Part shown: in pieces, positions 1-64,000 of the stretch | Layout of the letters: the number at the start of each line of letters is the position of its first letter | Position numbering within the stretch: position 1 is the first letter of the stretch | Assembly (NCBI GenBank): GCA_022759365.1 | Contig: JAEMPJ010000007.1 | Coordinates: forward strand, 9,372 to 73,371 | DNA length: 64,000 nt | DNA from: Thermogladius sp. | GTDB lineage: Archaea > Thermoproteota > Thermoprotei_A > Sulfolobales > Desulfurococcaceae | Reading direction: 5' to 3' | Notes under the pieces: generated by a model | Databases searched by the model: none | Seen by the model: the letters and a program-made list of their open reading frames with translations, nothing else | What the model was told of the DNA's origin: nothing | Made by a program: the position numbers and the translations under genes

Positions 1-129
1 ATGTAACCAGGCGAAACCTTGTTACATCAGCTAGGCCTTGTCGAATGCAAAACCACCCTTATTCTAAGCCTGTGGCCTTCATATAGTGATTTTAATTAGA
101 TTGATTCAGTATTATTAAGCTTTAACAGT

Positions 130-711
130 TCAGGGCTCGAGATATATAATCATGTAACCCTTCTTACTGATTTTCTCAACCCTCCCATAGACTTTACTTG
201 CCTTCTCTAAGATGCTCTCCCCACCCCTCGCCAAGACGAATTGTGCCCACCCGCCGGGTTCAAGGTAGTTGATTGCGTTCAACACTATTTTCTCCACAAC
301 GCTCATTCCAGCTGAGAGAGGTGGGTTAGAGTATATCGCGTTGAACCTTAAGCCCTTAAACGGGGTGTAGGAGTCCCCCTCTACTACTGTGACTCTATCT
401 TCAACTCTATTCAACCTGGCATTCATTTTCGCTACTTTCACTGCGAGAGGGTTGATATCAACCATGAACACCCTAATGTTCGGTGAAACCTTGGCTACGG
501 ATATACCTATAACCCCGTAACCGCACCCGACGTCTAGGACGTTGCCCCGTGGTGGTATTTTCAAGTACTCCAGGAGTAGGCGTGTCCCTTCATCCACCTT
601 GCTTCCCGAGAACAAGCTGGTGTAGGATACGAATTGGAGGGTTACCCCTCTGTAGACAAACGGGATTAACACTTTTTCCCCTAAACTCCCCTTCCTGAAA
701 TAATGGGTCAA
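130..711 (-). CDS. Class I SAM-dependent methyltransferase, RsmC/RlmG-like small-domain MTase
   Basis: SAM motif I VLDVGCGYGVIGI, motif IV YSNPPL, and upstream FSGSKVDEGTRLLLE typical of the MTS family. Its start overlaps the cbf5 stop by 4 nt. Confidence 0.7.
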   Translation of the reverse strand: MTHYFRKGSLGEKVLIPFVYRGVTLQFVSYTSLFSGSKVDEGTRLLLEYLKIPPRGNVLDVGCGYGVIGISVAKVSPNIRVFMVDINPLAVKVAKMNARLNRVEDRVTVVEGDSYTPFKGLRFNAIYSNPPLSAGMSVVEKIVLNAINYLEPGGWAQFVLARGGESILEKASKVYGRVEKISKKGYMIIYLEP

Positions 712-1781
712 GTCCCTGAAACCTGCCTCCTCCAGGCTTGTGGATACACTCCTGTCGGCATATACACCCTCTTAACTTTGACGACAACGCCCCTGCTCAT
801 ATTCTTGATCTCCCCCGAGTCGTACTGTGAGACCCCTAGGGCGACTAGTTCGCCTTTTAAAGTGAGCAGAGCCACGGTCGAACCCTTTCTAACATCGCTG
901 GTCAACCTGGCAACACCAGGGGCAGCTAGGTTGGCGCCGTGGGCTACCGCGTCTACAGCTGTGTCCAAGATCATAATCTTGGGCATGTGGACAATCGATA
1001 CTTCAACGGGCTGTACAACCCTCCTCAGCAGTCTCTCGTCCCCGCTCTCCCTCCACAAGGTGACCGCCTCCATCACCTCCTGCATCGTGAACAATGTTTC
1101 ATCCTCTTTGAAAGGCCCCGTCCTAGTCCTCCTCAACTCCCTCATGTGGGCTCCAACACCCAGGAGCAAGCCCATGTCGTGGGCTAGTTTCCTCATGTAA
1201 GTCCCTGGGTCTGATGTAACCCTTAACAAAGCAAACCTTCCAGTGTATTCGAGGAGCTCTATTTCATAGATCCTCCTCTTCCTCAAAGTCCTCTTCACGC
1301 TCGACCTGAGGGGCGGCCTCTGGTAGATCTCCCCTCTAAAATACTCTACAACCCTCCTCAGCTTATCCTCCTCGACTTTATCGTGTAATTGGACAACCAT
1401 CACGTATTCTTTAACCGTGTGTACTACATTGCCTATAACCTTAGTAGCGTTCTCCAACCCTACAGGCAGGACACCTGTAACCTTGGGGTATCCCCGCCCT
1501 CTTCACGAGGGCTCTAGGGTACCCCCGTGCCCAGCCTTGCTGACCCCTAGTAATCTCTTAACCCACGCGACGACCTCATGGCTCGTTGGCCCAGGCGGCT
1601 TATCTAGATTTATCACCCCGTTCACTATGTGCTCTTGAATAGGCCTCTCGTAGGGTAGCTTACCGTAATCAGGGGATGTATCTGCTTCTCTAACCGTGAT
1701 CCACTCGTTTTTATACCCGGCTCTCACCGTGATATGGTCTATGAAGGCCAGGGCTTTCTCGACTATACCCATCCACCGCAC
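708..1781 (-). CDS. cbf5: H/ACA RNP pseudouridine synthase Cbf5 (TruB family), encoded as two exons (1781..1513 and 1488..708) separated by a 24-nt intron
   Basis: ORF 1503..1781 ends GHGGTLEPS*. ORF 708..1457 continues upstream in-frame as PKVTGVLPVGLENATKVIGN. Removing 1489..1512 restores the universal TruB motif GHGGTLDPKVTG including the catalytic Asp. A PUA-like C-terminus is present. The spliced product is about 349 aa. Confidence 0.85.
1489..1512 (-). other. Putative endonuclease-spliced pre-mRNA intron in cbf5 (boundary ambiguous by 1 nt)
   Basis: The minus-strand insert GCCCUCGUGAAGAGGGCGGGGAUA contains an in-frame UGA and a 6-bp hairpin GCCCUC/GAGGGC. It splits the GA|C Asp codon, and excision keeps the reading frame. 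Confidence 0.7.
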
Positions 1782-1955
1782 CCTAGTCTTATGTTATAGA
1801 AGGGCGTATTTAATCATGCTATAACGCATCTCCCGTCTCTTTGGCCCTTGGGCATCTACACGGGCTCAACTGGTTTTAGGATCCCATATAATTCTAAGTT
1901 GTGTGAGTATCCCAAAATTTCTTCTTGTTTTCTACCATGATTTTCAAAAAGCTAC

Positions 1956-2252
1956 TCAGATAGCTTTCGGGGAGATTTTAATTTTTTCTCTCATGAAGTC
2001 CGTTAGACCGCTCTCCCCAATCGCTTTGAGCACTTCCTCGTCGCTCGCACCTCTAGAAATCGCCACTTTCTTATCAAGAGGCTCGATGTGCTTGATGTTG
2101 ACCCTCCTCCTTTTCACGCCCGTTAGACTCTTCGGCCCTGTTATCAAGACGAATGTGTCATCAATTATGTCCACAATCACGCATTTCCTGCCTGCTTCTC
2201 TACCGGTTAGTTTGACGCATATCCTACCTATTTCAATAGCAGGCATAATCAA
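1956..2252 (-). CDS. rpl14e: 50S ribosomal protein L14e
   Basis: [24 protein letters not shown] is a KOW-like L14e signature. Position between cmk and cbf5 matches other crenarchaea. Confidence 0.85.
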
Positions 2253-2257
2253 CCCCC

Positions 2258-2818
2258 TTAATGAATAGCAGTTTTTCGTGTTTTTAAAAACTTGTCTATA
2301 CTCGACTTTATGATCGCGAATGTTTCGTCTACTGTCAGAGTTGAAGTGTCTACTATGAGGTTGAATATGGATAAATCCGTTGGATCTATCCCGTAGTATT
2401 CAATAAACCTCTTTCTCTGGACGGTTTCACGTATAATTGTCTCGCGGAGCGCCTGATTAAAAGGCTTGCCGTCTCTCGCGGCTATTCTCTGGACGCGGAT
2501 GTTCAGGGGGGCCGTTATGTATATTTTGAAATCGACTATATCGCTTGCAATCCACGCGGTTAAATGCCCGTCTAAGACGATGTTGTCCTCTAACGCGAGT
2601 TGGAATGTCCTCCGGTCGATCTCTAAGTCTATGCTGGGGTCTCTAGCCGCTATTAGCGATAGCTCCTCGATGGTGAGACCCCTCGACCTAGCTATCTCCC
2701 TGAAAATACTTCCAGCAGAGTAGTAGACTAGAGAATACGCGTCCGCTATTCTTCTAGCCTGAGTCGTCTTACCGCTACCAGGAGGCCCGCTTACAGCTAT
2801 CCGAACCAAAACCGGCAC
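2258..2818 (-). CDS. cmk: Archaeal-type cytidylate kinase
   Basis: P-loop [10 protein letters not shown], length 186 aa, in the conserved L34e-cmk-L14e context. Confidence 0.8.
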
Positions 2819-2839
2819 CGCTCTGAGGGGGTTTGGAGG

Positions 2840-3112
2840 TTAGGCGGCAGCCCTAGCAGACTGCCTCAGCAGTCTCGCAAGGCATCTCGGGCAGATCACG
2901 CCGCCGTAAATCCTCTCAGGCCTCTTCTCCGTCTTAGCCAGCTTCCTCAACTGGCTAGGCCTCAGCCTTGGAACGCCGTTCAAAGGCCTCCCGCAGATTG
3001 CGCAGTGTGCGACCGAAGGCTTCCTCTTCTCATAGTGTATCTTCAGCTCACCGCCAGGCGTCCTAACAACAACCCTCCTTAGACTCCTAGACCTGTACAT
3101 TGGCCTAGGCAT
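2840..3112 (-). CDS. rpl34e: 50S ribosomal protein L34e
   Basis: N-terminus [21 protein letters not shown] and zinc-ribbon-like CAICGRPL...CPRC. Confidence 0.9.
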
Positions 3113-3177
3113 CCTTGTAACCCTCGCGGTTCCTATCGTGTAATCCTGAAAATCGGCTTGGAGCTTTATAAATCCTA

Positions 3178-4614
3178 CTACTCGCCAATAAGCTTCTTCA
3201 GCAATGGGTATGCCTCGAGAGCCCTCTCGTAGGCTATCAGCATGTAGTACTGTTGGACGATACCTATTGCCAGGAGTAGGCCCATCCCACCGCCGTATAC
3301 GCCGAGAACATCCGAGAGCGCAGCTAGGACACCGACTATCAGGCTTGAGAGAATTGTAAGCGGTGTAATGTATTTCTCGAGCATTTTCTCAAGTATCTTC
3401 GGGTTCCTCCTCATCCCGGGCACCTCCATCCCGCTGTCGACTAATTGCTGTGCTTGAGCTGAAGCGTTTAAACCCGATACTTCAACCCACATGTAGCCGA
3501 ACACTATTGAGAGCGATACCAGCACAACAATGTAGACAACAGTCTTGACGGGGTCAGCGTACGCGCTGTAAACCCCTAGCGGGGAGTTCAAGTAGTAGGC
3601 CAAGCCGCCAACCAGGTTCCCGTTCTGATCGTAGGTGGCCAGTGCATTAACCAGCCACTGAGGTATTACTCCACCGCCGTAGGTTCTAAACAGCGAGGCG
3701 AAAACGAGTATGTCTGCGTAGAGTATTCCGACGAAGAGGACTGGGATGTTCGACACATAGAGGAATTGGAGGGGTATCCTAGTCTTGATGGATTGAAGCC
3801 TAGGCGTGGTGATCGGTATGTTTACTTTTATGTTACTCAAGTAGATTAACAGGATTGAGACGACTATTGTAGCTATTAACCCGACGAGATCCCTGCCTCC
3901 TGGTCTCACCATCACGCTGGATATACTGCCGCCGCTCGACAAAACTTGGATCAAGTAGGGTATTAGACCAATGGCTGCGCCGTTTATTACGACAGGGCTG
4001 AACGTGTTCCAGAATATTATGGTCGCCACGCCTGCTAGTATGAACAGGCTTACACCAGATCCGATCCCCCAGCCCTTCTGTATCATCTCGTCGAGGAGTA
4101 TAGCTACGTAGGCGCCAGCGAAGATCTCCAGGCCGACAACAAGCCTCGCAACCCAGGAGGCTGAGCATGATGTAAACGGGTTCGACCCGGTGACAGGCCA
4201 GTACCTGCAGGAGAGGACATACATGGCTGCCTCGAAGACAGCTAGTATTACAGCGAGGGTTTTCTGCGCTGAAGTAAACTTCTTCCTGTCTTCGGGGTTC
4301 GTCAAGTCTAGATCTATGAGTTTAGCGCCAACAAGGATCTGCATTATCAAGCCCGCTGTAACAATAGGCCCGATACCGAGCTCCATTAAAGTACCTCTAT
4401 TAGAGGCGAATATTACCTGGATTAGCAGTATCTGCTGCTGCGGCTGGATCGGGATACCGTATAGGGGCGTGTTCGCCATGATCAAATACGCGATTAAAGC
4501 CATCGCGGTCCAAAACAACCTCTCGTAGAGTGATGGTTTCCTCTCCGGCTTCTTGGCTGTAGGCATGTAATCGGCGATCCTGGCCATCACATCTAGAGTA
4601 CCCATTACCAACAC
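3178..4614 (-). CDS. secY: Preprotein translocase subunit SecY
   Basis: 478-aa polytopic membrane protein downstream of L15, with SecY-like segments ([23 protein letters not shown]). Confidence 0.95.
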
Positions 4615-4712
4615 CGTTTTCTCCAGAGAGCCGACGCAACTACTTGGGTTAAAGATGCCTCCCGGCTATTAAAACTTAACCGCCACGTTGAAAAAACTTT
4701 TACTTACTTTAC

Positions 4713-5159
4713 TTACTCTAGGAGTTGGACTACGCCACCCGCCTCCTCAATCTTCCTCCTAGCGTTCTCGGTGATGTATTCGGTTATCACTTTCATCCTT
4801 TTCGTTACCTTCCCCTTCCCAGTCACCTTGTTGAAGCCGAGCTTCGTGGCGTCTATAACAATCATGCCTTCCTCCACTACAGCTTTGCCCTCTCTAACAA
4901 GTTTATCCGCGATCTCATCGAGTACTCCGACGTTGATTTCCCTCACAAGCTCCGTCCTGCTAGTCGGGTTCACGAAGCCGTGTTTACCATACCAGTCGGG
5001 CGCGTACTTCAACATCCATATCCACTTGTGCTTATGCTGGCCCACCGCACCAAATCCACCTCTAGAACCACTCTTCCTGTGCTGTCCCACCCTACCCCAG
5101 CCCATCGTCCTGGTCCTACCCCTTAGCTTCCTGCTCTTCTTCCTCTTCCTCACGACCAC
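4713..5159 (-). CDS. rpl15: 50S ribosomal protein uL15
   Basis: Basic Gly-rich N-terminus [26 protein letters not shown]. Operon position is L30-L15-SecY. Confidence 0.9.
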
Positions 5160-5169
5160 GATACACCAC

Positions 5170-5652
5170 CTACAGCATTCTTTTAATCAAATCGTTGATC
5201 CCGCTACCACGGTAGCCTAATTCGCCGTGATCCCCTATGGGCTTTTTAACGCTTCCCTTAAACCCTCCTCTAGGGGGGTGTAACCGGAAGACGGGTTTGA
5301 TGACGTCCTGCTTGTGGAGGACTATCTCGCCTGACGATATCTTTCTCGCCAGCTCCTCAAAGCTGTCCACGTTGAAGAACTTCTTCAGGATGTCTCTACT
5401 TAGCTTCAAGCCTCCCTTGACACGCCCCCTCTTCTCCAAGAGCAGGGCAAGCGTCTCCTCATCTATCTCACCCCAGGTAACCCAGTCTTTCACCTTCATC
5501 AGCATTCCTTCTAAGCCGGGTAGATCCTTCGGGTATATCACCAAACTATACTTCCTCCTTAGTCTAAGCAGGTTGAGAGTATGCTCGACGTCCGCAGGGG
5601 TGTCGGGTATCCCCCTGATCCTTATCACAGCGTAGAGTACTGGCATCCCCAA
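5170..5652 (-). CDS. rpl30: 50S ribosomal protein uL30
   Basis: [28 protein letters not shown] signature. Position between S5 and L15. Confidence 0.9.
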
Positions 5653-5656
5653 ACCC

Positions 5657-6313
5657 CTACCCTCTCAGCCAGTCGAGCGGTGTAACGAACCTGTATGTGT
5701 TTTTAAGGGCGTTGACTGTCGCCTTAGCGAAGTTTACTGTGGTTCTCGTCTCACCGAACGTGTCTGTCCAGGCATCCTTTATACCCGCCAACCTCAGGAC
5801 AACCTTGGCGACCTCACCTGCCACAAGCCCCGTCCCCTTTGGGGCTGGTTTTATGATAACTCTCACACTACCGCTTTTACCTTCAACAGTGAAGGGGACG
5901 CTATGCGGCTCACCACACCTACACTCCCAGCTACCACACCCCCTCCTGACGGGAACTATGTTTAACTTGGCGTCTCTGATAGCTTTGTTCAAGGCTTCAA
6001 CGTATTGTTTTGCCTTACCCAACCCCACGCCAACAAAACCGTCTTCGTTGCCGACGACAACTATAACCCTGAACCTTGTCCTCCTGCCCGCGTCAGTCAT
6101 TTTCTGGACTAGACCAGCGTCTATCCTCTCGTACTTCAAATTAGGTAGAAGGTAGTCAACTATCTCCGGCTCCAACAAGGGGAGGTTCCTATCGAATATC
6201 TCCTTCAACGACGTGATCTTGCCTTCAAGCACTAGTTTACCCACTCTAGTCCTCGGAACCCACTTCTCTAAAGCCGCTTTATCCACCGCGCTCGAGCTCA
6301 TATCAACCACCAT
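5657..6313 (-). CDS. rps5: 30S ribosomal protein uS5
   Basis: [22 protein letters not shown] and [21 protein letters not shown] motifs. Confidence 0.92.
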
Positions 6314-6902
6314 ACTCCACTATTATCTTCTTCTTAACCTCCTCGAAGTGTTGTGGGAGCTCCTCAGGGTTTAAACCTTTCGCCAAATACCTCGAGAAGT
6401 ATCTCTCTAATAGACCTTTCTCTCTAAGGATTTTAGACCACGAAGCTATATGCTCCCCTCTAATCCTATCATCGCTCGGGAACATCCCTTCACCCACAGG
6501 TATACTCAGGCCGGCGTCTATCCCGCCTTTAGCGGCTGCGAACACTATCCCTCCCTTCACAGGTTTATGAAGTCCTATATCGAGAATCGCTTCTTTAATA
6601 CCCTTCCTCAAAGCCCTATAGCCTGCTAAAAGCCCTGTTAAATATGCTGAGGGGGTGTTAGCCGTGCCGCCTTTCCAACCGTACTTCTTGACTAGCTCGT
6701 TGGAGTGTGCTGAAGCCACTATGTAGTCTCCGTTCGGCTTAGCTACTGCTACTTGAACCCAGATGTAGTTCAGGGTTTTCCTTACAATGAACCTCGGCTT
6801 CCCGGATATCACCATCCTGTATCTCTTGTAGTAGTTTGTTTTACCCTCTCTCCTCCTTCTCTTCGGAACCTTGTATCTAGGTCCTCTAGCCATATCCAAC
6901 AC
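6303..6902 (-). CDS. rpl18: 50S ribosomal protein uL18
   Basis: [18 protein letters not shown]-terminus. Position between L19e and S5. Confidence 0.9.
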
Positions 6903-7355
6903 CTACTTTTTCAAAATGCCTTGCTCAACAAGGTATGTTCGGAGGGAGTTGAAGGACTTGAAGAAACCACCCTTCGCAAGCATGTAAAGCCTCCTGTAAG
7001 TCTTCTTGTCTATAAGCTTCCTATCCCTCAAGTACCTTAGATACCTCCTCATCTTCCTAATCTTATTCATCCACGCCTCTTTTTCATCCATTCTAGCCGT
7101 CCTAACTCCCTTCCTCTTCCCACTTCCCCTCCTCCTACCCTTCTTCCTCTGGGCGTGCCTTACTTTACTACTGTACCCAGCGTTCCTGTGAACCGGGACG
7201 ACATAGATGGCTTTTTCTTCGATAAGCCTCTTAATCTCCTCTCTTGTTATAGCATCAGCGACATCATCCACCCTAGCTGGATCCACTCTAATTCTCGAGA
7301 CACCTACCCCAAGTATCTCGGAGGCTAATCTCTTCTGGAAAGTTAGGTCACTCAT
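6903..7355 (-). CDS. rpl19e: 50S ribosomal protein L19e
   Basis: QKRLASEILGVGVSRIRVDP start and a basic RKKGRRRGSGKRKG stretch. Confidence 0.9.
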   Translation of the reverse strand: MSDLTFQKRLASEILGVGVSRIRVDPARVDDVADAITREEIKRLIEEKAIYVVPVHRNAGYSSKVRHAQRKKGRRRGSGKRKGVRTARMDEKEAWMNKIRKMRRYLRYLRDRKLIDKKTYRRLYMLAKGGFFKSFNSLRTYLVEQGILKK

Positions 7356-7801
7356 CCGCTACGCACCTCCACCACGGCCGGGGGGTTAGCCACTTTGAAG
7401 CCTCTCGATACAGCTGCTCTGTAAATCTCGATCTTCTTCTTCAACCCTGTATTGCCACTTATATATATAATGTTCTTCGAGGGATCCAATTTGTTGAGTT
7501 CCTCAAGGGTCGATACAACCGCCGGGATTAGCCCGGATGGGTGGTAGCCTCTTACTTCGGATGGCCCGCCGTAACCCACCGATACTAGAGGCGGATAGCC
7601 TTTCAGTTTTCTTTTAACCTTGTTGTCAATGCCCTTGGGCTTACGCCATTTAGGATCGTTCTTGAACTTCGGTTTCTTCCACCACAAGTACCGCAGGAAC
7701 TCGGGTTTCTTGGATTTAATCCTCTCCCTTAACTTTAGCAAGCGTTCTATGTCATCTCTCAATTCCAACACCCCTCTCATATAGGTAAATGCCGTCAGCA
7801 A
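7352..7801 (-). CDS. rpl32e: 50S ribosomal protein L32e (start may be the internal Met at about 7780)
   Basis: KKPEFLRYLWWKKPKF...WRKPKGIDNKVKR signature. Confidence 0.88.
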   Translation of the reverse strand: MLTAFTYMRGVLELRDDIERLLKLRERIKSKKPEFLRYLWWKKPKFKNDPKWRKPKGIDNKVKRKLKGYPPLVSVGYGGPSEVRGYHPSGLIPAVVSTLEELNKLDPSKNIIYISGNTGLKKKIEIYRAAVSRGFKVANPPAVVEVRSG

Positions 7802-8324
7802 AAATCCTCCTGTCGAGGTCTCTTATCTTAGTAGCTCTCTCTATGTTAGCCGCTGTTTGACCGACCTCCTCAATATCTATGCCTGTTACGATAACGTCCT
7901 CGCCGGATACCTTTACTTTCACGTTTCTTCCATGGATCTTCGCTATCCTATCGGCTTTTTCCCCGAGGAAGTTCTTTATCCTAACAACATTGTTCTTCTC
8001 ATCGACCTGCACAGTGATTGGGAAGTGTGAGTAAATTATCTTAAGCTTGTATGTGAAGCCTTTTGTCACACCCGTTATCATGTTCTCGATGTGTGCCGCT
8101 ATAGTGCCTACCAGGGCCTTTTTCTTCCTGTCCAGCAAATACCCCTCTACAATAACTCTGTTCCCTTCCACTCTAATCCCGACACCTTTAGCATGGCTGA
8201 AATCTTTCTCCAGCTCTCCAAGAGGCCCTTTAACCCTGACCTTCAACCCTTCTACTTCAACGCTAACGTTATCGGGTATATTGATCGTAGAGCTGGAATA
8301 CACTGCCTTAGCCATCCCCACCAC
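7752..8324 (-). CDS. rpl6: 50S ribosomal protein uL6
   Basis: IPDNVSVEVEGLKVRVKGPLGEL and a two-domain L6 pattern. Position S8-L6-L32e. Confidence 0.92.
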   Translation of the reverse strand: MVGMAKAVYSSSTINIPDNVSVEVEGLKVRVKGPLGELEKDFSHAKGVGIRVEGNRVIVEGYLLDRKKKALVGTIAAHIENMITGVTKGFTYKLKIIYSHFPITVQVDEKNNVVRIKNFLGEKADRIAKIHGRNVKVKVSGEDVIVTGIDIEEVGQTAANIERATKIRDLDRRIFADGIYLYERGVGIER

Positions 8325-8717
8325 CTAGTAGACGTAGGCTAGTAGGACTCCTCCCAAATGCTTCTCGACTGCCTCCCGGTGGCTCATAACTCCGCTTGAT
8401 GTGCTTATGATTAGAACCCCGATATTGTAGGCTGGCAAGTACCTCTTCAACCACTCCGGGAATTCCACAAGCTCCCGGTACGTCACGCTAAACCTCGGCT
8501 TGATAACCCCGATCTTGTTAATCCTCCCGAGTAATTGAACCTTAACCTTACCCCACCTACCGTCGTCGATGTACTCGAATTCGCCAATATACCCCTCTCT
8601 CTGGAGAACCTTCAACACGTTTAATATGAGCTTCGACGCGGGCATTATCAATACTTCACTCTTAGACCTCATCGACGCGTTCTGAATCGCTGCCAGGGCA
8701 TTAGCGAGCGTGTCCAT
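8325..8717 (-). CDS. rps8: 30S ribosomal protein uS8 (the track ORF extends to 8735; MDTLANAL is the likely start)
   Basis: [14 protein letters not shown]-terminus and C-terminal GGVLLAYVY. Confidence 0.9.
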
Positions 8718-8763
8718 CATAACCATAAGCAACACCTCCCTCTATATTGGTTAAAAAGCTTAT

Positions 8764-8928
8764 TTAACCATATTTTTTAAACCCTATTGAAGCCGCTAGC
8801 TCTCTGAAACACTGCCTGCAAAGGTATAGCCCATATGCTTGTATAACCGCGTCCCTGGAGCCGCATCTCCTGCACTTCCTACTGCCCTTCCCATAGGTTC
8901 TTTCCTTTGGGAGCCTATACTTACCCAT
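8764..8928 (-). CDS. rps14: 30S ribosomal protein uS14, zinc-binding type (54 aa, below the ORF-track length cutoff)
   Basis: Manual translation: [54 protein letters not shown]. It has CxxC...CxxC and sits between L5 and S8. Confidence 0.9.
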
Positions 8929-8936
8929 CAAACCAC

Positions 8937-9509
8937 CTACTCTGGGACTATCTCCACCCCAAGCTCCTTCTTGAGCAAGAGCATGGCTTCCTCCTTTGAA
9001 ACCCTGTGCCTCCTAGGCACTCTCTTCTTCCTCATCCTCTTCCTCCTCATAATCCTATAGCCAGGCCTCTCAATTGTTATACAAACATCCATCCCGAAAA
9101 TACCGACCTCAGGGTCGTACTTCACGCCAGGGATGTGTATGTGCTCTTTAATCCCGAAACTGACATTACCGTTGTCGTCGAAGCTCGAGGCCTTCAGCCT
9201 GTAACCAACGGCTTCTAATGCTTTCCTGAGAAAGCTCAACGCCTTCTCGCCTCTTAGAGTCACCATTGCCGCTATATTCTCGCCTTTCCTAATACCGAAA
9301 TCCCTAATAGTCCTCTTAGCCCTCCTCGGCACAGGCTTAGCACCAGTCAGCTCTTCCAGAACCTTCATCGCTTTACCCAACCTATCCGTCGCAGAACCGA
9401 CGGAGATGTTCACTGTAACTTTTGTTATCCTCGGCTTCAGCATTGGATTGCTATTCCATTTTTCCAGAATTTTCTCTTCTTCAATCACTACCCCGGATGT
9501 CATTTCCAC
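8937..9509 (-). CDS. rpl5: 50S ribosomal protein uL5
   Basis: [18 protein letters not shown] and [25 protein letters not shown] motifs. Confidence 0.92.
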
Positions 9510-10252
9510 GCGCCCTCCGGCAGTGTGATCAAGGGCTTCTCCTTACCTATTGGGAAAACATAGTTCAAGCTTGTCTGGAACAAGTTGCCGTTTTTATCCT
9601 CGATTACGGCTATACTCCTTCTAACACCCATACCCCTGTAAACGCTCTTCAGCAAGCCCACTCTACCAACGTTTCTCCCACCGGATATTATCACCAGGGT
9701 GTTCTCTGCGAGAGGTATGTAGTCCATTATCTTATTGTCCGCTAGGGATAGTTGTATGGTGCCAAGGGTATCGTATACATCCTCAACTGGGTTTCTTGGA
9801 TCGCTCACTCTAACCAGAACGTTCCTGCCGTCGTGTAGGTTTAGCTGGATATGACCTCCCTTAACTGTAACCTTGTCCTCAATCCTGCAGAGCTTGAACG
9901 AGGCTTCTTCCCGAGGTATCTTGACAAACCCTATGACCTTGGTTGGGACAGGCACAACCCTGTAATACTCGTCCGTTGGCACGATATGCAGGACGTCCAT
10001 GAAGCCGACTGGGAACTTGTAGTCGCGTACGACACGCCCGTCTATTCTGAAGTTCCCCTCGGCTATAAGCCTCCTAGCCTCTCTAGCGGTTTCAGCGTAC
10101 CCGAAGACGTTTCTCACAACAATTAACAGGGGTAGAGAGTACTCTATCGGGTGCGGGCCCGGGGATGGTTTAACAGCCCACTTAAACTCTTTTCTCAGAA
10201 TCGGCCAGTAGTATGGTGCCGCCAGGGCCTTTAAATGCCTCGAACCCGTCAT
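9500..10252 (-). CDS. rps4e: 30S ribosomal protein S4e
   Basis: [17 protein letters not shown]-terminus, plus S4 and KOW-like regions. Position L24-S4e-L5. Confidence 0.92.
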
Positions 10253-10635
10253 TCTCCCCCACCCTTCCTCCGCTCTATGATTTTCATCCTATACTTATCG
10301 CTCAAGTCTAGCTTCGTTATCATAACCTTGCTGGGGTGAATCGGGTAATAGACTAGTGTTCCATCAGCTTTCTTCACCTGCACGCCCTCAACAAAAATCC
10401 TAGCCTTCTTCAAGTCCACGTCCACGACTTTGCCTTCATGCCCCTTCCAATCCCCTCTAAGTATCTTGACGGTGTCGCCCTTGCGTACAGGGAGCCTTTT
10501 CACACCATATTTCTCCGCGAGCTCGTCGCTTAGTTTAGCTGTGAGTAACTTGTGCCTTAAGTGTAGCTTAGCCTCGTAGAGGGCTTTACGTTGCTTAGAT
10601 GGTTTTTTAGAGGTTGTTAAAGCCATCCATCCCAC
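10249..10635 (-). CDS. rpl24: 50S ribosomal protein uL24
   Basis: KOW motif [21 protein letters not shown]. Confidence 0.9.
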
Positions 10636-11073
10636 CTAGACGATCATTGTAGCTAGGTTTGCTATCTGGGGCCACCTCTCCGCGGCCTCCCTGGCCACCG
10701 GGCCTCTTATCTCGCTCCCCTTGGGCGTCCCCTCGGGGTTAAGCAATACTACAGCGTTATCCTCGAATGCCACCCACACGCCGCTTGCCCTACGGTAAGG
10801 CCTCTTCTGTCTTATGACTATGGCTTTGAAGACCTGCTTCCTGACGCTCGGGGTACCCTTCTTAACCGTGACTACAACGAGGTCGCCTACACCAGCTGGT
10901 GGAACCCTCCTCAGCCTACCCTTGTAGCCTGGGACGCCTATTATCATTGCCTCTTTACCACCACTGTTATCGGCCACTACTACACGGGAACCGACTTGGA
11001 GACCAGTGTTAACCCTACGCCTGGAGAAAGCTGGTTTACCTGCTACAGCTCTCTTCGCGCCCATCTCAACCAC
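10636..11073 (-). CDS. rpl14: 50S ribosomal protein uL14
   Basis: [17 protein letters not shown] and [17 protein letters not shown] signatures. Confidence 0.92.
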
Positions 11074-11407
11074 CCTTCTTGACTACGCCTAAAACAACAA
11101 ATGAAACACTCTTAGCCAAAGGCCTTGTCTCACCTATAACGACCACATCCCCTTCTTTCACCTTAATGCACGGCGGGAGATGAGCGTGAATATGTTTATG
11201 CCTCCTCTCATACCTCTTGTACTTGGGGTCGTAGTACAAGTAGTCGTGCCTGACGACAACCGTCCTCTGCATTTTAGCGCTTTTAACCACACCTGTTAGA
11301 ATAGCGCCTCTCACCTTCACGTGCCCGTGCCAAGGGCACTTAGGATCGTTACATGTCTCGCTAGGCGGCTCCACACCCTTAATGCCGATGTTACGCGCCA
11401 CACTCAT
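11066..11407 (-). CDS. rps17: 30S ribosomal protein uS17
   Basis: [16 protein letters not shown] and [18 protein letters not shown] signatures. Confidence 0.9.
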
Positions 11408-11739
11408 TTAAACCACCTCTTAGCTCTCTTAAGCCTTTCAGCTGGTCTACCTAAGATTAAATCCCCCTTTATAACCACTACTTCCCCGTTAGGGAGCTTG
11501 AATTCAAATACTCCATTGGGCTTTAAAACCCTAATTCTTCTACCCGAGCTAGTCTCGAGGAGGAGGGTTTTCAAAGTCTCATCAACAACTACACCCTCTA
11601 ATCCATTGAGTTTTTCATCCGTGTACGATAAAACACGTATTCTTAAGCCTATCAACTCGTGGTAGAGAATATTCTTACTGCTTAGCTTCAACTCCTGCAC
11701 TACCTTCACTTGCCTCTTCCCCGGCAACCTCCTCGGCAA
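11404..11739 (-). CDS. rnp1: RNase P protein component 1 (Rpp29/Pop4)
   Basis: HELIGLRIRVL...GLEGVVVDETLKTLLLE...GDLILGRPAERLK Sm-like barrel pattern. Conserved archaeal position between L29 and S17. Confidence 0.8.
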   Translation of the reverse strand: MPRRLPGKRQVKVVQELKLSSKNILYHELIGLRIRVLSYTDEKLNGLEGVVVDETLKTLLLETSSGRRIRVLKPNGVFEFKLPNGEVVVIKGDLILGRPAERLKRAKRWFK

Positions 11740-11941
11740 CCACGGTTTTACCCGCCTTAGCCTCCTCCCTCATGACGGTTAGTATCCTCGCTATGTCCCT
11801 CCTAACGTTCCTTATTCTACTTGTATTAGTTAGAGTCCCCACCCTCGACTGCATCCTCAACTTGGCTAACTCCATCCTCAACTCAAGCAACTTCCTCTCT
11901 CTTTCCTCGGGAGGCATTTTCCTTATTTCACTTGCCTTCAC
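11675..11941 (-). CDS. rpl29: 50S ribosomal protein uL29 (GTG start at 11941 preferred; the track ORF extends to 11974)
   Basis: KASEIRKMPPEERERKLLELRMELAKLRMQ is the canonical L29 helix-hairpin. An acidic C-terminal tail overlaps rnp1. Confidence 0.85.
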   Translation of the reverse strand: MKASEIRKMPPEERERKLLELRMELAKLRMQSRVGTLTNTSRIRNVRRDIARILTVMREEAKAGKTVVAEEVAGEEASEGSAGVEAKQ

Positions 11942-12620
11942 TCGCACCACCTTCACCAGTAGCTTCCACTCCACTCTCTTTAGCCGGTTGTAGTAGGGAT
12001 TGAAGCTCCTCGGGCTTTAATGCCTTGATCTCCACCTGGTCTGGTAGCGGGATGGACGGCTTCACTATAATCACCTCGACACCGAATATACCGGGCTTCA
12101 ACAGTGTTTTCGCCACAGCCCTGTCGACGATGTAGTCCACTAGATCCCCCGCCTTGTAGATCTTACCAGTCCTCATCTTCTCGTACGTGGCTCTTTCACC
12201 CCTCAGCTTACCGCTTATAACTATTTCGGCGCCGAGGGCTCCCGCATCCATAATCCTCTTCAACATCGCCATCATCACCCTCCTGTATGGTATCTCCTTC
12301 TCCAGCGCCCTCACAATCCTGTAGGCTACTACCCTCGCGTTCAGGTCGGGGTCTGGTACTGGCGAAACCGTTATGTTAACGTTCTCAAGCCCGAACCTCG
12401 TCTGGAAGATCGTCGTCAGCTTTCTGATCACGGAGCCACCGCGTCCAATAAGCCTACCCGGGTACTCAGCGTAGATCACCACCCTGTGGCCTGTAGGCGT
12501 CTTATACAACTCGACGCCAGCGTAGCCTGCGTCTACAAAATAGTTTCCAAGGAACTGGTCTATCATGGTCTTCTTTATACCGAGGTTAATGAAGTATTGC
12601 TTAACTCTTGAGCCTACCAC
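11928..12620 (-). CDS. rps3: 30S ribosomal protein uS3
   Basis: KH domain GRLIGRGGSVIRKL and the S3 C-terminal domain. Confidence 0.92.
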   Translation of the reverse strand: MVGSRVKQYFINLGIKKTMIDQFLGNYFVDAGYAGVELYKTPTGHRVVIYAEYPGRLIGRGGSVIRKLTTIFQTRFGLENVNITVSPVPDPDLNARVVAYRIVRALEKEIPYRRVMMAMLKRIMDAGALGAEIVISGKLRGERATYEKMRTGKIYKAGDLVDYIVDRAVAKTLLKPGIFGVEVIIVKPSIPLPDQVEIKALKPEELQSLLQPAKESGVEATGEGGASEGK

Positions 12621-13097
12621 TCAACCCACCTCCTTCACTATGATCTCCACGTTGGTTGTCCTACGGTATTTGGGTGTAGCCCTGCCAAAGGCTCTAGGCA
12701 TGTATCTTTTAAGGGTTACACCTTTATGAGCGGCCACGTGGATGATTACGAGCTTCTCCTTATCTAAACCCTTATTCTCCGCGTTCGCCTCGACGTTGTC
12801 CAGGATCTCGAGCATGTACCTCGCGGCTTTAACAGGGTATCTTCCAGCCGGCCACCCGTATTTCCCGGCCAAACCCCTCTTGTGGCTTACCTTGCCGAAG
12901 TACCTCCTAAACGGTATAGGCTCCTTGAGTTTGATGACGTTCTCGAGGAGCCTCCGGGCGTCCTTGAGCTTCAACCCTTTGATCGCCGCCGCGACCTCCC
13001 TCATGTACTTTATGGAGACGGGTATATCGTATCTCACAGCCTTCGCTATCTTTGATTCATCCCTGAGTTTAAGCGAGTAGTGCCATGTAGGCATCAA
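12621..13097 (-). CDS. rpl22: 50S ribosomal protein uL22
   Basis: Position S19-L22-S3, with the ...HVAAHKGVTLKRYMPRAFGRA pattern. Confidence 0.9.
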   Translation of the reverse strand: MMPTWHYSLKLRDESKIAKAVRYDIPVSIKYMREVAAAIKGLKLKDARRLLENVIKLKEPIPFRRYFGKVSHKRGLAGKYGWPAGRYPVKAARYMLEILDNVEANAENKGLDKEKLVIIHVAAHKGVTLKRYMPRAFGRATPKYRRTTNVEIIVKEVG

Positions 13098-13104
13098 ACC
13101 ACCT

Positions 13105-13542
13105 CTACGTCTTCAAAGCGACGAACATACTGCTCCTCGTAGCCTTTAGGCCAGGCTCGCCGTGGACGACCTTCTTGGTTGTAGGGCTGAACTCGCCGAG
13201 GTAATGCCCAATCATCTCGGGTGTTATCTTAACAGGCTGAAACTCCTTACCGTTGTATACAGCTATAGTTAGACCGACCATCTCTGGCAGAACGATCATA
13301 TCCCTGACATGGGTCTTGATAACGGCTTTCTTAGCCAGCTCAGGCTTCTGCCTTATCTTCCTTATCTTCGCGAGCAACCTTATCTGGGCTTTAGTGAAGC
13401 CTCTCTTCAAGCTCCTCCTAGCCCTAGCAGGTAGCAACTCGATGAGTTCATCCATTGGCATTGAGAGTAGCTCCTCTAAGCTCTTACCTCTATACCTAAA
13501 CTTCTTCCACTCGGGCGGCATATCTCTTAAATCCACTGCCAC
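13105..13542 (-). CDS. rps19: 30S ribosomal protein uS19
   Basis: [34 protein letters not shown] signature. Confidence 0.92.
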
Positions 13543-13583
13543 TGGGATACACCTGTAAGCACTCGATCCAGATATGCCTGTGT

Positions 13584-15410
13584 CTAGATTTTAATGTTTA
13601 ACCTCTTTTTAAGTAAAATGGGTAGTTTGCTGGGATTTTTAACGATTATCGTCTCGCACCCCACATCCCTTAATCTCCTTAAAACCTCATTATCGTGTCG
13701 CGGCGGCGTTACCACGATGACTCTCACACCCCTCTCGATTAGCTCTGAAACCTCAACCCATGGCTCAGTATCTCTCACCGTCTGCTTGAGATCCGAGACT
13801 ATGAGGACAACCCTGCTCGTCGGCTTGGCCTTGACTGCCCTGATCGCCTGGCTTATATTGGTGTAGCCCCTGAACTTCTGGGTGTAGAGTTTCTCGAGGA
13901 ATTTGTAGACTAGGGGCCTAGTCTTCCTCGCCGGGGGTTTAACGACCTCGACTTTATCCCAGAACAGTAGTATTCTATCCACTACCTCTATTAAGCTGGC
14001 TAGTGCTATGAGGGTCCATATACTATACCTGAGCATGCTACCGCTGACATCTATAAGGACTGTCACACTCCTCTTTCTAAGTACATCCTTGAATGAAAGC
14101 CTGTAGTTGAACCTGGAGTAATTGAACACTGTCGCCCTCACATCTACTCTACCTCTACTAGACCTCACTCTCCCCCCTACTCGGGAACCTTTTTCAGCAT
14201 TCTCGAATATTCTGCAACCAAGCCTCAACGCCCTCTCTATAACCTCATAGTTAAAGCCCTTCGTGGAAGTGTAGTCAAGGACTCTCATTGAGAGGAGCTC
14301 TATGGCGTCGTCTGGGAACAACTTGGAGACAACGCGCTCAAACCCTCTTTGGTCTTCCCCTAATATGCTCTCTAGAAGCCGCCTCAAGGAGTGATCTAAT
14401 TGAGAGGCATCTACTCTCCCAGCATAGTACAACGCCAGCTGCCTCTCTCCCTGCTCGCCGGATACCAAGTAGTCTACGTAGTGTCTTAACGCTAGCCCCA
14501 GCAACGCCTTACTTCTAGCCGACCCCTCTAGTTTCTCCAAGCTGGTTAAGCCAGCCAGTGTTATAGGGCTGAGCTCGGATAGCCTTCCCCTAAACTTCTC
14601 GACTCTATACAAGCTTGACACAATCTTCCACCTTGTAGGCAGAGGCTCATTCTCCAACTCGCTGAGGTCTAGATGCTGGTAAACCTCCTTGTTTAACCCC
14701 GGCATCCTGGTGGAAAGATCCTTGTCCAGTCTCCTAGCCGAGAGCAGTGTTTCGAGCCGGAGCCCCCCTCTTAAGGCTCTCTCAGACCACTCCTCCATAA
14801 TCCTCTTGTCAACACTCTTATTATAGCCCGCGAACCTCCTAGTCAACTCCGCTAGCAACAAGTCATCCACGTGTTTCAGGAACTCGTTTGTCAACACGCT
14901 AGGCCAATACTTGCTGGGAACCTCACCCAGGTATTTTATCACATCTTTAACCCCAATGGCTTTAGCCTCCCTGATAACCCTGCCTGAAATATTCTTGTTG
15001 ACACTGAGCCTCCCCGATTTGTCCCTGTAGAGTACTCTATGAGACCTAAGCCAAATGTAGCTCAATACTTCCTCGGCGCTTCCATCCCTTATTACATCCT
15101 CTACACGCAGGCCCCTGCGTTTTGCAGTGAGGATTCGTAGAAGCCCGTCTTTACTGGGCTGGAAAGACCACTCTCTAATGTCGGCTTCACCGGGTTTCTT
15201 AACGTAAGAGTTGTAAAGCTCCTCGACAACCTCCCTCTTTAGGTTATCGGATTCGTAGGGCAGGAGCTCCAACGTTAGCCTAAGCAGAGTCAAGTCTAAT
15301 AACTGGCTTGTGGGAAGCCGCTTGCCATCTCTAACTCTCCGGTAGACCTCCTCAACAACAGCTTCAACCAGGTCTTCAACGCTATCTCTCACGTGCTGGT
15401 AGGAGCTCAT
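13584..15410 (-). CDS. Large protein with a C-terminal von Willebrand factor A (VWA/MIDAS) domain; the N-terminal ~430 aa are uncharacterised and helical
   Basis: MIDAS motif VLIDVSGSM followed by ...GYTNISQAI...VVLIVSDL, giving a DxSxS...T...D arrangement. Its start overlaps the upstream AAA+ gene. Confidence 0.65.
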
Positions 15411-16320
15411 TGATCAAATCCTCGTCTTCAGGATTCTTCAATAAGACCACTCTACCTGCTTCAACAAGCTCTTCTCTACCAGCTTTCTCCAGCCCCCTGA
15501 TCTCGGCTAGTAGAGATGTCAACGTCATCCACATAACGCTGTCCGATATACCAGGCTTGTATACAGCCTTCTGCCTCAACGTTCTAACAATAGACAGTGC
15601 CTCCTCAACCAGCTTGGGGTCAAGCCTCTTAGCTAGGTCTCCTAGCCTAAGCTTGATGATCTCGAGCTCTTCTTCAAGCGACGGGTACTTGAACTCTATT
15701 CTGACGACCCGTCTAAGGAACGCGTCGCTGAGCTCGCCTTGGCCAATGTCGTAGGGGTTGCTGGTTAATATGATCTGGAACCCCTCGTCTTTCTGATAAT
15801 AGACTTTCTTCAACTCGGGTATTATGATCCTCCTCTTGTCTATTATGTCGAGGAGCATGTTCTGGAACTCCTCGCTACTCCTTCTTATATCGTCTATTAA
15901 TACGCCAGCGCCTAGTATCATGGCCGCTAGAAGCGGCCTTGGTATAAAGCTCTCCTCGTTAAACCCCTTGCTTACAGCCATAGCTGGGTGGAAGTCCCCT
16001 ATAACCCGGTACTCATCGTAGTTTTCACTACATGGAAGCACGAAAGCAGACTTCCCGCTCCATAAGCTGAGTATAGCCTCACCTATCTCGGTCTTACCTG
16101 TACCAGGAGGCCCCTCGAAGAGGACAGGCCTGTTGTTCAGGAAAGCCGCCACCGTGAGATACACGACATGGGGTTTGACAACTAGCTTGAAGTAGTCCCT
16201 CAAATACTTCAGCATCTCAGGCGGGCTTCTCACAACTGGATATCGGCGAATCGTCTGGAGGTATATCTCCTGTACTTTACTCACGATTAAGTCAACGTTG
16301 CCGCTGCTACTCGAAGCCAT
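15382..16320 (-). CDS. MoxR-like / AAA_5-like AAA+ ATPase
   Basis: Walker A FEGPPGTGKTE, Walker B GVLIDDIRR, sensor-1 ILTSNP, and Arg region DAFLRRV. Single AAA+ module of 312 aa. Confidence 0.7.
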   Translation of the reverse strand: MASSSSGNVDLIVSKVQEIYLQTIRRYPVVRSPPEMLKYLRDYFKLVVKPHVVYLTVAAFLNNRPVLFEGPPGTGKTEIGEAILSLWSGKSAFVLPCSENYDEYRVIGDFHPAMAVSKGFNEESFIPRPLLAAMILGAGVLIDDIRRSSEEFQNMLLDIIDKRRIIIPELKKVYYQKDEGFQIILTSNPYDIGQGELSDAFLRRVVRIEFKYPSLEEELEIIKLRLGDLAKRLDPKLVEEALSIVRTLRQKAVYKPGISDSVMWMTLTSLLAEIRGLEKAGREELVEAGRVVLLKNPEDEDLINELLPARER

Positions 16321-16382
16321 CCCGACCAGAACCTAGGGGAGGTTGGGTAGTGCTATCTAGAAATTAGGTTTCGGTGAAAAGG

Positions 16383-17099
16383 CTATTTACCCTTTCTTCT
16401 ACCGGTCCTCCTAGCCGCTATATGCCCGACTTTCCTACCAGGCGGAGTATTCCTGGCAACTGTCGTCGGCCTGCCGACATGCCTCCCACCGCCGTGGGGG
16501 TGTGATGCCGGGTTCATTGCTAGACCTCTCACTTTAGGCCACTTGTGTGCTTTAGCCTTCCACTTGTAGTAGGAGGCCCCGGCTTTTAGGAGCGGTTTCT
16601 CAATTCTACCCCCGCCTGCGACAACCCCTATCATAGCCCTAGAGTTGTTCGAGACCTCCACCACTCGCCCGCTAGGCAACTGTATCTGCGTTTTATCGCC
16701 TGATCTACCCACTATCACAGCATATGTGCCACCCGCCCTCGCGTATCTACCCCCGTCGCCCGGGTTCTTCTCTATGTTGGCTACCTGTGTACCCTCAGGT
16801 ATCCTACCCACGGGTAGGATGTTCCCGTTCTTTATCTTAGCATCTGGGCCTATTTCGATGGTCTGGCCGACATACATGCCCTCCACTGCCGGGACGTAGA
16901 ATATGTCGCCTGTCTCCAGCTTTATCACGGCTAAGGGAACCCACCTGCCCGGGTCGTGGACTAGGTCTATTACCTTCCCTTTAAGAGTCTTGTCAGCCGG
17001 CAACTGGGGGTATTTCGCCGGGGCTACCCTGAGGTGGCCCGGGCTCCTGAAGGTGGGGGAGCCCCTGCCCATTCTCTGCGGTAGTATCCTTTTACCCAT
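16383..17099 (-). CDS. rpl2: 50S ribosomal protein uL2
   Basis: [21 protein letters not shown] and a basic C-terminus. Confidence 0.95.
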
Positions 17100-17109
17100 T
17101 TAACCCACC

Positions 17110-17382
17110 TCACAGCAACCCTAGTTGAGTGGCTACATCACTAGCCTTAAACTCGCTCGACAGCTTTACATACGCCTTCTTCTCTCCTCTAGGAGTGATC
17201 AAAGTATTAACCTTAACTACCTTAACGTTGAAGAGCTTCTCGACAGCTTCCTTAATAAGGGCTTTACTCGCATTTCTATCCACGATAAAGACCAGTGTAT
17301 TATTCTTATCAATGAGCGTCAAAGCTTTCTCGCTGTGTACAGGCCTAATTATCACTTTCGCCAGCTTGTCCAGCTCGCTCAA
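17110..17382 (-). CDS. rpl23: 50S ribosomal protein uL23
   Basis: Position L4-L23-L2, with [31 protein letters not shown]. Confidence 0.9.
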
Positions 17383-18197
17383 AACACCACCACCTCAAAC
17401 TTCCTCCCTATTTCCTCCAGCGCTTTCTTCGTGAAAACAGTAAGCCTACCGGGTACTCCCCCGGGAGCCAGGTGCAACACGCTGAGAGTGCCGGGTGTGG
17501 CCACGTCAACTCCAGGCAGGTTTCTCACCGCCTTGGCTATCGGCTTGTCAGTACTGGACACTACGAAGAGTATGCTCTTCGGCTCAACATACCTCCTCCC
17601 CCTCATCTTGCCCTTCCCAGCCCTGATCCCGATCCCCTCCCTACTCCTCTCTACATCACTCCACAAGCCTAGTTTAACCAGTAGCTCCCTGGCCTTCTTA
17701 GTTGAGTCGACAGCCTCCTCGGCGCTGTCGGCTAGGACTATGGGGAGGGACTTCGCGTCGAATACGTGCCCTCTCCTCTTGACGAGGTCTACGATGCTGG
17801 TCGCCGCGAGAGCGCTTGCGAGAGCCAGAGCGTTCTCCTTCCTGTTGATCCTCTCTTCTAAAACTCTGTCCGGCGTAGGTGGGAAAGCCGCGTGGCCTCC
17901 CCTAGCGCTCACGACGAACCTCGCTCTACCATTGGGGTTCCTTGGGACTCTCGCCAGGCCGTGCCCTACGCCCCAGCTGTACGCCGTGGTCCTCTTGCCT
18001 GCAAGGGGGTCTCTACCCTTTGGTTGCAACCTTGATGTGAAGGCGGCGAGAAAGGCCCTTCTAATCAAATCCCCTCTAACAGGCACCTGGAAGACTGGTG
18101 GAAGCTCGACCTCGCCGACCTGGCTGCCATTCTCGTCGAAGACTATCGCCTTCTTCTTCTCAACCGACAGGGGTTTAACAACTAACTGCCACGTCAT
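17379..18197 (-). CDS. rpl4: 50S ribosomal protein uL4
   Basis: Position L3-L4-L23, with the ...GHGLARVPR...ARGGHAFPP pattern. Confidence 0.9.
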
Positions 18198-18199
18198 CT

Positions 18200-19390
18200 C
18201 TAAGCACCCTGCTTGCTCTCAAGGCTTAGATAAGTTATCTGCGGGGGTGTTAAGGGCAACCAGCCCAACGGTGGTCTAACGGGGTGTCTTAGCATGAGAA
18301 CTCTCTTCACAGGCCCTATCACGCTCCCCTTGATCAAGAGGTAGGGGCCGTATATCAAACCGTAGTGGAGGAAGCCTCCCTCGGGGACGACTTCAAGGCC
18401 GTTCATCCCTATCTTCAGGATCCTCTTATTCAGCTCAGTCCTCCTGTGGAAGCCTGTCTGACCTGCCTGAGGCGGCTCGCTCATAGTGCCGAAGCCAGGG
18501 CTCCTCGCGCCGATCTTTCTACTACCCTTCCTGTGCTTATGCCACCTCGGAAGCTCTTTTACTCCAAACCTCTTTATAACGCCCTGGAAGCCCTTCCCCT
18601 TTGTTACACCTATAACGTCGACCAACTGTCCCTCTAGGAATACATCTGATACAGTTACGAAGCCTCCTGTAACCTTCTCTGCGTATGAAGTTAGCTCATC
18701 TATTTTACCTCCCCCAACCCTGATCTCGAATATCTCGGGCTTCTTCTTGCCGATCCCCGAGAATATAGGCAACGTTGATACAATTAAGCTTACTGCTTTG
18801 ATCTCCCCTGACAAAACCTGTTTAACCCTGTTTTCGAAGTCCGTCTCAATAAACTTGAACCCGTACTCGCCTCCGGGGTCAGGTTTCACGAGACCGTGGT
18901 TAACCTTCCTTAACCCCGCGAGGTACTTCCTGACGATTTCCTTGGCGGAGTATTGCTTGAAGAACGGGCTGTCCTTGTAAAACTTCTCGAATACCTCGAT
19001 AACCGCGTTTACAGGGCTTCTCCAAGCCTCCCCCTGGGTCTTCAAGGCACCTCCTTCAGCAACGTAGGTTCTCAAGCCTAACACTACGATAGGCGGGGCG
19101 TCCAGTATCGTGAGCGGCGTGAAAACGGGTTTACCGGTTAGAGGGGTGCGGGGCCTGTCCTCGACTACAAGGGCGTGGGACATCCCAGCCTTGTATACTG
19201 GGAAGCCTAGCAACATGGGTCTCCTAGCGATATTGAGCTTCTCGACTTCACTACCATACCTTTCCGCAAGTACCTCAATCCACGTCTTCGCAGGCCACGT
19301 CCTCACGCGTACGGTTAACTCGCTAGCCCTCTTCCTCGGCCTGACACCCAGGCTACCGTGTCTCGGCGCTTCTAGTTTTCTATGACCCAT
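18200..19390 (-). CDS. rpl3: 50S ribosomal protein uL3
   Basis: [16 protein letters not shown]-terminus and [17 protein letters not shown] motif. Confidence 0.95.
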
Positions 19391-19467
19391 TAAGCATACC
19401 CCAAGCTACACTTTGTAAACACTTAGACAAGGTTTTAAAGGTGACCCTCTAACCGGCTACTCGTCTT

Positions 19468-20307
19468 TCATTCGGCTGGTCGAAGCCCAGCCCAGGTCTT
19501 CCTCAAGATGTTTATGATGCCTAGCGTTATAACAAGGGCCTCCTCGCTCCGTACAGTCACCACCCTCTGTCCAGGTATCGTATTCCACACGTCTTCAACA
19601 TACATCCTCAAGTTGAAGCCCTCGGCTACAGCCATCTCGAATAACCCGTGGCTAGGAGACCCGAAGAGCACGAGCATCGTCTTATTGAGCCTCCTGGCAT
19701 ACTCGTGGATAGGGGGTACCCTACCCCTCCTGTCTGTTGCCAGGATGAGGCTTCTACCCGCGTATTCATCGACGACTTCTCTCAGAGACTTTTTAAACTC
19801 TAGCTCGGGGCCTGTGTAGAGCCCTCCCTCGGTTACTTCAACCACCCTCCTGTCTACATCGACCACTCTAACCTGTTTGATACCTTCTTTACACTCGCCT
19901 TTAACAAAATACTCCTCCCCTACACCGATGTCTGCGAGGCAGCCCTCCCGCGTTTTCTTCACGTGGGCGAGCCTCACCTGCCCCTTATACGGTTTCCTGG
20001 AGACGTGGAATGCCTCTAGCCTGAGAGGCGGGAGCAGGCCTACACCCCTCAGATCCCTGTCTATGGGTATGAGCTTCTTCCTCAAGTAGGGGGGTGTCCT
20101 GTAGTAATTCCAAACCTTCTCTAAGAAAACCGCGGATTCTTCATGGGATCTCTCGCTTGTAGAAAAATCTTTGTAGAACACAATTTTCCCTACCCCGAAT
20201 ATAGAGGAGTATCTTAGGATCTGGTATGCTTTCATGAGCCTCGGCAGGCCAGGGGGTTCAGCAAGTAAAACGCTTGTTGGTAGAGCAACGTAAATCTCAT
20301 CGCTCAA
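19468..20307 (-). CDS. Putative SPOUT-class RNA methyltransferase (DUF171/COG2106-like), TTG start
   Basis: N-terminus IYVALPTSVLLAEPPGL...ILRYSSIFGVGKIVFY and C-terminal VLFGSPSHGL resemble the family usually found upstream of archaeal rpl3. Confidence 0.55.
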   Translation of the reverse strand: MSDEIYVALPTSVLLAEPPGLPRLMKAYQILRYSSIFGVGKIVFYKDFSTSERSHEESAVFLEKVWNYYRTPPYLRKKLIPIDRDLRGVGLLPPLRLEAFHVSRKPYKGQVRLAHVKKTREGCLADIGVGEEYFVKGECKEGIKQVRVVDVDRRVVEVTEGGLYTGPELEFKKSLREVVDEYAGRSLILATDRRGRVPPIHEYARRLNKTMLVLFGSPSHGLFEMAVAEGFNLRMYVEDVWNTIPGQRVVTVRSEEALVITLGIINILRKTWAGLRPAE

Positions 20308-20308
20308 C

Positions 20309-20392
20309 CTATTTACCCTTCTCCTTCCCCTTCTCAGAGGCCTCCTCGGGCTTCGCCTTCTTCTCGCTTGACACTTTCTTCTCCTTAGTCAT
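20309..20392 (-). CDS. Candidate 27-aa Lys/Glu-rich micro-ORF (MTKEKKVSSEKKAKPEEASEKGKEKGK)
   Basis: ATG start. The stop lies 1 nt before the TTG start of the SPOUT gene. There is no homology evidence. Confidence 0.2.
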   Translation of the reverse strand: MTKEKKVSSEKKAKPEEASEKGKEKGK

Positions 20393-20503
20393 GAAGATGG
20401 TTGTCCTCTGCCTGCCACCCACACGACTCACCCTAGGCTAGTGAGAGTATGTTTGGCTTATTAAATTCTCTGCGGTTTCAGATACGACCGCACACATCAC
20501 AGC

Positions 20504-22141
20504 TCAGGATGCTCGCCGTTCATCACTGTCTGCATGTATAGGGCTTCTAACCTTAAATACAACCGGGTGCGGGTCTAGGGCGTTAAGGAAGAATGCTTCC
20601 CCAACACCGAGCCTGCTGAGCTTACCAGCTAGATCCTCGGCTTCCAGGCCCAGCATCCCAGCCGCGTCCCGCGCGTACTTCTCGTTGGGGGAGCCGAATA
20701 TAATCACTAGGTGAGCGTTCTCGACCACCTCCCTGGGGAGGTCGCTCGGGTTCTGAGTGGAGAGAACCATGCCCACCCTCCTACTCCTACCCTCCTTGAA
20801 GAGCTCCGCTACCAGCCTAGATCTCGATATCCTCCAAGCCTCGTCCACGACGATAAGCCGTATGTCGCTGGTACCCCTCTGGAAAAAGGTCTTCCGAGCC
20901 AGGTATAGTAGTATTAGCCCGTAGGCTGTCTGATAGGCGTACCCGTAGTTGCCCAAGTTGGCTAACACGTTGTCACTCATAATCAATTCAGCTAGATCCT
21001 TATGTCTAGAATCCCTTCCCAGGAACTCAAGTATCGGTAGAATGTCTGCTCTTACATGGCTGATGACGTCGCCAGCGGTGATCGTAGAGTAAACGTATTC
21101 AACCGACTCCATCAAAATCTCTCTCGGCACCTGGAGAGACGAAGACAGGAGGTCTGCTAGAAGGCCTTTGGCCTCAATGCTGGAATCAAACAGCCCTCTG
21201 ACCGATAACGGGTATTCCCTGGGCTCTATTATCCTCGCGATACCTTTCTCCATGTAGGCGGCTAGATCACCCTTGAAGTCCACAGCAAGGAATAAGCCGG
21301 CTCCAACTGAGAAAAAGCCCTCGAGCAACCTAGCGAGGAGAGTTGTCTTACCCCTCCCCGTGGGACCTATCACAATCATGTGTTTTAGAAGCATGTCTAC
21401 GGGTACCACTACAGGGGTACCGTCCTCCGCTTCAACACCAAGCAGTATAGCGTCCTCGTAGTCGGCGCGCGGCTTCTTAACCGCTGGGGCGGGTAGAACC
21501 GGTGCCACAGCGTTTACCGGCCCTATGAAGCTCTTGACGTCTAAATCGTTGGATAGCCCGAGCTCGTAGGCCAGGATCCTCCCGAGCTCTCTTCCAGCCT
21601 CCCTAATCTTCAACCCGAGAGTAGACCTGAAAACGTTGGAGATTATTGATGAGTGGTATGAGAGTATCTGCTTAGCCTCCTCAGTCGTGTTCGCTTCAAC
21701 CCTGATCTTAACGATAAACGATAGCCTCAGCAACGGCTTGCCTTCTACAATCATTTTATAGAGCTCGCTGAGATTGCTCAGCCTGGCTTCCAACCTCGTC
21801 TTCAAGAAGGGTTCGCTTGCTAGCTCCATGGAGGCCTTGATATTGGCCATCTCATTTTCAAGTTTTCTAAGAAAAGACGTTAAGTCGAGTTTAAACTTAA
21901 TTATCTTAACCTCGCTACCGTGCGGGAGTTTATCGATGACCGAGGCTAGTCTTTCAACGTTATCATACAGTTTCACAGGGCTTAAACTCCTAACATCGAG
22001 ATCCATCTCCTCCCCGATCAAGTAGCGTATACCCGTAACCTTGCCTCGGTTAATATAGAATAAGTCCGGCGGCTCTACTCTAACCTCACCCGCCTGCGAG
22101 ACCCTCGCCAATAAGGCTTTAATATCCCTCAATCTTACCAT
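20504..22141 (-). CDS. VirB4/HerA-superfamily ATPase, CedB-like
   Basis: Walker A VIGPTGRGKTTLL, Walker B IRLIVVDEAWR, and AVDFKGDL after the P-loop. It is last in an operon with three membrane proteins. Confidence 0.65.
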   Translation of the reverse strand: MVRLRDIKALLARVSQAGEVRVEPPDLFYINRGKVTGIRYLIGEEMDLDVRSLSPVKLYDNVERLASVIDKLPHGSEVKIIKFKLDLTSFLRKLENEMANIKASMELASEPFLKTRLEARLSNLSELYKMIVEGKPLLRLSFIVKIRVEANTTEEAKQILSYHSSIISNVFRSTLGLKIREAGRELGRILAYELGLSNDLDVKSFIGPVNAVAPVLPAPAVKKPRADYEDAILLGVEAEDGTPVVVPVDMLLKHMIVIGPTGRGKTTLLARLLEGFFSVGAGLFLAVDFKGDLAAYMEKGIARIIEPREYPLSVRGLFDSSIEAKGLLADLLSSSLQVPREILMESVEYVYSTITAGDVISHVRADILPILEFLGRDSRHKDLAELIMSDNVLANLGNYGYAYQTAYGLILLYLARKTFFQRGTSDIRLIVVDEAWRISRSRLVAELFKEGRSRRVGMVLSTQNPSDLPREVVENAHLVIIFGSPNEKYARDAAGMLGLEAEDLAGKLSRLGVGEAFFLNALDPHPVVFKVRSPIHADSDERRAS

Positions 22142-22247
22142 GAAGGAACACCAACAGGAGGGTGAGTGTTAGGCCTGTTGCGAGTAGGATGAGGCCTGTA
22201 GAACCGTGCTCCTCGATGAATGAGAGCACGGACATTATTAAAGTCAT
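22119..22247 (-). CDS. Candidate 42-aa single-TM protein (MTLIMSVLSFIEEHGSTGLILLATGLTLTLLLVFLHGKIEGY), absent from the ORF track
   Basis: Manual translation of the gap between the polytopic membrane gene and the ATPase. Purine-rich GGAGATTGGAGAAGG lies upstream. The ORF overlaps the ATPase start by 23 nt. Confidence 0.35.
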   Translation of the reverse strand: MTLIMSVLSFIEEHGSTGLILLATGLTLTLLLVFLHGKIEGY

Positions 22248-22273
22248 GCATACTATCGCCTTCTCCAATCTCC

Positions 22274-23638
22274 TCATGGGCCGAACACCATGACTCTTGA
22301 AATCCTCGCTTCGACACCACCCAGTAGCTTGGCTAGCCCCAGCGTCGCTGAAACTAATATTAGAATGTACACTACCGGGAGCACGAGGAGCCTGAAAAAC
22401 GTCAGGGAGACCAGGCTAACCGCAAGAGGCATAACCGATCCTTTTTCAACAGTGGTCTCGAGGTATGAGACCTCGCTTACATCCGGCTTAGATATGTTGA
22501 GCTCTCCGACTTGGACAGTCAGGGTGTGCACGCCGGGGCTTAAATCCGCTGTAAAAGCCTTGTAGTCCACGCCAAACCACTCGAAGGAAGTCTCGTATCC
22601 TCCACTTCCACCACCGTCCACTGATATTACTAGGCTACTCCCCTCCTCGTAGACAACGTATACTTTAGTGTTGTATAAGACGTCGAACACGACTGTGAGC
22701 GTTCCATTAACTCTGCTAATGTTCTCGACAATGGCTTCATCAGTATTGTAGTATATGAAGTGGTTTACATTAATGGAGATTACGTTGGGAACCCTGTACG
22801 TCAGGTTGAGCGGTTTCGAGCCCTGGGTTATATTAGCTTCAACAGTGTACTTCGAGCCGGGCAGTAGGAAGTCCAACACCTGGGGGCCAACAGGGATCCA
22901 TTTATCTATAGAGGTGGCGTTCACAACCCCGTTTGAATCACTCAGATACGTGTACAGCAGGTTGCCTTCCAGGTCGGTGGAGTTTAAAACGAAGTAGGCC
23001 ACGGGGTTGCCCACTAGGTCGACTAGGCTTATGAGCGCTGGCTCCCCCTGGATGAGCTGTTGATCGGGCGGGGTCACCGTCGAGAACAAGGATATGAAGG
23101 AGGGCAGGAAGGGGGCCCCGATGGTGAAGACTATTGGCAACGCGATCAACACAGCGCCGGCCGGCCTCGTCAGCCTGAAGGGTACTGAGTAGAGGAGTAG
23201 GCCGACCGCGATCAGGGTCTTCGCCGTCGCGTATATGACGCTGACCGCTAGGTAGAACACCGTGACCGTCACGAGCACGTCTATGAGCAGGCTCACTAGA
23301 GGCGAGATCAAACCTGACGCGAGGAATCCAAGCCCGATCTTATTGTAGATAAAGCCTATGGTCTTCAAGACCAGGAAAAGCGTTGTCAGGGCTGCTGCCT
23401 CAGCGATATACCATGCGTTGAAAGCATCCCAGTTGGATCCCAGCAATGAGCTGAAGTAGGAGATACTGTACACTAAACCCTTGTAGCTGAACACTAGGAA
23501 AGCCGAGAAAACGCCGTCCACCATGAGCCTCGAGCCAAGCTTCTTGATAGACACCAGGGGTATGGGTAGACCCCTTAAAGCGGCGCCTAGGACGTAGGTT
23601 AGTATAGACAAATAGTAGGCCAGGTAGAGGATGTCCAT
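22274..23638 (-). CDS. Polytopic membrane protein, CedA/VirB6-like, with a large predicted extracellular domain and a C-terminal TM anchor
   Basis: About 6-7 N-terminal TM helices. A ~230-aa beta-rich segment follows, with at least 7 N-x-S/T sequons (NST, NAT, NIT, NLT, NIS, NGT, NIS). Terminal hydrophobic helices are present. The N-terminus repeats the LRGLPIP..IKK.G....DGV motif of the upstream small protein. Confidence 0.55.
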   Translation of the reverse strand: MDILYLAYYLSILTYVLGAALRGLPIPLVSIKKLGSRLMVDGVFSAFLVFSYKGLVYSISYFSSLLGSNWDAFNAWYIAEAAALTTLFLVLKTIGFIYNKIGLGFLASGLISPLVSLLIDVLVTVTVFYLAVSVIYATAKTLIAVGLLLYSVPFRLTRPAGAVLIALPIVFTIGAPFLPSFISLFSTVTPPDQQLIQGEPALISLVDLVGNPVAYFVLNSTDLEGNLLYTYLSDSNGVVNATSIDKWIPVGPQVLDFLLPGSKYTVEANITQGSKPLNLTYRVPNVISINVNHFIYYNTDEAIVENISRVNGTLTVVFDVLYNTKVYVVYEEGSSLVISVDGGGSGGYETSFEWFGVDYKAFTADLSPGVHTLTVQVGELNISKPDVSEVSYLETTVEKGSVMPLAVSLVSLTFFRLLVLPVVYILILVSATLGLAKLLGGVEARISRVMVFGP

Positions 23639-23647
23639 CTAAAACCC

Positions 23648-23947
23648 CTATGGCGTTGGGGGCGGGGGCAACGGCTGGTAGACCGCTGAGGCGATGTAGG
23701 AGACAAGGGCGAACACGCTGCTCCCCACAGCGAGCCAGAACGCTGCCCAGACGCCGTCCTCGAGAATCTTCTCACCCGTCTTCTTAATCCTAGTGGAGGG
23801 TATAGGCAGCCCCTTCAACGCCCAGCCGACAACCCAGGATAAGAAGAATAGTGCCCACGCTACTACAACGACCTGCACTGTTACGTTTTTCACGAATTCA
23901 ACAAGATCCATTTTACAACCCGTTTTAAGCGGGTAGCTAACATTCAT
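23648..23947 (-). CDS. Small two-helix membrane protein, CedA1/VirB2-pilin-like
   Basis: Hydrophobic helix, then loop LKGLPIPSTRIKKTGEKILEDG, then a second hydrophobic helix and a Pro-rich tail. First gene of the cluster. Confidence 0.5.
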   Translation of the reverse strand: MNVSYPLKTGCKMDLVEFVKNVTVQVVVVAWALFFLSWVVGWALKGLPIPSTRIKKTGEKILEDGVWAAFWLAVGSSVFALVSYIASAVYQPLPPPPTP

Positions 23948-24012
23948 GACTCCTAGCCGAAACTAACGAGGCGAAGCGGGCTTATTAGAGGGTTTAAACT
24001 AAATCACAATGC

Positions 24013-26037
24013 TTGAGATCGCCTCCAGTGATGCGTTGTATGCCGAGGACATGGCCTAAAGTAGCTAAAATCTACTGGGATCCCTACGACGACCTCCCGG
24101 TTATACAGCCGAGGCAGGACGAAATAGACCTATACTACGTTCTCAGGTTAACGGAGCCGGGGGACGCTAAGATAGCTAGACCCGGTGATCTGGCTAGGCT
24201 GAGGGAGACTGTTGTCAACGAGTTCGGTAGCGACAAGGTGTACAAGGCTCTATTCGAGGACAGGGTTGTCTTATTCAACAAAGTCCCCCACTGGGACTTG
24301 ATGTGGGAGGTCGCTTCTTCGGGTAATGTCTGGGGCCAACTCTACTTCAATCCGTTCATCGACTCGTGGAGGTTCAGGCTCAGCTACCATGGGGCATACG
24401 AGGTTTTGGATAAAGGGCTCGTAGACTATGTTAAAGTAGACTCAAAACACTTCTACACGGACATGCCCGTCAACCCGCCTTCAACCAGCCAGAGAAGCAT
24501 CGTGGTTCTCGACTACAAGGGGAGGATCAGGGGTTTAGCGGAGAAGGTTGACGGCCGGTTCATTATAACAAAAATATTCTACGACCAGCGCCCTCCCGTC
24601 GAGACTAGCAGGAAGCCTAGCAGTATCCAAGATGTAGTGAAGAAGAATATCGAGGGCTTAGTAGCGCTTGAGGAGAAGTCTATCAGACACCTCCTTAAAG
24701 TTCACAGAAGGTACAACTATAAGCCTGTCGTCTCCTACTCAGGCGGGAAAGACAGCCTGGTCAGCCTACACCTGGCGGTGAAAGCGTTTGGAAGCGTAGA
24801 CGTGTTGTTCAACGACACGGGTTTAGAGCTACCTGAGACGCTCAAAAACGTCGAGGAGGTCTCGGGGAAGTATGGTCTAAACCTTGTGACGGCATCGGCT
24901 GGAAACATGTTTTGGAGCGCTGTCGAGACTTTCGGCCCTCCTGGAAAGGATTACAGGTGGTGTTGCAAAATAATAAAGCTGGTGCCTATAGCGAAGACCA
25001 GTAGAGTGAAATGGCCTAACGGAGCCTTGAACATTGTGGGGCAGAGAGCATACGAGTCTCTCGACAGGGCGAAGAGCCCTGTTTTATGGAGGAATAAATG
25101 GATCCCCCACGTCGTGTCCACGACGCCGATCCAGGAGTGGAGCCAGCTCTCGATATGGCTCTATATCTACGCGAACAACCTCCCCTACAATAAACTCTAC
25201 GACAGGGGTTTCGCTAGGCTGGGATGCTACTTGTGCCCATCCAGCTACCTAGCCGAGTTCAAAGATGTTTCAACACACTACCCGTGCCTCTGGGAGAGGT
25301 GGGTTGAAGTCCTAGAACGCTGGAGGAGGAGGTTGAACCAGCCAGAGGAGTGGGTCAAGTATGGATTGTGGAGATGGCTTACACCAGCATCTGCCAAAAA
25401 GAGGATTTCAAAGAGAATACCCGGCTATGTGATCGACTGGAGGAGGGAATACGTGTCCAGGCTACTCTCCAGCGAAGCAAGATTAGCCCCTTTAAAGGTC
25501 GAGAGAGAAGGGGGCTCCGCGAGAATACTGTTCAACGACGTCATAATCGACGACGAGTCACAACAGGTCTTCTCCGAGAACATTAGGATGCTCGCCTCCA
25601 AGGTATGGCGTGAAGGTGAAACAGTGTTCGTCGAGTCGAAGAACACCCGTATCCGCATAGCCGGGGACACGATGTTCGTCGAGCCGTTTACGAGGGATGA
25701 AAACATAGAGGATCTGGCAGACGTCCTGAAAGTGATTTATAGGATTAGATCGTGTGTTAAGTGTGCTAGCTGTATTTTATGGTGCCCGCTGAACGCTATA
25801 AAAATGACCCCTAAAGGCCCCTTGCCCAGGACGCCTTGCCTCTCCTGCAAACTATGCATTGACACATGCCCCCTAGCCGACCAGCTTGTCGAGAAGGTCG
25901 TTATCCCACTTATACTAGACAACCCGAAGGCGTTCAAACGGGCCTCGAGGAGACATAGCGACCATATCCTGGCGTTGTTCAGCAAACTGTACAAGCTGTC
26001 TAAAGGCGGTAGAGAGGCTTCTAGTGGTCTCGGCTAA
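24013..26037 (+). CDS. PP-loop ATP pyrophosphatase (PAPS reductase family) with an N-terminal PUA-like region and a C-terminal 2x[4Fe-4S] ferredoxin domain
   Basis: PP-loop VVSYSGGKDSLVSLHL, YRWCCKIIK motif, and C-terminal CVKCASCILWCP...CLSCKLCIDTCP. Confidence 0.7.
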   Translation: MRSPPVMRCMPRTWPKVAKIYWDPYDDLPVIQPRQDEIDLYYVLRLTEPGDAKIARPGDLARLRETVVNEFGSDKVYKALFEDRVVLFNKVPHWDLMWEVASSGNVWGQLYFNPFIDSWRFRLSYHGAYEVLDKGLVDYVKVDSKHFYTDMPVNPPSTSQRSIVVLDYKGRIRGLAEKVDGRFIITKIFYDQRPPVETSRKPSSIQDVVKKNIEGLVALEEKSIRHLLKVHRRYNYKPVVSYSGGKDSLVSLHLAVKAFGSVDVLFNDTGLELPETLKNVEEVSGKYGLNLVTASAGNMFWSAVETFGPPGKDYRWCCKIIKLVPIAKTSRVKWPNGALNIVGQRAYESLDRAKSPVLWRNKWIPHVVSTTPIQEWSQLSIWLYIYANNLPYNKLYDRGFARLGCYLCPSSYLAEFKDVSTHYPCLWERWVEVLERWRRRLNQPEEWVKYGLWRWLTPASAKKRISKRIPGYVIDWRREYVSRLLSSEARLAPLKVEREGGSARILFNDVIIDDESQQVFSENIRMLASKVWREGETVFVESKNTRIRIAGDTMFVEPFTRDENIEDLADVLKVIYRIRSCVKCASCILWCPLNAIKMTPKGPLPRTPCLSCKLCIDTCPLADQLVEKVVIPLILDNPKAFKRASRRHSDHILALFSKLYKLSKGGREASSGLG

Positions 26038-28810
26038 TGTACTCTTTAACCATTAGGAATCTCTTCTCGCTCTCATATATTTCTTGGATGAGATCACCGC
26101 CCCTGGCAACACTATTCAATATCCTGGCCGCCTCGTGGGCTCCAACCCCTCTAGCAGATAAAGCAAGCAAGGCATCCTTCTTGAACCTGTAGAGCAGTGT
26201 AGCCCTCTTGCTCAGTTCATCCAGCAATTTATCCTCGTCGCTGTTAAGCCTCTCACCCTTCTTCAATTTATTGACGAGGCCGAGCTCTCTTGAAATATCG
26301 CGTCCTTTAACAAGGGTTAGAGTCGCCTTACCGCACTTCGGGCAGTTAAACTCTTTCTTATCCAGGAAGTCTGCTACAGTCCCACTCTTGTAATAACCAC
26401 AGCTCAAGCATAGTAGCGTTACCTTACGCGATAGAAGCTTAGAGAGGTAAGCCTCTTGATCGAACACTATGCCTTTGAATATGGGAACCTCTATATATTC
26501 TAAGATTTCTCGGTGGAATTCGTTTATTCTCTCCGACACCCTCCCCTCAACTCTGACCACACCCTTCTCAATAAGCTCCGAGAGCTCTTGTGCTGATCTA
26601 ACGTCGTAGTCTTTAGCTAGAACCTCCTTGAACGCTTCCCTCCCGATCACGGTGTCAACGAATGCCTGGAGCAGCGCGTTGCTCACTCTCTCTACTTCGG
26701 GGGATATAGCGCCGAACCTCTGGGCCACCTGGTATATCCGCCATAGAAGGGTCTTACTCTCCCTTACAGCTCCTGCTAGGAACTCCCCGCTAACAAACTT
26801 TTTAAGGTTTTTGAAGAAACCGAGGATGTCTTTCTGCAACAACCCTAGGTCGGTGTTTCCAGCTCTGATCACAATAGCGTAAGGGGTTGAATACGCTCTT
26901 ACTTTCGCAAGCGGGTTTGTCTTCTTGATATAATATGATAATAGGTCTTTAAGCATCAAGTTTAGTTTAGAGCCGCCGAACACGTTTACAAATATGACAC
27001 CCAACGGGACAACATAGTCGACGACTATCGTCTTGTCGTTTCCAAAAAGCCGGGCCACCTCAGTCCTGAGATCTGCTTTTAAGCCATACTCCTCCCTCAA
27101 TTTCTCGACCTCGCCTCTGGCCAGCCTCCGCAACACGCTCCCAACCTCTCTGGCAACCTTGTATTCAACAGGTATATTCTCGCCTTCCCAGAAGGGTACT
27201 ACAGCCTCATCTGTCGGCGCTGCCACTTTCTCCACATACAGTTTGTTCTCGCTTTCGGCATACGATAGGATTTTCCAAACACTCCCCGCAAGAACCAAGA
27301 AGTCCCCTGGCTGGATATTTAGAACCACGTAGTCCTCATCTAAGGCTCCGACTCTTCTGCCGGTAACATCGAATACGTTGATCTCCCTTGTTGAAGGTAT
27401 CATAGAGGTCTTGTAGACATGGAGCCTCGTCTTACGGGTGGGTTTTATGATCCCGGACTCCAACTTCACTATCCTACTGTACTCCAGGTAATTCACCACA
27501 TCCATGAAGTCTTCGTATGATAAGTCTTTGTATAAAGCGTTCTGGACTATATCCGCGTAAACCTTGCTTACATTAATCCCCCGGGGGTTCACCAGGGAGT
27601 ATACTGCTAGAGCATACGATAATACGTCCAGGGGGGAGGTGTATATCTCCTCTTCTTCAAGGATGTTTCTCACAGCTCTTTTCGCTAGCACGATAGACTC
27701 CAAGTAGTGTAGGAGGTTGCTCGTCGATACAATACTACCGCGCGCCACACCACCTAGCTTATGCCCGCTTCTACCAATCCTCTGAACAAGCCTTGTCACC
27801 TGCCTCGGCGACAAGTACTGTACCACATAGTCCACCCTACCTATGTCGATACCGAGCTCTAGGCTCGATGTAGCGACCACCGCCTTTATCTCCCCGTTCT
27901 TAAACCTCTTCTCCACCTCCTCCCGGTGCTCCCTTGAGAGGCTGCCGTGGTGTACACCTATATTGACCTCGTACCCGAGCCTCTCGCTAATCGAGTTCAA
28001 GAGGTTGCTCAAGTACTCGGCCATAGTCCTGGTGTTGGTGAAGACGAGGACTCCCCCGCTCCCAGCGATTTTCTCCAATATGTACATGGCTCTCGCAACA
28101 ACCCTCTCATCCCCTATGTACTTAGCCAGCTCCTTGCATTTCCCGGTGCAAGAAGGGGTTTCCACCTCTATCTCGTAGCTCTTACTTCCAACATCTCTTA
28201 CAACCTCTGTGGGGAGCTTGTTGACCGAGGAGAGGATTTGCCTCACAGAGTTCTCGTCACTTAGAGTCGCCGTCAAGCCTATTATAACCGGTCTCACACC
28301 TATGTAGTTTAGGACGAGATAAAGCACTGTGAGTAGGAGTAGGCCCCTCTTACTCTCGATAATCTCGTGGAGCTCATCTAAGACCACGAATTTAAGGTTA
28401 GACAACTTCTTCAACAAGTCCTCGTTTAAGAGAATGTAATTGAGTGTCTCTGGTGTTGTAACAAGTACTTGGGGAGGGTTTTTCTGGATGGCCTTCCTAG
28501 CGTGGTAGGGTGTATCGCCGTGTCTCAACGCGACGCTCACGCCAAAACACTCCGCTATCCTGCTTATCCTCTCAGCTATATCCCTGTTCAACGCTCGGAG
28601 AGGAGTGATGTATACACAGGAGATAGGCTCGCTTCTCAACCTTGAAATAGAGTAGAAGACTGGCAGGATAGCTGCCTCTGTTTTGCCCACGCCGGTTGGG
28701 GCCACTATAACGACGTTGAAGCCCCTCCCAGCTATCTTCTTAAAAGCCTCTTTCTGCAGAGCTGTAAACTCTCTATAACCAAGCCTACGTAGACAGTCTG
28801 GCAAACTCAT
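26021..28810 (-). CDS. lhr: Lhr-like large superfamily-2 (DEAD/DEAH-type) helicase
   Basis: Motif I APTGVGKTEAA, motif II VLDELHEI, motif VI QRIGRSGH, and a C-terminal Zn ribbon CLSCG...CPKCG. Length 929 aa. Confidence 0.75.
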   Translation of the reverse strand: MSLPDCLRRLGYREFTALQKEAFKKIAGRGFNVVIVAPTGVGKTEAAILPVFYSISRLRSEPISCVYITPLRALNRDIAERISRIAECFGVSVALRHGDTPYHARKAIQKNPPQVLVTTPETLNYILLNEDLLKKLSNLKFVVLDELHEIIESKRGLLLLTVLYLVLNYIGVRPVIIGLTATLSDENSVRQILSSVNKLPTEVVRDVGSKSYEIEVETPSCTGKCKELAKYIGDERVVARAMYILEKIAGSGGVLVFTNTRTMAEYLSNLLNSISERLGYEVNIGVHHGSLSREHREEVEKRFKNGEIKAVVATSSLELGIDIGRVDYVVQYLSPRQVTRLVQRIGRSGHKLGGVARGSIVSTSNLLHYLESIVLAKRAVRNILEEEEIYTSPLDVLSYALAVYSLVNPRGINVSKVYADIVQNALYKDLSYEDFMDVVNYLEYSRIVKLESGIIKPTRKTRLHVYKTSMIPSTREINVFDVTGRRVGALDEDYVVLNIQPGDFLVLAGSVWKILSYAESENKLYVEKVAAPTDEAVVPFWEGENIPVEYKVAREVGSVLRRLARGEVEKLREEYGLKADLRTEVARLFGNDKTIVVDYVVPLGVIFVNVFGGSKLNLMLKDLLSYYIKKTNPLAKVRAYSTPYAIVIRAGNTDLGLLQKDILGFFKNLKKFVSGEFLAGAVRESKTLLWRIYQVAQRFGAISPEVERVSNALLQAFVDTVIGREAFKEVLAKDYDVRSAQELSELIEKGVVRVEGRVSERINEFHREILEYIEVPIFKGIVFDQEAYLSKLLSRKVTLLCLSCGYYKSGTVADFLDKKEFNCPKCGKATLTLVKGRDISRELGLVNKLKKGERLNSDEDKLLDELSKRATLLYRFKKDALLALSARGVGAHEAARILNSVARGGDLIQEIYESEKRFLMVKEYISRDH

Positions 28811-28867
28811 TTTTCTACCCAGGTATGAACCAGGTAAGCAGGCGGGATTCCAATATCCGGGAAATAC

Positions 28868-28873
28868 TTTAAA
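28868..28873 (+). promoter_or_regulatory. Candidate TATA element for tRNA-Pro
   Basis: TTTAAA about 33 nt upstream of the mature tRNA 5' end. Confidence 0.35.
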
Positions 28874-28905
28874 CCCTTTTATCTTAGACTATTCAAATAG
28901 AGTAG

Positions 28906-28980
28906 GGGCCCGTGGTCTAGCCTGGTCAGGATGCGGGGTTCGGGTCCCCGTGACCCGGGGTTCAAATCCCCGCGGGCCCA
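28906..28980 (+). tRNA. tRNA-Pro (anticodon CGG), no intron, CCA not encoded
   Basis: Acceptor GGGCCCG/CGGGCCC. Anticodon stem CGGGG/CCCCG with loop TTCGGGT. T-arm CGGGG-TTCAAAT-CCCCG. Discriminator A. Confidence 0.85.
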
Positions 28981-28998
28981 TCACCATGGTGCTCAGTT

Positions 28999-29394
28999 TT
29001 GGCTGAGGACAACAAGTGTACTGTGCAGGGTTCTCTGAAGAGCGTGATCGAGGAGGCCGAGAAGCTCGAGCAGTACGATGAACAAGCGTTAAGGAGGTTC
29101 ATTAGACTGCAAGTCCAGAACGTTGACTTAGACACGTGGGTTTACCTAGGCCCCTCAGGCGACTACGTGTTGGTTCCAGGGCTCTTCTGCAGTTGCAACG
29201 ATTTCACTATAAGGGTGGTGGGTAAGAGGGAGAAATGCTACTGCAAACACCTCGTTGAGCAAGCGGTCTCCGAGAGGAAAAAGCTTTATAAGACAGTGAA
29301 CCTGGAGTCTTTTGAAGAATACGTTAAAATATTAAACGAAATTTTTACTCAGAATCTAACATCAACCCTTAGAAGAAAGTTGTACTCGAGGTAG
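28999..29394 (+). CDS. SWIM zinc-finger protein
   Basis: CxC...CxH signature: LFCSCNDFTIRVVGKREKCYCKHLVEQA. Confidence 0.6.
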   Translation: MAEDNKCTVQGSLKSVIEEAEKLEQYDEQALRRFIRLQVQNVDLDTWVYLGPSGDYVLVPGLFCSCNDFTIRVVGKREKCYCKHLVEQAVSERKKLYKTVNLESFEEYVKILNEIFTQNLTSTLRRKLYSR

Positions 29395-29400
29395 GCCGGG

Positions 29401-29733
29401 ATGGGTAAGAGGAGGAAGAAATATAAAAGAGTGGTTAAAAGAGAGGCGAAACTCCCGACAGTATTCCAGTGCCCTAGATGTGGTGCTAAAACATTGAGCG
29501 TTAGATTCGAGAAGACCGATACTCCTGGTTTCAAAAAAGCAGTGATTTCATGTGGTTCCTGCGGGCTCTACGCCGAGTATCCTCAGCCGGTTCCCGAAAT
29601 ATGGGAGCCCGTGGACGTCTACGCCAAGTTCATAGATTTATATCTCGAAGGTAAAATCACAGTTGAAACCAGGAAACCGGAGAAAGGGAGTGAAGTTGGG
29701 GAGGGTCAGCAAGTATCTGAGGGAGAAAGTTGA
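29401..29733 (+). CDS. elf1: Transcription elongation factor Elf1 homolog
   Basis: Basic N-terminus MGKRRKKYKR, zinc ribbon FQCPRCG...SCGSCG, then EPVDVYAKFIDLY as in eukaryotic Elf1. Confidence 0.75.
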   Translation: MGKRRKKYKRVVKREAKLPTVFQCPRCGAKTLSVRFEKTDTPGFKKAVISCGSCGLYAEYPQPVPEIWEPVDVYAKFIDLYLEGKITVETRKPEKGSEVGEGQQVSEGES

Positions 29734-30436
29734 AAGAGGGGAGAAGCTACACTTCACACTAATAGACCCGGCGAAGAAGATAGACCACAGCCAACTAGAG
29801 AAGATCGCTCTCGGGTTGTATGAGGCTGGCACAGACGCTTTCCTGATCGGAGGTAGTATCGGGGTCGCCCCCGAGGACGCGGGCGAGATAGCAGACGTTT
29901 TAAAGAAAACAACAGGTTTACCCGTGATAATCTTCCCAGGCAACATCAACTGTCTGACGCCTAGGGCCGACGCAGTTCTCTTCATGGTTTTAATGAACAG
30001 CCTAGAACCATACTACCTCATGCAGGCCCAAGTCCAGGCGGCACCACTGGTTAGAAGATACGGGTTGGAGGCGTTGCCCACAGGGTATATCGTATTCTAC
30101 GGCGACACATCGGTGGCGCATGTCGGGAGAATACAGCCTATACCACCCGACAAGCCGGAGCTTGGTTTAGCATACGCTTTAGCCGCTGAGATGATGGGCT
30201 ACCAGTACCTGTATCTTGAAGCCGGTAGCGGCGCTAGTAGGCCAGTCCCCGAAGCGTTCCCCAGCATCATAAAGAAGCACACTAGCCTCATACTGATAGT
30301 GGGAGGAGGCATACGCTCCCCGGAGACCGCTAGGAGCCTCACTAGGGCTGGAGCCGATGTCATCGTGACAGGGACTATCGTCGAGGAGGATTACGAGAAG
30401 GCCTCCAATATAATCAGGGCTATAAAGAGCCGTTAG
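29690..30436 (+). CDS. Geranylgeranylglyceryl phosphate synthase (PcrB family); GTG start at 29690 preferred over the track TTG at 29663
   Basis: VKLGRVSKYLREKVERGEKLHFTLIDP N-terminus, YLEAGSGA and IVGGGIRS phosphate-binding motifs. Confidence 0.85.
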   Translation: MKLGRVSKYLREKVERGEKLHFTLIDPAKKIDHSQLEKIALGLYEAGTDAFLIGGSIGVAPEDAGEIADVLKKTTGLPVIIFPGNINCLTPRADAVLFMVLMNSLEPYYLMQAQVQAAPLVRRYGLEALPTGYIVFYGDTSVAHVGRIQPIPPDKPELGLAYALAAEMMGYQYLYLEAGSGASRPVPEAFPSIIKKHTSLILIVGGGIRSPETARSLTRAGADVIVTGTIVEEDYEKASNIIRAIKSR

Positions 30437-30680
30437 CCCTAGCATACTTGGCTTTGAAAGCCTCTTCTAAGTCTATGTTAAGAAGGTTGGCTATGCTTAG
30501 AAGCCAGGCGAAGACGTCGGCTATCTCCTCCCGCATATTAGGCTTATCCATCTCAAGGATCGCTCTAGCCAGCTCGCCAACCTCCTCCACGAACCACGTG
30601 AATGTCGCGAACAACCCTCTAGCATGGTCTCTCTCATAGTACATTCTCCTTATGAGATCCTGAGCCTCCTTCAACTCCAA
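30420..30680 (-). CDS. MazG-like nucleotide pyrophosphohydrolase
   Basis: EEVGELARAI...EEIADVFAWLLSIANLLNIDLEEA, an EExxE...ExxD four-helix pattern. Confidence 0.7.
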   Translation of the reverse strand: MELKEAQDLIRRMYYERDHARGLFATFTWFVEEVGELARAILEMDKPNMREEIADVFAWLLSIANLLNIDLEEAFKAKYARANGSL

Positions 30681-30742
30681 GCGTGTGCACCAGCTTTATG
30701 CTTATTAAGAGTCTAGCAGATAAAAGCTTGCGGTGTAGGCGT

Positions 30743-30922
30743 TTGAGTAAGGCTAGGAAAAGGAGAAAAGAACTCACAGCACCTTTGACAGCCGCCGGGC
30801 TCATTAGATTCTACGAGGAGTCCGATGTGGGTATTAAAGTAAAACCGTATGTCCTTATACTTCTAGCATTATCGCTAAGCATAGCCGCAATAGTACTCCA
30901 GAAAGTCCACCCGCTGTATTGA
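30743..30922 (+). CDS. secG: Preprotein translocase subunit Sec61-beta (TTG start at 30743 preferred; the track ORF starts at 30683)
   Basis: AAGLIRFYEESDVGIKVKPYVLILLALSLSIAAIVL is the conserved Sec61-beta motif plus a C-terminal TM. Confidence 0.75.
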   Translation: MSKARKRRKELTAPLTAAGLIRFYEESDVGIKVKPYVLILLALSLSIAAIVLQKVHPLY

Positions 30923-30924
30923 GC

Positions 30925-31818
30925 TCACATGTGCCTTTTAACCCACTCCCAGTTGTTCTCAACGTACTCCTGGATACTCTTAACCATCTTCTCGTCAACG
31001 TTCTTAAACCTCCCCTGAAGCTTCAAGTATTCTTCAACAGGCTTCCTCTTCGAAGGATCTAGCAGAGGTCTGCTCGGCCCCGACAAGTGTATTCTCCCAT
31101 CGTAGTACTCGTAGAGGATCCAGAGGCCTGTTTCAACGGCGAGCCTGGCCACCCTTACAGTGTACCTGGGGTCGAATCTCCAGCCGACGGGGCATGGGGC
31201 GTGTAGGCTTATGAATTTAAAGCCTTTGATCTTGCTGGCTCTCACAAGCTTGCTGTAGAAGTCGTGGACGTAGCCTATACTAGCTGTGGCAACGTAGGGT
31301 ACTCCGTGGGCTATCATTATCCTGGCTACATCCTTCTTCTCCTCCCCCTTCCCGAGTATAGGTGTCGTGGTGGTCCATGCCCCCCTAGGCGTTGAGGAGC
31401 TTCTCTGAATACCTGTGTTCATGTAGGCCTCGTTGTCGTACATTATGTAGATGAAGTTGTGGTTCCGCTCGGCCGCGCCGCTTAGGGAAGCCATACCTAT
31501 GTCGGCTGTCCCTCCGTCGCCGGCCCAAGCTATCACCTGCACATCGCTTACACCCCTCTTCTCCAGCGCCTCGGCCACGCCTGAAGCAACAGCGGCAGCC
31601 GACGCGAAGGGGACGTGTATCACGCTTGCTTTCAGCGAGTTACCAGGGTACATCCCCACCACGACGGAGGAGCAGGATGCAGGTATCACAAGGATCATCT
31701 TGTCACCGAATACAGCTGAGAGCACTTTCCACGCTATCGGTATCGGGCAACCAGGGCAGGCGGCATCCCCCGGCAACACGACGTCTCTAGCCTTATAAGG
31801 TAGAGCCGGCTTGCTCAT
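30925..31818 (-). CDS. porB: Pyruvate/2-oxoacid:ferredoxin oxidoreductase beta subunit (TPP-binding)
   Basis: CPGCP near the N-terminus and GDGGTADIG TPP motif. Operon order gamma-delta-alpha-beta. Confidence 0.9.
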   Translation of the reverse strand: MSKPALPYKARDVVLPGDAACPGCPIPIAWKVLSAVFGDKMILVIPASCSSVVVGMYPGNSLKASVIHVPFASAAAVASGVAEALEKRGVSDVQVIAWAGDGGTADIGMASLSGAAERNHNFIYIMYDNEAYMNTGIQRSSSTPRGAWTTTTPILGKGEEKKDVARIMIAHGVPYVATASIGYVHDFYSKLVRASKIKGFKFISLHAPCPVGWRFDPRYTVRVARLAVETGLWILYEYYDGRIHLSGPSRPLLDPSKRKPVEEYLKLQGRFKNVDEKMVKSIQEYVENNWEWVKRHM

Positions 31819-33000
31819 TCAACCACCTCTCCTATGATACCACTCGAAGGGGACAAGAGCGTCTGACTCAACCTCCTCAACAAACTTTCTAATGATCTTC
31901 GAGAAGTCTTCTGAAGTGATGTTCACACCGCCTAACCCTGCGACAACATTCTTCACGTAAGGCGTCTTCCTAGAATACCTGGCTATGGAGGCAAGCGTGT
32001 CGAGGAAGATGGGCCCGGCCGAGCCGAAGCTTATAGCCCTGTCGAAGACCACGACGCCTTTAGCCCCCCTAGCCCTCTCGTACAATTGCTCAGCCGGGAA
32101 GGGCCTGTAGTACCTGATTCTAGCTAAGCCCACATCAAAGCCCTCGTCGCGTAACTGTAGGATAGCTTCCTTTAGATCACCCGACCACGCCCCCATGCTT
32201 ACCGCCAGGTATTTGGCGTCCTCGCATTTAAAGCACTCTACTAGGCCCATACTCGGCCTGCCGGCGATCTTCGAATATTCTTCATCGACTTCCGCTATCA
32301 CTTTCTTAGCTTCTTCCATCGCGTTTTGTATATCCATGAAGAACTCCTCTGTGTCCTCGGGTGAAGCCAGGTTGCCTAAAGCCAGGTGGTCGCTACCGTC
32401 GATAACGTATGGCTGCCTCCTTGGACCAAGCCATTCATCGACAGCGCTTTGATCCGGGATTTCAACAGGCATTGTTGTATGCCCAAGTATGAAGCCCTCT
32501 ATCCCCACCATCACTGGGAGGTATACCCTCGGGTCTTCGCTAATCTTGAATGCCTGTAGAGTCAAGTCGAATGCCTCCTGGTTGTCTACGGCGAAGCTCA
32601 TAACCCAGCCGGTATCCCTCTGATCCATGTAGTCGGTGTGATCCGGCCATATGTTCCAGGGCGGCCCAAGAGTCCTGGTGACGATACCCATCACGATCGG
32701 TATGCGAGCCCTTGAAGCCCAGTGTACCATTTCATGCATGTAGAGTAGGCCTTGGCTACTCGTCGCTGTGAAGACTCTTGCCCCCGCGAGAGCGGCCCCG
32801 AAGCACGCCGCTAGAGCCGAGTGCTCCGACTCGACTCTTATCATCACGGCATCCAACTCGCCCCCCTCTATCAGCTCAGCCAGCTTCTCCACGATGCTTG
32901 TCTGGGGTGTGATAGGGTATGCCGCGACAACGTTTACCCGAGCCATCTTAGCCGCGTACGCGATAGAGTAGTTGCCGGTTAAGACGAGCTTCAACCCCAT
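31819..33000 (-). CDS. porA: Pyruvate/2-oxoacid:ferredoxin oxidoreductase alpha subunit
   Basis: GNYSIAYAAKMARVNVVAAYPITPQT N-terminus. Confidence 0.9.
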   Translation of the reverse strand: MGLKLVLTGNYSIAYAAKMARVNVVAAYPITPQTSIVEKLAELIEGGELDAVMIRVESEHSALAACFGAALAGARVFTATSSQGLLYMHEMVHWASRARIPIVMGIVTRTLGPPWNIWPDHTDYMDQRDTGWVMSFAVDNQEAFDLTLQAFKISEDPRVYLPVMVGIEGFILGHTTMPVEIPDQSAVDEWLGPRRQPYVIDGSDHLALGNLASPEDTEEFFMDIQNAMEEAKKVIAEVDEEYSKIAGRPSMGLVECFKCEDAKYLAVSMGAWSGDLKEAILQLRDEGFDVGLARIRYYRPFPAEQLYERARGAKGVVVFDRAISFGSAGPIFLDTLASIARYSRKTPYVKNVVAGLGGVNITSEDFSKIIRKFVEEVESDALVPFEWYHRRGG

Positions 33001-33004
33001 CCTC

Positions 33005-33283
33005 TCACTCCTCCGGCACCATTTTTATCGCTCCTACAGGGCATACATCTGCGCAGAGGCCGCAGCCCTTACAGTAATCGTAGTTTATTGAGACCCCTGT
33101 CTCAGGCTCGACTCTTATCACGTTGACCGGGCAGTGTATCTCGCAGAGGAAGCACCTAGTGCAAGCGTTGTTGTCGACGATAGGTCTCTCGAGCCTCCAA
33201 CTACCCGTCTTACCGGCTACACCTATACTCGGCCTAGCTAGCGGGATCTTATACCTGGAAGGCTCCACCACCACTCTCATCAA
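33005..33283 (-). CDS. porD: Pyruvate:ferredoxin oxidoreductase delta subunit (2x[4Fe-4S])
   Basis: CTRCFLCEIHCP and CKGCGLCADVCP. Confidence 0.9.
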   Translation of the reverse strand: MMRVVVEPSRYKIPLARPSIGVAGKTGSWRLERPIVDNNACTRCFLCEIHCPVNVIRVEPETGVSINYDYCKGCGLCADVCPVGAIKMVPEE

Positions 33284-33873
33284 ACCACCCTAACAGTGAG
33301 CTCGTAAGCATCTTCAGTTGCCTTCGCGTTAACCTCGCCTATCCTACCGCTAAAATACCTTCTAACAGCTTCTAGAACAGCCTTCTTGGAGACGATGCCG
33401 GTAGCCTTGGATAGAGCCCCCAGCATACTCGTGTTGACAACAGGCCACCCAGCTATTACGAGCCTGTGTTTTAAAGCGATCTGAGTGGCGTTCACAACGT
33501 AAACAGAATACTCTCCTTCAACTCTCAGCTTGAAATCCCTCGGCGGGGTGTTGTAGGGTGTGTTCAAGACGAGGACGCCTTTATCCCTCAACTTGAACTG
33601 GGAGATGTAGTCCTGGTTTAGGAGCTTGTTATCTAATACGACAATTGCGTCAGCGGTATTAAACATGCCGTGTCTTAGAATAGGCTTATCGTCAACCCTG
33701 GAGAACGCTGCTACAGGAGCACCCCTCCTCTCAGCCCCGAAGAAGGGGAAACCCTGGGCTTGGAGGCCGTCTATGAGAGCCGCCTCTACTAGGATGTTAG
33801 CGGCCGTAACTGCTCCCTGACCACCCCTGCCCACGAACACGATCTCGTACATTAGCACACCGTGAAATAACAA
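33280..33873 (-). CDS. porG: Pyruvate:ferredoxin oxidoreductase gamma subunit (start probably the internal MYEIVF)
   Basis: GRGGQGAVTAANIL motif. Confidence 0.88.
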   Translation of the reverse strand: MLFHGVLMYEIVFVGRGGQGAVTAANILVEAALIDGLQAQGFPFFGAERRGAPVAAFSRVDDKPILRHGMFNTADAIVVLDNKLLNQDYISQFKLRDKGVLVLNTPYNTPPRDFKLRVEGEYSVYVVNATQIALKHRLVIAGWPVVNTSMLGALSKATGIVSKKAVLEAVRRYFSGRIGEVNAKATEDAYELTVRVV

Positions 33874-33886
33874 TGCAGATACGCGT

Positions 33887-33938
33887 GTTAAAAACGTTAT
33901 ATATGCGTATTGATAATATAGTTGAAAACGTTATGTAT
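33887..33938. promoter_or_regulatory. Two copies of an 18-nt element (GTTAAAAACGTTATATAT / GTTGAAAACGTTATGTAT, 16/18 identical, 34-nt spacing) in the divergent POR promoter region
   Basis: Direct read of the intergenic sequence. Each copy contains the palindrome AACGTT. Copy 1 overlaps a TATA-like TTATATAT that is oriented for the por operon. Confidence 0.4.
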
Positions 33939-34011
33939 CTATGTAGACGGGGCATGGAATCACTGCCTATTTAATTAGATCTCAGATAATGTATCCAAGG
34001 AGGTGGATTAG

Positions 34012-34254
34012 TTGACTATCTACTGGGAGAGATGCGACTTCTGCGGCCAGCACAACGCTACAAGAGAGTGCACCATGTTCCCTGAATTATACGTCTGCCC
34101 CCACTGCTGCTTATCCTGCATGAAGAGGAACGTCTGCCCAAACCCAGCATGGAAATTCTCTTTCGAGCTTAAACCAGCACCTAGGCCAGCCCGTAAGACA
34201 TCCGGTAAAGAGGCTCTACTAGACCTCTTGTCTAAACTCGAGGAGAAGAAGTAG
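34012..34254 (+). CDS. Small Cys-rich (8 Cys) hypothetical protein, TTG start
   Basis: CDFCGQ...C...CPHCCLSC...C pattern. A strong GGAGGTGG lies a few nt upstream of the start. Confidence 0.45.
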   Translation: MTIYWERCDFCGQHNATRECTMFPELYVCPHCCLSCMKRNVCPNPAWKFSFELKPAPRPARKTSGKEALLDLLSKLEEKK

Positions 34255-34400
34255 GCTAATACCTGGTGAGCCCCAGCTAACGCCGGTTTCGATTTAGTGA
34301 CTCCATGCTCCCAGATTAGGATCAGGTAGAATAGCCGCGTTGACGAGGAGACCGGGGTTCTCCATCTCCCAGGCGGGTGTAATAGACAACTCTAAAGCAC

Positions 34401-35048
34401 TTATGTCTCGGAGCGCGAACTGGATATGCTGGAGTATTTCGCATGGTATAACTCTTGTAGTTTCTTCAGCGACTTCTTGGGTATACTGAACCAGCCCGTT
34501 ATGTGGGCTAGTATGTATATATGCGCCATCCTCTCGACAACCTCTAGTACTTCTAACGCTTCCTCGAGGTTTCTACCACACGTTATTACGCCGCGGTTTG
34601 CCAATAGAGCGGCCGACCTATCCCGCAGGGCCTTTACAACCTCCTCCGCCAGCTCTCTAGTGCCGAAGGGAGCGTATCCGGCTACTCTGACTTCCCCACC
34701 AGTGTATAGTACCAACTCTTCTGTCAAGGGGGGTAGGGGTCGCCGGGCTACTGCTAGCGTACTAGCGTATACTGGGTATGCATGTATAACGGCATTGAAG
34801 TGAGAGTAGTTCCTGTAGATCTCTAAGTGTAGGTTTACTTCGGGAGTAGGTTTGAGCCTACCCTCTAATACCTCGCCCTCGAGATTAACCAACACTATAT
34901 CCTCAGGGGTCATGGCTGACTTGACCGCACCGCTAGGAGTAATCAATATCCTATCAGCTCCAACCCTGGCACTGACACTACCAACACCACCATAATTCAA
35001 CCCCATACCATCCATATACTTCACTGCATCAACAATTCTCTTCCTCAA
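34401..35048 (-). CDS. Class II aldolase/adducin-family protein (FucA / MtnB-like)
   Basis: ILITPSG..., PTPEVNLHLEIY and AVIHAYPVYAS metal-ligand His pattern. Confidence 0.75.
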   Translation of the reverse strand: MRKRIVDAVKYMDGMGLNYGGVGSVSARVGADRILITPSGAVKSAMTPEDIVLVNLEGEVLEGRLKPTPEVNLHLEIYRNYSHFNAVIHAYPVYASTLAVARRPLPPLTEELVLYTGGEVRVAGYAPFGTRELAEEVVKALRDRSAALLANRGVITCGRNLEEALEVLEVVERMAHIYILAHITGWFSIPKKSLKKLQELYHAKYSSISSSRSET

Positions 35049-35417
35049 TTCGTAAAGGGGCTCCGAAATCGAATACCCCCTCCATGTTAATCAGGATTCT
35101 TGACGCCGATATATATGTTGAAAGATGATGTTTGTGGACGATTGAGGTTGGCCCATATTTGATTGTATTAGATACTACCCCTATGTCGTTAATCTGCTCG
35201 TGTTCTAAACTCCTCACATTGGTAATAACTCTTCACATCTTCTCTTTGGGAGCCATAGGAACCTCGATAAGGGGTCATCAGTGAAGCCTACGTCTAGTAA
35301 ATCAGGTTTACAAAGCGAATTATTCAAACATAGATGGTAGAGATAGGTAGAAGCGGGCGGTGAAGGAGTCTACAGTTATCCATAGCTAGGTTCAAGTGAT
35401 TATGAATCAGTCGCAGA

Positions 35418-36188
35418 TTACTCGGCTCTAGGCGTCAGCCAGTATACTATTGAGCCCCCTCCCTCAAGCTCGAAGACTATTTTCATAGGCTTGTCATTGT
35501 CGAAGGATAACGTGATGTTCTTCGAGGCGGATGCCGCCCGGACAGCCAGCTTGAGTAAGTCGATGGTGTAGGTAGCCTTAGCCTCGTTCACCGTGGAAGA
35601 GACTGAGATCAGCGGTGACCCCTCCTCGAATACAGCCCTGTACTCCTTCTGTTGCTCTCCCGTGGAGACATAGAGCTTATTGTCCTTGAAGTGGAATGTA
35701 GCATAGTCCCCCACGGCGTTTAAGTCTCTTATGAGGAGCCTGAAGTCGCTTGCTAGGATCGTTACTGTAACCCCTAGCTCTATATTCAGGTCTGGCACCT
35801 CCTCAGGTACAGTCGACTTTAGCTCTACGAAAAACGTCCTCTCAACACCAGTCTTCTTGTTTCTAAAGACAGTCTTCAACACACCGGCATTCTTATCCAG
35901 CTCTAAAGCCAGGATATCCGTCCTGCCACCCCTCCTCAAGACCTTGTTTAAATCCGTTGTGGAAACCACGAAATAGTCCTCCGCTTCGAAATGGTACTCC
36001 TCGAAGGCCACGCTAGGGATTTTGACGATCGTCATCGCGGTCTTATCGGGGCTGAAGACTTTGACTTCAAGAGCATCCGGTTTAATGAAGAACGGGGCCT
36101 CATCGGTTATTTTAACCAGTGCCGCCGCAATGGCTTTAAACTTGCTTCCAGACGGGTATACTGCTCTAAACAAATGAGACACCTTCAC
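35418..36188 (-). CDS. pcn: DNA polymerase sliding clamp PCNA (GTG start near 36188; the track N-terminal extension to 36299 is judged spurious)
   Basis: FRAVYPSGSKFKAIAAALVKITDEAPFFIKPDALEVKVFSPDKTAM and a two-domain repeat. About 256 aa. Confidence 0.8.
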   Translation of the reverse strand: MKVSHLFRAVYPSGSKFKAIAAALVKITDEAPFFIKPDALEVKVFSPDKTAMTIVKIPSVAFEEYHFEAEDYFVVSTTDLNKVLRRGGRTDILALELDKNAGVLKTVFRNKKTGVERTFFVELKSTVPEEVPDLNIELGVTVTILASDFRLLIRDLNAVGDYATFHFKDNKLYVSTGEQQKEYRAVFEEGSPLISVSSTVNEAKATYTIDLLKLAVRAASASKNITLSFDNDKPMKIVFELEGGGSIVYWLTPRAE

Positions 36189-36270
36189 TAGATTATTAAC
36201 CCTACTTCTATTATTAAACTTACGACGGGAAAAGCTACGTAACTCAGAGCCTTGAGCAGAGTTGGGATTC

Positions 36271-36648
36271 ATGCAGGTTAAAATAAACATAGATTTCACG
36301 GGGTCGGCTCACGTGGTTTTGAAGAAGGAAGATGCTTTAAGCCTGCTGGATAAGATTTCAGAGTCTATAGGAGAATCAAGGAATCTATCGGAGTCGTTGA
36401 GGATTATAAGAAACTTCGACGAGTATTACAGGCTGAGTAGGAAAAAATTTGAGGAATACCTGTTCCCCCCGAAAGATCCAGCTGAATCGCTTAGGGGGCT
36501 CGTTGTAGTTCAGAAGATAAGGTTGATGAAAAACAAGGAGGATCTCGTCGAGCTAGTCTTCGATAGGAGAGTAGAAACCAATCTGATAGTAGAGGCTTTG
36601 AAGAAAATAGGCTTCGATGAGGTAGTCGTAGAGAAACAAAGCTTCTAG
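36271..36648 (+). CDS. Hypothetical protein (125 aa)
   Basis: ORF only; no motif recognised. Confidence 0.35.
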   Translation: MQVKINIDFTGSAHVVLKKEDALSLLDKISESIGESRNLSESLRIIRNFDEYYRLSRKKFEEYLFPPKDPAESLRGLVVVQKIRLMKNKEDLVELVFDRRVETNLIVEALKKIGFDEVVVEKQSF

Positions 36649-36965
36649 GATTCCCCGCTCTTCTTCCTGCTTCTCGACTTACTCTTCCCCTTCCTCGATT
36701 TCTTGGCTGTACCAGCCTTCTTTCCCCTACCAGGCTTTTTCTTAACCTGTTTTACAACCGGTGTACTCGGGGTGGTTTTCAACACATCTAAACTCTCCTC
36801 GCCGGCTATCACTTTCTCCCATTTACGGGTCAGATCAACTAACTGCTCCAACAGAGCTATCTTACTTGGTGTAACCTCGACTTCCTCTCCCTCCTCTTCA
36901 ACAGCTTCCTCGGCTGGAGACTCCTCTTTCTCTTCTGGTTCCTCGCCTTCTTCTTCAAGTATCAT
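36645..36965 (-). CDS. Small bipolar protein: acidic Glu-rich N-terminus, Lys/Arg/Ser-rich C-terminal tail
   Basis: MILEEEGEEPEEKEE... at the N-terminus and ...KKKPGRGKKAGTAKKSRKGKSKSRSRKKSGES at the C-terminus. The start overlaps the stop of the upstream membrane ATPase gene by 4 nt. Confidence 0.5.
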   Translation of the reverse strand: MILEEEGEEPEEKEESPAEEAVEEEGEEVEVTPSKIALLEQLVDLTRKWEKVIAGEESLDVLKTTPSTPVVKQVKKKPGRGKKAGTAKKSRKGKSKSRSRKKSGES

Positions 36966-38866
36966 GAGGCAACACCTTGGCGATTAGGTTTATATGTCTT
37001 AGAGGCAAGAAATATGTTTTCGCTTCCAAGCAGGCTAACCATGTAGTAGCCTGGTCTAAGTTTAGACAGGGTCTTCTCGATCAACCTCAGCTTCCCGGAG
37101 GGGCCGCCGGGCGATAGAAGCCTCGCGACATAGCTTATACTCCTAGGCTCCCCCAGCCCGAATACGACTCTGATCCCCGAGTTCACTATTATCGATTCAG
37201 GCAGGGTGAACGGGTTTTGAACCACTGATATAATGCTGAACCCGAACTTCCTGCTCTCCATGTACAACCTCGATAAAGTCTCTTCAAGAACCCTGCTCCT
37301 CGTTAACGAAGCCGCCTCCTCGACGACTATAACCAGGCGTCTATCAAGCCCCCGCCTGTTCATCTCACCCAAAGCCTGTTGGAGAATCAAGTCAACGTAG
37401 ATCAACCTAGCGTAATCGTCGGGGGCGCTGGATAAGTCGATTATAACGTTCCCATCGAGAAGGCTGGGCAACCCTCCCGCTTCACCTCCATGGGATAAAG
37501 TCTCCTCAAGAGTCCTCACGTAGGGGAGTAGTGAGGCGTATGCTACTTTACTCGACGATTCCTCTACACATGTTTCGACAAGGTCTCTCAAGGTGGGAGG
37601 CTGCCTGCTCCACGTGGTTCTATCCTCCTCGAGAATACCTTTCCTCCTATACGTCTCTACGATCAAATCTTCGAGGGCTCGGCGCTGGATGGGGCCCAGG
37701 TTAAAGAAGCTGGCAACGATGTCGGAGAGCCTGCGGGCCCTTTCTCTAGGTGATCTCGAGCCGAGGTGTAGGATGTTCAAGCCCAGATCCCACGGGTTTA
37801 TCAGTGTGACATTGCCTACTAGGCCAGCTAACTCGATGTACTCGCCGTGCGGGTCGAAAACCATGATGTTATAGCCTCCTCTCAACGCAAGCTCTTTCAC
37901 AAGGTTTTTCACGAAAGTGCTCTTCCCCATACCTGAAGACCCTATTACTATTACATGCGTGTTGGCCAGCTTCTCAGGGTTGACTGAGAGCTGAACACCT
38001 AGACGACCCCAATACCAGTCATCCCCTGTATCACCGAGCCCGGGGAGCTTAACGGGGTCTAGCCTTTTACCTTTACGCGCCACGCCTATTCCAAAACCCA
38101 GGTCTAAACCGCCCTCACCAAGCAAATCCACCACGTCCGAGAGGCGGTAGCCTACTTCAACGGAGAAATACCATAAAAACTCGCTCGCTAACACTGTTGC
38201 CGCCAGAAGGCCTGTGGCCGAAGCAACTGCGAAACCGATGTACCCGATTACAGCCTCGTTGAGCCCAGTGGAAGAGCCTGCCCGGCTACTGGTAACATAC
38301 ACTGAAAGAGAGCTGAAGAGAATGTTTACGGGGAGGAGCTGTAGAACATGGATGTTGAAGCCGGAGATCTTGCTGAGAAGGAAGCTCGGGGTGATAGATG
38401 CTGATAAAGCGTAGAAATATATCGCCAGGAACGCTGGGAAAAAACTTGACCCCAGGATTCTCCGTCTCCCTAAAACGGCTATTGAGCGCGGAAAATACTT
38501 CAGTACATCCCCGCGTAAAATTTTAACATATATGAAGTAGTAGCCGACTGCTAGGATAGATAGAAAATACGTGAAGCCGTCTAGTGTAAAAACCCATCCC
38601 CTGCCCCCAACGATAAATGTGCTTACAATGTAAAACCAGGCCCCATTTAGAGCGGCGATTACAAGGGAGTCGTAGGCGACAGCGCTTAAGAGGCTGAAGC
38701 CTAGAACCATGGATGCCGCTAAAACCGGGTCGAGTATTCCGCTGGCGAGCAATGAGAATTCTCCTAGTGTAGTCATGAGACGGGATCTTATGGTTGCGTA
38801 TATTGATAGAAGTAGTAGCTCAGATAAAATTAGTAGTGGCGGCCTAAGAGTCTTGAAGAGGCCCAT
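36962..38866 (-). CDS. Membrane-anchored FtsK-HerA superfamily ATPase (about 7-8 TM N-terminal domain plus DUF87/HerA-like P-loop domain)
   Basis: Hydrophobic first ~260 aa. Walker A VIGSSGMGKSTF, VFDPHGEY, Walker B RLVIVVEEAASL. Confidence 0.65.
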   Translation of the reverse strand: MGLFKTLRPPLLILSELLLLSIYATIRSRLMTTLGEFSLLASGILDPVLAASMVLGFSLLSAVAYDSLVIAALNGAWFYIVSTFIVGGRGWVFTLDGFTYFLSILAVGYYFIYVKILRGDVLKYFPRSIAVLGRRRILGSSFFPAFLAIYFYALSASITPSFLLSKISGFNIHVLQLLPVNILFSSLSVYVTSSRAGSSTGLNEAVIGYIGFAVASATGLLAATVLASEFLWYFSVEVGYRLSDVVDLLGEGGLDLGFGIGVARKGKRLDPVKLPGLGDTGDDWYWGRLGVQLSVNPEKLANTHVIVIGSSGMGKSTFVKNLVKELALRGGYNIMVFDPHGEYIELAGLVGNVTLINPWDLGLNILHLGSRSPRERARRLSDIVASFFNLGPIQRRALEDLIVETYRRKGILEEDRTTWSRQPPTLRDLVETCVEESSSKVAYASLLPYVRTLEETLSHGGEAGGLPSLLDGNVIIDLSSAPDDYARLIYVDLILQQALGEMNRRGLDRRLVIVVEEAASLTRSRVLEETLSRLYMESRKFGFSIISVVQNPFTLPESIIVNSGIRVVFGLGEPRSISYVARLLSPGGPSGKLRLIEKTLSKLRPGYYMVSLLGSENIFLASKTYKPNRQGVAS

Positions 38867-38877
38867 GTACCCTGGGA

Positions 38878-39942
38878 CTACCTCTCGAAGAGCTTTTTCA
38901 AGTTTTCCTCGAAAGGCGGGTAGACGACGCCCTTCTCCGTTATGATCGCAGTAACAAGGTCTGGATCCGTTATGTCGAAAGCATAGTTCAACGCGTTTAC
39001 ATTCTCAAGTGTTATCAGCCTGCCCATCACTGTCTTCACCTCCATGGGGTTTCTCTCCTCAATTATCACGTCACGGATGCTCGAGTTCAAGTCGATAGTG
39101 CTCGTGGGGGCGGCCACGTAGAACGGGATGTTATTCCTCTTCGCCGCCAACGCTATCATGTAGGTGCCAATCTTGTTGACTACAAAGCCCTCTCTCGTAA
39201 TCCTGTCAGCGCCCACGACCACCAGGTCTACCAACCCCCGCCTAATCACGTAGCCGGCCATATTGTCCGTAATCAATGTTACAGGTATACCCTCTTTCAT
39301 CAACTCCCACACGGTCAGCCTAGCCCCCTGGAGGAGGGGCCTTGTCTCCGTCGCGATCACTTTGATCTTCTTCCCCTTATACCATGCGACACGGATCACG
39401 GCCTCTGCCGTCCCGAAGGCTGATGTGGCTAGAGCACCCGCATTGCAGTGGGTTAGGATCGTCGCCCCTTCTCTAACGAGCTCTGCTCCGTACTCCCCTA
39501 TTTTTATGTTGGCTTCAATATCTTCATTAAGTATTCTAAGGGCCTCTTCCACGAGAGCGTCCGCGAGCTCCCGGGGGTTTAGGCCCGATGCCGAGGCGAT
39601 CTTCCTCCTCATCCTCTCGAGAGCCCAGAACAAGTTGTATGCTGTGGGTCTAGTCCTCCACAAGAGGTCTATCGCCTCGTGAAGCTTCTCCTGGATATTG
39701 GCGGCGTTTTCCCCCGCCAGCTTGCTTGCGTAGGCTGCCACAGCGAGGGCTGCGATAACGCCTATTGCCGGCGCCCCCCTGACCTCCATTTCTATGATCG
39801 CTTTGGCTATGCGAACCGGGTCGTTGCTGCAGACCACTTCCTCCTCGAAGGGTAGCTTGAGGGTGTTGATCCAGCAAACCCTCCTGCTTGAGTCATCCCA
39901 CCAAACAGCCTTAACCGTGATAGGGTAGCTGTAGCTATGCAT
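38878..39942 (-). CDS. mtnA: Methylthioribose-1-phosphate isomerase / aIF-2B-I family (start at MHSYSY; the track extension to 40122 is judged spurious)
   Basis: MEVRGAPAIGVIAALAVA, THCNAGALAT and VVVGADRIT motifs. Confidence 0.8.
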   Translation of the reverse strand: MHSYSYPITVKAVWWDDSSRRVCWINTLKLPFEEEVVCSNDPVRIAKAIIEMEVRGAPAIGVIAALAVAAYASKLAGENAANIQEKLHEAIDLLWRTRPTAYNLFWALERMRRKIASASGLNPRELADALVEEALRILNEDIEANIKIGEYGAELVREGATILTHCNAGALATSAFGTAEAVIRVAWYKGKKIKVIATETRPLLQGARLTVWELMKEGIPVTLITDNMAGYVIRRGLVDLVVVGADRITREGFVVNKIGTYMIALAAKRNNIPFYVAAPTSTIDLNSSIRDVIIEERNPMEVKTVMGRLITLENVNALNYAFDITDPDLVTAIITEKGVVYPPFEENLKKLFER

Positions 39943-39994
39943 TAAAACACCTTGTAAATTATGAGATAGTGGAGAGCTGGTATTTAAGGTAAGC

Positions 39995-40501
39995 TTGATG
40001 AACGCTCTTGTAAAAGTGGATAAAGGCTCGTGCACAGGCCTGGTTGAAGATGGGGGTGCGAGAGAGTTCGAGGAAAAATGGTTTGGCGAGAAGAGCGGTG
40101 ACAAGCTATTCTTAAACATCATAGAGATCTCCTACCTGCTTCTAACAGGTAGGATCATAGTTGAAACAGACGGTAGAATTATCTCCACACTCGAGGACTT
40201 CATGAAATCGTCGCTCGAATGCTTCAAGGAATACTCGTGGTCCAACCTAGTAGTCTACAAGGATCTAAGAGATAGGGGTAGGAAAGTGAGGGTTCTCGGG
40301 AAGAACGTGTTCATGATGAAGGATAAACACGGTGATATAAGGCTCGTGCTAATCCTAGAGGAGAAGAGCCCGCTTGGAGTTAAAGACATCATCGAATTCG
40401 CCGAGAAGTCTATGAGGAACAACATAACCCCTATAGTAGCCATTGTAAGCCTCCAGGGCGAGATAACATACTACGAGCTAGCCAGGATCGAGCCTTCATA
40501 A
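39995..40501 (+). CDS. endA: tRNA-splicing endonuclease family protein, probably the non-catalytic (structural) subunit
   Basis: LNIIEISYLLLTGRIIV N-domain and VVYKDLRDRGRKV...IVAIVSLQGEITYYEL C-domain are collinear with archaeal EndA. The positions of the catalytic Tyr and Lys appear substituted. Confidence 0.55.
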   Translation: MMNALVKVDKGSCTGLVEDGGAREFEEKWFGEKSGDKLFLNIIEISYLLLTGRIIVETDGRIISTLEDFMKSSLECFKEYSWSNLVVYKDLRDRGRKVRVLGKNVFMMKDKHGDIRLVLILEEKSPLGVKDIIEFAEKSMRNNITPIVAIVSLQGEITYYELARIEPS

Positions 40502-40598
40502 CCCTTCCACCGAGGAAAGATCGGAGCGTCTACGATCCATTTCCGTTAATAACCTTCTCAACAACTAGTTTAATCAACATGTGTGTTAAGGGGTACGT

Positions 40599-41906
40599 AT
40601 GTCGCTGGACATTCTAAACCCGCCGAGAGGTATGAGGGATATAACCGGCGAGGAGGCTAGACTCTACTTCCACCTGTTTACGGTTTTCTCAGAGACAGCT
40701 TCGAAGAACGGCTTCGAGCCGATTATAACCCCCACTGTGGAGTACTACAAGTTGTTCGAGGCCAAAAGCGGCGAGGAAATCAAGAGGAGCATGTATGTAT
40801 TCGAGGATAAGGGAGGGAGGCTTCTAGCGTTAAGGCCCGAGGTTACTGCGAGTGTTATCAGGACTTATCTGAGAGAGATGAGGGGGAGGCCTAAGCCCAT
40901 CAGGTTATACTACATATCCCAGTGCTTTAGATACGAGGAGCCGCAGAAGGCGAGGTACAGGGAGTTCTGGCAGGGGGGTCTGGAGGTTATTGGAGATGAA
41001 ACCGTCAACGGCGATGTCTCGGCGGCCTACACTGCATCCGTCTTCCTCGACAACATAGGCGTCGAGCACACGTATATGGTGGGCAACGTTGCTATATACA
41101 GGGCTTTCATGAACATGCTCAAAATACCGCCTGAAGAACAAGACCACATACTCCACTTGATAGACAAAGAGATGGACGAGCAGCTGATGAAAGAGCTTCA
41201 AGACAAGTACGGGGAGAAGGCTAAGGAGATAATTCTCAAACTCATGAGGAGCAAGTTGGAGGAGGTTGTATCACTAGTAGAGGAGTTTAAGCAAGAGCTA
41301 GGAGGCGATCTAGATAGAGCGATGAACGAGACGAGGAGGCTAGAGGATTTTTCTAAGACGCTGACAGACCTAGGCTACAGAGTCGAGTTTAATCCTAGAC
41401 TCGTCAGAGGCCTAGCCTATTACACTGGTTTGATATGGGAGTACAAAGTAGCCCGGGGGCTGGAGGTGAGTATTGGGGGCGGCGGTAGATACGATGGTTT
41501 GACAAGCGTGTACAGCCACATCCACGAGTACTCGACGGGGCTGGCGCTAGGCTTAGATAGAATAGCCCTTGTATTATGGGATAAGAGGGATACCCTCCTG
41601 GCAAAGAAGGGCTACACCGGCGTAATACTGATTTTATCCGAGAAAATCCCCTTGAGCTTAGGCTACGCCCTGGCTAGGAGGTTGAGGAGTAGGTTTACCT
41701 CTATTTCAGTTCTCCTAGTAAAAAACATTGAGAAAGCTCTTAGACACGCTGACAGGAGCGGCGTCGATATAGCTGTGATAATAGGGGAGAGAGAGTTTAA
41801 AGAAGGGGTTGTCTCCGTGAGAGACCTGGTCAAGAAGGTGCAGGAGACAGTACCTCTATCGGGTGTGGAAGACTACTTTGACAGATATCTATCCCGGAAT
41901 CGTTGA
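40599..41906 (+). CDS. hisS: Histidyl-tRNA synthetase
   Basis: PRGMRD, LRPEVTA, CFRYEEPQKARYREFWQ, and GGGGRYDGL class II motif 3. Confidence 0.92.
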   Translation: MSLDILNPPRGMRDITGEEARLYFHLFTVFSETASKNGFEPIITPTVEYYKLFEAKSGEEIKRSMYVFEDKGGRLLALRPEVTASVIRTYLREMRGRPKPIRLYYISQCFRYEEPQKARYREFWQGGLEVIGDETVNGDVSAAYTASVFLDNIGVEHTYMVGNVAIYRAFMNMLKIPPEEQDHILHLIDKEMDEQLMKELQDKYGEKAKEIILKLMRSKLEEVVSLVEEFKQELGGDLDRAMNETRRLEDFSKTLTDLGYRVEFNPRLVRGLAYYTGLIWEYKVARGLEVSIGGGGRYDGLTSVYSHIHEYSTGLALGLDRIALVLWDKRDTLLAKKGYTGVILILSEKIPLSLGYALARRLRSRFTSISVLLVKNIEKALRHADRSGVDIAVIIGEREFKEGVVSVRDLVKKVQETVPLSGVEDYFDRYLSRNR

Positions 41907-41969
41907 ATCTAGCTTTATTAGGTTCTATACATGAAATTCTAAAAGGCAGGCCTCAACCGGTGTTTCTCT

Positions 41970-43418
41970 ATGCCTAAGGTTCAAATTGAGAAGATAAGCA
42001 ACTACGAGTGGAGGATACCGAAGTCCTATAAACAATGCATGAGGACAGACTCTATAGTTTTCGCCGACGAATTCCTGCTTGAGAAGATGAGTGAGGATCT
42101 AACTCTAGAGCAGGCCGCCAACGTAGCCTGCCTGCCAGGCATAGTAGGCTATGCTTATGTGATGCCTGATGGGCACCAAGGATACGGTTTCCCGATAGGC
42201 GGGGTAGCAGGGTTTGACGTTGAGGAGGGCGTTATCAGCCCGGGCGGGATAGGCTATGATATAAACTGCGGTGTGAGAGTTCTCAGGACGAACTTGGATG
42301 AGGAGGATGTGAGAGGGAAGCTCAAAGAGCTAGTGGACTCTTTGTTCAGGAATATACCGAGCGGCGTCGGCTCCACTGGGAAGATCAAGGTGAGTGTGAA
42401 GGAACTCGATGAAGTATTAGATAGAGGTGTTGAATGGGCTATCGAGAAGGGGTTTGGATGGAAGGAGGACATGGAGTATATTGAGGAGCATGGTAGCTGG
42501 AGGGAGGCTGATTCAAGTAAGGTCAGTAATGTTGCGAAGCAGAGGGGGCACGAGCAGCTGGGTACGCTTGGAGCTGGAAACCACTTCCTGGAGATACAGG
42601 TCGTCGACCAGATCTACAACCCCGATATCGCTAAAGTATTAGGGTTCGACCACGTGGGTCAAGTAGCAGTCATGATCCATACTGGGAGCAGGGGTTTAGG
42701 GCACCAGGTTGCAAGCGACTACCTTATAGTCATGGAGAGAGCGATGAGGAAGTATGGGATATCGGTGCCTGACAGGGAGCTGGCTGCTGTCCCACTAAAG
42801 AGCAAGGAGGGGGACGACTACTTCCACGCAATGGCGGCCGCAGCCAACTTCGCGTGGACTAACAGGCAGTTGATCACTCATTGGACGAGGGAGAGCTTTA
42901 AGGAGGTCTTCAAGAAGGATCCCGAGGAGCTAGGGCTTGAGATAGTCTACGATGTAGCCCACAACATCGCGAAAATCGAGGAGCATGTGATCGAGAACAA
43001 GAGGTATAAGGTTATAGTCCACAGGAAAGGGGCTACGAGGGCTTTCCCGCCAGGCCACCCAGCTATACCGGCCAAGTACAGGGATATAGGACAACCCGTC
43101 CTAATACCCGGTAGCATGGGTACAGCAAGCTACATACTGGTCGGCGTCCCCGAAGGGTATAGGACATGGTATAGTGCGCCGCACGGCGCGGGTAGGTGGC
43201 TGAGTAGAGGTGAGGCTATCAGGTCGTATAGCCCGGACAAAGTCATAAGCGAGCTGGCGAAGAAGGGTATTGCCGTGAAAGCCGCTACCAGGCGTGTCGT
43301 AAGCGAGGAGGCCCCCGAAGCATACAAGGATGTAGACAGGGTTGTCCTCGTAGCACAGAAGGTTGGGATAGCGAACCCGGTGATCAGGCTTAGACCCATC
43401 GGGGTCGTCAAGGGCTAG
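41970..43418 (+). CDS. rtcB: RNA-splicing ligase RtcB
   Basis: PDGHQGYGFPIGGV, GGIGYDINCGVR, GAGNHFLE, HTGSRGLGHQ and HGAGR motifs. Confidence 0.95.
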   Translation: MPKVQIEKISNYEWRIPKSYKQCMRTDSIVFADEFLLEKMSEDLTLEQAANVACLPGIVGYAYVMPDGHQGYGFPIGGVAGFDVEEGVISPGGIGYDINCGVRVLRTNLDEEDVRGKLKELVDSLFRNIPSGVGSTGKIKVSVKELDEVLDRGVEWAIEKGFGWKEDMEYIEEHGSWREADSSKVSNVAKQRGHEQLGTLGAGNHFLEIQVVDQIYNPDIAKVLGFDHVGQVAVMIHTGSRGLGHQVASDYLIVMERAMRKYGISVPDRELAAVPLKSKEGDDYFHAMAAAANFAWTNRQLITHWTRESFKEVFKKDPEELGLEIVYDVAHNIAKIEEHVIENKRYKVIVHRKGATRAFPPGHPAIPAKYRDIGQPVLIPGSMGTASYILVGVPEGYRTWYSAPHGAGRWLSRGEAIRSYSPDKVISELAKKGIAVKAATRRVVSEEAPEAYKDVDRVVLVAQKVGIANPVIRLRPIGVVKG

Positions 43419-44670
43419 GGAAGAGTATTATCGCTGATAAAGCCCCGATGCATATCAAACTTGTTTTCCAGCTTCTGAACAACCCTACCCCGGATATGTT
43501 GGCTGCGAGAAGATATGTGTTGAAGAACGCCGTGTAAGCTATAGCCTTAGCTTCCTGAATGCTCATCGCATACCCAGCCACAGCGGTCATCGGGTGAACC
43601 AGAAGGTAGGTTATAAACACGGTTGCAGGGAAGATAAACGAGTAGACCATGTAGGTGAGACCCTTCTTCCTCAACCCGACACGGGCCCCCGATACGAGTT
43701 CAACGAACTTTAGAACGTGGGATGACACCTTCTCGTGGTGGGAAGTGTATTTTAGAGGTGTGGTTAAATTGCGTAAAACCATGCGGGCTAGTGCGGGGAA
43801 CGCGTTGAGCAGGGAGCAGGGCTCGTGCCCTAGTAGCAGGGTCTTCTTGAAGAGCTTGAGGCTCTTGTCCTCGAATTCAACGTAGTGCAAGACCTGATCT
43901 AGGGTCACGCCATGTCTTGTCATAGAGAAAGCTTCCTCGAGGAAGCCGAGCACGTCTCTCTCGACTTCGACGAGCCTCCTAACCCTCGGCGTCAGCAAGA
44001 TCACGGTTGCAAGGACGAGTGTGAAGTGTAGTAGGAGTCCACCCTTGACGAGGATTACTACCAGCGTTGAACCCATCAAGGCTGCCGAAGCGAAGTGCTC
44101 CAGCCTAGATAGGGTTAAGGCGTTATCCGATATCTTCAACACGATGAGGTATGATAAGATTGCCACCATTACGACAGCCGTCGACAGAAACATGGTGCTC
44201 ACCCCTGGTAGTGGGACTACTGTGAGAGCTATCAGGCCGAAGACAGCTAGCATCAACCCCTCGTAGACCCCCTCCACTAGTTTAAGCATGTTCTCGAGCT
44301 TCATCCTAAGAGATAGGGAGGTTTTCTCGAGGTAGGACTCGACGAACCTCGCTGTCTCCCCGCTCGTTGTAGCCACCTCGCTATAACCCCTCAGGAAATC
44401 CGCGAGCCATGCCGAGCCGGTTGAGTCCGCCAGCTTCCTTAAAGCAGTGTAATCGTCTAGGGCAGTCCTCTCCAACGCCTTGTACTTTAAGGCGAGGGCC
44501 CTGATGTAGTCGCCTGCCTCAACCCTCCCCTCAGCAACCTCCTCCAGCAACCTGGGTAGTCTAAGCCCCCCGGTCTCGAACGCTAGTAGTAGTGTGAGGA
44601 AGTCCATTAGCTCTATCTCCGAGATACTTCTACCCGGCTTAGACAACGATTTTTTGGCCAGCCTCGGCAT
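43408..44670 (-). CDS. Type IV pilus/archaellum assembly platform membrane protein (FlaJ/TadC-like)
   Basis: Two repeats of a cytoplasmic helical domain plus TM bundles. Immediately downstream of the FlaI-like ATPase. Confidence 0.65.
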   Translation of the reverse strand: MPRLAKKSLSKPGRSISEIELMDFLTLLLAFETGGLRLPRLLEEVAEGRVEAGDYIRALALKYKALERTALDDYTALRKLADSTGSAWLADFLRGYSEVATTSGETARFVESYLEKTSLSLRMKLENMLKLVEGVYEGLMLAVFGLIALTVVPLPGVSTMFLSTAVVMVAILSYLIVLKISDNALTLSRLEHFASAALMGSTLVVILVKGGLLLHFTLVLATVILLTPRVRRLVEVERDVLGFLEEAFSMTRHGVTLDQVLHYVEFEDKSLKLFKKTLLLGHEPCSLLNAFPALARMVLRNLTTPLKYTSHHEKVSSHVLKFVELVSGARVGLRKKGLTYMVYSFIFPATVFITYLLVHPMTAVAGYAMSIQEAKAIAYTAFFNTYLLAANISGVGLFRSWKTSLICIGALSAIILFPSP

Positions 44671-44674
44671 AACC

Positions 44675-46153
44675 CTAACTACCAGTAGGTAGCGCCCTGT
44701 TCTTGTAGAACCCGTTTATTTCCCTCATCAGATCCTTCTCGTCGAAGACGCCTCTTGCCACAAGTCTCTCAAGGAAGATGCTCCTCTCAGCTAGCTCTCT
44801 TTCAAGAGTCCTCGCCCCTAGTTTACTGGTGAGCCTAGCCGACCTTGAAGCAAGCTCGTCTATTTCCACTGGCTTGAAGACCCCGTTCTCGAAAAACGCG
44901 ACGTCGACTAGATCAACTTCCTCCGTCACCTCTGAGACCCTTACAACTTTTCTCCCATAGCTCGTCTGCCCCACTATGACAATAGACCATATATTCCCGA
45001 GCAGGTTTCTAGGTATTGATATAGGGTAGGCTGTAAGCCTCTTCAAAACCGAGTCCGGGCTGTCTCCGTGTATTGTGTTCAAAACCCCGTGGCCTAGGCG
45101 TGAGGCTTGAACCAGCACTCTTGCCTCAACGCCCCTGACCTCGCCGACCACGATGTAGTCGGGCCTCCTCCTCAGGCTTACTCTTAGAAGGTGGTACATG
45201 TCTATGCTCTGCCCCGAGTCGAGTGAGAGGATGCTCTCGACGAGAGGATCCCACTGATCGCTCGGTAGATATAATTCAGGCGTGTCCTCTATCGTGATCA
45301 CCCTCTTATTGAAAGGCACCAGGTTTAAGAGCCCTTGTAGGAGAGTAGTCTTCCCCGCTCCAACACCCCCCGCGATTATAATCCAGCCCTTCAACTCGAG
45401 GACGAGCCACAGGTATGCTGTGATCAGGCTGTTCAGTACACCGCTGTTTATAAGCTGGGTTATGGTCCACGGCTTCTCCGGCTTCTTCCGCACGACAATA
45501 CTACTACCCTTCCTGGAGACATTGTTGCCGAAGATGAGGCTGACCCTATACCCCTCTCTCGTCAAACCCTCGGCAATAGGCGACGCGATGCTCACGTGTT
45601 TCCTAATCTTCCTCGAGAAGCTGAGGACAAGCCTATCCACAAGGTTCTCTCCAACCATCATGTTTGTCTTAATCCAGCCCAGCTGGCTGAAAGCCCTGTG
45701 GATGACCCAAACCCTCTTGTCAGAGGAGTTTAGGGATATCTCCTCAACCAGCGGGTCTAGTAGAATAGGGTATAGGGGGCCGTAGCCAGTTGTGATCTTC
45801 ATGTAGTGGTAGTAGAGCCTCGGAGCAAGCCCGTTGGAGCCTCCACCACCTATCATGGATGAAATGCACTCGAGGCTCTCGCACTCAACCCCCATCCCTA
45901 GTATACGGCCGAGAACCTCCGCCTCCCCGGGGGCTAGGCCCGGCTCTTCGACTACATAGTATAGGCCGTCCTCGCCTTCGACGATCCTCACTTTAACTAT
46001 CCCGCCGACCAGGTACTCCTCTAGAACCCTGCTCGCCTTGATTTCCTGGAGGAAAGTGTTTTCCTGGTAATCGTGTACAAGCCTCGTGAAGAAGTCTTCA
46101 TGCCTAGGGTTTGAGGAAGAAAAAATCTTCTTCAAGCTTAAGGCTTTGAGCAT
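44675..46153 (-). CDS. Type II/IV secretion family ATPase (FlaI/PilB/VirB11-like)
   Basis: Walker A IIAGGVGAGKTTLL, Walker B DYIVVGEVRG, and His box NTIHGDS. Confidence 0.85.
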   Translation of the reverse strand: MLKALSLKKIFSSSNPRHEDFFTRLVHDYQENTFLQEIKASRVLEEYLVGGIVKVRIVEGEDGLYYVVEEPGLAPGEAEVLGRILGMGVECESLECISSMIGGGGSNGLAPRLYYHYMKITTGYGPLYPILLDPLVEEISLNSSDKRVWVIHRAFSQLGWIKTNMMVGENLVDRLVLSFSRKIRKHVSIASPIAEGLTREGYRVSLIFGNNVSRKGSSIVVRKKPEKPWTITQLINSGVLNSLITAYLWLVLELKGWIIIAGGVGAGKTTLLQGLLNLVPFNKRVITIEDTPELYLPSDQWDPLVESILSLDSGQSIDMYHLLRVSLRRRPDYIVVGEVRGVEARVLVQASRLGHGVLNTIHGDSPDSVLKRLTAYPISIPRNLLGNIWSIVIVGQTSYGRKVVRVSEVTEEVDLVDVAFFENGVFKPVEIDELASRSARLTSKLGARTLERELAERSIFLERLVARGVFDEKDLMREINGFYKNRALPTGS

Positions 46154-46162
46154 TTAAAACAC

Positions 46163-46591
46163 CTACTGGTAGACAGGGGTCTTAACCAAGTCTGTTACGC
46201 CGCTTCCACTACTCGAAGTATAGCTTGCTGACACGTAGACTACTGTTGAACCCACTATAGCGCTGGTGATAGTGCTGTTAATGTTAATGTTGATCGTGGT
46301 GGTAGTGCCTGCGGGCACCTGAGCATTCACCCCGCTTATAGTGTAGCTACCGCTACTAGTGTAGACTGTGACGCTTGTGATGTTCACCGGGATATTGCCG
46401 AGGTTGCTTACCTCAAGCGATAGAGTGGACGTGCTGCCTGTGACGATTATTTTAGCCGAGACTATTTTCAAGTTAGCGTATTGCTGGGGTAGCGAGAGGT
46501 AGTTCATGACATAGTTGTATATCAACATTCCACCGGCGACAGTTATCATTAAGAGTATCGCGGCCGCCACCAGGCCGTCTATCCCCTTCAA
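46163..46591 (-). CDS. Archaeal type IV pilin with class III signal peptide (TTG start)
   Basis: MKG|IDGLVAAAILLMITVAGGMLIY: a short charged leader, Gly, then a hydrophobic helix. The rest is Thr/Ser-rich beta sequence with N-x-S/T sites. Confidence 0.7.
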   Translation of the reverse strand: MKGIDGLVAAAILLMITVAGGMLIYNYVMNYLSLPQQYANLKIVSAKIIVTGSTSTLSLEVSNLGNIPVNITSVTVYTSSGSYTISGVNAQVPAGTTTTINININSTITSAIVGSTVVYVSASYTSSSGSGVTDLVKTPVYQ

Positions 46592-46744
46592 CCTGTACCA
46601 CCCGGGTAGAAGAGTTGGCTTTAAACGAGTTGTTTAAGATATGTTAAAATAGCCGGGTTACCCGGGGTTCAGTGAAAGTATCCCTTGTAGTCCACTAGTT
46701 TAAAGGTCTCTAACAATGCATTAACGGAAAGGAAGTAAGGTGGA

Positions 46745-48340
46745 GTGGTTTTGTCGAGCGAGACCGCGGAGAAGTATAAGGCGATCAGCCCCGCGGAGTT
46801 CTTCTACAAGTACAAGGAGATCGCGGGCTTCGCCAACCCTGCTAGAGCCCTCTACCAGACTGTGAGAGAGCTTGTTGAAAACGCCTTGGACGCAACAGAC
46901 TCCCACGGGATACTACCCGATATAAAGATAGTGATCCAGAGGGCAGACCCTGTCCAAGAGTTCTATAGAGTGACTGTTGAAGACAACGGTATTGGCATAC
47001 CGCCCGACATAGTGCCCAATGCTTTTGGGAGAGTCCTCTTCAGCTCTAAATACGTCCTGAAGCAGACCCGGGGCATGTACGGCCTTGGCGTTAAAATGGC
47101 TGTGCTCTACGGGCAGATGACCACGGGAAGGCCCATCGAGGTTATAACGAGTAAAAGAGAGTACAGGAGGATATACTTCTTCAAGATCAGGATAGACATA
47201 AACAAAAACGAGCCCATCGTACTTGAGAGAGGTAGCTGGAGGAAGCAGAGGGACTGGCATGGAACTATAGTATCCTTGACGATTGAGGGGGACTGGGGTA
47301 AGGCTAAGGCGAGGATAAAAGAATATGTTAATAGGACAGCCATAGTCACGCCCTATGCTAACATAGTAATGTACACGCCCGACAACGAGGTGGTATTCTA
47401 CAAGAGGGTGATAGACGTCATGCCCCGCCCCCCACGCGAGGTCAAGCCCCACCCCTACGGCGTGGACTTAGAGATGTTGAAGATGATCATGGAGTCGAGT
47501 AAACAGCCCACGATACTTGAAGCCCTTGTCGAAAACTTCCAGAGTGTCGGGGAGGTGACGGCTAGAGACCTGCTGACACGGGCTGGAATAGACCCCTCGA
47601 TTAGCCCGAGCAGCTTGAAGGAGGACGACCTGCTTAAGTTGGTGAACGTCATGAAAACCTACAGCCAGTACAAGCCCCCGTCGAGCTCGGCTATCTCACC
47701 CCTAGGCACCGAGGTCATTAAAGCCGGTTTAAACAGGATGTTCGAGCCCGAGTTCGTTGAAGCAGTGACTAGGAGGCCCTCAACATATGAAGGACACCCA
47801 TTCATCGTCGAGGCCGGCATAGCTTACGGCGGTAAAGTACCGTTAAGCGAGCCGGATAAACCAACCACTCTGAGGTACGCTAATAAAATACCGTTGTTGT
47901 ACGATGAGGGAAGCGATGTTATAACAAGCGTGGTCAAAGAAGATATCGCGTGGGAGAACTACCTGGTCTCCTTCCCGGCCCCAATAGTACTGCTAGTGCA
48001 CGTATGTAGCACTAAGGTGCCGTTCAAAGGAGTGGGTAAGGAGAGCATCGCTGATGTCCCTGAGGTTAGGAGGGAGATAAAGCTCGCGATCTCAGAAGTG
48101 GCCAGGAGGCTCCGAGGGTATTTGACGGCTAAGCAGAAGGAGTTTGAGGCTCAACGGAAGGTCGTCCACTTAGCTAAATACATACCAGAGATAGCTAGGT
48201 CGATTGAAGTAATCTTCTCGGGAGACGGCCTCGATAGGGAGATCCTGGTGAAGAAGATAGTTGAAATAATATCCGCTAAAACAGGTATACCTGAGAGTAA
48301 GATCAACGAGGTATTAAAGAATGTTGAGATAGGGGCTTAG
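46745..48340 (+). CDS. top6B: DNA topoisomerase VI subunit B
   Basis: GHKL/Bergerat fold ELVENALDA, DNGIGI and RGMYGLGVK. Confidence 0.93.
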   Translation: MVLSSETAEKYKAISPAEFFYKYKEIAGFANPARALYQTVRELVENALDATDSHGILPDIKIVIQRADPVQEFYRVTVEDNGIGIPPDIVPNAFGRVLFSSKYVLKQTRGMYGLGVKMAVLYGQMTTGRPIEVITSKREYRRIYFFKIRIDINKNEPIVLERGSWRKQRDWHGTIVSLTIEGDWGKAKARIKEYVNRTAIVTPYANIVMYTPDNEVVFYKRVIDVMPRPPREVKPHPYGVDLEMLKMIMESSKQPTILEALVENFQSVGEVTARDLLTRAGIDPSISPSSLKEDDLLKLVNVMKTYSQYKPPSSSAISPLGTEVIKAGLNRMFEPEFVEAVTRRPSTYEGHPFIVEAGIAYGGKVPLSEPDKPTTLRYANKIPLLYDEGSDVITSVVKEDIAWENYLVSFPAPIVLLVHVCSTKVPFKGVGKESIADVPEVRREIKLAISEVARRLRGYLTAKQKEFEAQRKVVHLAKYIPEIARSIEVIFSGDGLDREILVKKIVEIISAKTGIPESKINEVLKNVEIGA

Positions 48341-48350
48341 AGGGTTCTAC

Positions 48351-49646
48351 ATGTCTAGTGTGGACGTTAAAGCTAGAAAAAACGCGATGCGCGTGCTAAA
48401 GGAGAGGTTTAAAACCATAATCGAGCAGATACAGAGAGGTGAAAAGCCTACCCTCATCATGCCGAAGAGAGTGTTGTCGAACACCATATACGACGAGAAG
48501 AGTAAAATGCTCCTTCTAGGACCCGATGTCCTGAAGAGATCGTTTATTGATGTCAACGAGGCTAGGAAGTTCATGCAGACCCTCCTGATGGCGTCGATAA
48601 TATATGAGGCTCTAGTCAACAACGAGTACCCTACTATCCGTGACCTCTTCTACAGGGGTAAACACAGCATAAGCTACAGGGATGTCGACGGGAAGTTAAT
48701 TCACGAGAACACGTGGGACGAGCAGAAGGAGTCTGATAGCGTGATAAGAGACCTAGAGGTCTTCATGAACGTCCTTAGAGAGGAAATGCTTATTCTCAGC
48801 AAGGAGAAGGGCAAGGTTGTCGGCAACCTGGTCATCAAGAGCGGGGATGATGTAATAGACTTGAGTAAAATGGGCCATGGAGCATACTCGATAGAGCCGA
48901 CACCAGACCTCCTCGAGTTCAGAGATGTGGACGCTGAATATGTTCTCGTCGTGGAGAAAGACGCTGTGTTCCAGCAATTACATAGGTACGGGTTCTGGCG
49001 TAAGTACAAGGCGATACTAGTCACCAGCGCCGGCCAGCCTGACAGGGCTACTAGGAGGTTTGTGAGGAGGCTTAACGAGGAGCTGAAGCTACCGGTCTAC
49101 GTGCTGACGGACAGCGACCCCTACGGGTTCTATATCTACAGCGTGTTTAAGATAGGCTCCATAACCCTGTCGTATGAGAGCGAGAGGCTTGCAACCCCTA
49201 ACGCGAGGTTTATAGGAGTATCCATGACGGATGTCTTCGGCGACGGGGTTTTCCAGAAGATCCTAAACAATGTTAGGGAGCTAGGTGGTTTCACCAAGAG
49301 CGCGTTAGGCAGGCTGAAGAAGAAGAAACCATACCTATCCGAGAGCGAGAGGAAGAACTATGTCATAAAAGCGAAGCAACGCGACATAGAGCGGGCTGTA
49401 GAGCTAGTTGGATACGATGTAGCGGAGAAGTGCATCGAGTCCTCTGAGGTGAGGAGTAAGCTTAAGAAGAAAGAGGGTTTAACAGGCTACCCGTGGTTTA
49501 GGACGCCGGAGTGGATTAGAGAGCTATGCATCTTCTTCAACACGCTGAACAAGCTCGAGATAGAGGCCATGGCTAGCAAGGGGCTTAAGTTCCTAGCTGA
49601 CACTTATATACCTGAGAAAATCGAGGGCAACGACTGGATAGACTAG
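48351..49646 (+). CDS. top6A: DNA topoisomerase VI subunit A (Spo11 family)
   Basis: IRDLFYRG (catalytic Tyr region), VLVVEKDAVF, and Toprim TDSDPYGFYI. Confidence 0.93.
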   Translation: MSSVDVKARKNAMRVLKERFKTIIEQIQRGEKPTLIMPKRVLSNTIYDEKSKMLLLGPDVLKRSFIDVNEARKFMQTLLMASIIYEALVNNEYPTIRDLFYRGKHSISYRDVDGKLIHENTWDEQKESDSVIRDLEVFMNVLREEMLILSKEKGKVVGNLVIKSGDDVIDLSKMGHGAYSIEPTPDLLEFRDVDAEYVLVVEKDAVFQQLHRYGFWRKYKAILVTSAGQPDRATRRFVRRLNEELKLPVYVLTDSDPYGFYIYSVFKIGSITLSYESERLATPNARFIGVSMTDVFGDGVFQKILNNVRELGGFTKSALGRLKKKKPYLSESERKNYVIKAKQRDIERAVELVGYDVAEKCIESSEVRSKLKKKEGLTGYPWFRTPEWIRELCIFFNTLNKLEIEAMASKGLKFLADTYIPEKIEGNDWID

Positions 49647-49693
49647 CTTGGGAAGCGGTTTATGCTCGATGAAAACCGTGGGGCGTGACTGGC

Positions 49694-50164
49694 TCACCCA
49701 CCTGGCGTACCGTGCCAGGGGCTGTCTCTCCAGACAGCATCCCAGAGGGCTTCCTCGCTGAACTTCTCCTTAACAGCTATCTTCTCGTGCACGTCGACTA
49801 GTAGCGCGTGATGTCTCCTCTCATCGTCTAGTATAGCGGCTAGTATGAGCTTCGAATAGGGCTCCTTAGCGTCGTCGAGCAGGCGCTTCGCCTCCTCAAT
49901 CATCTTCGCCTCGGTTTCTATGTGCTTGATTATCCCCCTCCTAATGTACTCGGCCTCCTCCTCTGTCAGGAAGGGTAGACCTCCTCTAGCTATCTCAGCT
50001 AGGGCCTTATACATTAACGAGTGCTTGAGGGAGTCCTGGGCGATACCCTCTATTAAGGCTTTTAGAAGCGGGTGCCTGAACTTGCTTGTTATACTCTTCA
50101 ACTCTTCATAATACTCCTTCTCGAGCTTAGAATACTCCTCGAAGAATTTAACAAGGTCTTCCAA
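49694..50164 (-). CDS. Ferritin-like/rubrerythrin-like four-helix protein (tentative)
   Basis: Paired acidic/His motifs (AQDSLKH, DDERRHH) in helical context. Confidence 0.3.
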   Translation of the reverse strand: MEDLVKFFEEYSKLEKEYYEELKSITSKFRHPLLKALIEGIAQDSLKHSLMYKALAEIARGGLPFLTEEEAEYIRRGIIKHIETEAKMIEEAKRLLDDAKEPYSKLILAAILDDERRHHALLVDVHEKIAVKEKFSEEALWDAVWRDSPWHGTPGG

Positions 50165-50209
50165 GAAATAACACCGATAACAGTTATCGCTCCCACGTTA
50201 AAAAACATA

Positions 50210-50935
50210 ATGGTGGCTGGCCAAAAGTTTCGGGGAACCCTATCTCTCATTATAATAAGTGTTTTAACAGGGGTTGAATTGCTTATAACAGGTGTTAGAC
50301 CGGTAGACGAGCTTCTAAACCCTGTTGAAAAACATTGGAGCATAGAGTTCTACGGGGACTCTTACGTGTTGAACTATTTGTTCCACAGGGCAGTATCCAT
50401 TAGGAGCAAGTATAGTAGGGTATATGTTGTTGTCTCACTGGAGTTCGGGGGTATTAGAACAGACCTCATAGAGGCTTTCTGCAGGATATTCGACTGCAGG
50501 CTACCCGCTGTGAGTGTGAGCAGGGTCTTCAGGGTTAGAGAGCTCGTCCAAGTATTGAAGAGTTTAAGCAGTGAAAGCGACTCTACGGTAATCCTATTAT
50601 ACCCCTACAACTTCCTCGGAGACGACCCCTCCACGTACTACGAGGCCACAGAGATATCGGGGCTGATAAACAGGGTTTCAGCTGGGAACTCCGTCCTAAT
50701 ATTCAACACTAAGACTAAGTTCGGCGAGAGAATGCCCGAGGGGGGTAGTATGCACCACCACGTGGTTAAGGTGATAATCAGGCTGGACAGGTTGGGCAGG
50801 CTGGTTAAAGCAGAGCTCGTCAAGCACCCCGCCAAGCCGACCGGGTTGCGTAGATTGTTCAAAGTGGACTTGTTGAAGAACGCTGTAGCCCCTGTTGAGA
50901 CGGTTAGCCTGCTCAACTGGGTTAAAGTGGGGTGA
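50210..50935 (+). CDS. RecA/RadB-like protein lacking a Walker A P-loop (ATG at 50210 preferred; the track ORF starts at 50072 inside the divergent gene)
   Basis: Collinear with the RadB core. IEFYGDSYVLNYLFHRAV replaces GxxGxGKT. Further matches: VYVVVSLEFGG..., TVILLYPYNF..., SVLIFNTKTKF..., VVKVIIRLDRL. Confidence 0.35.
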   Translation: MVAGQKFRGTLSLIIISVLTGVELLITGVRPVDELLNPVEKHWSIEFYGDSYVLNYLFHRAVSIRSKYSRVYVVVSLEFGGIRTDLIEAFCRIFDCRLPAVSVSRVFRVRELVQVLKSLSSESDSTVILLYPYNFLGDDPSTYYEATEISGLINRVSAGNSVLIFNTKTKFGERMPEGGSMHHHVVKVIIRLDRLGRLVKAELVKHPAKPTGLRRLFKVDLLKNAVAPVETVSLLNWVKVG

Positions 50936-51183
50936 GGTTTTTGGGTAGAACCACGCCCTCCCTCAAGTACTATGTGAATATGTACATCGAGAGGTGGAGG
51001 AGCCTGCTCCCGCTAGTGGACCCTGGCATAAGAGAGGTCGTTGAGGAGCTACTCGAGGAGGTAGATTACTCGGCTTCACTGCTCTCGTATAAGGGTGTTG
51101 TAGACCCTCTAGAACCCCTCGTCTTCCACCTGCTGTTGAAAATAGCCGAGTTGAGGAAGAAATATGAGTATGGGAGAGCATAG
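50932..51183 (+). CDS. Hypothetical 83-aa helical protein, coupled to both neighbours
   Basis: Its GTG start overlaps the upstream stop (GTGA). Its 3' end overlaps the polymerase start by 20 nt. Confidence 0.4.
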   Translation: MRFLGRTTPSLKYYVNMYIERWRSLLPLVDPGIREVVEELLEEVDYSASLLSYKGVVDPLEPLVFHLLLKIAELRKKYEYGRA

Positions 51184-53146
51184 CCGGGTGGGGGAGTCGT
51201 GGCCTGCAACATGGCTCCTGGACGCTCGGCCGAGCCCTAGTAGAGGGGTTGTCCTGGAGCTCTACGAGGAGGCGACTGGGAGGGTTCGGGAGATAGAGTC
51301 TGATATCCTCTACTACGGCTACATTTACTCGAGCAACCCCTACGCTGTCTCAAGGCAATTGGTTTACGAGGGCCTGGTCGAAGATGCCTGGGTCGAAGAG
51401 TGGTTTACACCGCCCTACTACAGGGAGAAAAAGAGCATCGTTGTTTTCACCGCCAAGAGCTTCAGGGAACTTAAGCGGATCTTGGCTACAGGCGAGAAGA
51501 ACGGCTTGGAGCCCTTGAACAAATACCCCCACCCCCTAGTGGAGGCTCTCTACAGAGCGGGCTTGAGGCCTTTAACGAGAGTAACCGAGTTGAAGAAGGG
51601 AGTGGTTTCAACCACCTGGAGCTATAGTGAGAGAGACCCGGCTCTAAGAAGCCTGGTGATCAGCGCTGGAAACGGCGGTTATATTGTAGAAGGGGGGAAG
51701 CACCTGAGAACCTGGAGTATCAGGGAGGTTGCTTCAGCCATCGTTGAATACAGGCCGCTAATAGTTTTCACGGAGCCGGGTATATACTTGAAGCTTGTCT
51801 CAGAGGAGCCGGCGGTTAGGGAGTCTGTGTGGAAGTGGGTTTTAGGGGGCTCGTTCAGCGCCCACGAGTACTATGAGTGGTCTAGGCTGTCTTACACCCC
51901 TTTAAGCCTGATGAATAATGTGACGATAGGCAGAGTCCTAACCACCATTGAAGCGCTTGAGTCGAGGAAAATGAAGTACGTTATCCAGAGGGAGCATAGC
52001 AGGCCGGAGAAGTTTAGGAGCCTGGTCGACCTTATAGCACTGGATCGGGGCGGGGTTGTATTCAAGCCTAGGCCGGGATTGTACTGGAATGTCTGTCAAA
52101 TAGACTTCAAGAGCCTCTACCCGTCTATCATAAGCCGGCTCAACATATCAGGGGAGACGGTCAACGACCCTTACTGCAAGAGCAAGAGGAGCCTCGATTA
52201 CGCTGGGAAAGACGTGTGCCTGGAGCGCAGAGGGGTTGTACCCGCGAGCCTTGAAAAACTATTGTATCTCAAGGACCTCTACGACGGGTTGTACAAGAAG
52301 ACTGGCGACGAGCTGTACAATGCTAGGAAGAGCGCCGTCAAATGGCTTCTCGTGGCAAGCTTCGGCTACCTAGGCTACAGGAACAGCCTGTTCGGATCCA
52401 TATCAGCCCACGAAGCGGTCACAGCGACAAGCCGCGAGATCATGAGGAAAGCCTCGGAGAGAGTTGGTGAGGAAGGTTTCAGGGTAGTGCACGTTATCGT
52501 GGACAGCTTGTTTGTGAGCGGTGTCCCCAGCGAGGGGTGTTGCAGGAAGCTTGCGGAACTAGTCTCAGAGGCAACAGGCTACGAGGCTAAAGTCGAGTCC
52601 TACTACATATGGCTCTACATCCCGAGGGAAACCGGGAGTAGGAGGGGTGTGGCTAACAGGTACTACGGCCTCTTGTCTAACGGGGGCTTGAAGATAAAAG
52701 GGGTTCTAGCAGCCAGGAAAGACACCCCCGAGCTTGTTAAGGCGGCTGAGATCGAGGCGTTGAGTAAGCTGGCTGAGGCTAGAGAGCCAGGTAGCTTCAC
52801 CGGAGCCCTGCTTAAAGCCTACAAGGTTGTTGAGGACTACAAGCTGGGTTTGACGAGAGGTTTAGACCCCCGGTTGCTCGTCATAACGAGGTATAGAAGC
52901 GTGAGGGGAGGGTACAGGAAGCCACCGAGATACGTTGTGGAGGGTGAGGGTCCTCCCTACATGCTTATAGCGTCGAAAAACGGGTTGAAGCCGTTCCGCG
53001 AGAACACTGCGGTGGAGATCGACCTCGATTATTACTTGGGGATGCTCGACAAGGTTAGAAGAGAGCTACCTGAACCCGGTGATGTCGACGCATCCATATC
53101 ACAGCATCCTACCGGGAGCTGCCGCGAGCTTGCCTCCCCTCCTTGA
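51164..53146 (+). CDS. Family B DNA polymerase of the PolB2 (Dpo2-like, degenerate-motif) type
   Basis: Motif A IDFKSLYPSII is intact. Motif B is degenerate (KWLLVASFGYLGY). Motif C reads HVIVDSLF in place of YxDTDS. No FDIET-like Exo I motif was seen in the N-terminal 300 aa. Length 660 aa. Confidence 0.7.
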   Translation: MSMGEHSRVGESWPATWLLDARPSPSRGVVLELYEEATGRVREIESDILYYGYIYSSNPYAVSRQLVYEGLVEDAWVEEWFTPPYYREKKSIVVFTAKSFRELKRILATGEKNGLEPLNKYPHPLVEALYRAGLRPLTRVTELKKGVVSTTWSYSERDPALRSLVISAGNGGYIVEGGKHLRTWSIREVASAIVEYRPLIVFTEPGIYLKLVSEEPAVRESVWKWVLGGSFSAHEYYEWSRLSYTPLSLMNNVTIGRVLTTIEALESRKMKYVIQREHSRPEKFRSLVDLIALDRGGVVFKPRPGLYWNVCQIDFKSLYPSIISRLNISGETVNDPYCKSKRSLDYAGKDVCLERRGVVPASLEKLLYLKDLYDGLYKKTGDELYNARKSAVKWLLVASFGYLGYRNSLFGSISAHEAVTATSREIMRKASERVGEEGFRVVHVIVDSLFVSGVPSEGCCRKLAELVSEATGYEAKVESYYIWLYIPRETGSRRGVANRYYGLLSNGGLKIKGVLAARKDTPELVKAAEIEALSKLAEAREPGSFTGALLKAYKVVEDYKLGLTRGLDPRLLVITRYRSVRGGYRKPPRYVVEGEGPPYMLIASKNGLKPFRENTAVEIDLDYYLGMLDKVRRELPEPGDVDASISQHPTGSCRELASPP

Positions 53147-53278
53147 AAAATTGATGGGGGTTGCGGCCCGGTAAAGTCAGTGGTGGAAACATCGATTAGC
53201 ACACTATATGAACTTTATAATGCATAGTGGCTACCTGGATCTCCCGTCTCGAAAACGGCTACGGAAGGTGGCCTCGTA

Positions 53279-53542
53279 ATGAAGAAGCTGGTGTTGAGGA
53301 TTAAGAGCGTCGGGTGCCCCGGTTGTATTGCCACAGCTTTAGCACACTTGTTCAGGATAAAAGGGGTTAGAGGGGCTCGGGTGGTTGGTTTAGACATAAT
53401 CGTTTTACTAGACGATGAAACAGACCCTCGGGTGGTGCTGGAAGACCCTGTTTTAAACGAGTACTATAGAATAATCTCGTGGAGGCTCGAAGAATATAAG
53501 GGCGATGCCGCGCTTAGACGATATTCCCTCGCGCAAAGTTAA
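53279..53542 (+). CDS. Heavy-metal-associated (HMA)-like small protein
   Basis: LVLRIKSVGCPGCIATALAHLFRIKGVRGARV resembles the GMxCxxC ferredoxin-like HMA N-terminus. GGAAGGTGG lies before the ATG. Confidence 0.45.
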   Translation: MKKLVLRIKSVGCPGCIATALAHLFRIKGVRGARVVGLDIIVLLDDETDPRVVLEDPVLNEYYRIISWRLEEYKGDAALRRYSLAQS

Positions 53543-53543
53543 G

Positions 53544-53551
53544 TTTATATA
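53544..53551 (+). promoter_or_regulatory. TATA box of the thermosome gene
   Basis: TTTATATA about 48 nt upstream of the GTG start, with GGGTGGTG adjacent to the start. Confidence 0.5.
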
Positions 53552-53598
53552 GAAGCCTTATCATCATGTTTCACCTAGGATCATAATTCCTTTCAAGG

Positions 53599-55257
53599 GT
53601 GGTGAATGTGACTGTAGAGCCAACAGGTATCCCTGTGTTGATACTGAAGGAAGGCACCCAGAGGACTGCTGGTAGAGATGCCCTGCGCACTAACATAATG
53701 GCTGCTAGAGCTGTCGCCGAGATGATTAAAACAACGTATGGGCCTAAGGGAATGGATAAAATGCTGGTTGACGCCCTGGGAGATGTAACTATAACAAACG
53801 ACGGCGCGACAATCCTAGATAAAGCTGAGATACAGCACCCAGCCGCCAAAATGCTTGTTCAAGTAGCTAAGAGCCAGGACAACGAGGTTGGAGATGGGAC
53901 TAAAAGAGCTGTCGTCTTCGCCGGCGAGTTGCTGAAGCAAGCCGAGGAGCTCCTGGCAAAGAACATCCATCCAACAGTTATTGTAAGCGGCTACAGGAAA
54001 GCTATGGAGGAGGCCCTGAAACTACTCGACCAGATAGCCCAGCCGATAGATATAAACAATGAGGATCTACTGAAGAAGATCGCTAAAACATCTCTAACGA
54101 GTAAGGCTGTCCACGACGCTAGAGACTACTTCGCGGAGATAGCTGTTAAAGCCGTTAAACAGATCGTCGAGAAGAGAGGGGATAAGAACTACATAGACTT
54201 AGACAACATCCAGATCATCAAGAAGTACGGAGGTGCCCTACTAGACTCGACGCTAGTCTACGGCGTAGTACTAGATAAAGAAGTCGTCCACCCAGGTATG
54301 CCCAGGAGGGTTGAGAACGCTAAGATAGCCCTACTGGACGCGGCGCTTGAGGTGGAGAAGCCGGAGATAACAGCTAAGATAAACATCACCAGCCCCGAGC
54401 TAATGAACGCTTTCCTAGAGGAGGAAGCCAAGATCCTGAAGGACATGGTGGAGAAGATCGCCGCTACTGGCGCTAATGTTGTTATAACGCAGAAGGGTAT
54501 TGACGAGGTTGCCCAGCACTTCCTGGCGAAGAAGGGTATTCTAGCCGTGAGGAGGGTGAAGAGGAGCGACCTCGAGAAGCTTGAGAGGGCGACGGGAGGT
54601 AGAATAGTGAGTAACATAGAGGATCTGAAGCCAGAAGACCTAGGTTATGCCGCTGTAGTCGAGGAGAGGAAGATTGGAGAGGACAAGATGGTGTTCGTGG
54701 AGGGATGCAAGAACCCGAGGGCTGTCAGCATTGTCATAAGAGGCGGCTTAGAGAGGCTCGTAGACGAGGCGGAGAGGAGTATAAGAGATGCCTTGTCAGC
54801 TGTGGCAGACGTCATAAGAGACGGTAAGATCGTTGCGGGCGGTGGAGCCGTCGAGGCGGAGCTTGCCAAGCACATTAGGAGGTTCGCTACGAAGGTGGGT
54901 GGAAAAGAGCAACTATCCATCGAGGCCTTCGCTAAAGCGCTAGAGGGCTTGGTTGTCACACTAGTCGAGAACGCTGGCTTAGACCCAGTCGATATTATAA
55001 TGAAGCTTAGGGCCGCCCACGAGAAGGAGGATGGTAAGTGGATTGGTGTAGACTTGAACACAGGCGACTTCGTGAACATGATGGAGAAAGGCGTGATAGA
55101 GCCTGTTAGCGTGATAGCTAACGCTATCAAAGCCGGTACCGAAGCCTCGACGATAATCCTAAGGATAGATGATGTAATAGCGGCTAGTAAGGCCAAGGAG
55201 AAAGGCGCTGAAACAGGCAAGAAGCCGGGCGAAGAGGAGAAGAAGGAGGAAGACTAA
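53599..55257 (+). CDS. ths: Thermosome (group II chaperonin) subunit
   Basis: [38 protein letters not shown] and a Lys/Glu-rich C-tail. Confidence 0.95.
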
Positions 55258-56276
55258 ACTATTCTAACCAACAACGGTTTTTTATAAAAACTTGAAAACA
55301 ATACCGCCTCTCCTTTATCCATATAGGGCAGTATCTCCCTGATCTCGCCAGTCATGTTGACAACCTTATCTAATACCTCGAGATCCACAGCCGATTTAAT
55401 CGAGTGAACTATCTTGGTCGACGTGTTAGCCATCACGTCTTCAACAAGCGCTGAAGGTGATTGCGAGACTATTACAAGGCCTACGCCAAATTTCCTAATC
55501 TCATCCAGCATTTTTACAAGTATCTCAACGTAGTTGTCCCTGCCGAGCAGGTTACGTGCTTCCTCAACCACTATTAGAAGCCTCCTCGAGTTAAAACCCC
55601 CTCTAAGGGCTTTATCGAAGATCTTTTTAAGGAAGGCCGCCACGTAGACCCTCCTTATAGCTAGGTCGCCTATCTTGGATAAGTCTATTACTAGAGGCCT
55701 GTTAGAGCCCACCTCGAGATCGGGGTCGCCACCGCTAAAGAGATCCTTATATCCTCCAATAGTCAGCCTCCTAAGTTTTCTCATAAGCGAGAGCCTGCTC
55801 TCCCTGAACCAGGCTGACTCATCGGGCATACCCTCAAGCGCCTCAACGAGGTCTGAGATGTCCAGATCCTCCTCCCCTCCGAGGGATTCAAGGCTTTTCA
55901 ACAGGACGTACTCTTGGGCTGGTGTCAAACCTAGCACTTGGCTGGCGAATTCCACTGAGTAGTACCCTTCCTCCCTGCTTAGTAGCGTTATAGGGAGTTG
56001 GAATGGATCCTTCACCTCCGGGTCGCGGAGCAAGCTACTGTACTCTCCATGCCAGTCCAGGATTAGGGGTTTGAAGAACACCGAGTAGTCTCCCTCGGTA
56101 AGCCTGTTTACTATTGTAGCCACGGTGAATGTCTTCCCAGTGCCAGTAGCACCCGTCACCAGTGTATGCTTGTTCAAGTCCTCAACTGGTATGCAGGCGT
56201 CGGCAGGCGGCGTCGAGTTAGCAACCTCCCCCACGACCACGCAGTCCCTGCTGGTATGCTCTCGGGTTTTAACCAC
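55254..56276 (-). CDS. Soluble HerA-like (DUF87) P-loop ATPase
   Basis: Walker [20 protein letters not shown], Walker [13 protein letters not shown]. Paralogous to the C-terminal half of 36962..38866. Confidence 0.65.
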
Positions 56277-56347
56277 CTCCTGCCTAGGGTATCTTGGGAT
56301 TACCCTGAGAGACCAGGGTAGGATGACCCCGGTGTTCTTCCTCTTCT

Positions 56348-56671
56348 TTAAAAATTTGTTATAAGCTCAAGGATGTTGTGCGAGCCGGTTTCACCGAGCT
56401 CCCTCGCCTCGCCGACAGTTATATGCCTGAAGTTTGAGGCTATGTAGTCTCTTATAAACTGCACCTCTTTTTCGTCCTCGGCGTTCTTAACGCCTACGAG
56501 CAGCATTCCCTCGGCTCTATTCCTCTCAGCTACGCTCACAGCTATGACTTTAACCCCCCTGTTCCTCTCAACCCTGCTCTTTATCAACTCGCTAAGCTTC
56601 TTCAACTCCTCGTTGACAAGCTCCTCGCTTGAACCCATGTACCTGTATATTTTCAGAATGTAATATTTCAC
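56348..56671 (-). CDS. Hypothetical 107-aa protein
   Basis: ORF only; lies between rpo8 and the HerA-like ATPase. Confidence 0.35.
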   Translation of the reverse strand: MKYYILKIYRYMGSSEELVNEELKKLSELIKSRVERNRGVKVIAVSVAERNRAEGMLLVGVKNAEDEKEVQFIRDYIASNFRHITVGEARELGETGSHNILELITNF

Positions 56672-56737
56672 GCTCCCCCCTGGATAAGCCAGGGGTATAG
56701 TGGTGGAGGGTTCGGTGAAAGTTTCCGAGAGGCCTCT

Positions 56738-57088
56738 TCAGGTAGAAGACGCTCCCACGTAGACTTCGTCTAGGGGTTTGAAGCCTAGTTGCTGTTTTGT
56801 CTTCAAGACGAGGAGGAAACCGCCTATAGATATGACTGTCCTATATGTTTCTCCGATACTCCTGTTGGAGACAACGCTACCCTTGCCGCAGAAGTAGTGT
56901 TGGAGACACTCCTCTTTACTCTCCGTTATCGCGATAACAACGTTGCTTCCCTTCCTTAGATCCGGCATAATTTTCTCATGGAGTTCAATATCTATTGAGA
57001 CATCGCCGCATTGAAGCTTAACCCTGTATACCCCTGGGTATCTCAGCCTTTCTACTTCGCCTACCTGGCACTCGTATTTTTGGATCAT
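56738..57088 (-). CDS. rpo8: RNA polymerase subunit Rpo8 (RpoG, Rpb8 ortholog)
   Basis: Small OB-like protein. FCGKGSVVS...YRTVISIGGFLLVLK resembles the Rpb8/crenarchaeal RpoG C-terminal GGLL motif. Confidence 0.5.
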   Translation of the reverse strand: MIQKYECQVGEVERLRYPGVYRVKLQCGDVSIDIELHEKIMPDLRKGSNVVIAITESKEECLQHYFCGKGSVVSNRSIGETYRTVISIGGFLLVLKTKQQLGFKPLDEVYVGASST

Positions 57089-57248
57089 AGTATCAAGCCA
57101 TAAACCAGGGCTACTAGCCTTTAGCCAACGTCTTACTAAGTTTTTAAGATATTTTTAAGCATTACCCGGCGGAGTCGTGTCTCACACGATGGTTATTAAG
57201 GTGTCAAAGTAGAGAAATATTCAAAATATCCGCATACATAAATGCTCT

Positions 57249-57713
57249 GTGGGTGGAACCGTGAGCGTGCTAGATGCTTCGAGAAGGCTTGCCGGAGAGC
57301 TTTCAAGCCTGATAGATAAAAGAGTTAAAATAGTGTTAGCTGACGGCAGGTCTTATGAGGGGAAGCTAGTCGGGTTCGACACACCCTCCCTCAACATCCT
57401 AATCCAGAACGCTCAAGACGATAAGGGGAACAAGTACCCTAAGGTTATAGTGAAAGGAGATAGGCTGAGCGAGATCATAGTCCTGGAAGTCCCGTTATTC
57501 GACCCCGAGGAGTTCAAGAACATCATCATCAAGGAGATGAAGCTGCCAGAACACCTGGTTAGAGTTATACCTGAGGCTAGAGTAGTGGAGGTTCAAGGAC
57601 GCTATAGAGTTAGCGAGAGGGGTGTTGAGGGTACGGGGCCCATAGCTGAGACGCTTTATAGATTGCTAGAACAGTACTTGGAGACTAGGCGCAAGACGCT
57701 AAAGGGAGAATGA
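57249..57713 (+). CDS. Sm-like archaeal protein with C-terminal extension (SmAP3-type)
   Basis: Sm1/Sm2 pattern IDKRVKIVLADGRSYEGKLVGFDTPSLNILIQNA...IVKGDRLSEIIVLE, plus about 70 extra residues. Confidence 0.7.
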   Translation: MGGTVSVLDASRRLAGELSSLIDKRVKIVLADGRSYEGKLVGFDTPSLNILIQNAQDDKGNKYPKVIVKGDRLSEIIVLEVPLFDPEEFKNIIIKEMKLPEHLVRVIPEARVVEVQGRYRVSERGVEGTGPIAETLYRLLEQYLETRRKTLKGE

Positions 57714-59260
57714 TTGTGGAGTACTTTGATGTAAGAGAGTACGACCTAGCCGGGCGTATAGGTAGGCTCAAGACTAAACATGGGGTTGTGGAGACCCCTT
57801 ATATTTTTCCTGTTGTAGACCCTGTTAGACAGGACTTGGATTTGAATACGATACGGGAGCTAGGGTTTAACGCTCTCATCACCAATGCTTACCTATTCTA
57901 CCGGAGGAATAAAGGCGTAGCCAGGGATATACACGCGGAGCTGAAGTGGGATAGTACTTTAATGACCGATTCCGGGGGCTACCAGGTATTAATCTACGGT
58001 GACGTTGAGGTAGACAACCCTACGATAGTGAAGTATCAGAAGCTTATTGGAACAGACATAGGTGTCATACTGGATGTCCCTACGGGCACAAAAATGAGCT
58101 GGGAGGAAGCCCACCGCGCTGTAGAGGAAACTTGGAGGAGAGCTCTCCAGGCGCTGCCGTTAATCATGGATAGCGATATCCTGTGGACTCTACCTATACA
58201 GGGCTCACCCTACATGGATCTACTCTTGAAATCAGCTGTAAGAGCCTGGAGGACGCCATACCACATATTCGCTTTTGGATCGCCTACAGTACTGCTTGAA
58301 AAATACGATTACAGCCCTCTACTAGAGTATGTCGCCCTAGCCAAGAGGGTTCTCCCACCTGGGAGACCACTACACGTGTTTGGAGTAGGGCACCCAATGA
58401 TCCTCCCATTCCTGGTAGCACTTGGCGCAGACTTGTTCGACTCAGCGAGCTACATATTGTACGCTCGCGAGGGGAGATACATGTTGCCGGAGGGGACGAA
58501 GAGGATTGAAGAGCTGACATACCTACCCTGCAACTGCCCTGTTTGCTCGAGATATACTGTGAGAGAGTTGCTCGAAATGCCCGCTGAAGAAAGAACCAAG
58601 CTCATAGCACTACACAACTTGTACATGTTGAAGAAGGAGCTGAACGTTGTCAAGGAGAGTATCAGGGAGGGGAGGTTATGGGAGCTCCTGGAAGAAAGGA
58701 GTAAGACTCACCCGAGCCTTAGAAGGGCTTTCGAGGTAATTAAAAGACATGCGGACATGCTGGAAAAATTCAACCCTCTCTCCAAACCCGACTCCCCGGC
58801 ACTCCTAGTGCTAGATGAAGACACCTACTTCAACCCCAGGGTAAGGTCGATGGAGGAGAAGAGTATCGAAGTGGTTGGCCGGATGTGGAAAGGAGGAGAG
58901 TACGCGGCTATTGTCGTATTCTCTGGAAAAGACTTTGGATCCCTGAGAGAAAAATTATTGAAACAAGGTGTGGTGGGTCAAGTGCTTATAGTACACCCAG
59001 TTCTAGGATTATACCCTCTCCAGTTATCTAACACGTATCCTTACTTCCAACATGAGGACGGCGTCTTTGACTACTTAGACGAGGAAATTTTGAACAATAT
59101 CTCTGCTAGGGTGCTCGAGTTGTTGGAGAGTAAGGGGAATTCGAGGGTCAGAGTCTTCGTGCCCGGAAATTCGAGTAGAGGGGAGTTAAAGCTCGCCCAG
59201 AGGCTCGTGACTACTTTGAAAGGGAGAAACATTCAAGCGGAGCTAGAGATACTCGGATAA
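57710..59260 (+). CDS. tgtA: Archaeosine tRNA-guanine transglycosylase (ArcTGT) lacking the C-terminal PUA domain
   Basis: MTDSGGYQV, HVFGVGHP and zinc site CNCPVC...H. Length 516 aa. The start overlaps the Sm gene stop (ATGA). Confidence 0.85.
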   Translation: MIVEYFDVREYDLAGRIGRLKTKHGVVETPYIFPVVDPVRQDLDLNTIRELGFNALITNAYLFYRRNKGVARDIHAELKWDSTLMTDSGGYQVLIYGDVEVDNPTIVKYQKLIGTDIGVILDVPTGTKMSWEEAHRAVEETWRRALQALPLIMDSDILWTLPIQGSPYMDLLLKSAVRAWRTPYHIFAFGSPTVLLEKYDYSPLLEYVALAKRVLPPGRPLHVFGVGHPMILPFLVALGADLFDSASYILYAREGRYMLPEGTKRIEELTYLPCNCPVCSRYTVRELLEMPAEERTKLIALHNLYMLKKELNVVKESIREGRLWELLEERSKTHPSLRRAFEVIKRHADMLEKFNPLSKPDSPALLVLDEDTYFNPRVRSMEEKSIEVVGRMWKGGEYAAIVVFSGKDFGSLREKLLKQGVVGQVLIVHPVLGLYPLQLSNTYPYFQHEDGVFDYLDEEILNNISARVLELLESKGNSRVRVFVPGNSSRGELKLAQRLVTTLKGRNIQAELEILG

Positions 59261-59297
59261 TGCTCGTCGTGGAAAACTGAACTCTACTTAAGTTGTT

Positions 59298-60032
59298 CTA
59301 TAGGTATATTGGATGGCCCTTCTCGGCTTCCTCCATCTCGACAGATTTAAGCATTTTCTCCCGTTCAGCTTCAATCGACTCGATGATCTTCGCTTCTTCA
59401 AGTAGCCTTGTGGTATCTATTTTAAAGCCTAAAATGTCGCCTATTACCTCCACTGCGACCGCGCTCGCCCTGGGATCCGGCCTGTAGAGCTCTGTGTAGG
59501 AGAATAAAGCAATGCCAGGCACCTTGTAGGCGTCCATGAAGATCATCAGGAGGGCAAGCGGCCCAATTATATGTCTGCTCTCGAGTAGTTTAGCGTTCAA
59601 CCTCTCCTGGTAGCCCCCTATAGGAACCCACCTATATTTCTCGTCCTCGCTCTCTTTCAGGCTCGGATCCAACCCTCCTACAAGTATCGTCTTTGACACC
59701 TTCTTCTCCTTCACCCATCTAGCCACTAGCTCAGCGTAGTCTGTTCTCTCACGCACGTTGGGTGTGCCGTTGTTTACTAGAACAAGTAGCTTTTTGCCCT
59801 CCACCACGCCATAGTAGAGTTCAAAGGGGTATACGACACCTGTCTCCTTGGTGTAGATAGTTGTCTCGGGATAATATTTGGTTCTTATGAAACCTATCCT
59901 CTTCAGCTTAAGCTCCAAAACCAGGTGTCTGCTAGTTAAATAGCCGACCATGCCGAAACCTTGGAAGCCTGTTATGAATATTGAGCCCTCTAGATCCTTG
60001 TCGGGCACATTCTCCAACAATACCACGTTCAC
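59298..60032 (-). CDS. PAC2-family protein (proteasome assembly chaperone-like)
   Basis: FITGFQGFGMVGYLTSRHLV N-terminus typical of PAC2/DUF75. Co-directional with PAN. Confidence 0.55.
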   Translation of the reverse strand: MNVVLLENVPDKDLEGSIFITGFQGFGMVGYLTSRHLVLELKLKRIGFIRTKYYPETTIYTKETGVVYPFELYYGVVEGKKLLVLVNNGTPNVRERTDYAELVARWVKEKKVSKTILVGGLDPSLKESEDEKYRWVPIGGYQERLNAKLLESRHIIGPLALLMIFMDAYKVPGIALFSYTELYRPDPRASAVAVEVIGDILGFKIDTTRLLEEAKIIESIEAEREKMLKSVEMEEAEKGHPIYL

Positions 60033-60505
60033 TCTGAAACCCCCTGCCTTATTCTAACTGCTTCACCCCATTTATAAAACACCATTTCCCACCCAGGTTT
60101 AACAGCGCGGCCCACAGCCAGCAACTCCCCTTTCTCATCCACGACAAGGACTTCATCCTCTGGCCTGATATCCGGGTCGGCCATCAATACGTGTTTGCAG
60201 AAGACATTGCCTCCTTTAGCGATGAATTCCGCGTACTTGCTCAACACGTATACTCGCATCTTAGGGTGGGGGAGGATTTTGTTTAATACAAGCCCGGATG
60301 TAACATACAGGTTGAACCTGTAGTCTGAGGCCCTTACAGCCAGGTAAGGTTTTGAGTCAACGATTATCCTCCTAAGCTTGAGTGTGCTTCTACTGAACTC
60401 TCCTTCCGCGTCATCTGGTATAAACTCCCCTCCAACACCGAACTGCAACCCAGCTATATACCTCAACTCCTCTATCTCGCTCTCCGTAAGTCTTCTCCTA
60501 AGCAT
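60029..60505 (-). CDS. Stand-alone PUA-domain protein
   Basis: The C-terminal half, VFCKHVLMADPDIRPEDEVLVVDEKGELLAVGRAV, is a PUA pattern. Size is 158 aa. Confidence 0.6.
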   Translation of the reverse strand: MLRRRLTESEIEELRYIAGLQFGVGGEFIPDDAEGEFSRSTLKLRRIIVDSKPYLAVRASDYRFNLYVTSGLVLNKILPHPKMRVYVLSKYAEFIAKGGNVFCKHVLMADPDIRPEDEVLVVDEKGELLAVGRAVKPGWEMVFYKWGEAVRIRQGVSE

Positions 60506-60576
60506 GAGCTACCACATTTGCCTGGACTATAGGATATGTGATAGTTCCAACCCGATAAAAACAATCCACGCTGATG

Positions 60577-61827
60577 TTAAAGCATTACGCGGAGACTATT
60601 ATCCCTCTCCTCACTAATGCCTCTCCTAATATTCTTCTTCGACAAGACCTTCCTAACAGCTTGCTCAAAGTCCTCTCTAGTCACAACCCTCCTCCCAGAC
60701 CTAATCGCGTTGTAACCCGCTTCTGTTACAATAGCCTTGATCTCGGCCCCGCTCAAGCCCTCCGTCATGGCAGCTAGTTTGTACAAGTCGACGTCGTCGC
60801 TTAGTTTCATCCTCCTCGTGTGCACTTTAAATATCTCGTACCTGCCCTGTCTGTCTGGTAGAGGGATTTCGATCAGCCTGTCAAGCCTCCCCGGCCTCAG
60901 GATAGCTTGATCCAGTATGTCTATCCTGTTAGTAGCCGCGATCACCTTAACCCTGTCGAGAGGCCGGAACCCATCTATCTCCGCTAGCAACTGCATTAGC
61001 GTCCTCTGAACCTCTCTTTCACCACTCGTGCCTATGTCAATTCTCTTAGCCGCTATAGCGTCTATCTCGTCTATGAACACGATGGCTGGGGCCTTCCTCC
61101 TAGCTAGGCTAAACACCTCTTTAACTATCCTGGCCCCCTCTCCAATGAATTTCTGAACCAGCTCGCTCCCCACAATACTGATAAACGTTGCCTGAGACTC
61201 ACGTGCTACAGCTTTAGCCAGCAGAGTCTTACCGCAACCAGGCGGCCCGTATAACAGGACTCCCTTAGGAGGCTCTATGCCGATCTCCTTGAATAACTCC
61301 GGGTTTTTCAACGGTAGTTCAACAACCTCTCTCAACTCTCTTATCTGCTCTTTCAAACCTCCTACATCATCGTATGTTACCTCAGGCCTCTCGATAACCT
61401 CGAAGGATTGAACATAGGGATCCTCGTATTCCGGGAGTACATCGACTATTGTGGAACCCCTCTGGTTTAATGCCACCCGGGCACCTGGGACAAGTTTATC
61501 GCGTGGAACGCTCTCCGAGATATAGACGATCAGGTTGGGCCCCGTCGTGCTCCTGACAACCGCCCTATTCCCGTCGATCAAATGCAGTAGGACTCCCTCG
61601 ATCAAAGGAGGAGACAGAAGGTTCTCTATTTCCTTCTTATAGTAGTTGATCTTCATGTTGAGCCTTTTAATCTCGTTCTCCATCTCCCTGACCTTGCTCT
61701 CCAAATACTTTACGTAGTCGTCCTCCGACATACGGGCTTCAGCAGCGTTATCCTGGATGTCTTCGCTTGACATGAAAGCCCCTTTCCCTTTATCGGTATT
61801 AAGAAGGTCTTTAAAACCCGGACTCAA
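60577..61827 (-). CDS. pan: Proteasome-activating nucleotidase (PAN, Rpt-like AAA ATPase)
   Basis: N-terminal coiled coil, OB region, Walker [14 protein letters not shown], Walker [10 protein letters not shown] and ATNRIDILD. Confidence 0.93.
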
Positions 61828-61873
61828 TAATTTTAAACCAGCTTAGAGAAGATGTTTCTACCAGGTTATTGAA

Positions 61874-62374
61874 ATGCCATGTTACTGCGAAATATGCGGC
61901 AGGGAGGTAACGAACGATAGGGATTGCAAGAAGGTTGTAGTCGAAGGCTCGATCCTCCACGTATGCCCAGACTGCTATCGCAGGCTTGTAGGGAGCGGTA
62001 AAGCGAAACCATATGTTGAGGAAAACAGGAAACCATTAGTGGTCTCTAAGAGTAAAAGCGTTGTGAAGACGAGTGCCGGGGGCTTTAAAGATGAGTTCGA
62101 GATAGTTGAGGACTACGCCAAGAGGATAAGAGAAGCCCGGGAGAGGTTGGGGTGGACTCAAAGCGTTCTAGCAGCTAAAATCAGGGAGAGCGAGAACACG
62201 ATTAAGAGGATAGAGTCGGGGAGGCTTAAACCTAGTCTGGAGCTGGCTAGGAGACTTGAGAAAATCCTGGGGATCAAGCTTATTGAGAGAACAGTTGAGG
62301 AGACCCCTCAACAGGCGAGCGATGAAGAGGACTATTTCACCATAGGTGATCTAATTAGAGTGAGCAAGAAGTGA
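61874..62374 (+). CDS. mbf1: Archaeal multiprotein bridging factor 1 (Zn ribbon plus XRE-type HTH)
   Basis: CEICG...CPDCY followed by RIREARERLGWTQSVLAAKIRESENTIKRIESG. Confidence 0.85.
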   Translation: MPCYCEICGREVTNDRDCKKVVVEGSILHVCPDCYRRLVGSGKAKPYVEENRKPLVVSKSKSVVKTSAGGFKDEFEIVEDYAKRIREARERLGWTQSVLAAKIRESENTIKRIESGRLKPSLELARRLEKILGIKLIERTVEETPQQASDEEDYFTIGDLIRVSKK

Positions 62375-63435
62375 AGCCTGGTAGAGTAGTAGCCTTTATA
62401 CCCAGCAAATACAGGGATTTCCTCGACGAGGAGCTGACTCTAATTAAAACAGTATACGGGAGTGTAGACGAGGTACACATAGTCAGGAAGCCTAACACGA
62501 GGACTTACATTCAGAAGGATAAGCTAGAATATTTGTCCCGGAACCCCCCTCAAAAACTAGTTGTAATGGATATCTTGAAGCCAAGCCAGGTCTCGAATAT
62601 CTTGAGGGAGGTTAATACTGAGGTTGTAGACAGAGTCATGTTAATACTCGAGATATTCGCACAACACGCTGGTAGCAGGGAGGCCCTCCTACAGATAGAG
62701 CTAGCCAGGATCAAACACATGCTACCTCTAATCAAGGATTTCATCAGGAGGTCTAAGCTCGGTGAGCTAGCCGGCTTCCTGGGGCCTGGCAGGTATGGCT
62801 ACGAGAAATACTACACGTACTTGAGGGGGAGGGAGAGCCGTATTAGAAGGGAGATCGAGGAGATTAGGAGGGTTAGAGAGGTTAGGAGGGAGAGGAGGAT
62901 GAGGGAAGGCGTACCCCACGTAGCGATAGCCGGCTACACATGCGCGGGGAAGACAACGCTGTTTAACGCCCTCACAGGTAAAAACATGCCTGTTGGACCC
63001 GAGCCTTTCACCACACTTAGCCCGAAGACCGCTAAGATGGATATAAACGGTGTTCACGTAGTTGTGACGGATACCGTGGGTTTTATAAGGGATCTCCCGC
63101 CGGAGATAACTGAGGCCTTCTACGCTACTCTCGAGGAGATAACAGCCTCCGACCTAATAGTACTAGTAGTAGACTCTTCTAAGCCTAAGCCCAGGGTTGT
63201 AAATGAAATAGAGTCTTCTATGAGGGTTTTCAATGAGATAGGTGTTCACGGGAAGCCCCTGTTAATCGCATTGAACAAGATAGATCTAGTGGACAATAGC
63301 GTGGTAAACGAGTTGACGAATGACATAGCGATGCTCATAGGCGACTCCAGTAAAATAATACCTATCTCCGCCGAGAAGAGGATAAACCTGGACAAGCTTA
63401 AAAACGAGGTTGTAAGAACTATCAAAGGCTTGTGA
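62371..63435 (+). CDS. hflX: GTPase HflX
   Basis: HflX N-domain (LQIELARIKH), G1 GYTCAGKTTLFN, G3 DTVGF and G4 NKID. The GTG start overlaps the mbf1 stop. Confidence 0.88.
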   Translation: MKPGRVVAFIPSKYRDFLDEELTLIKTVYGSVDEVHIVRKPNTRTYIQKDKLEYLSRNPPQKLVVMDILKPSQVSNILREVNTEVVDRVMLILEIFAQHAGSREALLQIELARIKHMLPLIKDFIRRSKLGELAGFLGPGRYGYEKYYTYLRGRESRIRREIEEIRRVREVRRERRMREGVPHVAIAGYTCAGKTTLFNALTGKNMPVGPEPFTTLSPKTAKMDINGVHVVVTDTVGFIRDLPPEITEAFYATLEEITASDLIVLVVDSSKPKPRVVNEIESSMRVFNEIGVHGKPLLIALNKIDLVDNSVVNELTNDIAMLIGDSSKIIPISAEKRINLDKLKNEVVRTIKGL

Positions 63436-63438
63436 GGA

Positions 63439-64000
63439 ATGGTTGAAATCTACGTTTTGAGAATAGGGCATAGGCCCGGTAGAGATAAGAGGGTTACAAC
63501 GCACGTTGGTTTGGTTGCAAGGGCTTTCGGCGCCAATGGACTGATTCTAGGAGACATCGTAGACGAAGGCGTTGCAAGGTCTCTGAGAAAAATCTCCCAG
63601 CTATGGGGAGGGGTTTTTGACGTGATTATGGGTGTGAACTCCGTGGAGTACGCTAAAAAGTGGAAGCAGAGAGGGCTGGTAGTCCACTTGACAATGTACG
63701 GCCTACACGTGGATGACGTCATAGATGAGATACGAGGTAGCGGCAAAGACCTGCTTATTGTGGTTGGAGCAGAGAAAGTCCCGAGAATCTTCTACGAGCT
63801 CGCGGACTACAATGTGGCGGTAGGTCACCAGCCGCACTCAGAGGTAGCTGCGCTAGCAGTTTTCCTAGATAGGTATTATAAGGGTGCAGAGCTACATAGA
63901 GAATTTAGTGGCGCGAAGTTAGCAGTGATCCCCACACCTAAAGGTAAAAAGGTGTTGAGAATTGGCAACAGAGAAAACAGTGACCGACACGCCAAAAACG
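63439..64000 (+). CDS. trm56: tRNA (cytidine56-2'-O)-methyltransferase Trm56 (SPOUT); 3' end runs off the window
   Basis: Manual translation [34 protein letters not shown]...VVGAEKVP...[21 protein letters not shown]. Not in the ORF track because no stop is reached. Confidence 0.8.

Follow-up and report, generated by a model that had tools for sequence, protein, structure and literature searches.

The window analysed here is a 64,000-nt stretch of Thermogladius DNA in which two genes stand between those of the ribosomal proteins L2 and S19, the minus-strand order being L3-L4-L23-L2, AAA_5 ATPase, VWA_CoxE protein, and S19-L22-S3. The first of the two (15382..16320, minus strand) encodes a MoxR-class AAA+ ATPase of the AAA_5 type with 312 aa (Pfam AAA_5, 1.4e-20), and the second (13584..15410, minus strand) encodes a 608-aa VWA/MIDAS adaptor protein with a pI of 9.8, assigned by Pfam VWA_CoxE and an AF2 model. 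They are flanked upstream by L2 (16383..17099, minus strand; Pfam Ribosomal_L2_C, 4.3e-44) and downstream by S19 (13105..13542, minus strand; Pfam Ribosomal_S19, 9.4e-35), which is followed by L22 and S3. A preliminary description of this DNA had given the ORF coordinates, lengths, and motifs of both inserted genes (312 aa with GPPGTGKT and LIDDIRR; 608 aa with DVSGSM), all of which hold, and the ORF coordinates also bear out its flanking gaps of 62 and 41 nt and mutual overlap of 29 nt. Its domain calls (AAA_5 and VWA_CoxE by Pfam) and the position at the L2/S19 junction were likewise correct, with L2, S19, and L22 confirmed.

The base composition of the AAA and VWA genes (GC 0.48-0.50) is the same as that of the neighboring genes. 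Other non-ribosomal genes of this supercluster mostly act on RNA (Rpp29, Cbf5/TruB, SPOUT methyltransferase, and MTS methyltransferase), and SecY and cytidylate kinase (Cmk) are housed in it as well, so that position alone is no proof of a ribosomal role. Codon usage places the two genes at the 81st (ATPase) and 52nd (adaptor) percentiles, neither being outstanding, and as a test for ribosomal-protein-like expression this is uninformative because the ribosomal genes themselves are barely biased. At gathering thresholds, Rfam models matched one tRNA only in the entire window, with no Y-RNA-like or other RNA near the pair.

Spacers were examined by eye and by alignment. The end of the AAA gene and the beginning of the VWA gene share 29 nt (15382..15410, minus strand), which suggests translational coupling; in 79 loci the two genes overlap by up to 95 nt or are separated by up to 11 nt. 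In the 62-nt spacer between L2 and the ATPase (16321..16382, minus strand), a T run (T4-T5) immediately follows the L2 stop codon, and a conserved AGGT precedes the ATPase ATG by about 12 nt. The 41-nt spacer between the VWA gene and S19 (13543..13583, minus strand) has no T run and carries a Shine-Dalgarno-like AGGTG (13550-13554, minus strand) 7 nt ahead of the S19 GTG. Cross-genus alignment revealed an A/T-rich DNA motif at the VWA gene's 3' end, AGGTTAAACATTAAAATC (13587..13604, minus strand), in which neither the TAAA nor the TTAAAA block varies among Thermogladius, Staphylothermus, and Desulfurococcus; from its letters it is possible that this motif serves as a TATA-like internal promoter for S19. 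The preliminary description considered the pair to be probably co-transcribed with the ribosomal genes, which is plausible for L2 in Thermogladius, where the L2-to-AAA spacer is 56-65 nt; however, the link to L2 is not general, as the spacer is 100-1600 nt in other Desulfurococcaceae and contains, depending on lineage, a Cren7-like Zn-ribbon protein, a divergent ORF of 116-143 aa, an ORF of 81-84 aa, or TnpB. No additional conserved partner was found in this spacer, and the spacer ORFs had no significant match in the window. Since the L2-to-AAA spacers are long and variable, the conserved unit is AAA-VWA-S19-L22-S3.

Domains of the ATPase and the adaptor

The ATPase scores 74.1 bits against Pfam AAA_5 (cut-off 22) and 22.4 bits against AAA_3, or MoxR proper, which is below the cut-off of 27. 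Its Walker A motif GPPGTGKT (residues 70-77; 16090..16113, minus strand), the Walker B pattern hhhhD(E/D), the sensor-1 motif TSNP, and the FLRR Arg region are all invariant in the ATPase alignment. Comparison of orthologues shows that the acidic pair of Walker B, D143-D144 (15889..15894, minus strand), is Asp-Asp rather than the usual Asp-Glu: DE is found in 72 of 79 orthologues and DD in the other 7/79, spread over three separate groups. Orthologues from the 80 loci examined share 54-96% identity and are acidic (family median pI 5.8), with a conserved N-terminal extension of about 55 aa. PMC3893208 gives the MoxR subfamilies of the Snider-Houry scheme as MRP, APE0892, RavA, CGN, APE2220, PA2707, and YehL. 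By score the ATPase is closest to CGN-type MoxR proteins, and its nearest characterised proteins are NorQ, CbbQ, and GvpN. The best NCBIfam models were the MadB family AAA-type ATPase (84.5 bits, cut-off 475) and GvpN (50.4 bits, cut-off 266.8); because both scores are far under the family cut-offs, we rejected the ATPase as an equivalog of either, and no account of MadB function was found in the full-text literature.

For the adaptor, an AF2 model based on an alignment of 81 sequences reached a pLDDT of 88.5 (a first model from 5 sequences, pLDDT 60, was discarded) and comprises a winged-helix-like module, helical repeats, a basic linker, and a VWA domain. The winged-helix-like module (residues 87-137; 15000..15152, minus strand) consists of helices followed by a beta hairpin in the predicted secondary structure, has a segment pI of 10.4, and carries the family motif AYxxLRxxGxIxRxxxGxxV; a profile search of PDB sequences gave no significant match to any named wHTH family. 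The helical-repeat region of the model (residues 150-405; 14196..14963, minus strand) evolves fast and has weak matches to designed helical-repeat/Armadillo proteins, FliG, and MgtE_N. Alignments delimit a very basic linker (residues 406-448, pI 11.7; 14067..14195, minus strand) with the conserved family motif GRxDxRxTxxNxxR, which lies within the Pfam VWA_CoxE match (residues 414-571; 54.6 bits, cut-off 26.4) that is found in 49 of 50 family members. The VWA domain (residues 449-603; 13602..14066, minus strand) shows strands alternating with helices as in the VWA fold and has a complete MIDAS site, its residues D454, S456, S458, T517, and D540 being the same in all 81 sequences (DxSxS motif at 14037-14051, minus strand). 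In Foldseek searches it matched the VWA domains of NorD, TFIIH p44/p34, and BatB and the MIDAS domain of MDN1, and many VWA domains were matched at an rmsd of about 4 A.

HMMER, PDB-sequence profile, and Pfam searches detected no sequence relatives of the adaptor N-terminal region outside its own family. The preliminary description had recognised no motif there; this needs refining, since the AF2 model reveals the winged-helix-like module and helical repeats. The adaptor is basic in all 50 of 50 members (pI 9.5-10.4), a uniformity that fits nucleic-acid binding.

Conservation, inheritance, and distribution of the pair

A genome scan yielded 80 related loci from Desulfurococcaceae, Pyrodictiaceae, Acidilobaceae, and Fervidicoccaceae. 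The same insertion is present in Thermogladius, Staphylothermus, and Desulfurococcus, and the arrangement in Thermogladius is not due to chance, as it recurs across genera and 80 loci. Wherever both genes could be read (79/79 loci), AAA precedes VWA and the two overlap or lie no more than 11 nt apart. Among 69 informative loci, 46 have S19-L22-S3 immediately following the pair in the same orientation and 2 more have it within 4 kb, whereas S19 is convergent within about 2 kb after local rearrangement in 14. Orthologues lying away from ribosomal genes, named in the preliminary description as evidence against a ribosomal connection, are thus not the rule; the pair is beside S19 in 62/69 informative loci, which strengthens the idea of a ribosome link beyond what the sequence alone could show. 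S19 still follows the pair in about 22 loci without L2 upstream, and the pair-S19 link outlasts the L2-S19 link. This synteny may in part reflect the inertia of a very stable operon. No S19 was detected within 2-4 kb of the pair in 7/69 informative loci; in the four of these that were inspected (L042, L046, L057, and L076) the pair adjoins V-ATPase, ABC-transporter, MFS, or IleRS genes, and a fifth (L061) has MT3-L3-L4 downstream. The pair stays intact where it has moved off ribosomal genes. No candidate client gene was co-localised with the pair in the 80 loci.

The ATPase evolves at a pace close to that of ribosomal proteins (mean pairwise distance 0.357, compared with 0.366 for L22 and 0.380 for S3), and its distances track those of the ribosomal proteins (r=0.86, Mantel p=0.001), which indicates vertical inheritance. 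The adaptors form a small family with sharp limits: an exhaustive HMMER search found 114 clusters among 1.84 billion proteins, confined to one order-level archaeal clade (Desulfurococcales-like). Such a search is needed to recover the family, as word-indexed protein searches with the adaptor return Thermogladius only. This restriction to one clade counts against a core ribosome factor, because a core factor would be expected more widely.

These data also bear on whether the pair could be an anti-virus MoxR/VWA conflict system, or a mobile or viral remnant (such as the ATV p618/ORF892 pair) that landed in the operon. MoxR-vWA conflict systems of multicellular bacteria have a third conserved component, effector modules, and a patchy, mobile distribution (Kaur et al. 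2020, PMC7159879). The ATPase does have weak PADLOC matches (mad8, 3e-4; BrxL, 5e-3), and ATV ORF892 appears at rank 9 in a BFVD fold search of the adaptor. Against this, PADLOC returned no match for the adaptor, no effector or third component lies beside the pair, whose neighbors are ribosomal genes, no relatives were found in 2.9 million viral contigs, base composition is normal, and vertical inheritance at the slow rate of ribosomal proteins is the opposite of what conflict systems display. We therefore rejected a defence system or a viral/mobile origin as very improbable on the basis of composition, PADLOC, inheritance, and viral-contig evidence.

Relation to known MoxR/VWA systems and Ro60

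The pair most resembles NorQ-NorD and CbbQ-CbbO, in which the gene of a small single-module AAA_5 ATPase likewise adjoins that of a VWA partner, and the partner, as here, is a protein of 600-750 aa whose N-terminal region is variable and whose VWA domain, its MIDAS site intact, stands at the C-terminus. Among single-domain PDB sequences the ATPase scores best against NorQ and CbbQ (33-38 bits), and the VWA domain of NorD (9qhe_G) is the best VWA-only fold match of the adaptor in Foldseek. The pair differs in several features: there are no nor, cbb, or cox client genes nearby, the conserved neighbors being ribosomal-protein genes; the basic N-terminal region of the adaptor, with its winged-helix-like module and helical repeats, has no outside sequence relatives; and, unlike NorQ/CbbQ, the ATPase has the conserved extension of about 55 aa. 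Taking these observations together, we regard the pair as a dedicated two-component MoxR/VWA remodeller of the NorQD/CbbQO type; that its target is ribosomal has, in our view, a probability of about one half, and genomic context is what makes the ribosome the candidate target.

Most MoxR/VWA pairs characterised so far serve the maturation of metalloenzymes and not of ribosomes; NorQD matures nitric oxide reductase and CbbQO matures Rubisco. It is possible, although somewhat unlikely in our view, that the pair is a housekeeping maturase with a non-ribosomal target (e.g., inserting a metal cofactor into, or activating, an abundant enzyme or membrane complex), held in the ribosomal cluster only for strong, growth-coupled expression and resistance to break-up. 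The CoxE-type family of the adaptor VWA domain and the closeness of the ATPase to NorQ, CbbQ, and GvpN among characterised proteins would agree with this, as would the presence of SecY and Cmk as unrelated housekeeping genes in the same cluster and the integrity of the pair away from ribosomal genes. Conversely, NorQD, CbbQO, and CoxDE genes adjoin those of their clients, whereas 80 loci offered no co-localised client; moreover, the link to S19 has outlived that between L2 and S19, and the adaptor is uniformly basic with a winged-helix-like module, all of which speak against a maturase merely lodged among ribosomal genes.

Midasin (Rea1/Mdn1), which acts on ribosome precursors, also combines a MoxR-clade AAA with a MIDAS/VWA domain, and the MIDAS domain of MDN1 (8ql1_G) is a significant fold match of the adaptor (Foldseek, E 7e-4). 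In the PDB entries listed, midasin forms a single chain of about 4,700-4,900 aa; it has six AAA modules, whereas here a single 312-aa AAA module is accompanied by a VWA domain on a separate 608-aa protein. Although midasin is the top PDB match of the ATPase, its 110 bits are summed over the six modules at 25-30 bits each. The argument from midasin in the preliminary description is therefore generic, as the score per module is no higher than that of NorQ (38 bits), and a special kinship with midasin was rejected. Considering that the adaptor family was found in the Desulfurococcales-like clade only and not in lineages close to eukaryotes, the pair would be at most an analogue of midasin, not an ancestor.

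The adaptor also recalls Ro60/Rsr, whose C-terminal, MIDAS-bearing VWA domain is likewise preceded by a helical N-terminal part of some 400 aa. A possible role is RNA quality control similar to that of Ro60 and coupled to a motor, in which structured RNAs such as misfolded rRNA would be bound by the helical region and VWA domain and then released or remodelled by the AAA+ ring; this would be a specific version of the ribosome-linked reading. In the Foldseek search with the full-length adaptor, Ro60, including complexes with misfolded pre-5S rRNA, was the top full-length PDB match (E 5e-6), and the BFVD fold search placed a TROVE-domain phage protein at rank 2 (ranks 1 and 3 being nameless), to which the basicity of the adaptor may be added. 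However, the Ro60 matches have TM-scores of 0.24-0.30 and an rmsd of 15-18 A, which suggests that in these full-length alignments the helical parts of the two proteins do not superpose. Neither Pfam (50 adaptor members, E<=1) nor the profile search of PDB sequences (E<=10) gave a match to TROVE or Ro60, respectively, and the Rfam scan revealed no Y-RNA-like or other RNA close to the pair. No AAA+ protein is known to act together with Ro60, and an obligatory partner of this kind is not known from Ro systems. A Ro60-like role thus appears quite unlikely, and homology to Ro60/TROVE was set aside for want of sequence support, the resemblance being architectural only.

Proposed working mode and significance

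NorQD works as a hexamer with one adaptor, the MIDAS site of which grips a carboxylate on the client (PMC9976466). If the pair is a ribosome-directed remodeller of this type, then by analogy the acidic AAA_5 ATPase would form a hexameric ring, on which one copy of the basic adaptor would dock through its VWA domain and basic linker, while the metal site of its MIDAS would grip a carboxylate on the target and its N-terminal region of winged-helix and helical repeats would select that target. The target might be a pre-ribosomal particle, rRNA, or a ribosomal protein, and the role might be ribosome assembly, repair, or quality control at very high temperature.

A full-text literature search found no paper on this pair or on any MoxR/VWA pair in an archaeal ribosomal operon. 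Ribosome assembly in eukaryotes depends on several AAA+ machines, including midasin. In archaea, few dedicated ribosome assembly factors and no established energy-consuming remodeller are known. The pair may tentatively be regarded, although we hold this to be rather improbable, as the first AAA+ machine dedicated to the archaeal ribosome, either a split two-polypeptide analogue of midasin or a motor-coupled Ro60-like factor. If so, a ribosomal protein or pre-rRNP would be held by the MIDAS adaptor, and assembly intermediates would be freed or misfolded particles rescued through ATP hydrolysis in these hyperthermophilic, Desulfurococcales-like archaea; the combination of MoxR and MIDAS on which eukaryotes rely for pre-60S maturation would then have been invented independently. 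As a possible factor of archaeal ribosome assembly or quality control, the pair is a concrete candidate open to genetic and biochemical testing, and it is present in completely sequenced strains of Thermogladius, Staphylothermus, and Desulfurococcus. Even with a non-ribosomal client, it defines a new and sharply bounded adaptor family for the MoxR class, the clients of which are mostly unknown.

The gene pair in its ribosomal protein cluster

The ORF list and Pfam searches place the genes of the 312-aa ATPase (15382-16320; Pfam AAA_5, 74.1 bits against a cut-off of 22) and the 608-aa adaptor (13584-15410; VWA_CoxE at residues 414-571, 54.6 bits against a cut-off of 26.4) on the minus strand between L2 (16383-17099) and S19 (13105-13542), both of the same strand and confirmed by Pfam. 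L3 (18200-19390, minus strand), L4 and L23 precede L2, and S19 is followed on the minus strand by L22 (also confirmed by Pfam), S3, L29, Rpp29, S17, L14 and onwards. The ATPase and adaptor ORFs share 29 nt, the flanking spacers measure 62 nt (L2 side) and 41 nt (S19 side), and the base composition of the pair is close to that of its neighbors. The gene order, gaps, overlap and domains given in the preliminary description were all accurate, and the profile searches that it proposed exceeded the cut-offs for both proteins.

Other minus-strand genes of this supercluster include those for an MTS-type methyltransferase (130-711), a Cbf5/TruB pseudouridine synthase with a PUA domain (708-1457), a cytidylate/adenylate kinase (2258-2818), SecY (3178-4614), an ORF where synteny with the related locus L001 places the RNase P subunit gene Rpp29 (11404-11739), and a SPOUT-type putative RNA methyltransferase (Methyltrn_RNA_3, 19468-20307). 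Apart from one distant tRNA, no Rfam RNA was detected in the window. Just upstream of the cluster (20504-22141 and 22119-23638, minus strand), a HerA-like ATPase neighboring a 52-aa and a 454-aa ORF probably represents a Ced DNA-import system, because the positional counterpart of the 454-aa ORF is recorded as CedA1 in Thermogladius relatives; the HerA, SPOUT methyltransferase and L3 synteny is kept in Desulfurococcaceae.

Conservation and transcription of the arrangement

The L2/AAA/VWA/S19 order was also found in Thermogladius calderae (54% identity to the window protein for the adaptor and 83% for the ATPase), Thermogladius sp. 4427co, Staphylothermus marinus and Desulfurococcus mucosus, and the proteins of a Thermogladius MAG are 96% and 90% identical to the window pair, which assigns the window to a Thermogladius-like member of Desulfurococcaceae. 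An ATPase alignment, run against a single genome of each species, detected 93 relatives and returned 80 loci from Desulfurococcaceae, Pyrodictiaceae, Acidilobaceae and Fervidicoccaceae, whose flanks were annotated by tblastn; the survey covers ATPase-carrying genomes only. The VWA gene directly follows the AAA gene in all 79 readable loci (overlapping by up to 95 nt or separated by up to 11 nt). Among the 69 loci with enough downstream sequence, S19-L22-S3 lies immediately 3' of the pair on the same strand in 46, S19 lies within 4 kb on the same strand in 2 more, and S19(-L2) is convergent within ~2 kb after local rearrangement in 14, mostly from Pyrodictiaceae. This narrower version of the L2-S19 survey suggested earlier finds the pair beside S19 in most of these loci, across four families. 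No S19 was found within 2-4 kb of the pair in the remaining 7 (~10%): in the four inspected (L042, L046, L057, L076) the pair adjoins V-ATPase, ABC-transporter, MFS or IleRS genes, and in a fifth (L061) MT3-L3-L4 lies downstream. In Desulfurococcaceae and Fervidicoccaceae, L2 precedes the pair in the same orientation. Considering that S19 still follows the pair in ~22 loci without upstream L2, AAA-VWA-S19-L22-S3 is the conserved unit.

Two loci have other peculiarities. In L042, the relocated pair is preceded by an A-type ATPase catalytic subunit of 1032 aa (115-3213, plus strand) with an apparent intein-like insertion. On one 72-kb MAG contig (CAZCAU010000002.1), the pair occurs twice with its flanks, inverted and with identical match statistics (L084 and L085; 11861-24799 and 47074-60012 reversed), reflecting an inverted duplication or else an error of the assembly.

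The proposed co-transcription with ribosomal genes is plausible with L2 in Thermogladius but is not general, because the L2-to-AAA spacer varies from 56 to 1600 nt among relatives and contains additional elements in some lineages: a divergent ORF, a Cren7-like gene for a Zn-ribbon protein, or an inserted TnpB. The Cren7-matching protein (46 aa, Pfam 2.9e-14, same strand) occurs in several Desulfurococcaceae (L022, L025, L026, L028, L032, L043), and the divergent ORF encodes 116-143 aa (L003, L013, L015, L060, L025, L026, L028). In a Desulfurococcus MAG, a 405-aa TnpB/OrfB-type (IS200/IS605) transposase-like ORF separates L2 from the ATPase gene (L019:4423-5640, minus strand), which therefore must have its own promoter there. 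Fervidicoccaceae and one Acidilobaceae MAG encode a conserved 81-84 aa protein (MVKAYR[IV]FYT...VDYINV-like) upstream of the pair (L071:5634-5888, L083:5659-5904, L076:1864-2112); it matches no Pfam family and lacks a homologue in the window. The VWA-to-S19 spacer of the window has no T run and carries an AGGTG Shine-Dalgarno-like sequence 7 nt before the S19 start codon. The VWA gene contains, in its final 18 nt (13587-13604, minus strand; last codons …LNIKI*), a TAAA...TTAAAA motif that precedes the S19 start by ~45-60 nt. Three genera share this motif at the nucleotide level (it also occurs in L003, L004 and L006-L008), and it may be a TATA-like internal archaeal promoter inside coding sequence.

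Protein architecture and a proposed NorQD/CbbQO-type model

The ATPase alignment shows no variation in Walker A (GPPGTGKT), TSNP or the FLRR region, and the Walker B pair is always acidic. Walker B reads DE in 72 of 79 orthologues, and its glutamate is replaced by aspartate (DD) in the window (15889-15894, minus strand) and in 6 more orthologues, which fall into three separate groups. The closest curated families are 'MadB' (84.5 bits) and GvpN (50.4 bits), with scores far under both family cut-offs, and membership of either was rejected. Midasin ranks first among solved structures (110 bits), a score that adds up six modules, none of which exceeds 25-30 bits, whereas NorQ and CbbQ reach 38 and 33 bits with a single module; a special affinity for midasin was hence rejected. 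Weak Pfam matches to DUF5682 were observed for the ATPase lid region (residues 242-296, E 0.0097) and four adaptors (best E 6.7e-4).

All 81 adaptor sequences aligned carry the MIDAS residues D454, S456, S458, T517 and D540. A confident AlphaFold2 model on this 81-sequence alignment (pLDDT 88.5, pTM 0.73) predicts three long helices (residues 1-70), a winged-helix-like unit with the family motif AYxxLRxxGxIxRxxxGxxV (87-137), helical repeats (150-405), a very basic linker (406-448, pI 11.7) and a compact VWA domain (449-603), giving a predicted fold to the N-terminal region for which structure prediction had been recommended. The whole adaptor is basic in 50 of 50 members tested (pI 9.5-10.4), and the ATPase family has a median pI of 5.8.

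Foldseek ranked Ro60 first in PDB, including complexes with misfolded pre-5S rRNA, and a phage protein annotated with a TROVE domain second in BFVD, between two matches without name; VWA-only matches rank next (NorD, TFIIH p44/p34, BatB, and the MDN1 MIDAS domain). A Ro60-like role in RNA quality control, as one version of a ribosome-linked function, is nevertheless improbable: although the alignments are full-length, TM is only 0.24-0.30 and sequence tests for TROVE in the adaptor family are negative. We treat the likeness as architectural resemblance, not homology.

In characterized systems, a MoxR hexamer takes one VWA partner, which closes the ring with its VWA domain, holds client carboxylates at its MIDAS site and owes its client specificity to a variable N-terminal domain (PMC9976466). 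All sequence features required by such a model are present here, and the safest reading is a NorQD/CbbQO-type machine, in which one adaptor would plug the ATPase hexamer with its VWA domain, grip client carboxylates with its MIDAS and pick the client with its N-terminal region.

Inheritance and candidate client

Median identity to the window protein is 61% for the ATPase, compared with 66%, 63%, 61% and 56% for L22, S3, L4 and L3, and mean all-against-all distances (45 loci) are 0.357, 0.366 and 0.380 for the ATPase, L22 and S3. ATPase and ribosomal-protein distances are correlated (r=0.86, Mantel p=0.001); the adaptor diverges far faster than the ATPase (mean distance 0.69). The ribosomal-like rate, the lack of viral relatives among 2.9 million viral contigs, and PADLOC results (weak matches for the ATPase, none for the adaptor) speak clearly against a mobile or conflict module, and sequence comparisons indicate vertically inherited, strongly constrained housekeeping genes. 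When 1.84 billion representative proteins were searched exhaustively by HMMER, the adaptor profile retrieved only 114 clusters, nearly all of 600-715 aa and, where named, from Desulfurococcaceae, Desulfurococcales and Caldisphaeraceae, pointing to a small, sharply bounded family. One cluster of this search (P0239), a 614-aa family labelled 'MoxR-like ATPase / GvpN' with a weak C-terminal match to the VWA profile (E 2.6e-4), may be a fused, single-chain AAA-VWA relative.

We put the probability that the client is ribosome-linked at about one half, because the pair stays linked to S19-L22-S3 across the order, even where the L2-S19 link is lost, the ATPase evolves at the pace of ribosomal proteins, the adaptor is basic with a winged-helix-like module, and the other non-ribosomal genes of the supercluster mostly act on RNA (Rpp29, Cbf5/TruB, SPOUT and MTS methyltransferases). 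Confinement of the family to one clade and the loci without nearby S19 weigh against such a client, as does the presence of SecY and cytidylate kinase in the cluster, which favors instead a non-ribosomal housekeeping client, an explanation that we regard as possible but rather unlikely.

In databases, the proteins are labelled 'MoxR family ATPase' and 'VWA domain-containing protein', and full-text literature searches yielded no account of these two genes, nor of another MoxR/VWA pair within a ribosomal operon of archaea; an earlier mention in MoxR family reviews is possible, for example under the APE0892 or APE2220 subfamilies. MoxR/VWA systems are already known as a kind; the novelty lies in the adaptor family with its domain make-up and in the place that it keeps within the ribosomal cluster.

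Follow-up and report, generated by a model that had tools for sequence, protein, structure and literature searches.

Four minus-strand ORFs (20504-23947) in a 64,000-nucleotide stretch (the window) of a Thermogladius MAG are labelled only "hypothetical" or "ATP-binding" in GenBank, and the question is which system they encode. An initial annotation described four co-directional genes forming a chromosomal Ced/VirB-type module of VirB2-, VirB6- and VirB4-like proteins. Both the four genes and the module are supported by the CedA1 family cut-off, the best NCBIfam families of CedA and CedB, the match to the pilin of PDB 8DFU, the predicted fold of CedB, and synteny. The gene order is cedA1-cedA-cedA2-cedB, and with high confidence we regard the region as a whole, vertically inherited Ced operon of a Thermogladius-like Desulfurococcaceae archaeon. 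The Ced pilus machine is a domesticated, conjugation-like system thought to import DNA for repair, and the locus is an ordinary, full chromosomal copy of this already described crenarchaeal system, previously unannotated. The under-described details that it brings into view are the predicted glycosylated outer domain of CedA, the conserved mini-protein CedA2, and a putative DNA-damage promoter element (Table 1).

Table 1. Features of the window discussed in the text
Feature	Position	Strand	Basis or remark
cedA1, VirB2-like Ced pilin, 87 aa from probable start Met13	23648..23911	-	Maximal ORF to 23947, 99 aa
cedA, VirB6-like polytopic channel/platform protein, 454 aa	22274..23638	-	NCBIfam, phmmer
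CedA residues 1-64, pilin-like helix-loop-helix, CedA1 paralog	23447..23638	-	BLASTP, hhalign
CedA residues ~190-402, predicted extracellular insertion, two beta-sandwich domains, followed by C-terminal TM helix (402-440)	22433..23071	-	AF2, DSSP
cedA2, 52-aa two-helix membrane hairpin	22119..22277	-	Overlaps cedA stop and cedB start
cedB, TM-less VirB4/HerA-superfamily ATPase, 545 aa	20504..22141	-	Walker A GPTGRGKT, Walker B VVDEAW
cedD-like ATPase, 340 aa, ATPase domain only, 31 kb from the operon	55254..56276	-	NCBIfam CedD NF053655
AGTTTC, putative DNA-damage-responsive element (DDRE, ANTTTC type), context cgTTAGTTTCGGctag	23959..23964	-	cedA1 promoter, 53 nt upstream of Met13 start
Putative C/D-box sRNA over cedB 3' end	20476..20530	-	C box 20520-20526, D' box 20504-20507, C' box 20494-20500, D box 20478-20481
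Conserved 37-aa protein, MGGRQRTTIFMTKEKK... and Lys/Glu-rich tail, putative Ced link	20309..20422	-	Between cedB and RNA methyltransferase

The ORFs abut or overlap, which gives the cluster its operon structure: cedA1 and cedA are separated by a 9-nt gap, the cedA2 start overlaps the cedA stop by 4 nt (ATGA), and the cedB start overlaps the cedA2 end by 23 nt. The start of cedA1 is probably Met13, giving a protein of 87 rather than 99 aa, because, apart from the window and its closest relative, no locus has the upstream ATG and each starts at the Met13 equivalent, and because the Aeropyrum pernix pilin aligns from residue 14. CedA1 passes the cut-off of NCBIfam NF041797 (120.3 bits versus 100) and matches the A. 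pernix Ced pilus (8DFU) with an E-value of 2.1e-24 and 49% identity over 78 aa, aligning from its first residues with the unprocessed A. pernix pilin. The gene has a dN/dS of 0.058. G18, P25, P27, and K32 of the helix-loop-helix that CedA1 shares with CedA are invariant among 66 orthologs, a conservation on which the initial annotation had let its reading depend.

The best NCBIfam family for CedA is CedA NF041796 (E 1.8e-39), with residues 2-186 aligned to positions 6-192 of the 259 in the model. The score of 135.9 bits is under the equivalog cut-off of 330; the model appears to be tuned to the 260-aa Sulfolobales proteins, with the TM core alone aligning. Using phmmer, CedA reached Sulfolobales clusters annotated 'DNA import protein CedA' (e.g., P0088 at E 6.5e-18), and its close homologs carry Pfam PF27251 (CedA1). 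The AF2 model of the protein has a pLDDT of 93.4. Paralogy between CedA1 and the CedA N terminus had been proposed from the sequence and was found by BLASTP (38% identity over 64 aa, E 6e-13) and by hhalign of the two families (98% probability, E 2.5e-13, 68 columns); the CedA family profile also matches the 8DFU pilin (E 2.2e-9). The channel does begin with a pilin-like module, as had been singled out in the initial annotation, but this feature is not new, having been published by Beltran et al. 2023. TrwI/VirB6 was neither among the best 50 Foldseek matches for CedA nor recovered by a profile search of PDB sequences, so the link between CedA and VirB6 rests on published work, namely the HHpred results of Beltran 2023 and the superpositions of Wu 2025.

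Ahead of the C-terminal TM helix, CedA contains a non-TM insert of ~210 aa. It is beta-rich in the AF2 model (pLDDT ~93), with DSSP strands across residues 201-377, and its Foldseek matches are generic only: transthyretin, CnaB, Ig-like pilin, and carboxypeptidase-regulatory-like folds. There are seven N-X-S/T sequons versus 2.35 expected from shuffles, of which a fraction of 0.0026 reached seven. This enrichment, together with an acidic composition and R/K at the cytoplasmic ends of the neighbouring TM helices, supports a location outside the cell. The insert diverges faster than the TM core (dN 0.068 versus 0.026). A ~230-aa beta-rich ectodomain with at least seven sequons and a C-terminal anchor had been predicted and set apart as not a known part of Sulfolobus CedA. 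The domain is real, at ~210 aa with seven sequons and a TM helix after it, and it is missing from 18 short Sulfolobales-type CedA proteins. It is not, however, peculiar to this locus: the phyletic profile, a check named beforehand, places it in 116 of 157 CedA cluster representatives outside Sulfolobales, where it is the majority form of the family. No paper describing the CedA ectodomain was found in the literature.

The gene between cedA and cedB had been taken for a 42-aa single-TM peptide. It encodes instead 52 aa with two hydrophobic helices (GenBank JHC12_01010), and a two-helix ORF of 50 to 64 aa is present at the same position in 34/34 loci that possess both cedA and cedB. Sulfolobales CedA2 proteins score 18 to 21 bits with an HMM built from these ORFs, whereas reversed sequences reach at most 0.8, 2000 shuffles at most 11.7, and real hydrophobic decoys at most 7.4 bits; 0.25% of architecture-preserving shuffles attain 18 bits. 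The Sulfolobales gene order is likewise cedA1-cedA-cedA2. Judged by sequence, homology of the 52-aa protein to Sulfolobales CedA2 thus holds against the decoy controls. CedA2 is kept in all 34 related loci, which is new and contrary to published statements; for A. pernix, CedA2 is stated in publications to be absent. A split VirB3-like segment is too simple a description of it, because CedA2 co-exists with a TM-bearing CedB in related loci L028 and L033.

For CedB, the best NCBIfam family is CedB NF041017 (E 1.6e-24), at 86.5 bits versus an equivalog cut-off of 700; aligned over their full length, the syntenic orthologs of L028 and L033 reach 217 and 163 bits, respectively. The Pfam domains detected are HerA_C and DUF87, and by sequence comparison with the PDB CedB is closer to HerA than to VirB4. 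The AF2 model (pLDDT 83) has a predicted fold nearest to TrwK/VirB4 over its full length, N-terminal domain included, the best Foldseek matches being R388 TrwK/VirB4 (7o43_B, 7o41_A, 8rtd; E 1.5e-16, TM 0.50-0.55, versus ~0.40 for HerA). The combination named in the initial annotation as speaking against it, a non-VirB4 HerA ATPase beside membrane proteins unlike Ced, is not what was found. Wu et al. 2025 classed Desulfurococcus with 'VirB4', not with CedB/CedD. The window also encodes a CedD-like ATPase that aligns with positions 199-525 of the 527 in NF053655 (225 bits, E 1.6e-66; the 600-bit cut-off is missed). Its nearest relatives are likewise short, at 332 to 371 aa, and it is a candidate for the second motor of the Ced system; in Sulfolobales, CedD is essential for import (PMC11868833, PMC11823120).

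Upstream of cedA1 lies a putative DDRE that matches the experimentally defined Orc1-2-bound consensus of S. islandicus, AATAGTTTCRG (PMC6061795). Of 36 non-identical loci, 30 carry the motif A[CG]TTTC upstream of cedA1 at a distance of 52 to 69 nt, with 0.145 expected per 130 nt, and no words are more widely shared than its k-mers among 31 upstream regions that otherwise cannot be aligned. The element precedes the TATA box at a fixed offset; in the window itself, a TATA box is hard to make out. In Sulfolobales the element is uneven, occurring in 1/4 loci examined, and none is reported for the S. acidocaldarius ced loci (Le 2017). Conservation of an Orc1-2-type damage element upstream of cedA1 is new and may serve as a sequence proxy for damage induction. 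At the other end of the operon, the D' box of a putative C/D-box sRNA contains the cedB stop codon. Its Rfam C/D-box matches are below threshold (sR3, E 0.024; sR9, 25.4 bits), and four Thermogladius genomes share the same boxes and the same two guides within flanks that diverge. The adjacent 37-aa protein belongs to no family in Pfam or NCBIfam and is a 'hypothetical protein' in the databases; by tblastn, it adjoins the ced genes at practically every locus of Desulfurococcaceae, Pyrodictiaceae, and Sulfolobales.

These components suggest how the system might work. The Orc1-2-type AGTTTC, located ahead of the core promoter, would switch the operon on after DNA damage. Homology to the solved A. 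pernix pilus shows CedA1 to be an unprocessed helix-loop-helix pilin, which is stored in the membrane and, together with lipids, polymerises into a narrow pilus of the conjugation-like type. By analogy with VirB6 and VirB4, CedA would provide the membrane platform and pore, its N-terminal hairpin mimicking a pilin subunit, and a TM-less CedB hexamer would dock on CedA, possibly via CedA2, to power pilin extraction and DNA translocation. The tight translational coupling implies stoichiometric co-production. Single-stranded DNA from a partner cell would then be imported for recombinational repair, probably with the assistance of the separate CedD-like ATPase, a step modelled on Sulfolobus genetics only. 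More speculatively, the glycosylated CedA ectodomain could form an extracellular collar or stalk for the pilus beneath the S-layer, a module for contact with the partner, or both, in lineages without Ups pili.

VirB2-, VirB6- and VirB4-like parts would also suit the remnant of an integrated conjugative plasmid or ICE with an export-type T4SS, a reading that the genomic setting effectively refutes and to which we give hardly any credence. The neighbours of the ced genes are Lhr, a PAPS-reductase-like protein, a SPOUT RNA methyltransferase, and uL3, and the order Lhr/PAPS-reductase-like/cedA1-cedA-cedA2-cedB/methyltransferase/uL3 is kept across Desulfurococcaceae, at a conserved position beside the ribosomal supercluster. 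Synteny extends over 37 loci, with cedB-methyltransferase-uL3 in 28 and the divergent PAPS-reductase-like gene in 24, so that the system is family-wide and sits at the same locus between the same housekeeping genes. As the initial annotation had argued in favouring a chromosomal machine, no integrase, relaxase or plasmid gene flanks the cluster; VirD4/TraG, an attachment-site tRNA and repeats are likewise absent from the locus, the sole tRNA being 5 kb away. The GC content is unremarkable and equal to that of the surroundings, divergence follows that of the neighbouring core genes, and all genes are under purifying selection (dN/dS 0.05-0.24). Conserved gene order and purifying selection thus indicate a fixed chromosomal system, not a mobile element.

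The ATPase might alternatively be a HerA-type enzyme of anti-phage defence or end resection beside unrelated membrane proteins, as its Pfam domains, PADLOC matches (mad8 at 60 bits, HerA at ~30 bits), and HerA-like PDB sequence matches would allow. These PADLOC and Pfam matches are generic to the ATPase domain and score under the CedB match, the fold is nearest VirB4, and an effector partner such as NurA or Sir2 is missing; PADLOC found nothing for the partner proteins, which are bona fide CedA1, CedA, and CedA2 translationally coupled to the ATPase. We consider this reading extremely unlikely. Somewhat less remote, though still improbable, is a Ced-derived pilus with a main role other than DNA import: attachment to surfaces, contact between cells, formation of biofilms or export of DNA, the CedA ectodomain being an adhesin. 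DNA import has been demonstrated in Sulfolobales only, CedA1 and CedE also influence export in S. islandicus, A. pernix forms Ced pili without UV induction, and the predicted folds of the ectodomain resemble the beta-sandwiches of adhesins and pilins. Against this stand the damage-response element kept upstream of the operon, the repair helicase Lhr as a conserved neighbour, the presence of a CedD-like translocase, and a pilin 49% identical to one whose pilus lumen fits ssDNA (PMC9905601). We favour a Ced operon for DNA import.

Compared with the Ced system of Sulfolobales (S. acidocaldarius, Sa. islandicus; CedA, CedA1, CedA2, CedB, CedD/CedE), the window encodes homologous CedA1, CedA TM core, CedA2, and CedB. 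Both systems are chromosomal and non-mobile, and the ANTTTC-type element at the cedA1 promoter is as in S. islandicus. The differences are that cedB is inside the operon here but at a separate locus in Sulfolobales, that the window CedB lacks N-terminal TM helices, that the CedD-like protein is encoded away from the operon and consists of the ATPase only, and that the 260-aa Sulfolobales CedA is without the ~210-aa extracellular insertion. In Sulfolobales the ced genes come after cmk, where the ribosomal supercluster has its distal end; those of the window lie at the uL3 end. Ups pili are absent from Desulfurococcales, according to the literature. A. pernix is of the same broad order as the window organism, and its pilin (8DFU; Beltran et al. 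2023) is also an unprocessed helix-loop-helix with a basic loop; in that study, the pilus alone was characterised. The Ted system of Thermoproteales (TedC/TedA/TedB) is another domesticated chromosomal VirB2/VirB6/VirB4-like DNA-transfer system, but no similarity of its proteins to Ced can be recognised in sequence, and its pilin, TedC, loses a signal peptide by cleavage (Beltran 2023). A Ted identity was rejected, the window proteins being Ced by sequence and the pilin of CedA1 type.

Among bacterial conjugative T4SS (R388 Trw, Agrobacterium VirB), the likeness is in the predicted CedB fold, the VirB2-like pilin, and the placing of a small membrane protein gene (cedA2) directly upstream of, and coupled to, the ATPase gene, as in virB3-virB4. 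No VirB1, VirB5, VirB7-11, VirD4 or relaxase is encoded in or beside the ced cluster, and bacterial T4SS export DNA, whereas Sulfolobus Ced imports it. F-plasmid TraG and 'extended VirB6' proteins join a VirB6-like polytopic domain to a large extracytoplasmic domain, which in F and SXT TraG functions in mating-pair stabilisation and entry exclusion. Such proteins may offer a functional precedent for the CedA ectodomain, although the CedA domain is inserted ahead of the last TM helix and that of TraG and 'extended VirB6' is appended.

The four tightly packed, co-directional ORFs that the initial annotation had read as a Ced/VirB-type module are present on the minus strand, and the region is a Ced (crenarchaeal exchange of DNA) operon, a known kind of system. 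A 9-nt gap after the first gene is followed by a 4-nt ATGA overlap and then a 23-nt overlap, which indicates a single, putatively translationally coupled operon, and the GC content of the cluster is the same as that of its surroundings. With NCBIfam models, the small protein was identified as CedA1 (120.3 bits against a cut-off of 100). The top family for the 454-aa protein is CedA (E = 1.8e-39, below the 330-bit cut-off, residues 2-186 aligned with model positions 6-192 of 259), with CedE second, and the top family for the 545-aa protein is CedB (E = 1.6e-24, 86.5 bits against a cut-off of 700), followed by CedD and HerA. Only HerA_C and DUF87 were assigned to the ATPase by Pfam, and PF27251, a newer Pfam family assigned to close homologs, carries the name CedA1. 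CedA1 is identical at 38 of 78 residues to the A. pernix Ced pilin solved by cryo-EM (PDB 8DFU, E = 2.1e-24). In GenBank, the 545-aa protein is 100% identical to "ATP-binding protein [Thermogladius sp.]", and JHC12_01015 (454 aa) and JHC12_01010 (52 aa) from the same MAG are both entered as "hypothetical protein"; the Ced label is absent from all of these records.

Features of the ced region and of related or neighboring genes (positions in the window unless a related locus from another genome, L038, L042 or L044, is named)
Feature	Position	Strand	Remarks
cedA1, maximal ORF	23648-23947	-	99 aa
cedA	22274-23638	-	454 aa
cedA2	22119-22277	-	52 aa
cedB	20504-22141	-	545 aa
DDRE-type motif AGTTTC	23964-23959	-	cedA1 promoter
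PAPS-reductase-like and Lhr genes	24013-28810	PAPS-reductase-like gene divergent from cedA1	PAPS-reductase-like protein 674 aa, with C-terminal 4Fe-4S ferredoxin domain
C/D-box sRNA	20476-20530	-	canonical: GUGAUGA, 12-nt guide, CUGA, GUGAUGU, 12-nt guide, CUGA
MGGRQ protein	20309-20422; L038 4931-5023; L042 3926-4021; L044 3921-4025	- (all)	30-37 aa
CedD-like ATPase	55254-56276	-	340 aa; NF053655, 225 bits, model positions 199-525 of 527
Soluble ORF preceding cedD-like gene	56348-56671	-	107 aa; ACTTTC at -51
634-aa protein	36962-38866	-	polytopic membrane domain (~250 aa) fused to HerA/DndH-like ATPase
ORF next after 634-aa gene	36645-36965	-	106 aa, acidic-then-basic low-complexity
MoxR-type AAA_5 ATPase and VWA_CoxE protein	13584-16320	-	312 aa and 608 aa; inside ribosomal protein cluster
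Cbf5 pseudouridine synthase, split	708-1781	-	ORFs 1503-1781 (DKCLD) and 708-1457 (TruB/PUA)

The small protein had been annotated as 99 aa long, and its CedA1 identity stands while its length does not. The ATG of the 99-aa form occurs only in the window and its 95%-identical relative, whereas no other locus has one, the frame upstream of the Met13 equivalent being either closed or without a start codon. In those loci the Met13-equivalent codon follows a Shine-Dalgarno-like GGTG element, and the alignment of the unprocessed A. pernix pilin with the window ORF begins at residue 14. CedA1 is therefore most likely a protein of 87 aa encoded by 23648-23911. The helix-loop-helix proposed to be common to CedA1 and the N-terminus of CedA was recovered by BLASTP (38% identity over 64 aa, E = 6e-13) and by family-level hhalign (98% probability, E = 2.5e-13, 68 columns), and the N-terminus in a profile of 66 CedA orthologs matches pilin 8DFU (E = 2.2e-9). 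The GLPIP..KK motif is conserved, with G18, P25, P27 and K32 invariant among the 66 orthologs. This pilin-like N-terminus, one of two features that the initial annotation had singled out, is already published.

The VirB4-type assignment of the ATPase is borne out by structure comparison. The AlphaFold model of CedB (pLDDT 83.2) is closest to TrwK/VirB4 of the R388 T4SS (E = 1.5e-16, TM 0.50-0.55), with structural alignments of 556-586 columns that include the N-terminal domain, ahead of HerA (E = 6e-15, TM about 0.40). A sequence search against the PDB returned only HerA-like chains at E < 1e-5. These matches agree with the literature, in which CedB consists of a HerA-clade ATPase domain and a VirB4-like N-terminal domain. 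Elsewhere in the window, the CedD-like ORF is an ATPase-only form without TM and N-terminal domains, since only the model positions listed in the table are aligned. Its nearest relatives are also short (332-371 aa), and more distant ones have 505-565 aa, some with TM helices and some without. Import in Sulfolobales strictly requires CedD (PMC11868833, PMC11823120). The motif upstream of the soluble ORF that precedes the cedD-like gene is not conserved across 50 related loci; several relatives of the cedD-like gene have a weakly similar upstream ORF. The 634-aa protein scored 87 bits with DndH in PADLOC and 56 and 49 bits with CedD and CedB in NCBIfam, and the "VirB4" that others ascribe to Desulfurococcus may be this protein.

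The candidate 42-aa single-TM peptide proved instead to have 52 aa and two hydrophobic helices, along with a polar turn and a C-terminus that is basic. In all 34 related loci that have both cedA and cedB, the gap between them is filled by a two-helix ORF of 50-64 aa, the stop of which abuts or overlaps the cedB start. Within the genus, identity of this gene is 38% and 13%, against 87% and 82% for CedA1, and because of its fast evolution tblastn with the small protein detects the nearest relative only. In Sulfolobales loci, fetched via clusters annotated as "DNA import protein CedA", the order is SecY-Adk-x-L34e-Cmk-cedA1-cedA, followed by a two-helix ORF of 51-52 aa that is often left uncalled as a gene. 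This ORF is CedA2, in agreement with the saci_0569/0568/0567 order (van Wolferen 2025). An HMM built from the Desulfurococcaceae ORFs alone scored 18-21 bits on three of the four Sulfolobales CedA2 sequences; reversed sequences reached at most 0.8 bits, 2000 shuffles at most 11.7 bits, and 115 real hydrophobic decoy ORFs of 40-75 aa at most 7.4 bits, and 0.25% of architecture-preserving shuffles reached 18 bits. The HMM did not match SecY, CedA or CedA1. Scores far above the controls, together with position, identify the 52-aa gene as a CedA2 homolog in the CedA2 position. The published view of CedA2 as lineage-specific needs revising, at least for Desulfurococcaceae and Pyrodictiaceae.

Two other origins were considered for the small ORF. 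Were it a split-off VirB3-like TM segment of CedB, fusing the two should improve the match to the NCBIfam CedB model, but the gain is only 2.3 bits, and two deeper loci (L028 and L033) carry a TM-bearing CedB as well as the small ORF, so a common origin with the CedB TM segment was rejected. A VirB3-like tethering role of CedA2 for the TM-less CedB is nevertheless plausible. The ORF could also have been a third pilin paralog, but hhalign against CedA1 and the CedA N-terminus gave no signal, like the reversed controls. For the cluster as a whole, the reading as a mobile element was rejected on the basis of its setting. In a scan of one genome per species, which returned 37 loci, the order cedA1-cedA-cedA2-cedB, SPOUT RNA methyltransferase (PF02598), uL3 and ribosomal supercluster was found in 28; integrase, relaxase and coupling protein genes are all lacking near the ced cluster, the only tRNA lies 5 kb away, and dN/dS of the ced genes is 0.06-0.12 overall, matching that of housekeeping neighbors. 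The proposal of a chromosomal machine over an integrated conjugative element is upheld by these data. A defense system was also rejected, as PADLOC gave generic ATPase matches only.

In Sulfolobales and Desulfurococcaceae alike, ced lies next to the ribosomal supercluster, but at opposite ends (related loci L038-L043 versus window 1-19390): in the former the genes follow cmk at the SecY/L34e end, and in the latter they precede the methyltransferase gene and uL3. The SecY/L34e end in the window continues L34e-Cmk-L14e-Cbf5. Crenarchaeal cbf5 genes are known to contain a bulge-helix-bulge intron, and the split of cbf5 here probably reflects such a putative intron. Within the supercluster, the MoxR/VWA_CoxE pair is inserted between uL2 (16383-17099) and uS19 (13105-13542). 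The C/D-box sRNA overlaps the last seven codons of cedB, the stop codon of which lies within the D' box. In four Thermogladius genomes, the flanking sequence varies but no base differs in the boxes or in either guide of the sRNA; its Rfam matches are below threshold. Between cedB and the RNA methyltransferase gene, the MGGRQ protein has the motif MGGRQ[RK]T[TS][IL]F.. with a Lys/Glu-rich tail. It is found beside ced in Desulfurococcaceae (in the same gap), Pyrodictiaceae and Sulfolobales, where the gene follows cedA2 on the opposite strand. Neither Pfam nor NCBIfam has a family for the protein, and databases name it only "hypothetical protein".

Of 36 non-identical loci, 30 have A[CG]TTTC 52-69 nt before the cedA1 start, against an expectation of 0.145 per 130 nt, and 22 have the extended A[CG]TTTCG (0.008 expected). 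In an unbiased k-mer count of 31 non-redundant cedA1 upstream regions, whose mean pairwise identity of 0.30 is at random level, the motif words TACTTT, ACTTTC, TAGTTT and CTTTCG ranked first and TATA words second. With C or T at its last base, the motif lies 14-18 nt upstream of the TATA box in 30/31 regions. The DNA-damage-responsive element (DDRE) of Sulfolobales has the consensus AATAGTTTCRGWDTACTCWS; Orc1-2 binds it, and the cedA1 promoter of S. islandicus needs it for induction by NQO (PMC6061795). The element occupies -44 to -39 relative to the TSS, with BRE/TATA downstream of it (PMC5817253). Judged from sequence, the conserved motif has the layout and sequence of this element. Among eight extended-motif sites in the 64 kb, the AGTTTC before cedA1 is the only one located in a promoter, although the TATA box of the window itself is not obvious. 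As a positive control, only one of the four fetched Sulfolobales loci has a DDRE, no DDRE was reported at the S. acidocaldarius ced loci (Le 2017), and the literature is split on DDREs at ced. The motif, which is by itself no evidence of expression, predicts damage-inducible ced expression. Immediately upstream in 24 of the 37 loci lie a divergent PAPS-reductase-like/4Fe-4S gene and then the gene for an Lhr-type repair helicase, and these neighbors, being conserved in at least 24 loci, could share a damage-responsive intergenic region with cedA1. The 674-aa protein is of the PRK13795 type, with weak similarity to DndC.

In CedA, a long non-hydrophobic stretch precedes a strongly hydrophobic segment at the C-terminus. 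In an AlphaFold2 model from a 66-sequence alignment (mean pLDDT 93.4), a helical TM core with helices to residue 185 is followed by strands at 201-377, which make up two beta-sandwich units at about 198-282 and 286-377. After these, a long TM helix spans 402-440, and the protein ends in a short basic tail. Alignment with 18 short CedA proteins places residues of about 190-402 as an insertion before the last TM helix. The non-hydrophobic stretch contains seven N-X-S/T sequons, compared with 2.35 ± 1.35 in composition-preserving shuffles (fraction reaching seven, 0.0026). Arg residues flank the TM helices entering (R155, R158, before) and leaving (R446, R449, after) the insert, and together with the acidic composition and sequon excess they fit a predicted extracellular location. 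A sequon-rich beta domain with a C-terminal anchor is real, as first described, but is not peculiar to this locus. An exhaustive search of 1.84 billion cluster representatives retrieved 157 CedA relatives, and 116 of them are at least 430 aa long, with a median 225-aa non-TM insert and then a C-terminal anchor. A further homology search for CedA reached close relatives only, and the clusters that were looked up yielded no names beyond Sulfolobaceae, Desulfurococcales, Pyrodictiaceae and unclassified Thermoproteota; all short forms that could be named (n = 24) are from Sulfolobaceae, and the named long forms are from Thermogladius, Staphylothermus, Thermosphaera, other Desulfurococcaceae and Pyrodictiaceae. 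The ectodomain is a property of most of the CedA family.

No specific fold family emerged for the ectodomain. Foldseek against PDB and BFVD found only generic beta-sandwich relatives with low TM scores (transthyretin/HIUase, CnaB, BcpA-type pilins, carboxypeptidase-regulatory-like domains and phage tail-collar fibers), the top PDB match being the SSV19 tail protein 7xdi_F (TM 0.14, rmsd 37 Å). Pfam places no family on it, some CedA orthologs are annotated "carboxypeptidase regulatory-like domain-containing protein", and no duplication between its halves was found at the sequence level. Between the window and its closest relative, the ectodomain accumulates non-synonymous changes 2.6 times faster than the TM core (dN 0.068 versus 0.026), although with a dN/dS of 0.24, against 0.05 for the core, it is still under purifying selection; G237, P249 and W354 are invariant or nearly so. 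The domain is apparently undescribed: neither a full-text search nor Beltran 2023, Wu 2025 and van Wolferen 2025 yielded a description, though an earlier mention in the 2016 PNAS Ced paper or in supplements is possible.

Homology shows that one conserved operon encodes a Ced pilin, CedA2, a VirB4-like ATPase and a CedA platform whose N-terminus is pilin-like. We infer that the operon would be induced after damage through the DDRE, that a CedB hexamer would dock on CedA/CedA2 and pull CedA1 out of the membrane to build a pilus that contains lipid, and that ssDNA import, assisted by the CedD-like ATPase, would be followed by recombination. More speculatively, the ectodomain might serve as an extracellular collar or stalk and/or as a partner-contact module in lineages without Ups pili. 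A wider reading, which we consider doubtful when its four parts are taken together, would hold that the "standard" Ced outside Sulfolobales is a single damage-inducible operon; that a glycosylated two-beta-sandwich ectodomain of the VirB6-like subunit replaces Ups pili or periplasmic T4SS parts in partner recognition, mating-pair stabilization or a VirB5/VirB8/VirB10 stalk role; that CedA2, and possibly the MGGRQ protein, are overlooked universal Ced components; and that the Orc1-2/ANTTTC damage regulon reaches Desulfurococcales and Pyrodictiaceae.

To our knowledge, Ced and Ted are the only conjugation machineries that cells have domesticated to import chromosomal DNA and for repair, and almost all functional studies of them that we know of come from Sulfolobales. 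The window locus and its 34 syntenic relatives show that Ced in its more widespread form departs from the version studied in model organisms. The new points are modest: CedA2 is conserved despite its lineage-specific label in the literature, a damage-response promoter element is conserved well beyond Sulfolobales, a TM-less cedB belongs to the operon, and the locus keeps a fixed position next to the ribosomal supercluster. Annotation pipelines miss the Desulfurococcaceae Ced genes, which are labeled "hypothetical protein". The features of the widespread form give concrete, testable leads on partner finding by archaea that lack Ups pili and on their assembly of a pilus through the S-layer. The F-plasmid TraG protein, which joins a VirB6-like domain to a periplasmic mating-pair-stabilization domain, offers a possible functional precedent for the CedA ectodomain. 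In contrast to Sulfolobales Ced, all core genes here form one operon, and the large surface domain of CedA of the window type is missing from its Sulfolobus counterpart.

Follow-up and report, generated by a model that had tools for sequence, protein, structure and literature searches.

The two overlapping minus-strand genes at 36645-38866 of the window (the whole 64,000-nucleotide stretch of Thermogladius sp. DNA analysed here) are best explained, and in our view quite probably, as rpo13 and the gene of a separate membrane motor ATPase, which probably share an operon and are not shown to form one machine. We are highly confident that the 106-aa gene is rpo13, encoding the crenarchaeal RNA polymerase subunit Rpo13. 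From its sequence, the 634-aa gene very probably encodes a vertically inherited, single-copy membrane ATPase composed of a polytopic domain, a beta-hairpin and a HerA/VirB4-clade motor with intact catalytic motifs. The features of the locus and of its surroundings are:

36962-38866, minus strand: 634-aa membrane HerA-type ATPase ORF (ORF listing and translation; Pfam DUF87, 2e-18)
38132-38866, minus strand: N-terminal polytopic membrane domain of the ATPase, residues 1-245 (hydropathy; AF2 helices)
36992-37999, minus strand: P-loop motor domain of the ATPase, residues ~290-625 (invariant motifs; Foldseek)
37919-37942, minus strand: Walker A of the ATPase
37316-37333, minus strand: Walker B of the ATPase (V-I-V-V-E-E)
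36645-36965, minus strand: rpo13, RNA polymerase subunit 13, 106 aa (ORF listing and translation; PDB profile search)
36873-36965, minus strand: acidic N-terminus of Rpo13, predicted to be disordered
~36777-36869, minus strand: helix-turn-helix core of Rpo13
36648-36752, minus strand: Lys/Arg/Ser tail of Rpo13
36973-36976, minus strand: Shine-Dalgarno-like GGTG within the 3' end of the ATPase gene, 8-11 nt before the rpo13 ATG
36271-36648, plus strand: conv125, a conserved 125-aa protein, convergent with rpo13 and divergent from PCNA
35418-36188, minus strand: PCNA paralogue, pcna1-type, start approximate (Pfam PCNA_N and PCNA_C)
26021-28810, minus strand: Lhr-type helicase, aLhr1-like (Pfam DEAD, Helicase_C, WH_Lhr and DEAD_assoc)
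20504-22141: CedB-like gene (NCBIfam)
22274-23638: CedA (NCBIfam)
23648-23947: CedA1 (NCBIfam)
55254-56276: CedD-like gene (NCBIfam CedD, 225 bits)

The ORF listing and the translations bear out the two reading frames, with the lengths and the overlap that an earlier sequence-only reading had given them. At the junction the minus strand reads ...gcc tcA TGA tac..., the ATPase stop codon TGA overlapping the rpo13 start codon (ATGA). The overlap itself is not conserved, as the spacing between the two genes ranges from -11 to +68 nt among orthologous loci. Both ORFs are conserved in dozens of genomes, and neither is therefore a chance frame; between Thermogladius species the small protein is 66% identical, versus about 50% for the ATPase. 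A TATA-like ATATAAA at -30 of rpo13 is found only in Thermogladius, whereas GGTG or GGTGA lies 5-12 nt upstream of the rpo13 start in most of 30 loci, including those without the ATPase. Because the first element is not conserved and the second is, we do not favour an independent leaderless promoter for rpo13, and the conserved GGTG suggests that it is co-transcribed with the ATPase gene.

Several lines of evidence identify the small protein. When the PDB was searched with a profile of the protein and its relatives (A4), all five matches were Rpo13 chains aligned over the core (2wb1_J at 8.9e-9, 2waq_Q, 2y0s_J, 3hkz_Y and a 7ok0-type chain at 6e-5), and a single-sequence phmmer search of the PDB matched Rpo13 alone (E 0.014). 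The Sulfolobaceae ORF at the syntenic position also matches Rpo13 (2.5e-20), and the genome carries one copy of rpo13. Pairwise similarity is weak (BLASTP against a Sulfolobaceae Rpo13 gives E 0.022 over 17 residues), so we base the assignment on the profile, the synteny and the Staphylothermus orthologue already published. The family, arCOG05938, occurs in Sulfolobales/Desulfurococcales, and its published orthologues are SSO0396, ST0398, Saci_0816, Msed_0052 and Smar_1004. In S. shibatae Rpo13, the residues of helix alpha-1 that specify Rpo5 and the clamp head are N47, T48, W51 and D52 (PMC3479171). T46, W49 and E50 of our protein align with T48, W51 and D52, and L45 takes the position of N47, such that three of the four specificity residues are either retained or conservatively substituted; in alignment A4, W49 and G55 do not vary. 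The first third of the protein carries a net charge of -15 and the last third one of +16, and this layout of acidic N-terminus and Lys-rich tail is common to 28 orthologous loci.

[quoted passage not shown] By homology with Sulfolobus, the central helix-turn-helix of the Thermogladius protein would dock in the Rpo5/Rpo1N clamp-head groove, its Lys-rich C-tail would contact downstream double-stranded DNA at the entry channel, and its acidic N-terminus would be disordered. The sequence-only reading had recognized in the Lys/Arg/Ser tail a non-specific nucleic acid binder, in agreement with experiments on the C-tail of the Sulfolobus orthologue, which binds double-stranded DNA non-specifically (PMC3479171). 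It had also made the protein a dedicated partner of the ATPase and could match the pair to no named system; this part gives way, the small protein being the known Rpo13.

The larger protein combines a polytopic membrane domain with a complete motor, as had been proposed. The Pfam DUF87/HerA central domain (PF01935) spans residues 290-497 (67.7 bits against a cutoff of 23.2), and the motifs GSSGMGKST, FDPHGEY and VIVVEEAA lie at residues 309-317, 337-343 and 512-519. G309, G312, G314, K315, D338, H340 and E342 are invariant in 52 of 52 family members, as are E517, E537, R539, K540, Q550 and N562, and position 516 is D in 41 of them and E in 11. A crude hydropathy scan gives five strong peaks in the N-terminus. 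In the AlphaFold2 model (mean pLDDT 87), residues 8-242 contain nine helices, and a beta-hairpin then links the membrane domain to the motor; the earlier estimate of about 7-8 transmembrane helices is thus reasonable. This membrane domain (~7-9 helices) is fast-evolving. It gave no consistent Pfam family across 21 orthologous N-domains, no similarity to the CedA of the window (hhalign probability 0.1) and no lead in the ESM Atlas. The best structural matches of the ATPase in Foldseek are DndH-C (7es4), VirB4 (4ag5) and HerA (4d2i), and Pfam identified neither a DNA-binding domain nor a gamma (KOPS-reading) domain.

Four identities were considered for the ATPase and rejected. It scores 56.2 bits with the NCBIfam CedD model (NF053655; cutoff 600), for which the gene at 55254-56276 is the better candidate, and its Sulfolobaceae orthologue does not exceed 52 bits with this model. 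With CedB (NF041017; cutoff 700) it scores 48.8 bits, and the neighbour of CedA/CedA1 is a different paralogue, at 20504-22141. The HerA models (NF040937/NF040819; cutoffs 800-970) give 38 bits, and the N-terminus of the protein, a membrane domain and beta-hairpin, also speaks against the HerA helicase of double-strand break repair. As for FtsK/SpoIIIE, the Pfam domain FtsK_SpoIIIE (PF01580) reaches 20.4 bits against a cutoff of 24, in the P-loop region only, and the gamma domain is lacking. Sequence comparison makes the ATPase a third paralogue in addition to CedB and CedD, whose relatives are encoded separately in the same window. The sequence-only reading was thus right to set it apart from the nearby Ced-like cluster, whose CedB-like, CedA and CedA1 genes NCBIfam places 13-16 kb from the locus.

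The ATPase is widespread. A representative search returned 79 clusters of relatives below 1e-30, and orthologues are present in all 41 Sulfolobaceae genomes searched and in the majority of the Desulfurococcaceae-type genomes covered; most other families of the order have them as well. Our protein and the rpo13-adjacent gene of Sulfolobaceae are reciprocal best hits, and the orthologues are almost always directly upstream of rpo13. The orthologue set includes the S. islandicus M.16.4 protein ACR42359; M164_1755 of the same strain (arCOG00285) is the probable counterpart of the ATPase by gene order and annotation. In a Tn-seq study of this strain, M164_1755, annotated as 'HerA helicase/ATPase AAA', and rpo13 (M164_1754) are non-essential, and pcna1 (M164_1753) is essential. 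In the literature searched, no paper mentions Saci_0815, SSO0395, ST0397, Msed_0053 or Smar_1003.

Gene order around the ATPase is stable: of 29 orthologous loci examined, 28 show the succession ATPase, rpo13, conv125/PCNA. In S. islandicus, the order is M164_1753 (pcna1), 1754 (rpo13), 1755 (ATPase) and 1756 (Lhr), and it is repeated in the Sulfolobaceae loci L126-L131. The rpo13 gene of the window occupies the position of SSO0396/M164_1754, next to pcna1 in the conserved block, and its PCNA gene that of M164_1753. Relatives of this PCNA are 250-256 aa long; the 293-aa ORF listed here probably over-extends upstream, and its start is therefore approximate. An Lhr gene adjoins the ATPase or rpo13 in 33 of 45 loci scanned and in most other lineages is found directly next to the ATPase, in divergent orientation; here it is displaced by about 8 kb, and in this genus it is not adjacent. 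The block stays together through local inversions (e.g. L017 and L037), and the flank upstream of the ATPase differs between genera. The ATPase gene is part of an old cluster made up of the Lhr helicase, the ATPase, rpo13, in some lineages conv125, and pcna1.

The conv125 gene, which separates rpo13 from PCNA in nearly every locus, is single-copy; 136 of 201 genomes in the class have it, and none of 38 Sulfolobaceae does. Here it overlaps rpo13 by 4 nt at the 3' ends. The protein has a confident AF2 model (pLDDT 95). It has a sub-threshold DUF7198 match in Pfam, none in NCBIfam or in an Atlas feature search, and none below 1e-3 against the PDB with Foldseek. A wide VIA-align search reached no Z above 5.2, a value in the noise range, for eIF1/SUI1-like and ACT-like alpha/beta folds, and the best Atlas match by shape is an unnamed bacterial cluster (TM 0.63).

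Does this conservation make the two proteins a dedicated device, in which the polycationic tail of the small acidic/basic protein recruits a nucleic acid or polyanion to the membrane pump? Failure of the small ORF to persist beside the ATPase would have spoken against it, and the adjacency is kept across the order, by a stop/start overlap here and short spacers elsewhere; binding of double-stranded DNA by the orthologue's tail fits the idea as well. Yet the small protein is a stoichiometric polymerase subunit, in at least eight genomes where the ATPase is gone rpo13 still lies next to conv125, PCNA or Lhr, and G005 has the ATPase without an adjacent rpo13. Given the identity of Rpo13 and its retention without the ATPase, operon adjacency is the sole positive evidence for a two-component device, and we consider such a device highly improbable. 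A complex prediction for the ATPase motor domain (A5) and the small protein (A4) gave no verdict (score 0.00, no controls) and counts neither way. The ATPase and rpo13 are neighbours by conserved gene order rather than a demonstrated DNA pump of two proteins, and the adjacency, together with the overlap seen here, leaves room for a functional link between Rpo13 or RNA polymerase and the ATPase.

For the ATPase taken separately, relatives suggest that it assembles into a ring, probably hexameric, on the cytoplasmic side of the membrane, and that ATP would power the passage of a polymer (most likely DNA) through this ring's pore; we hold the chances of this analogy being right to be about even. 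The gene's place in the cluster, the fact that it is dispensable and its disappearance from several lineages speak against a part in core transcription or in essential chromosome segregation and lead us to propose, somewhat more tentatively, a conditional DNA-handling role at the membrane, such as repair or intercellular DNA exchange. The ATPase could be an additional Ced/Ups motor of DNA exchange, perhaps acting on the donor (export) side with CedA-type channels. CedB and CedD are its paralogues, and it is non-essential, as are the ced genes. In at least 14 genomes only 3-15 kb separate the Ced locus from the ATPase-rpo13-PCNA locus, and three near-complete genomes (G016, G020 and G034) lack both the ATPase and CedA; according to published work, moreover, the export components are incompletely known. 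Co-occurrence is nevertheless loose: six genomes have CedA without the ATPase (G032, G037, G028, G039, G030 and G040) and two the ATPase without a CedA match (G005 and G024). In Sulfolobaceae the gene is not close to the ced genes, it is not among the tabulated TFB3-dependent UV-induced genes of S. acidocaldarius, and its N-terminal domain lacks resemblance to CedA, all of which makes this role rather unlikely.

A counterpart of FtsK/SpoIIIE that clears or segregates chromosomal DNA from the ESCRT-type division site would accord with a motor of the FtsK-HerA superfamily that has a polytopic membrane anchor, occurs in all Sulfolobaceae searched and is flanked by replication genes; dispensability in S. 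islandicus, losses in several lineages of the same order, the sub-cutoff FtsK_SpoIIIE score and the missing gamma domain make it very unlikely. It is also conceivable that the linkage is purely historical and that the ATPase moves or assembles a non-DNA substrate (protein or pilin, in the manner of VirB4), unrelated to Rpo13, Lhr and PCNA. VirB4-like enzymes energise pilus and protein transactions, Foldseek ranks the VirB4 C-domain among the closest structures, and Pfam shows no DNA-binding domain. We give this little credence, as the block survives inversions while its upstream flank varies between genera, and pilin or secretion genes are not consistently adjacent. Equally doubtful, and bolder, is the idea that the conditional DNA-handling ATPase is an unrecognised Sulfolobales/Desulfurococcales DNA translocase that would cooperate with its ancient neighbour aLhr1 in the movement of chromosomal DNA across the membrane or along it; it could be the missing export motor of UV-induced DNA exchange, and its link to rpo13 and pcna1 would then reflect coordination with the transcription and replication of the transferred DNA.

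The small-protein half of this locus is already explained, the tail of Rpo13 and its place in RNA polymerase having been published. What remains is a membrane-embedded motor ATPase present in every Sulfolobaceae genome searched, genetic model strains included, and catalogued merely as 'ATP-binding protein / HerA helicase (arCOG00285)'. Since it is non-essential, it should be deletable. Its cluster, with a repair helicase, an RNA polymerase subunit and a sliding clamp, is among the most stable in these archaea. To our knowledge, Crenarchaea lack FtsK, and we know of no motor for the export side of the Ced/Ups system. These considerations make the third membrane HerA paralogue an obvious and cheaply testable candidate for an FtsK-like or export role; should it have neither, the conserved linkage would still need explaining.

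Among known systems, the small protein resembles Rpo13 of S. shibatae (PDB 2WAQ/2WB1/4AYB) in length (106 versus 104 aa), in its three parts (acidic disordered N-terminus, helix-turn-helix core and Lys-rich tail), in its T/W/acid docking residues, in being single-copy and in adjoining pcna1 downstream of an arCOG00285 ATPase. It differs in its ~20-30% identity to the Sulfolobus proteins outside the core and in the Leu that replaces N47. CedB and CedD are HerA-clade ATPases of the Ced DNA-import system. CedD (Saci_0667/SiRe_1715) and CedB (Saci_0748) are the best NCBIfam matches of the ATPase, though far below cutoffs, and are like it crenarchaeal, membrane-associated P-loop motors of the HerA/VirB4 clade; they have a VirB4-like N-terminal domain, with a short membrane anchor at most, instead of a domain of 7-9 helices, and the gene studied here is not adjacent to cedA/cedA1. 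With HerA, both the enzyme of Mre11-Rad50-NurA-associated double-strand break resection (PDB 4D2I) and anti-phage HerA, the ATPase shares DUF87, the catalytic motifs and the ring-translocase fold, but it is membrane-embedded, lacks the HAS-barrel N-domain and is not encoded beside nurA, mre11 or rad50. FtsK/SpoIIIE and the VirD4/TrwB coupling proteins share its architecture of N-terminal membrane anchor and C-terminal FtsK-HerA pumping ATPase; the Pfam family TrwB_AAD_bind matches around the P-loop only, and the ATPase belongs to a different clade of the superfamily, with neither a gamma nor an all-alpha domain.

The gene pair is best read as rpo13, which encodes an RNA polymerase subunit, preceded in its operon by an unstudied membrane ATPase of the HerA/VirB4 clade. 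Both genes are best placed in an ancient Lhr / ATPase / rpo13 / (conv125) / pcna1 cluster, in which conv125 encodes a conserved 125-aa protein. The window carries the following features.

20504-22141: CedB-like gene
22274-23638: CedA gene
23648-23947: CedA1 gene
26021-28810, minus strand: Lhr-type helicase (DEAD, Helicase_C, WH_Lhr, DEAD_assoc domains)
35418-36299, minus strand: PCNA ORF as called, 293 aa
36271-36648, plus strand: conv125, 125 aa, convergent with rpo13 (4-nt overlap of 3' ends) and divergent from PCNA
36645-36965, minus strand: rpo13 ORF, 106 aa
36962-38866, minus strand: ATPase ORF, 634 aa
55254-56276, minus strand: CedD-like ATPase (NCBIfam CedD, 225 bits, profile positions 199-525 only)

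Both ORFs of the pair are as the sequence-only reading had claimed: the rpo13 ATG overlaps the ATPase TGA as ATGA, and the small protein has an acidic start and a basic tail (net charge -15 in the first third, +16 in the last). The stop/start overlap is specific to the Thermogladius lineage, and in other loci the spacing is -11 to +68 nt. A Shine-Dalgarno-like GGTG lies 5-12 nt 5' of the rpo13 start in most loci, with the ATPase present or absent, a recurrence consistent with an rpo13 message that is leadered or polycistronic. A TATA-like ATATAAA (36989-36995, minus strand), within the 3' end of the ATPase ORF and centred ~27 nt before the rpo13 ATG, was found in Thermogladius genomes only and is not conserved elsewhere; it might serve rpo13 as an internal promoter peculiar to this lineage.

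The small protein had been taken for an unnamed partner of the ATPase; by its sequence matches, it is Rpo13. Tracing ATPase orthologues in the Sulfolobaceae revealed a co-directional order of ATPase, a 97-103-aa acidic/basic ORF and PCNA. A literature search with the locus tags of these model-organism neighbours led to SSO0396, which Korkhin et al. (2009; PMC2675907) identified as Rpo13, subunit 13 of the RNA polymerase of Sulfolobus; they reported its orthologues from Sulfolobales and Desulfurococcales, Staphylothermus Smar_1004 among them. A profile built from the window protein with seven Desulfurococcaceae relatives, searched against the whole PDB, matched Rpo13 chains and nothing else (2wb1_J at 8.9e-9, 2waq_Q, 2y0s_J, 3hkz_Y and a 7ok0-type chain at 6e-5), over the helix-turn-helix core, and had one match in the window's genome. 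The single sequence likewise retrieved only Rpo13 (E 0.014), and the syntenic Sulfolobaceae ORF matched it at 2.5e-20. Residues N47, T48, W51 and D52, which anchor Rpo13 on Rpo5 and the clamp head (Wojtas et al., 2012), align with L45, T46, W49 and E50 of the window protein; W49 and G55 are invariant among its relatives. At the downstream end of the entry channel, the Lys-rich C-terminus of Rpo13 is a non-specific binder of double-stranded DNA (Wojtas et al., 2012), so the guess of a non-specific nucleic-acid-binding tail was right, and the EMSA proposed as a check has in effect already been done, on the orthologue.

Of 29 orthologous loci, 28 have an Rpo13-like ORF after the ATPase, and the ATPase/rpo13/PCNA block is kept through local inversions (loci L017 and L037). 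Next after rpo13 come conv125 and PCNA outside the Sulfolobaceae, and PCNA directly within them. The two genes also occur apart: the ATPase orthologue is missing from at least eight near-complete genomes (G016, G020, G032, G037, G028, G039, G030, G040) that keep rpo13 beside conv125, PCNA or Lhr, and genome G005 has the ATPase without adjacent rpo13. Nothing shows that the ATPase and Rpo13 bind each other.

A polytopic membrane part joined to a HerA-like motor, as first proposed for the ATPase, is borne out. Its N-terminal third is hydrophobic, with five strong peaks in a crude hydropathy profile; in the AlphaFold2 model, which averages pLDDT 87.4, nine helices fall within residues 8-242, followed by a beta-hairpin and a P-loop domain that scores 67.7 bits as Pfam DUF87/HerA-central over residues 290-497 (cutoff 23.2). 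The membrane domain is fast-evolving (14-31% identity), gave no Pfam family or ESM Atlas lead, and has no detectable similarity to CedA. In a 52-member family alignment, G309, G312, G314 and K315 (Walker A), D338-x-H340-x-E342, Glu517 (Walker B), E537-x-R539-K540, Q550 and N562 are invariant, and position 516 carries Asp in 41 members and Glu in the other 11, the window protein among them. Judging from these invariant catalytic motifs, the ATPase is under selection as an active enzyme.

An exhaustive representative search with the ATPase returned 79 clusters below 1e-30, most of 550-650 aa with the motor C-terminal. In whole-genome searches, the majority of genomes from the window's own family carried an orthologue (E 1e-59 to 1e-74), as did many families elsewhere in the order (1e-33 to 1e-55) and 41 of 41 genomes of a family whose named matches include Sulfolobus, Saccharolobus, Sulfurisphaera, Metallosphaera and Acidianus; the reciprocal best match holds (1.6e-40 against 1.1e-8 for the next). 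By named loci, the family is confined to Desulfurococcales/Sulfolobales-type archaea, and remoter HerA-like proteins elsewhere drop sharply in score. In one family, a divergent 471-aa ATPase (locus L135, G033:C1, 5947-7362; E 3.6e-12 to the motor profile) adjoins conv125 and PCNA, with no rpo13 detectable between them; this may be the module in a degenerate or remodelled form.

Of 45 loci scanned, 33 have the Lhr-type helicase immediately beside the ATPase in divergent orientation, or beside rpo13 if the ATPase has been lost. In Thermogladius this link is broken by rearrangement: the gene lies ~8 kb off, beyond PCNA and the POR operon, and IF-2B-family, EndA, HisRS and RtcB genes are found 5' of the ATPase. 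In a close relative (92% identical; L003, JGI 3300017482), a 252-aa Cas12f1-like/TnpB gene (6373-7131) separates PCNA from the POR operon; the window has no such gene at this site. The PCNA ORF reaches ~40 codons beyond the start of its relatives (250-256 aa) and overlaps the start region of conv125; translation probably begins at a GTG or ATG inside the called ORF, near 36188. Single-copy conv125 occurs in 136 of 201 genomes of the class and in none of 38 Sulfolobaceae searched, nearly always wedged between rpo13 and PCNA. Its AlphaFold2 model (pLDDT 95) has no convincing fold relatives (best Z 5.2, eIF1/SUI1- or ACT-like), and it is a candidate accessory protein of replication or transcription.

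Homology predicts a ring translocase at the inner face of the membrane for the ATPase, and its relatives and neighbours would make DNA the most likely substrate. In the supplementary tables of a Tn-seq study of S. islandicus M.16.4 (PMC6249222), pcna1 (M164_1753) is essential, and rpo13 (M164_1754, arCOG05938), M164_1755 (arCOG00285, 'HerA helicase', 'ATPase AAA') and the Lhr-like helicase (M164_1756) are non-essential; gene order and annotation were our grounds for equating M164_1755 with the ATPase orthologue. The ATPase's non-essential status and its repeated loss favour a conditional role, in repair or exchange, over one in essential segregation or transcription. Saci_0815, SSO0395, ST0397, Msed_0053 and Smar_1003 are named in no paper of the literature searched.

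Among known systems, the motor's nearest Foldseek matches are the DndH C-domain, the VirB4 C-domain and HerA, and a PDB sequence search concurs. In NCBIfam the ATPase scores best against CedD (56 bits; 600 required) and CedB (49 bits; 700 required), and next against the HerA and VirB4 models, in each case far under threshold. We rejected the ATPase as CedB or CedD: the Ced-like cluster noticed earlier in the window is real, with a better-scoring CedB-like gene by CedA/CedA1, and there is a separate CedD-like gene, which makes the ATPase a third paralogue. The CedD-like protein (340 aa) lacks the N-terminal ~200 residues of the Sulfolobus protein, and a 107-aa ORF (56348-56671) lies just upstream; the gene may be a CedD that has been split or shortened at its N-terminus. 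The ATPase paralogue is not covered in the papers on CedD, and its gene is missing from the TFB3/UV regulon tabulated for S. acidocaldarius. Genome searches indicate only loose co-occurrence of CedA and the ATPase: both are absent from G016, G020 and G034, six genomes have CedA without the ATPase (G032, G037, G028, G039, G030, G040), and G005 and G024 have the ATPase with no CedA match. The Ced operon lies 3-15 kb from the ATPase-rpo13-PCNA block in at least 14 genomes of the order (including G007, G008, G019, G022, G025, G027 and G031), a proximity that may reflect old macro-synteny or hint weakly at a functional link.
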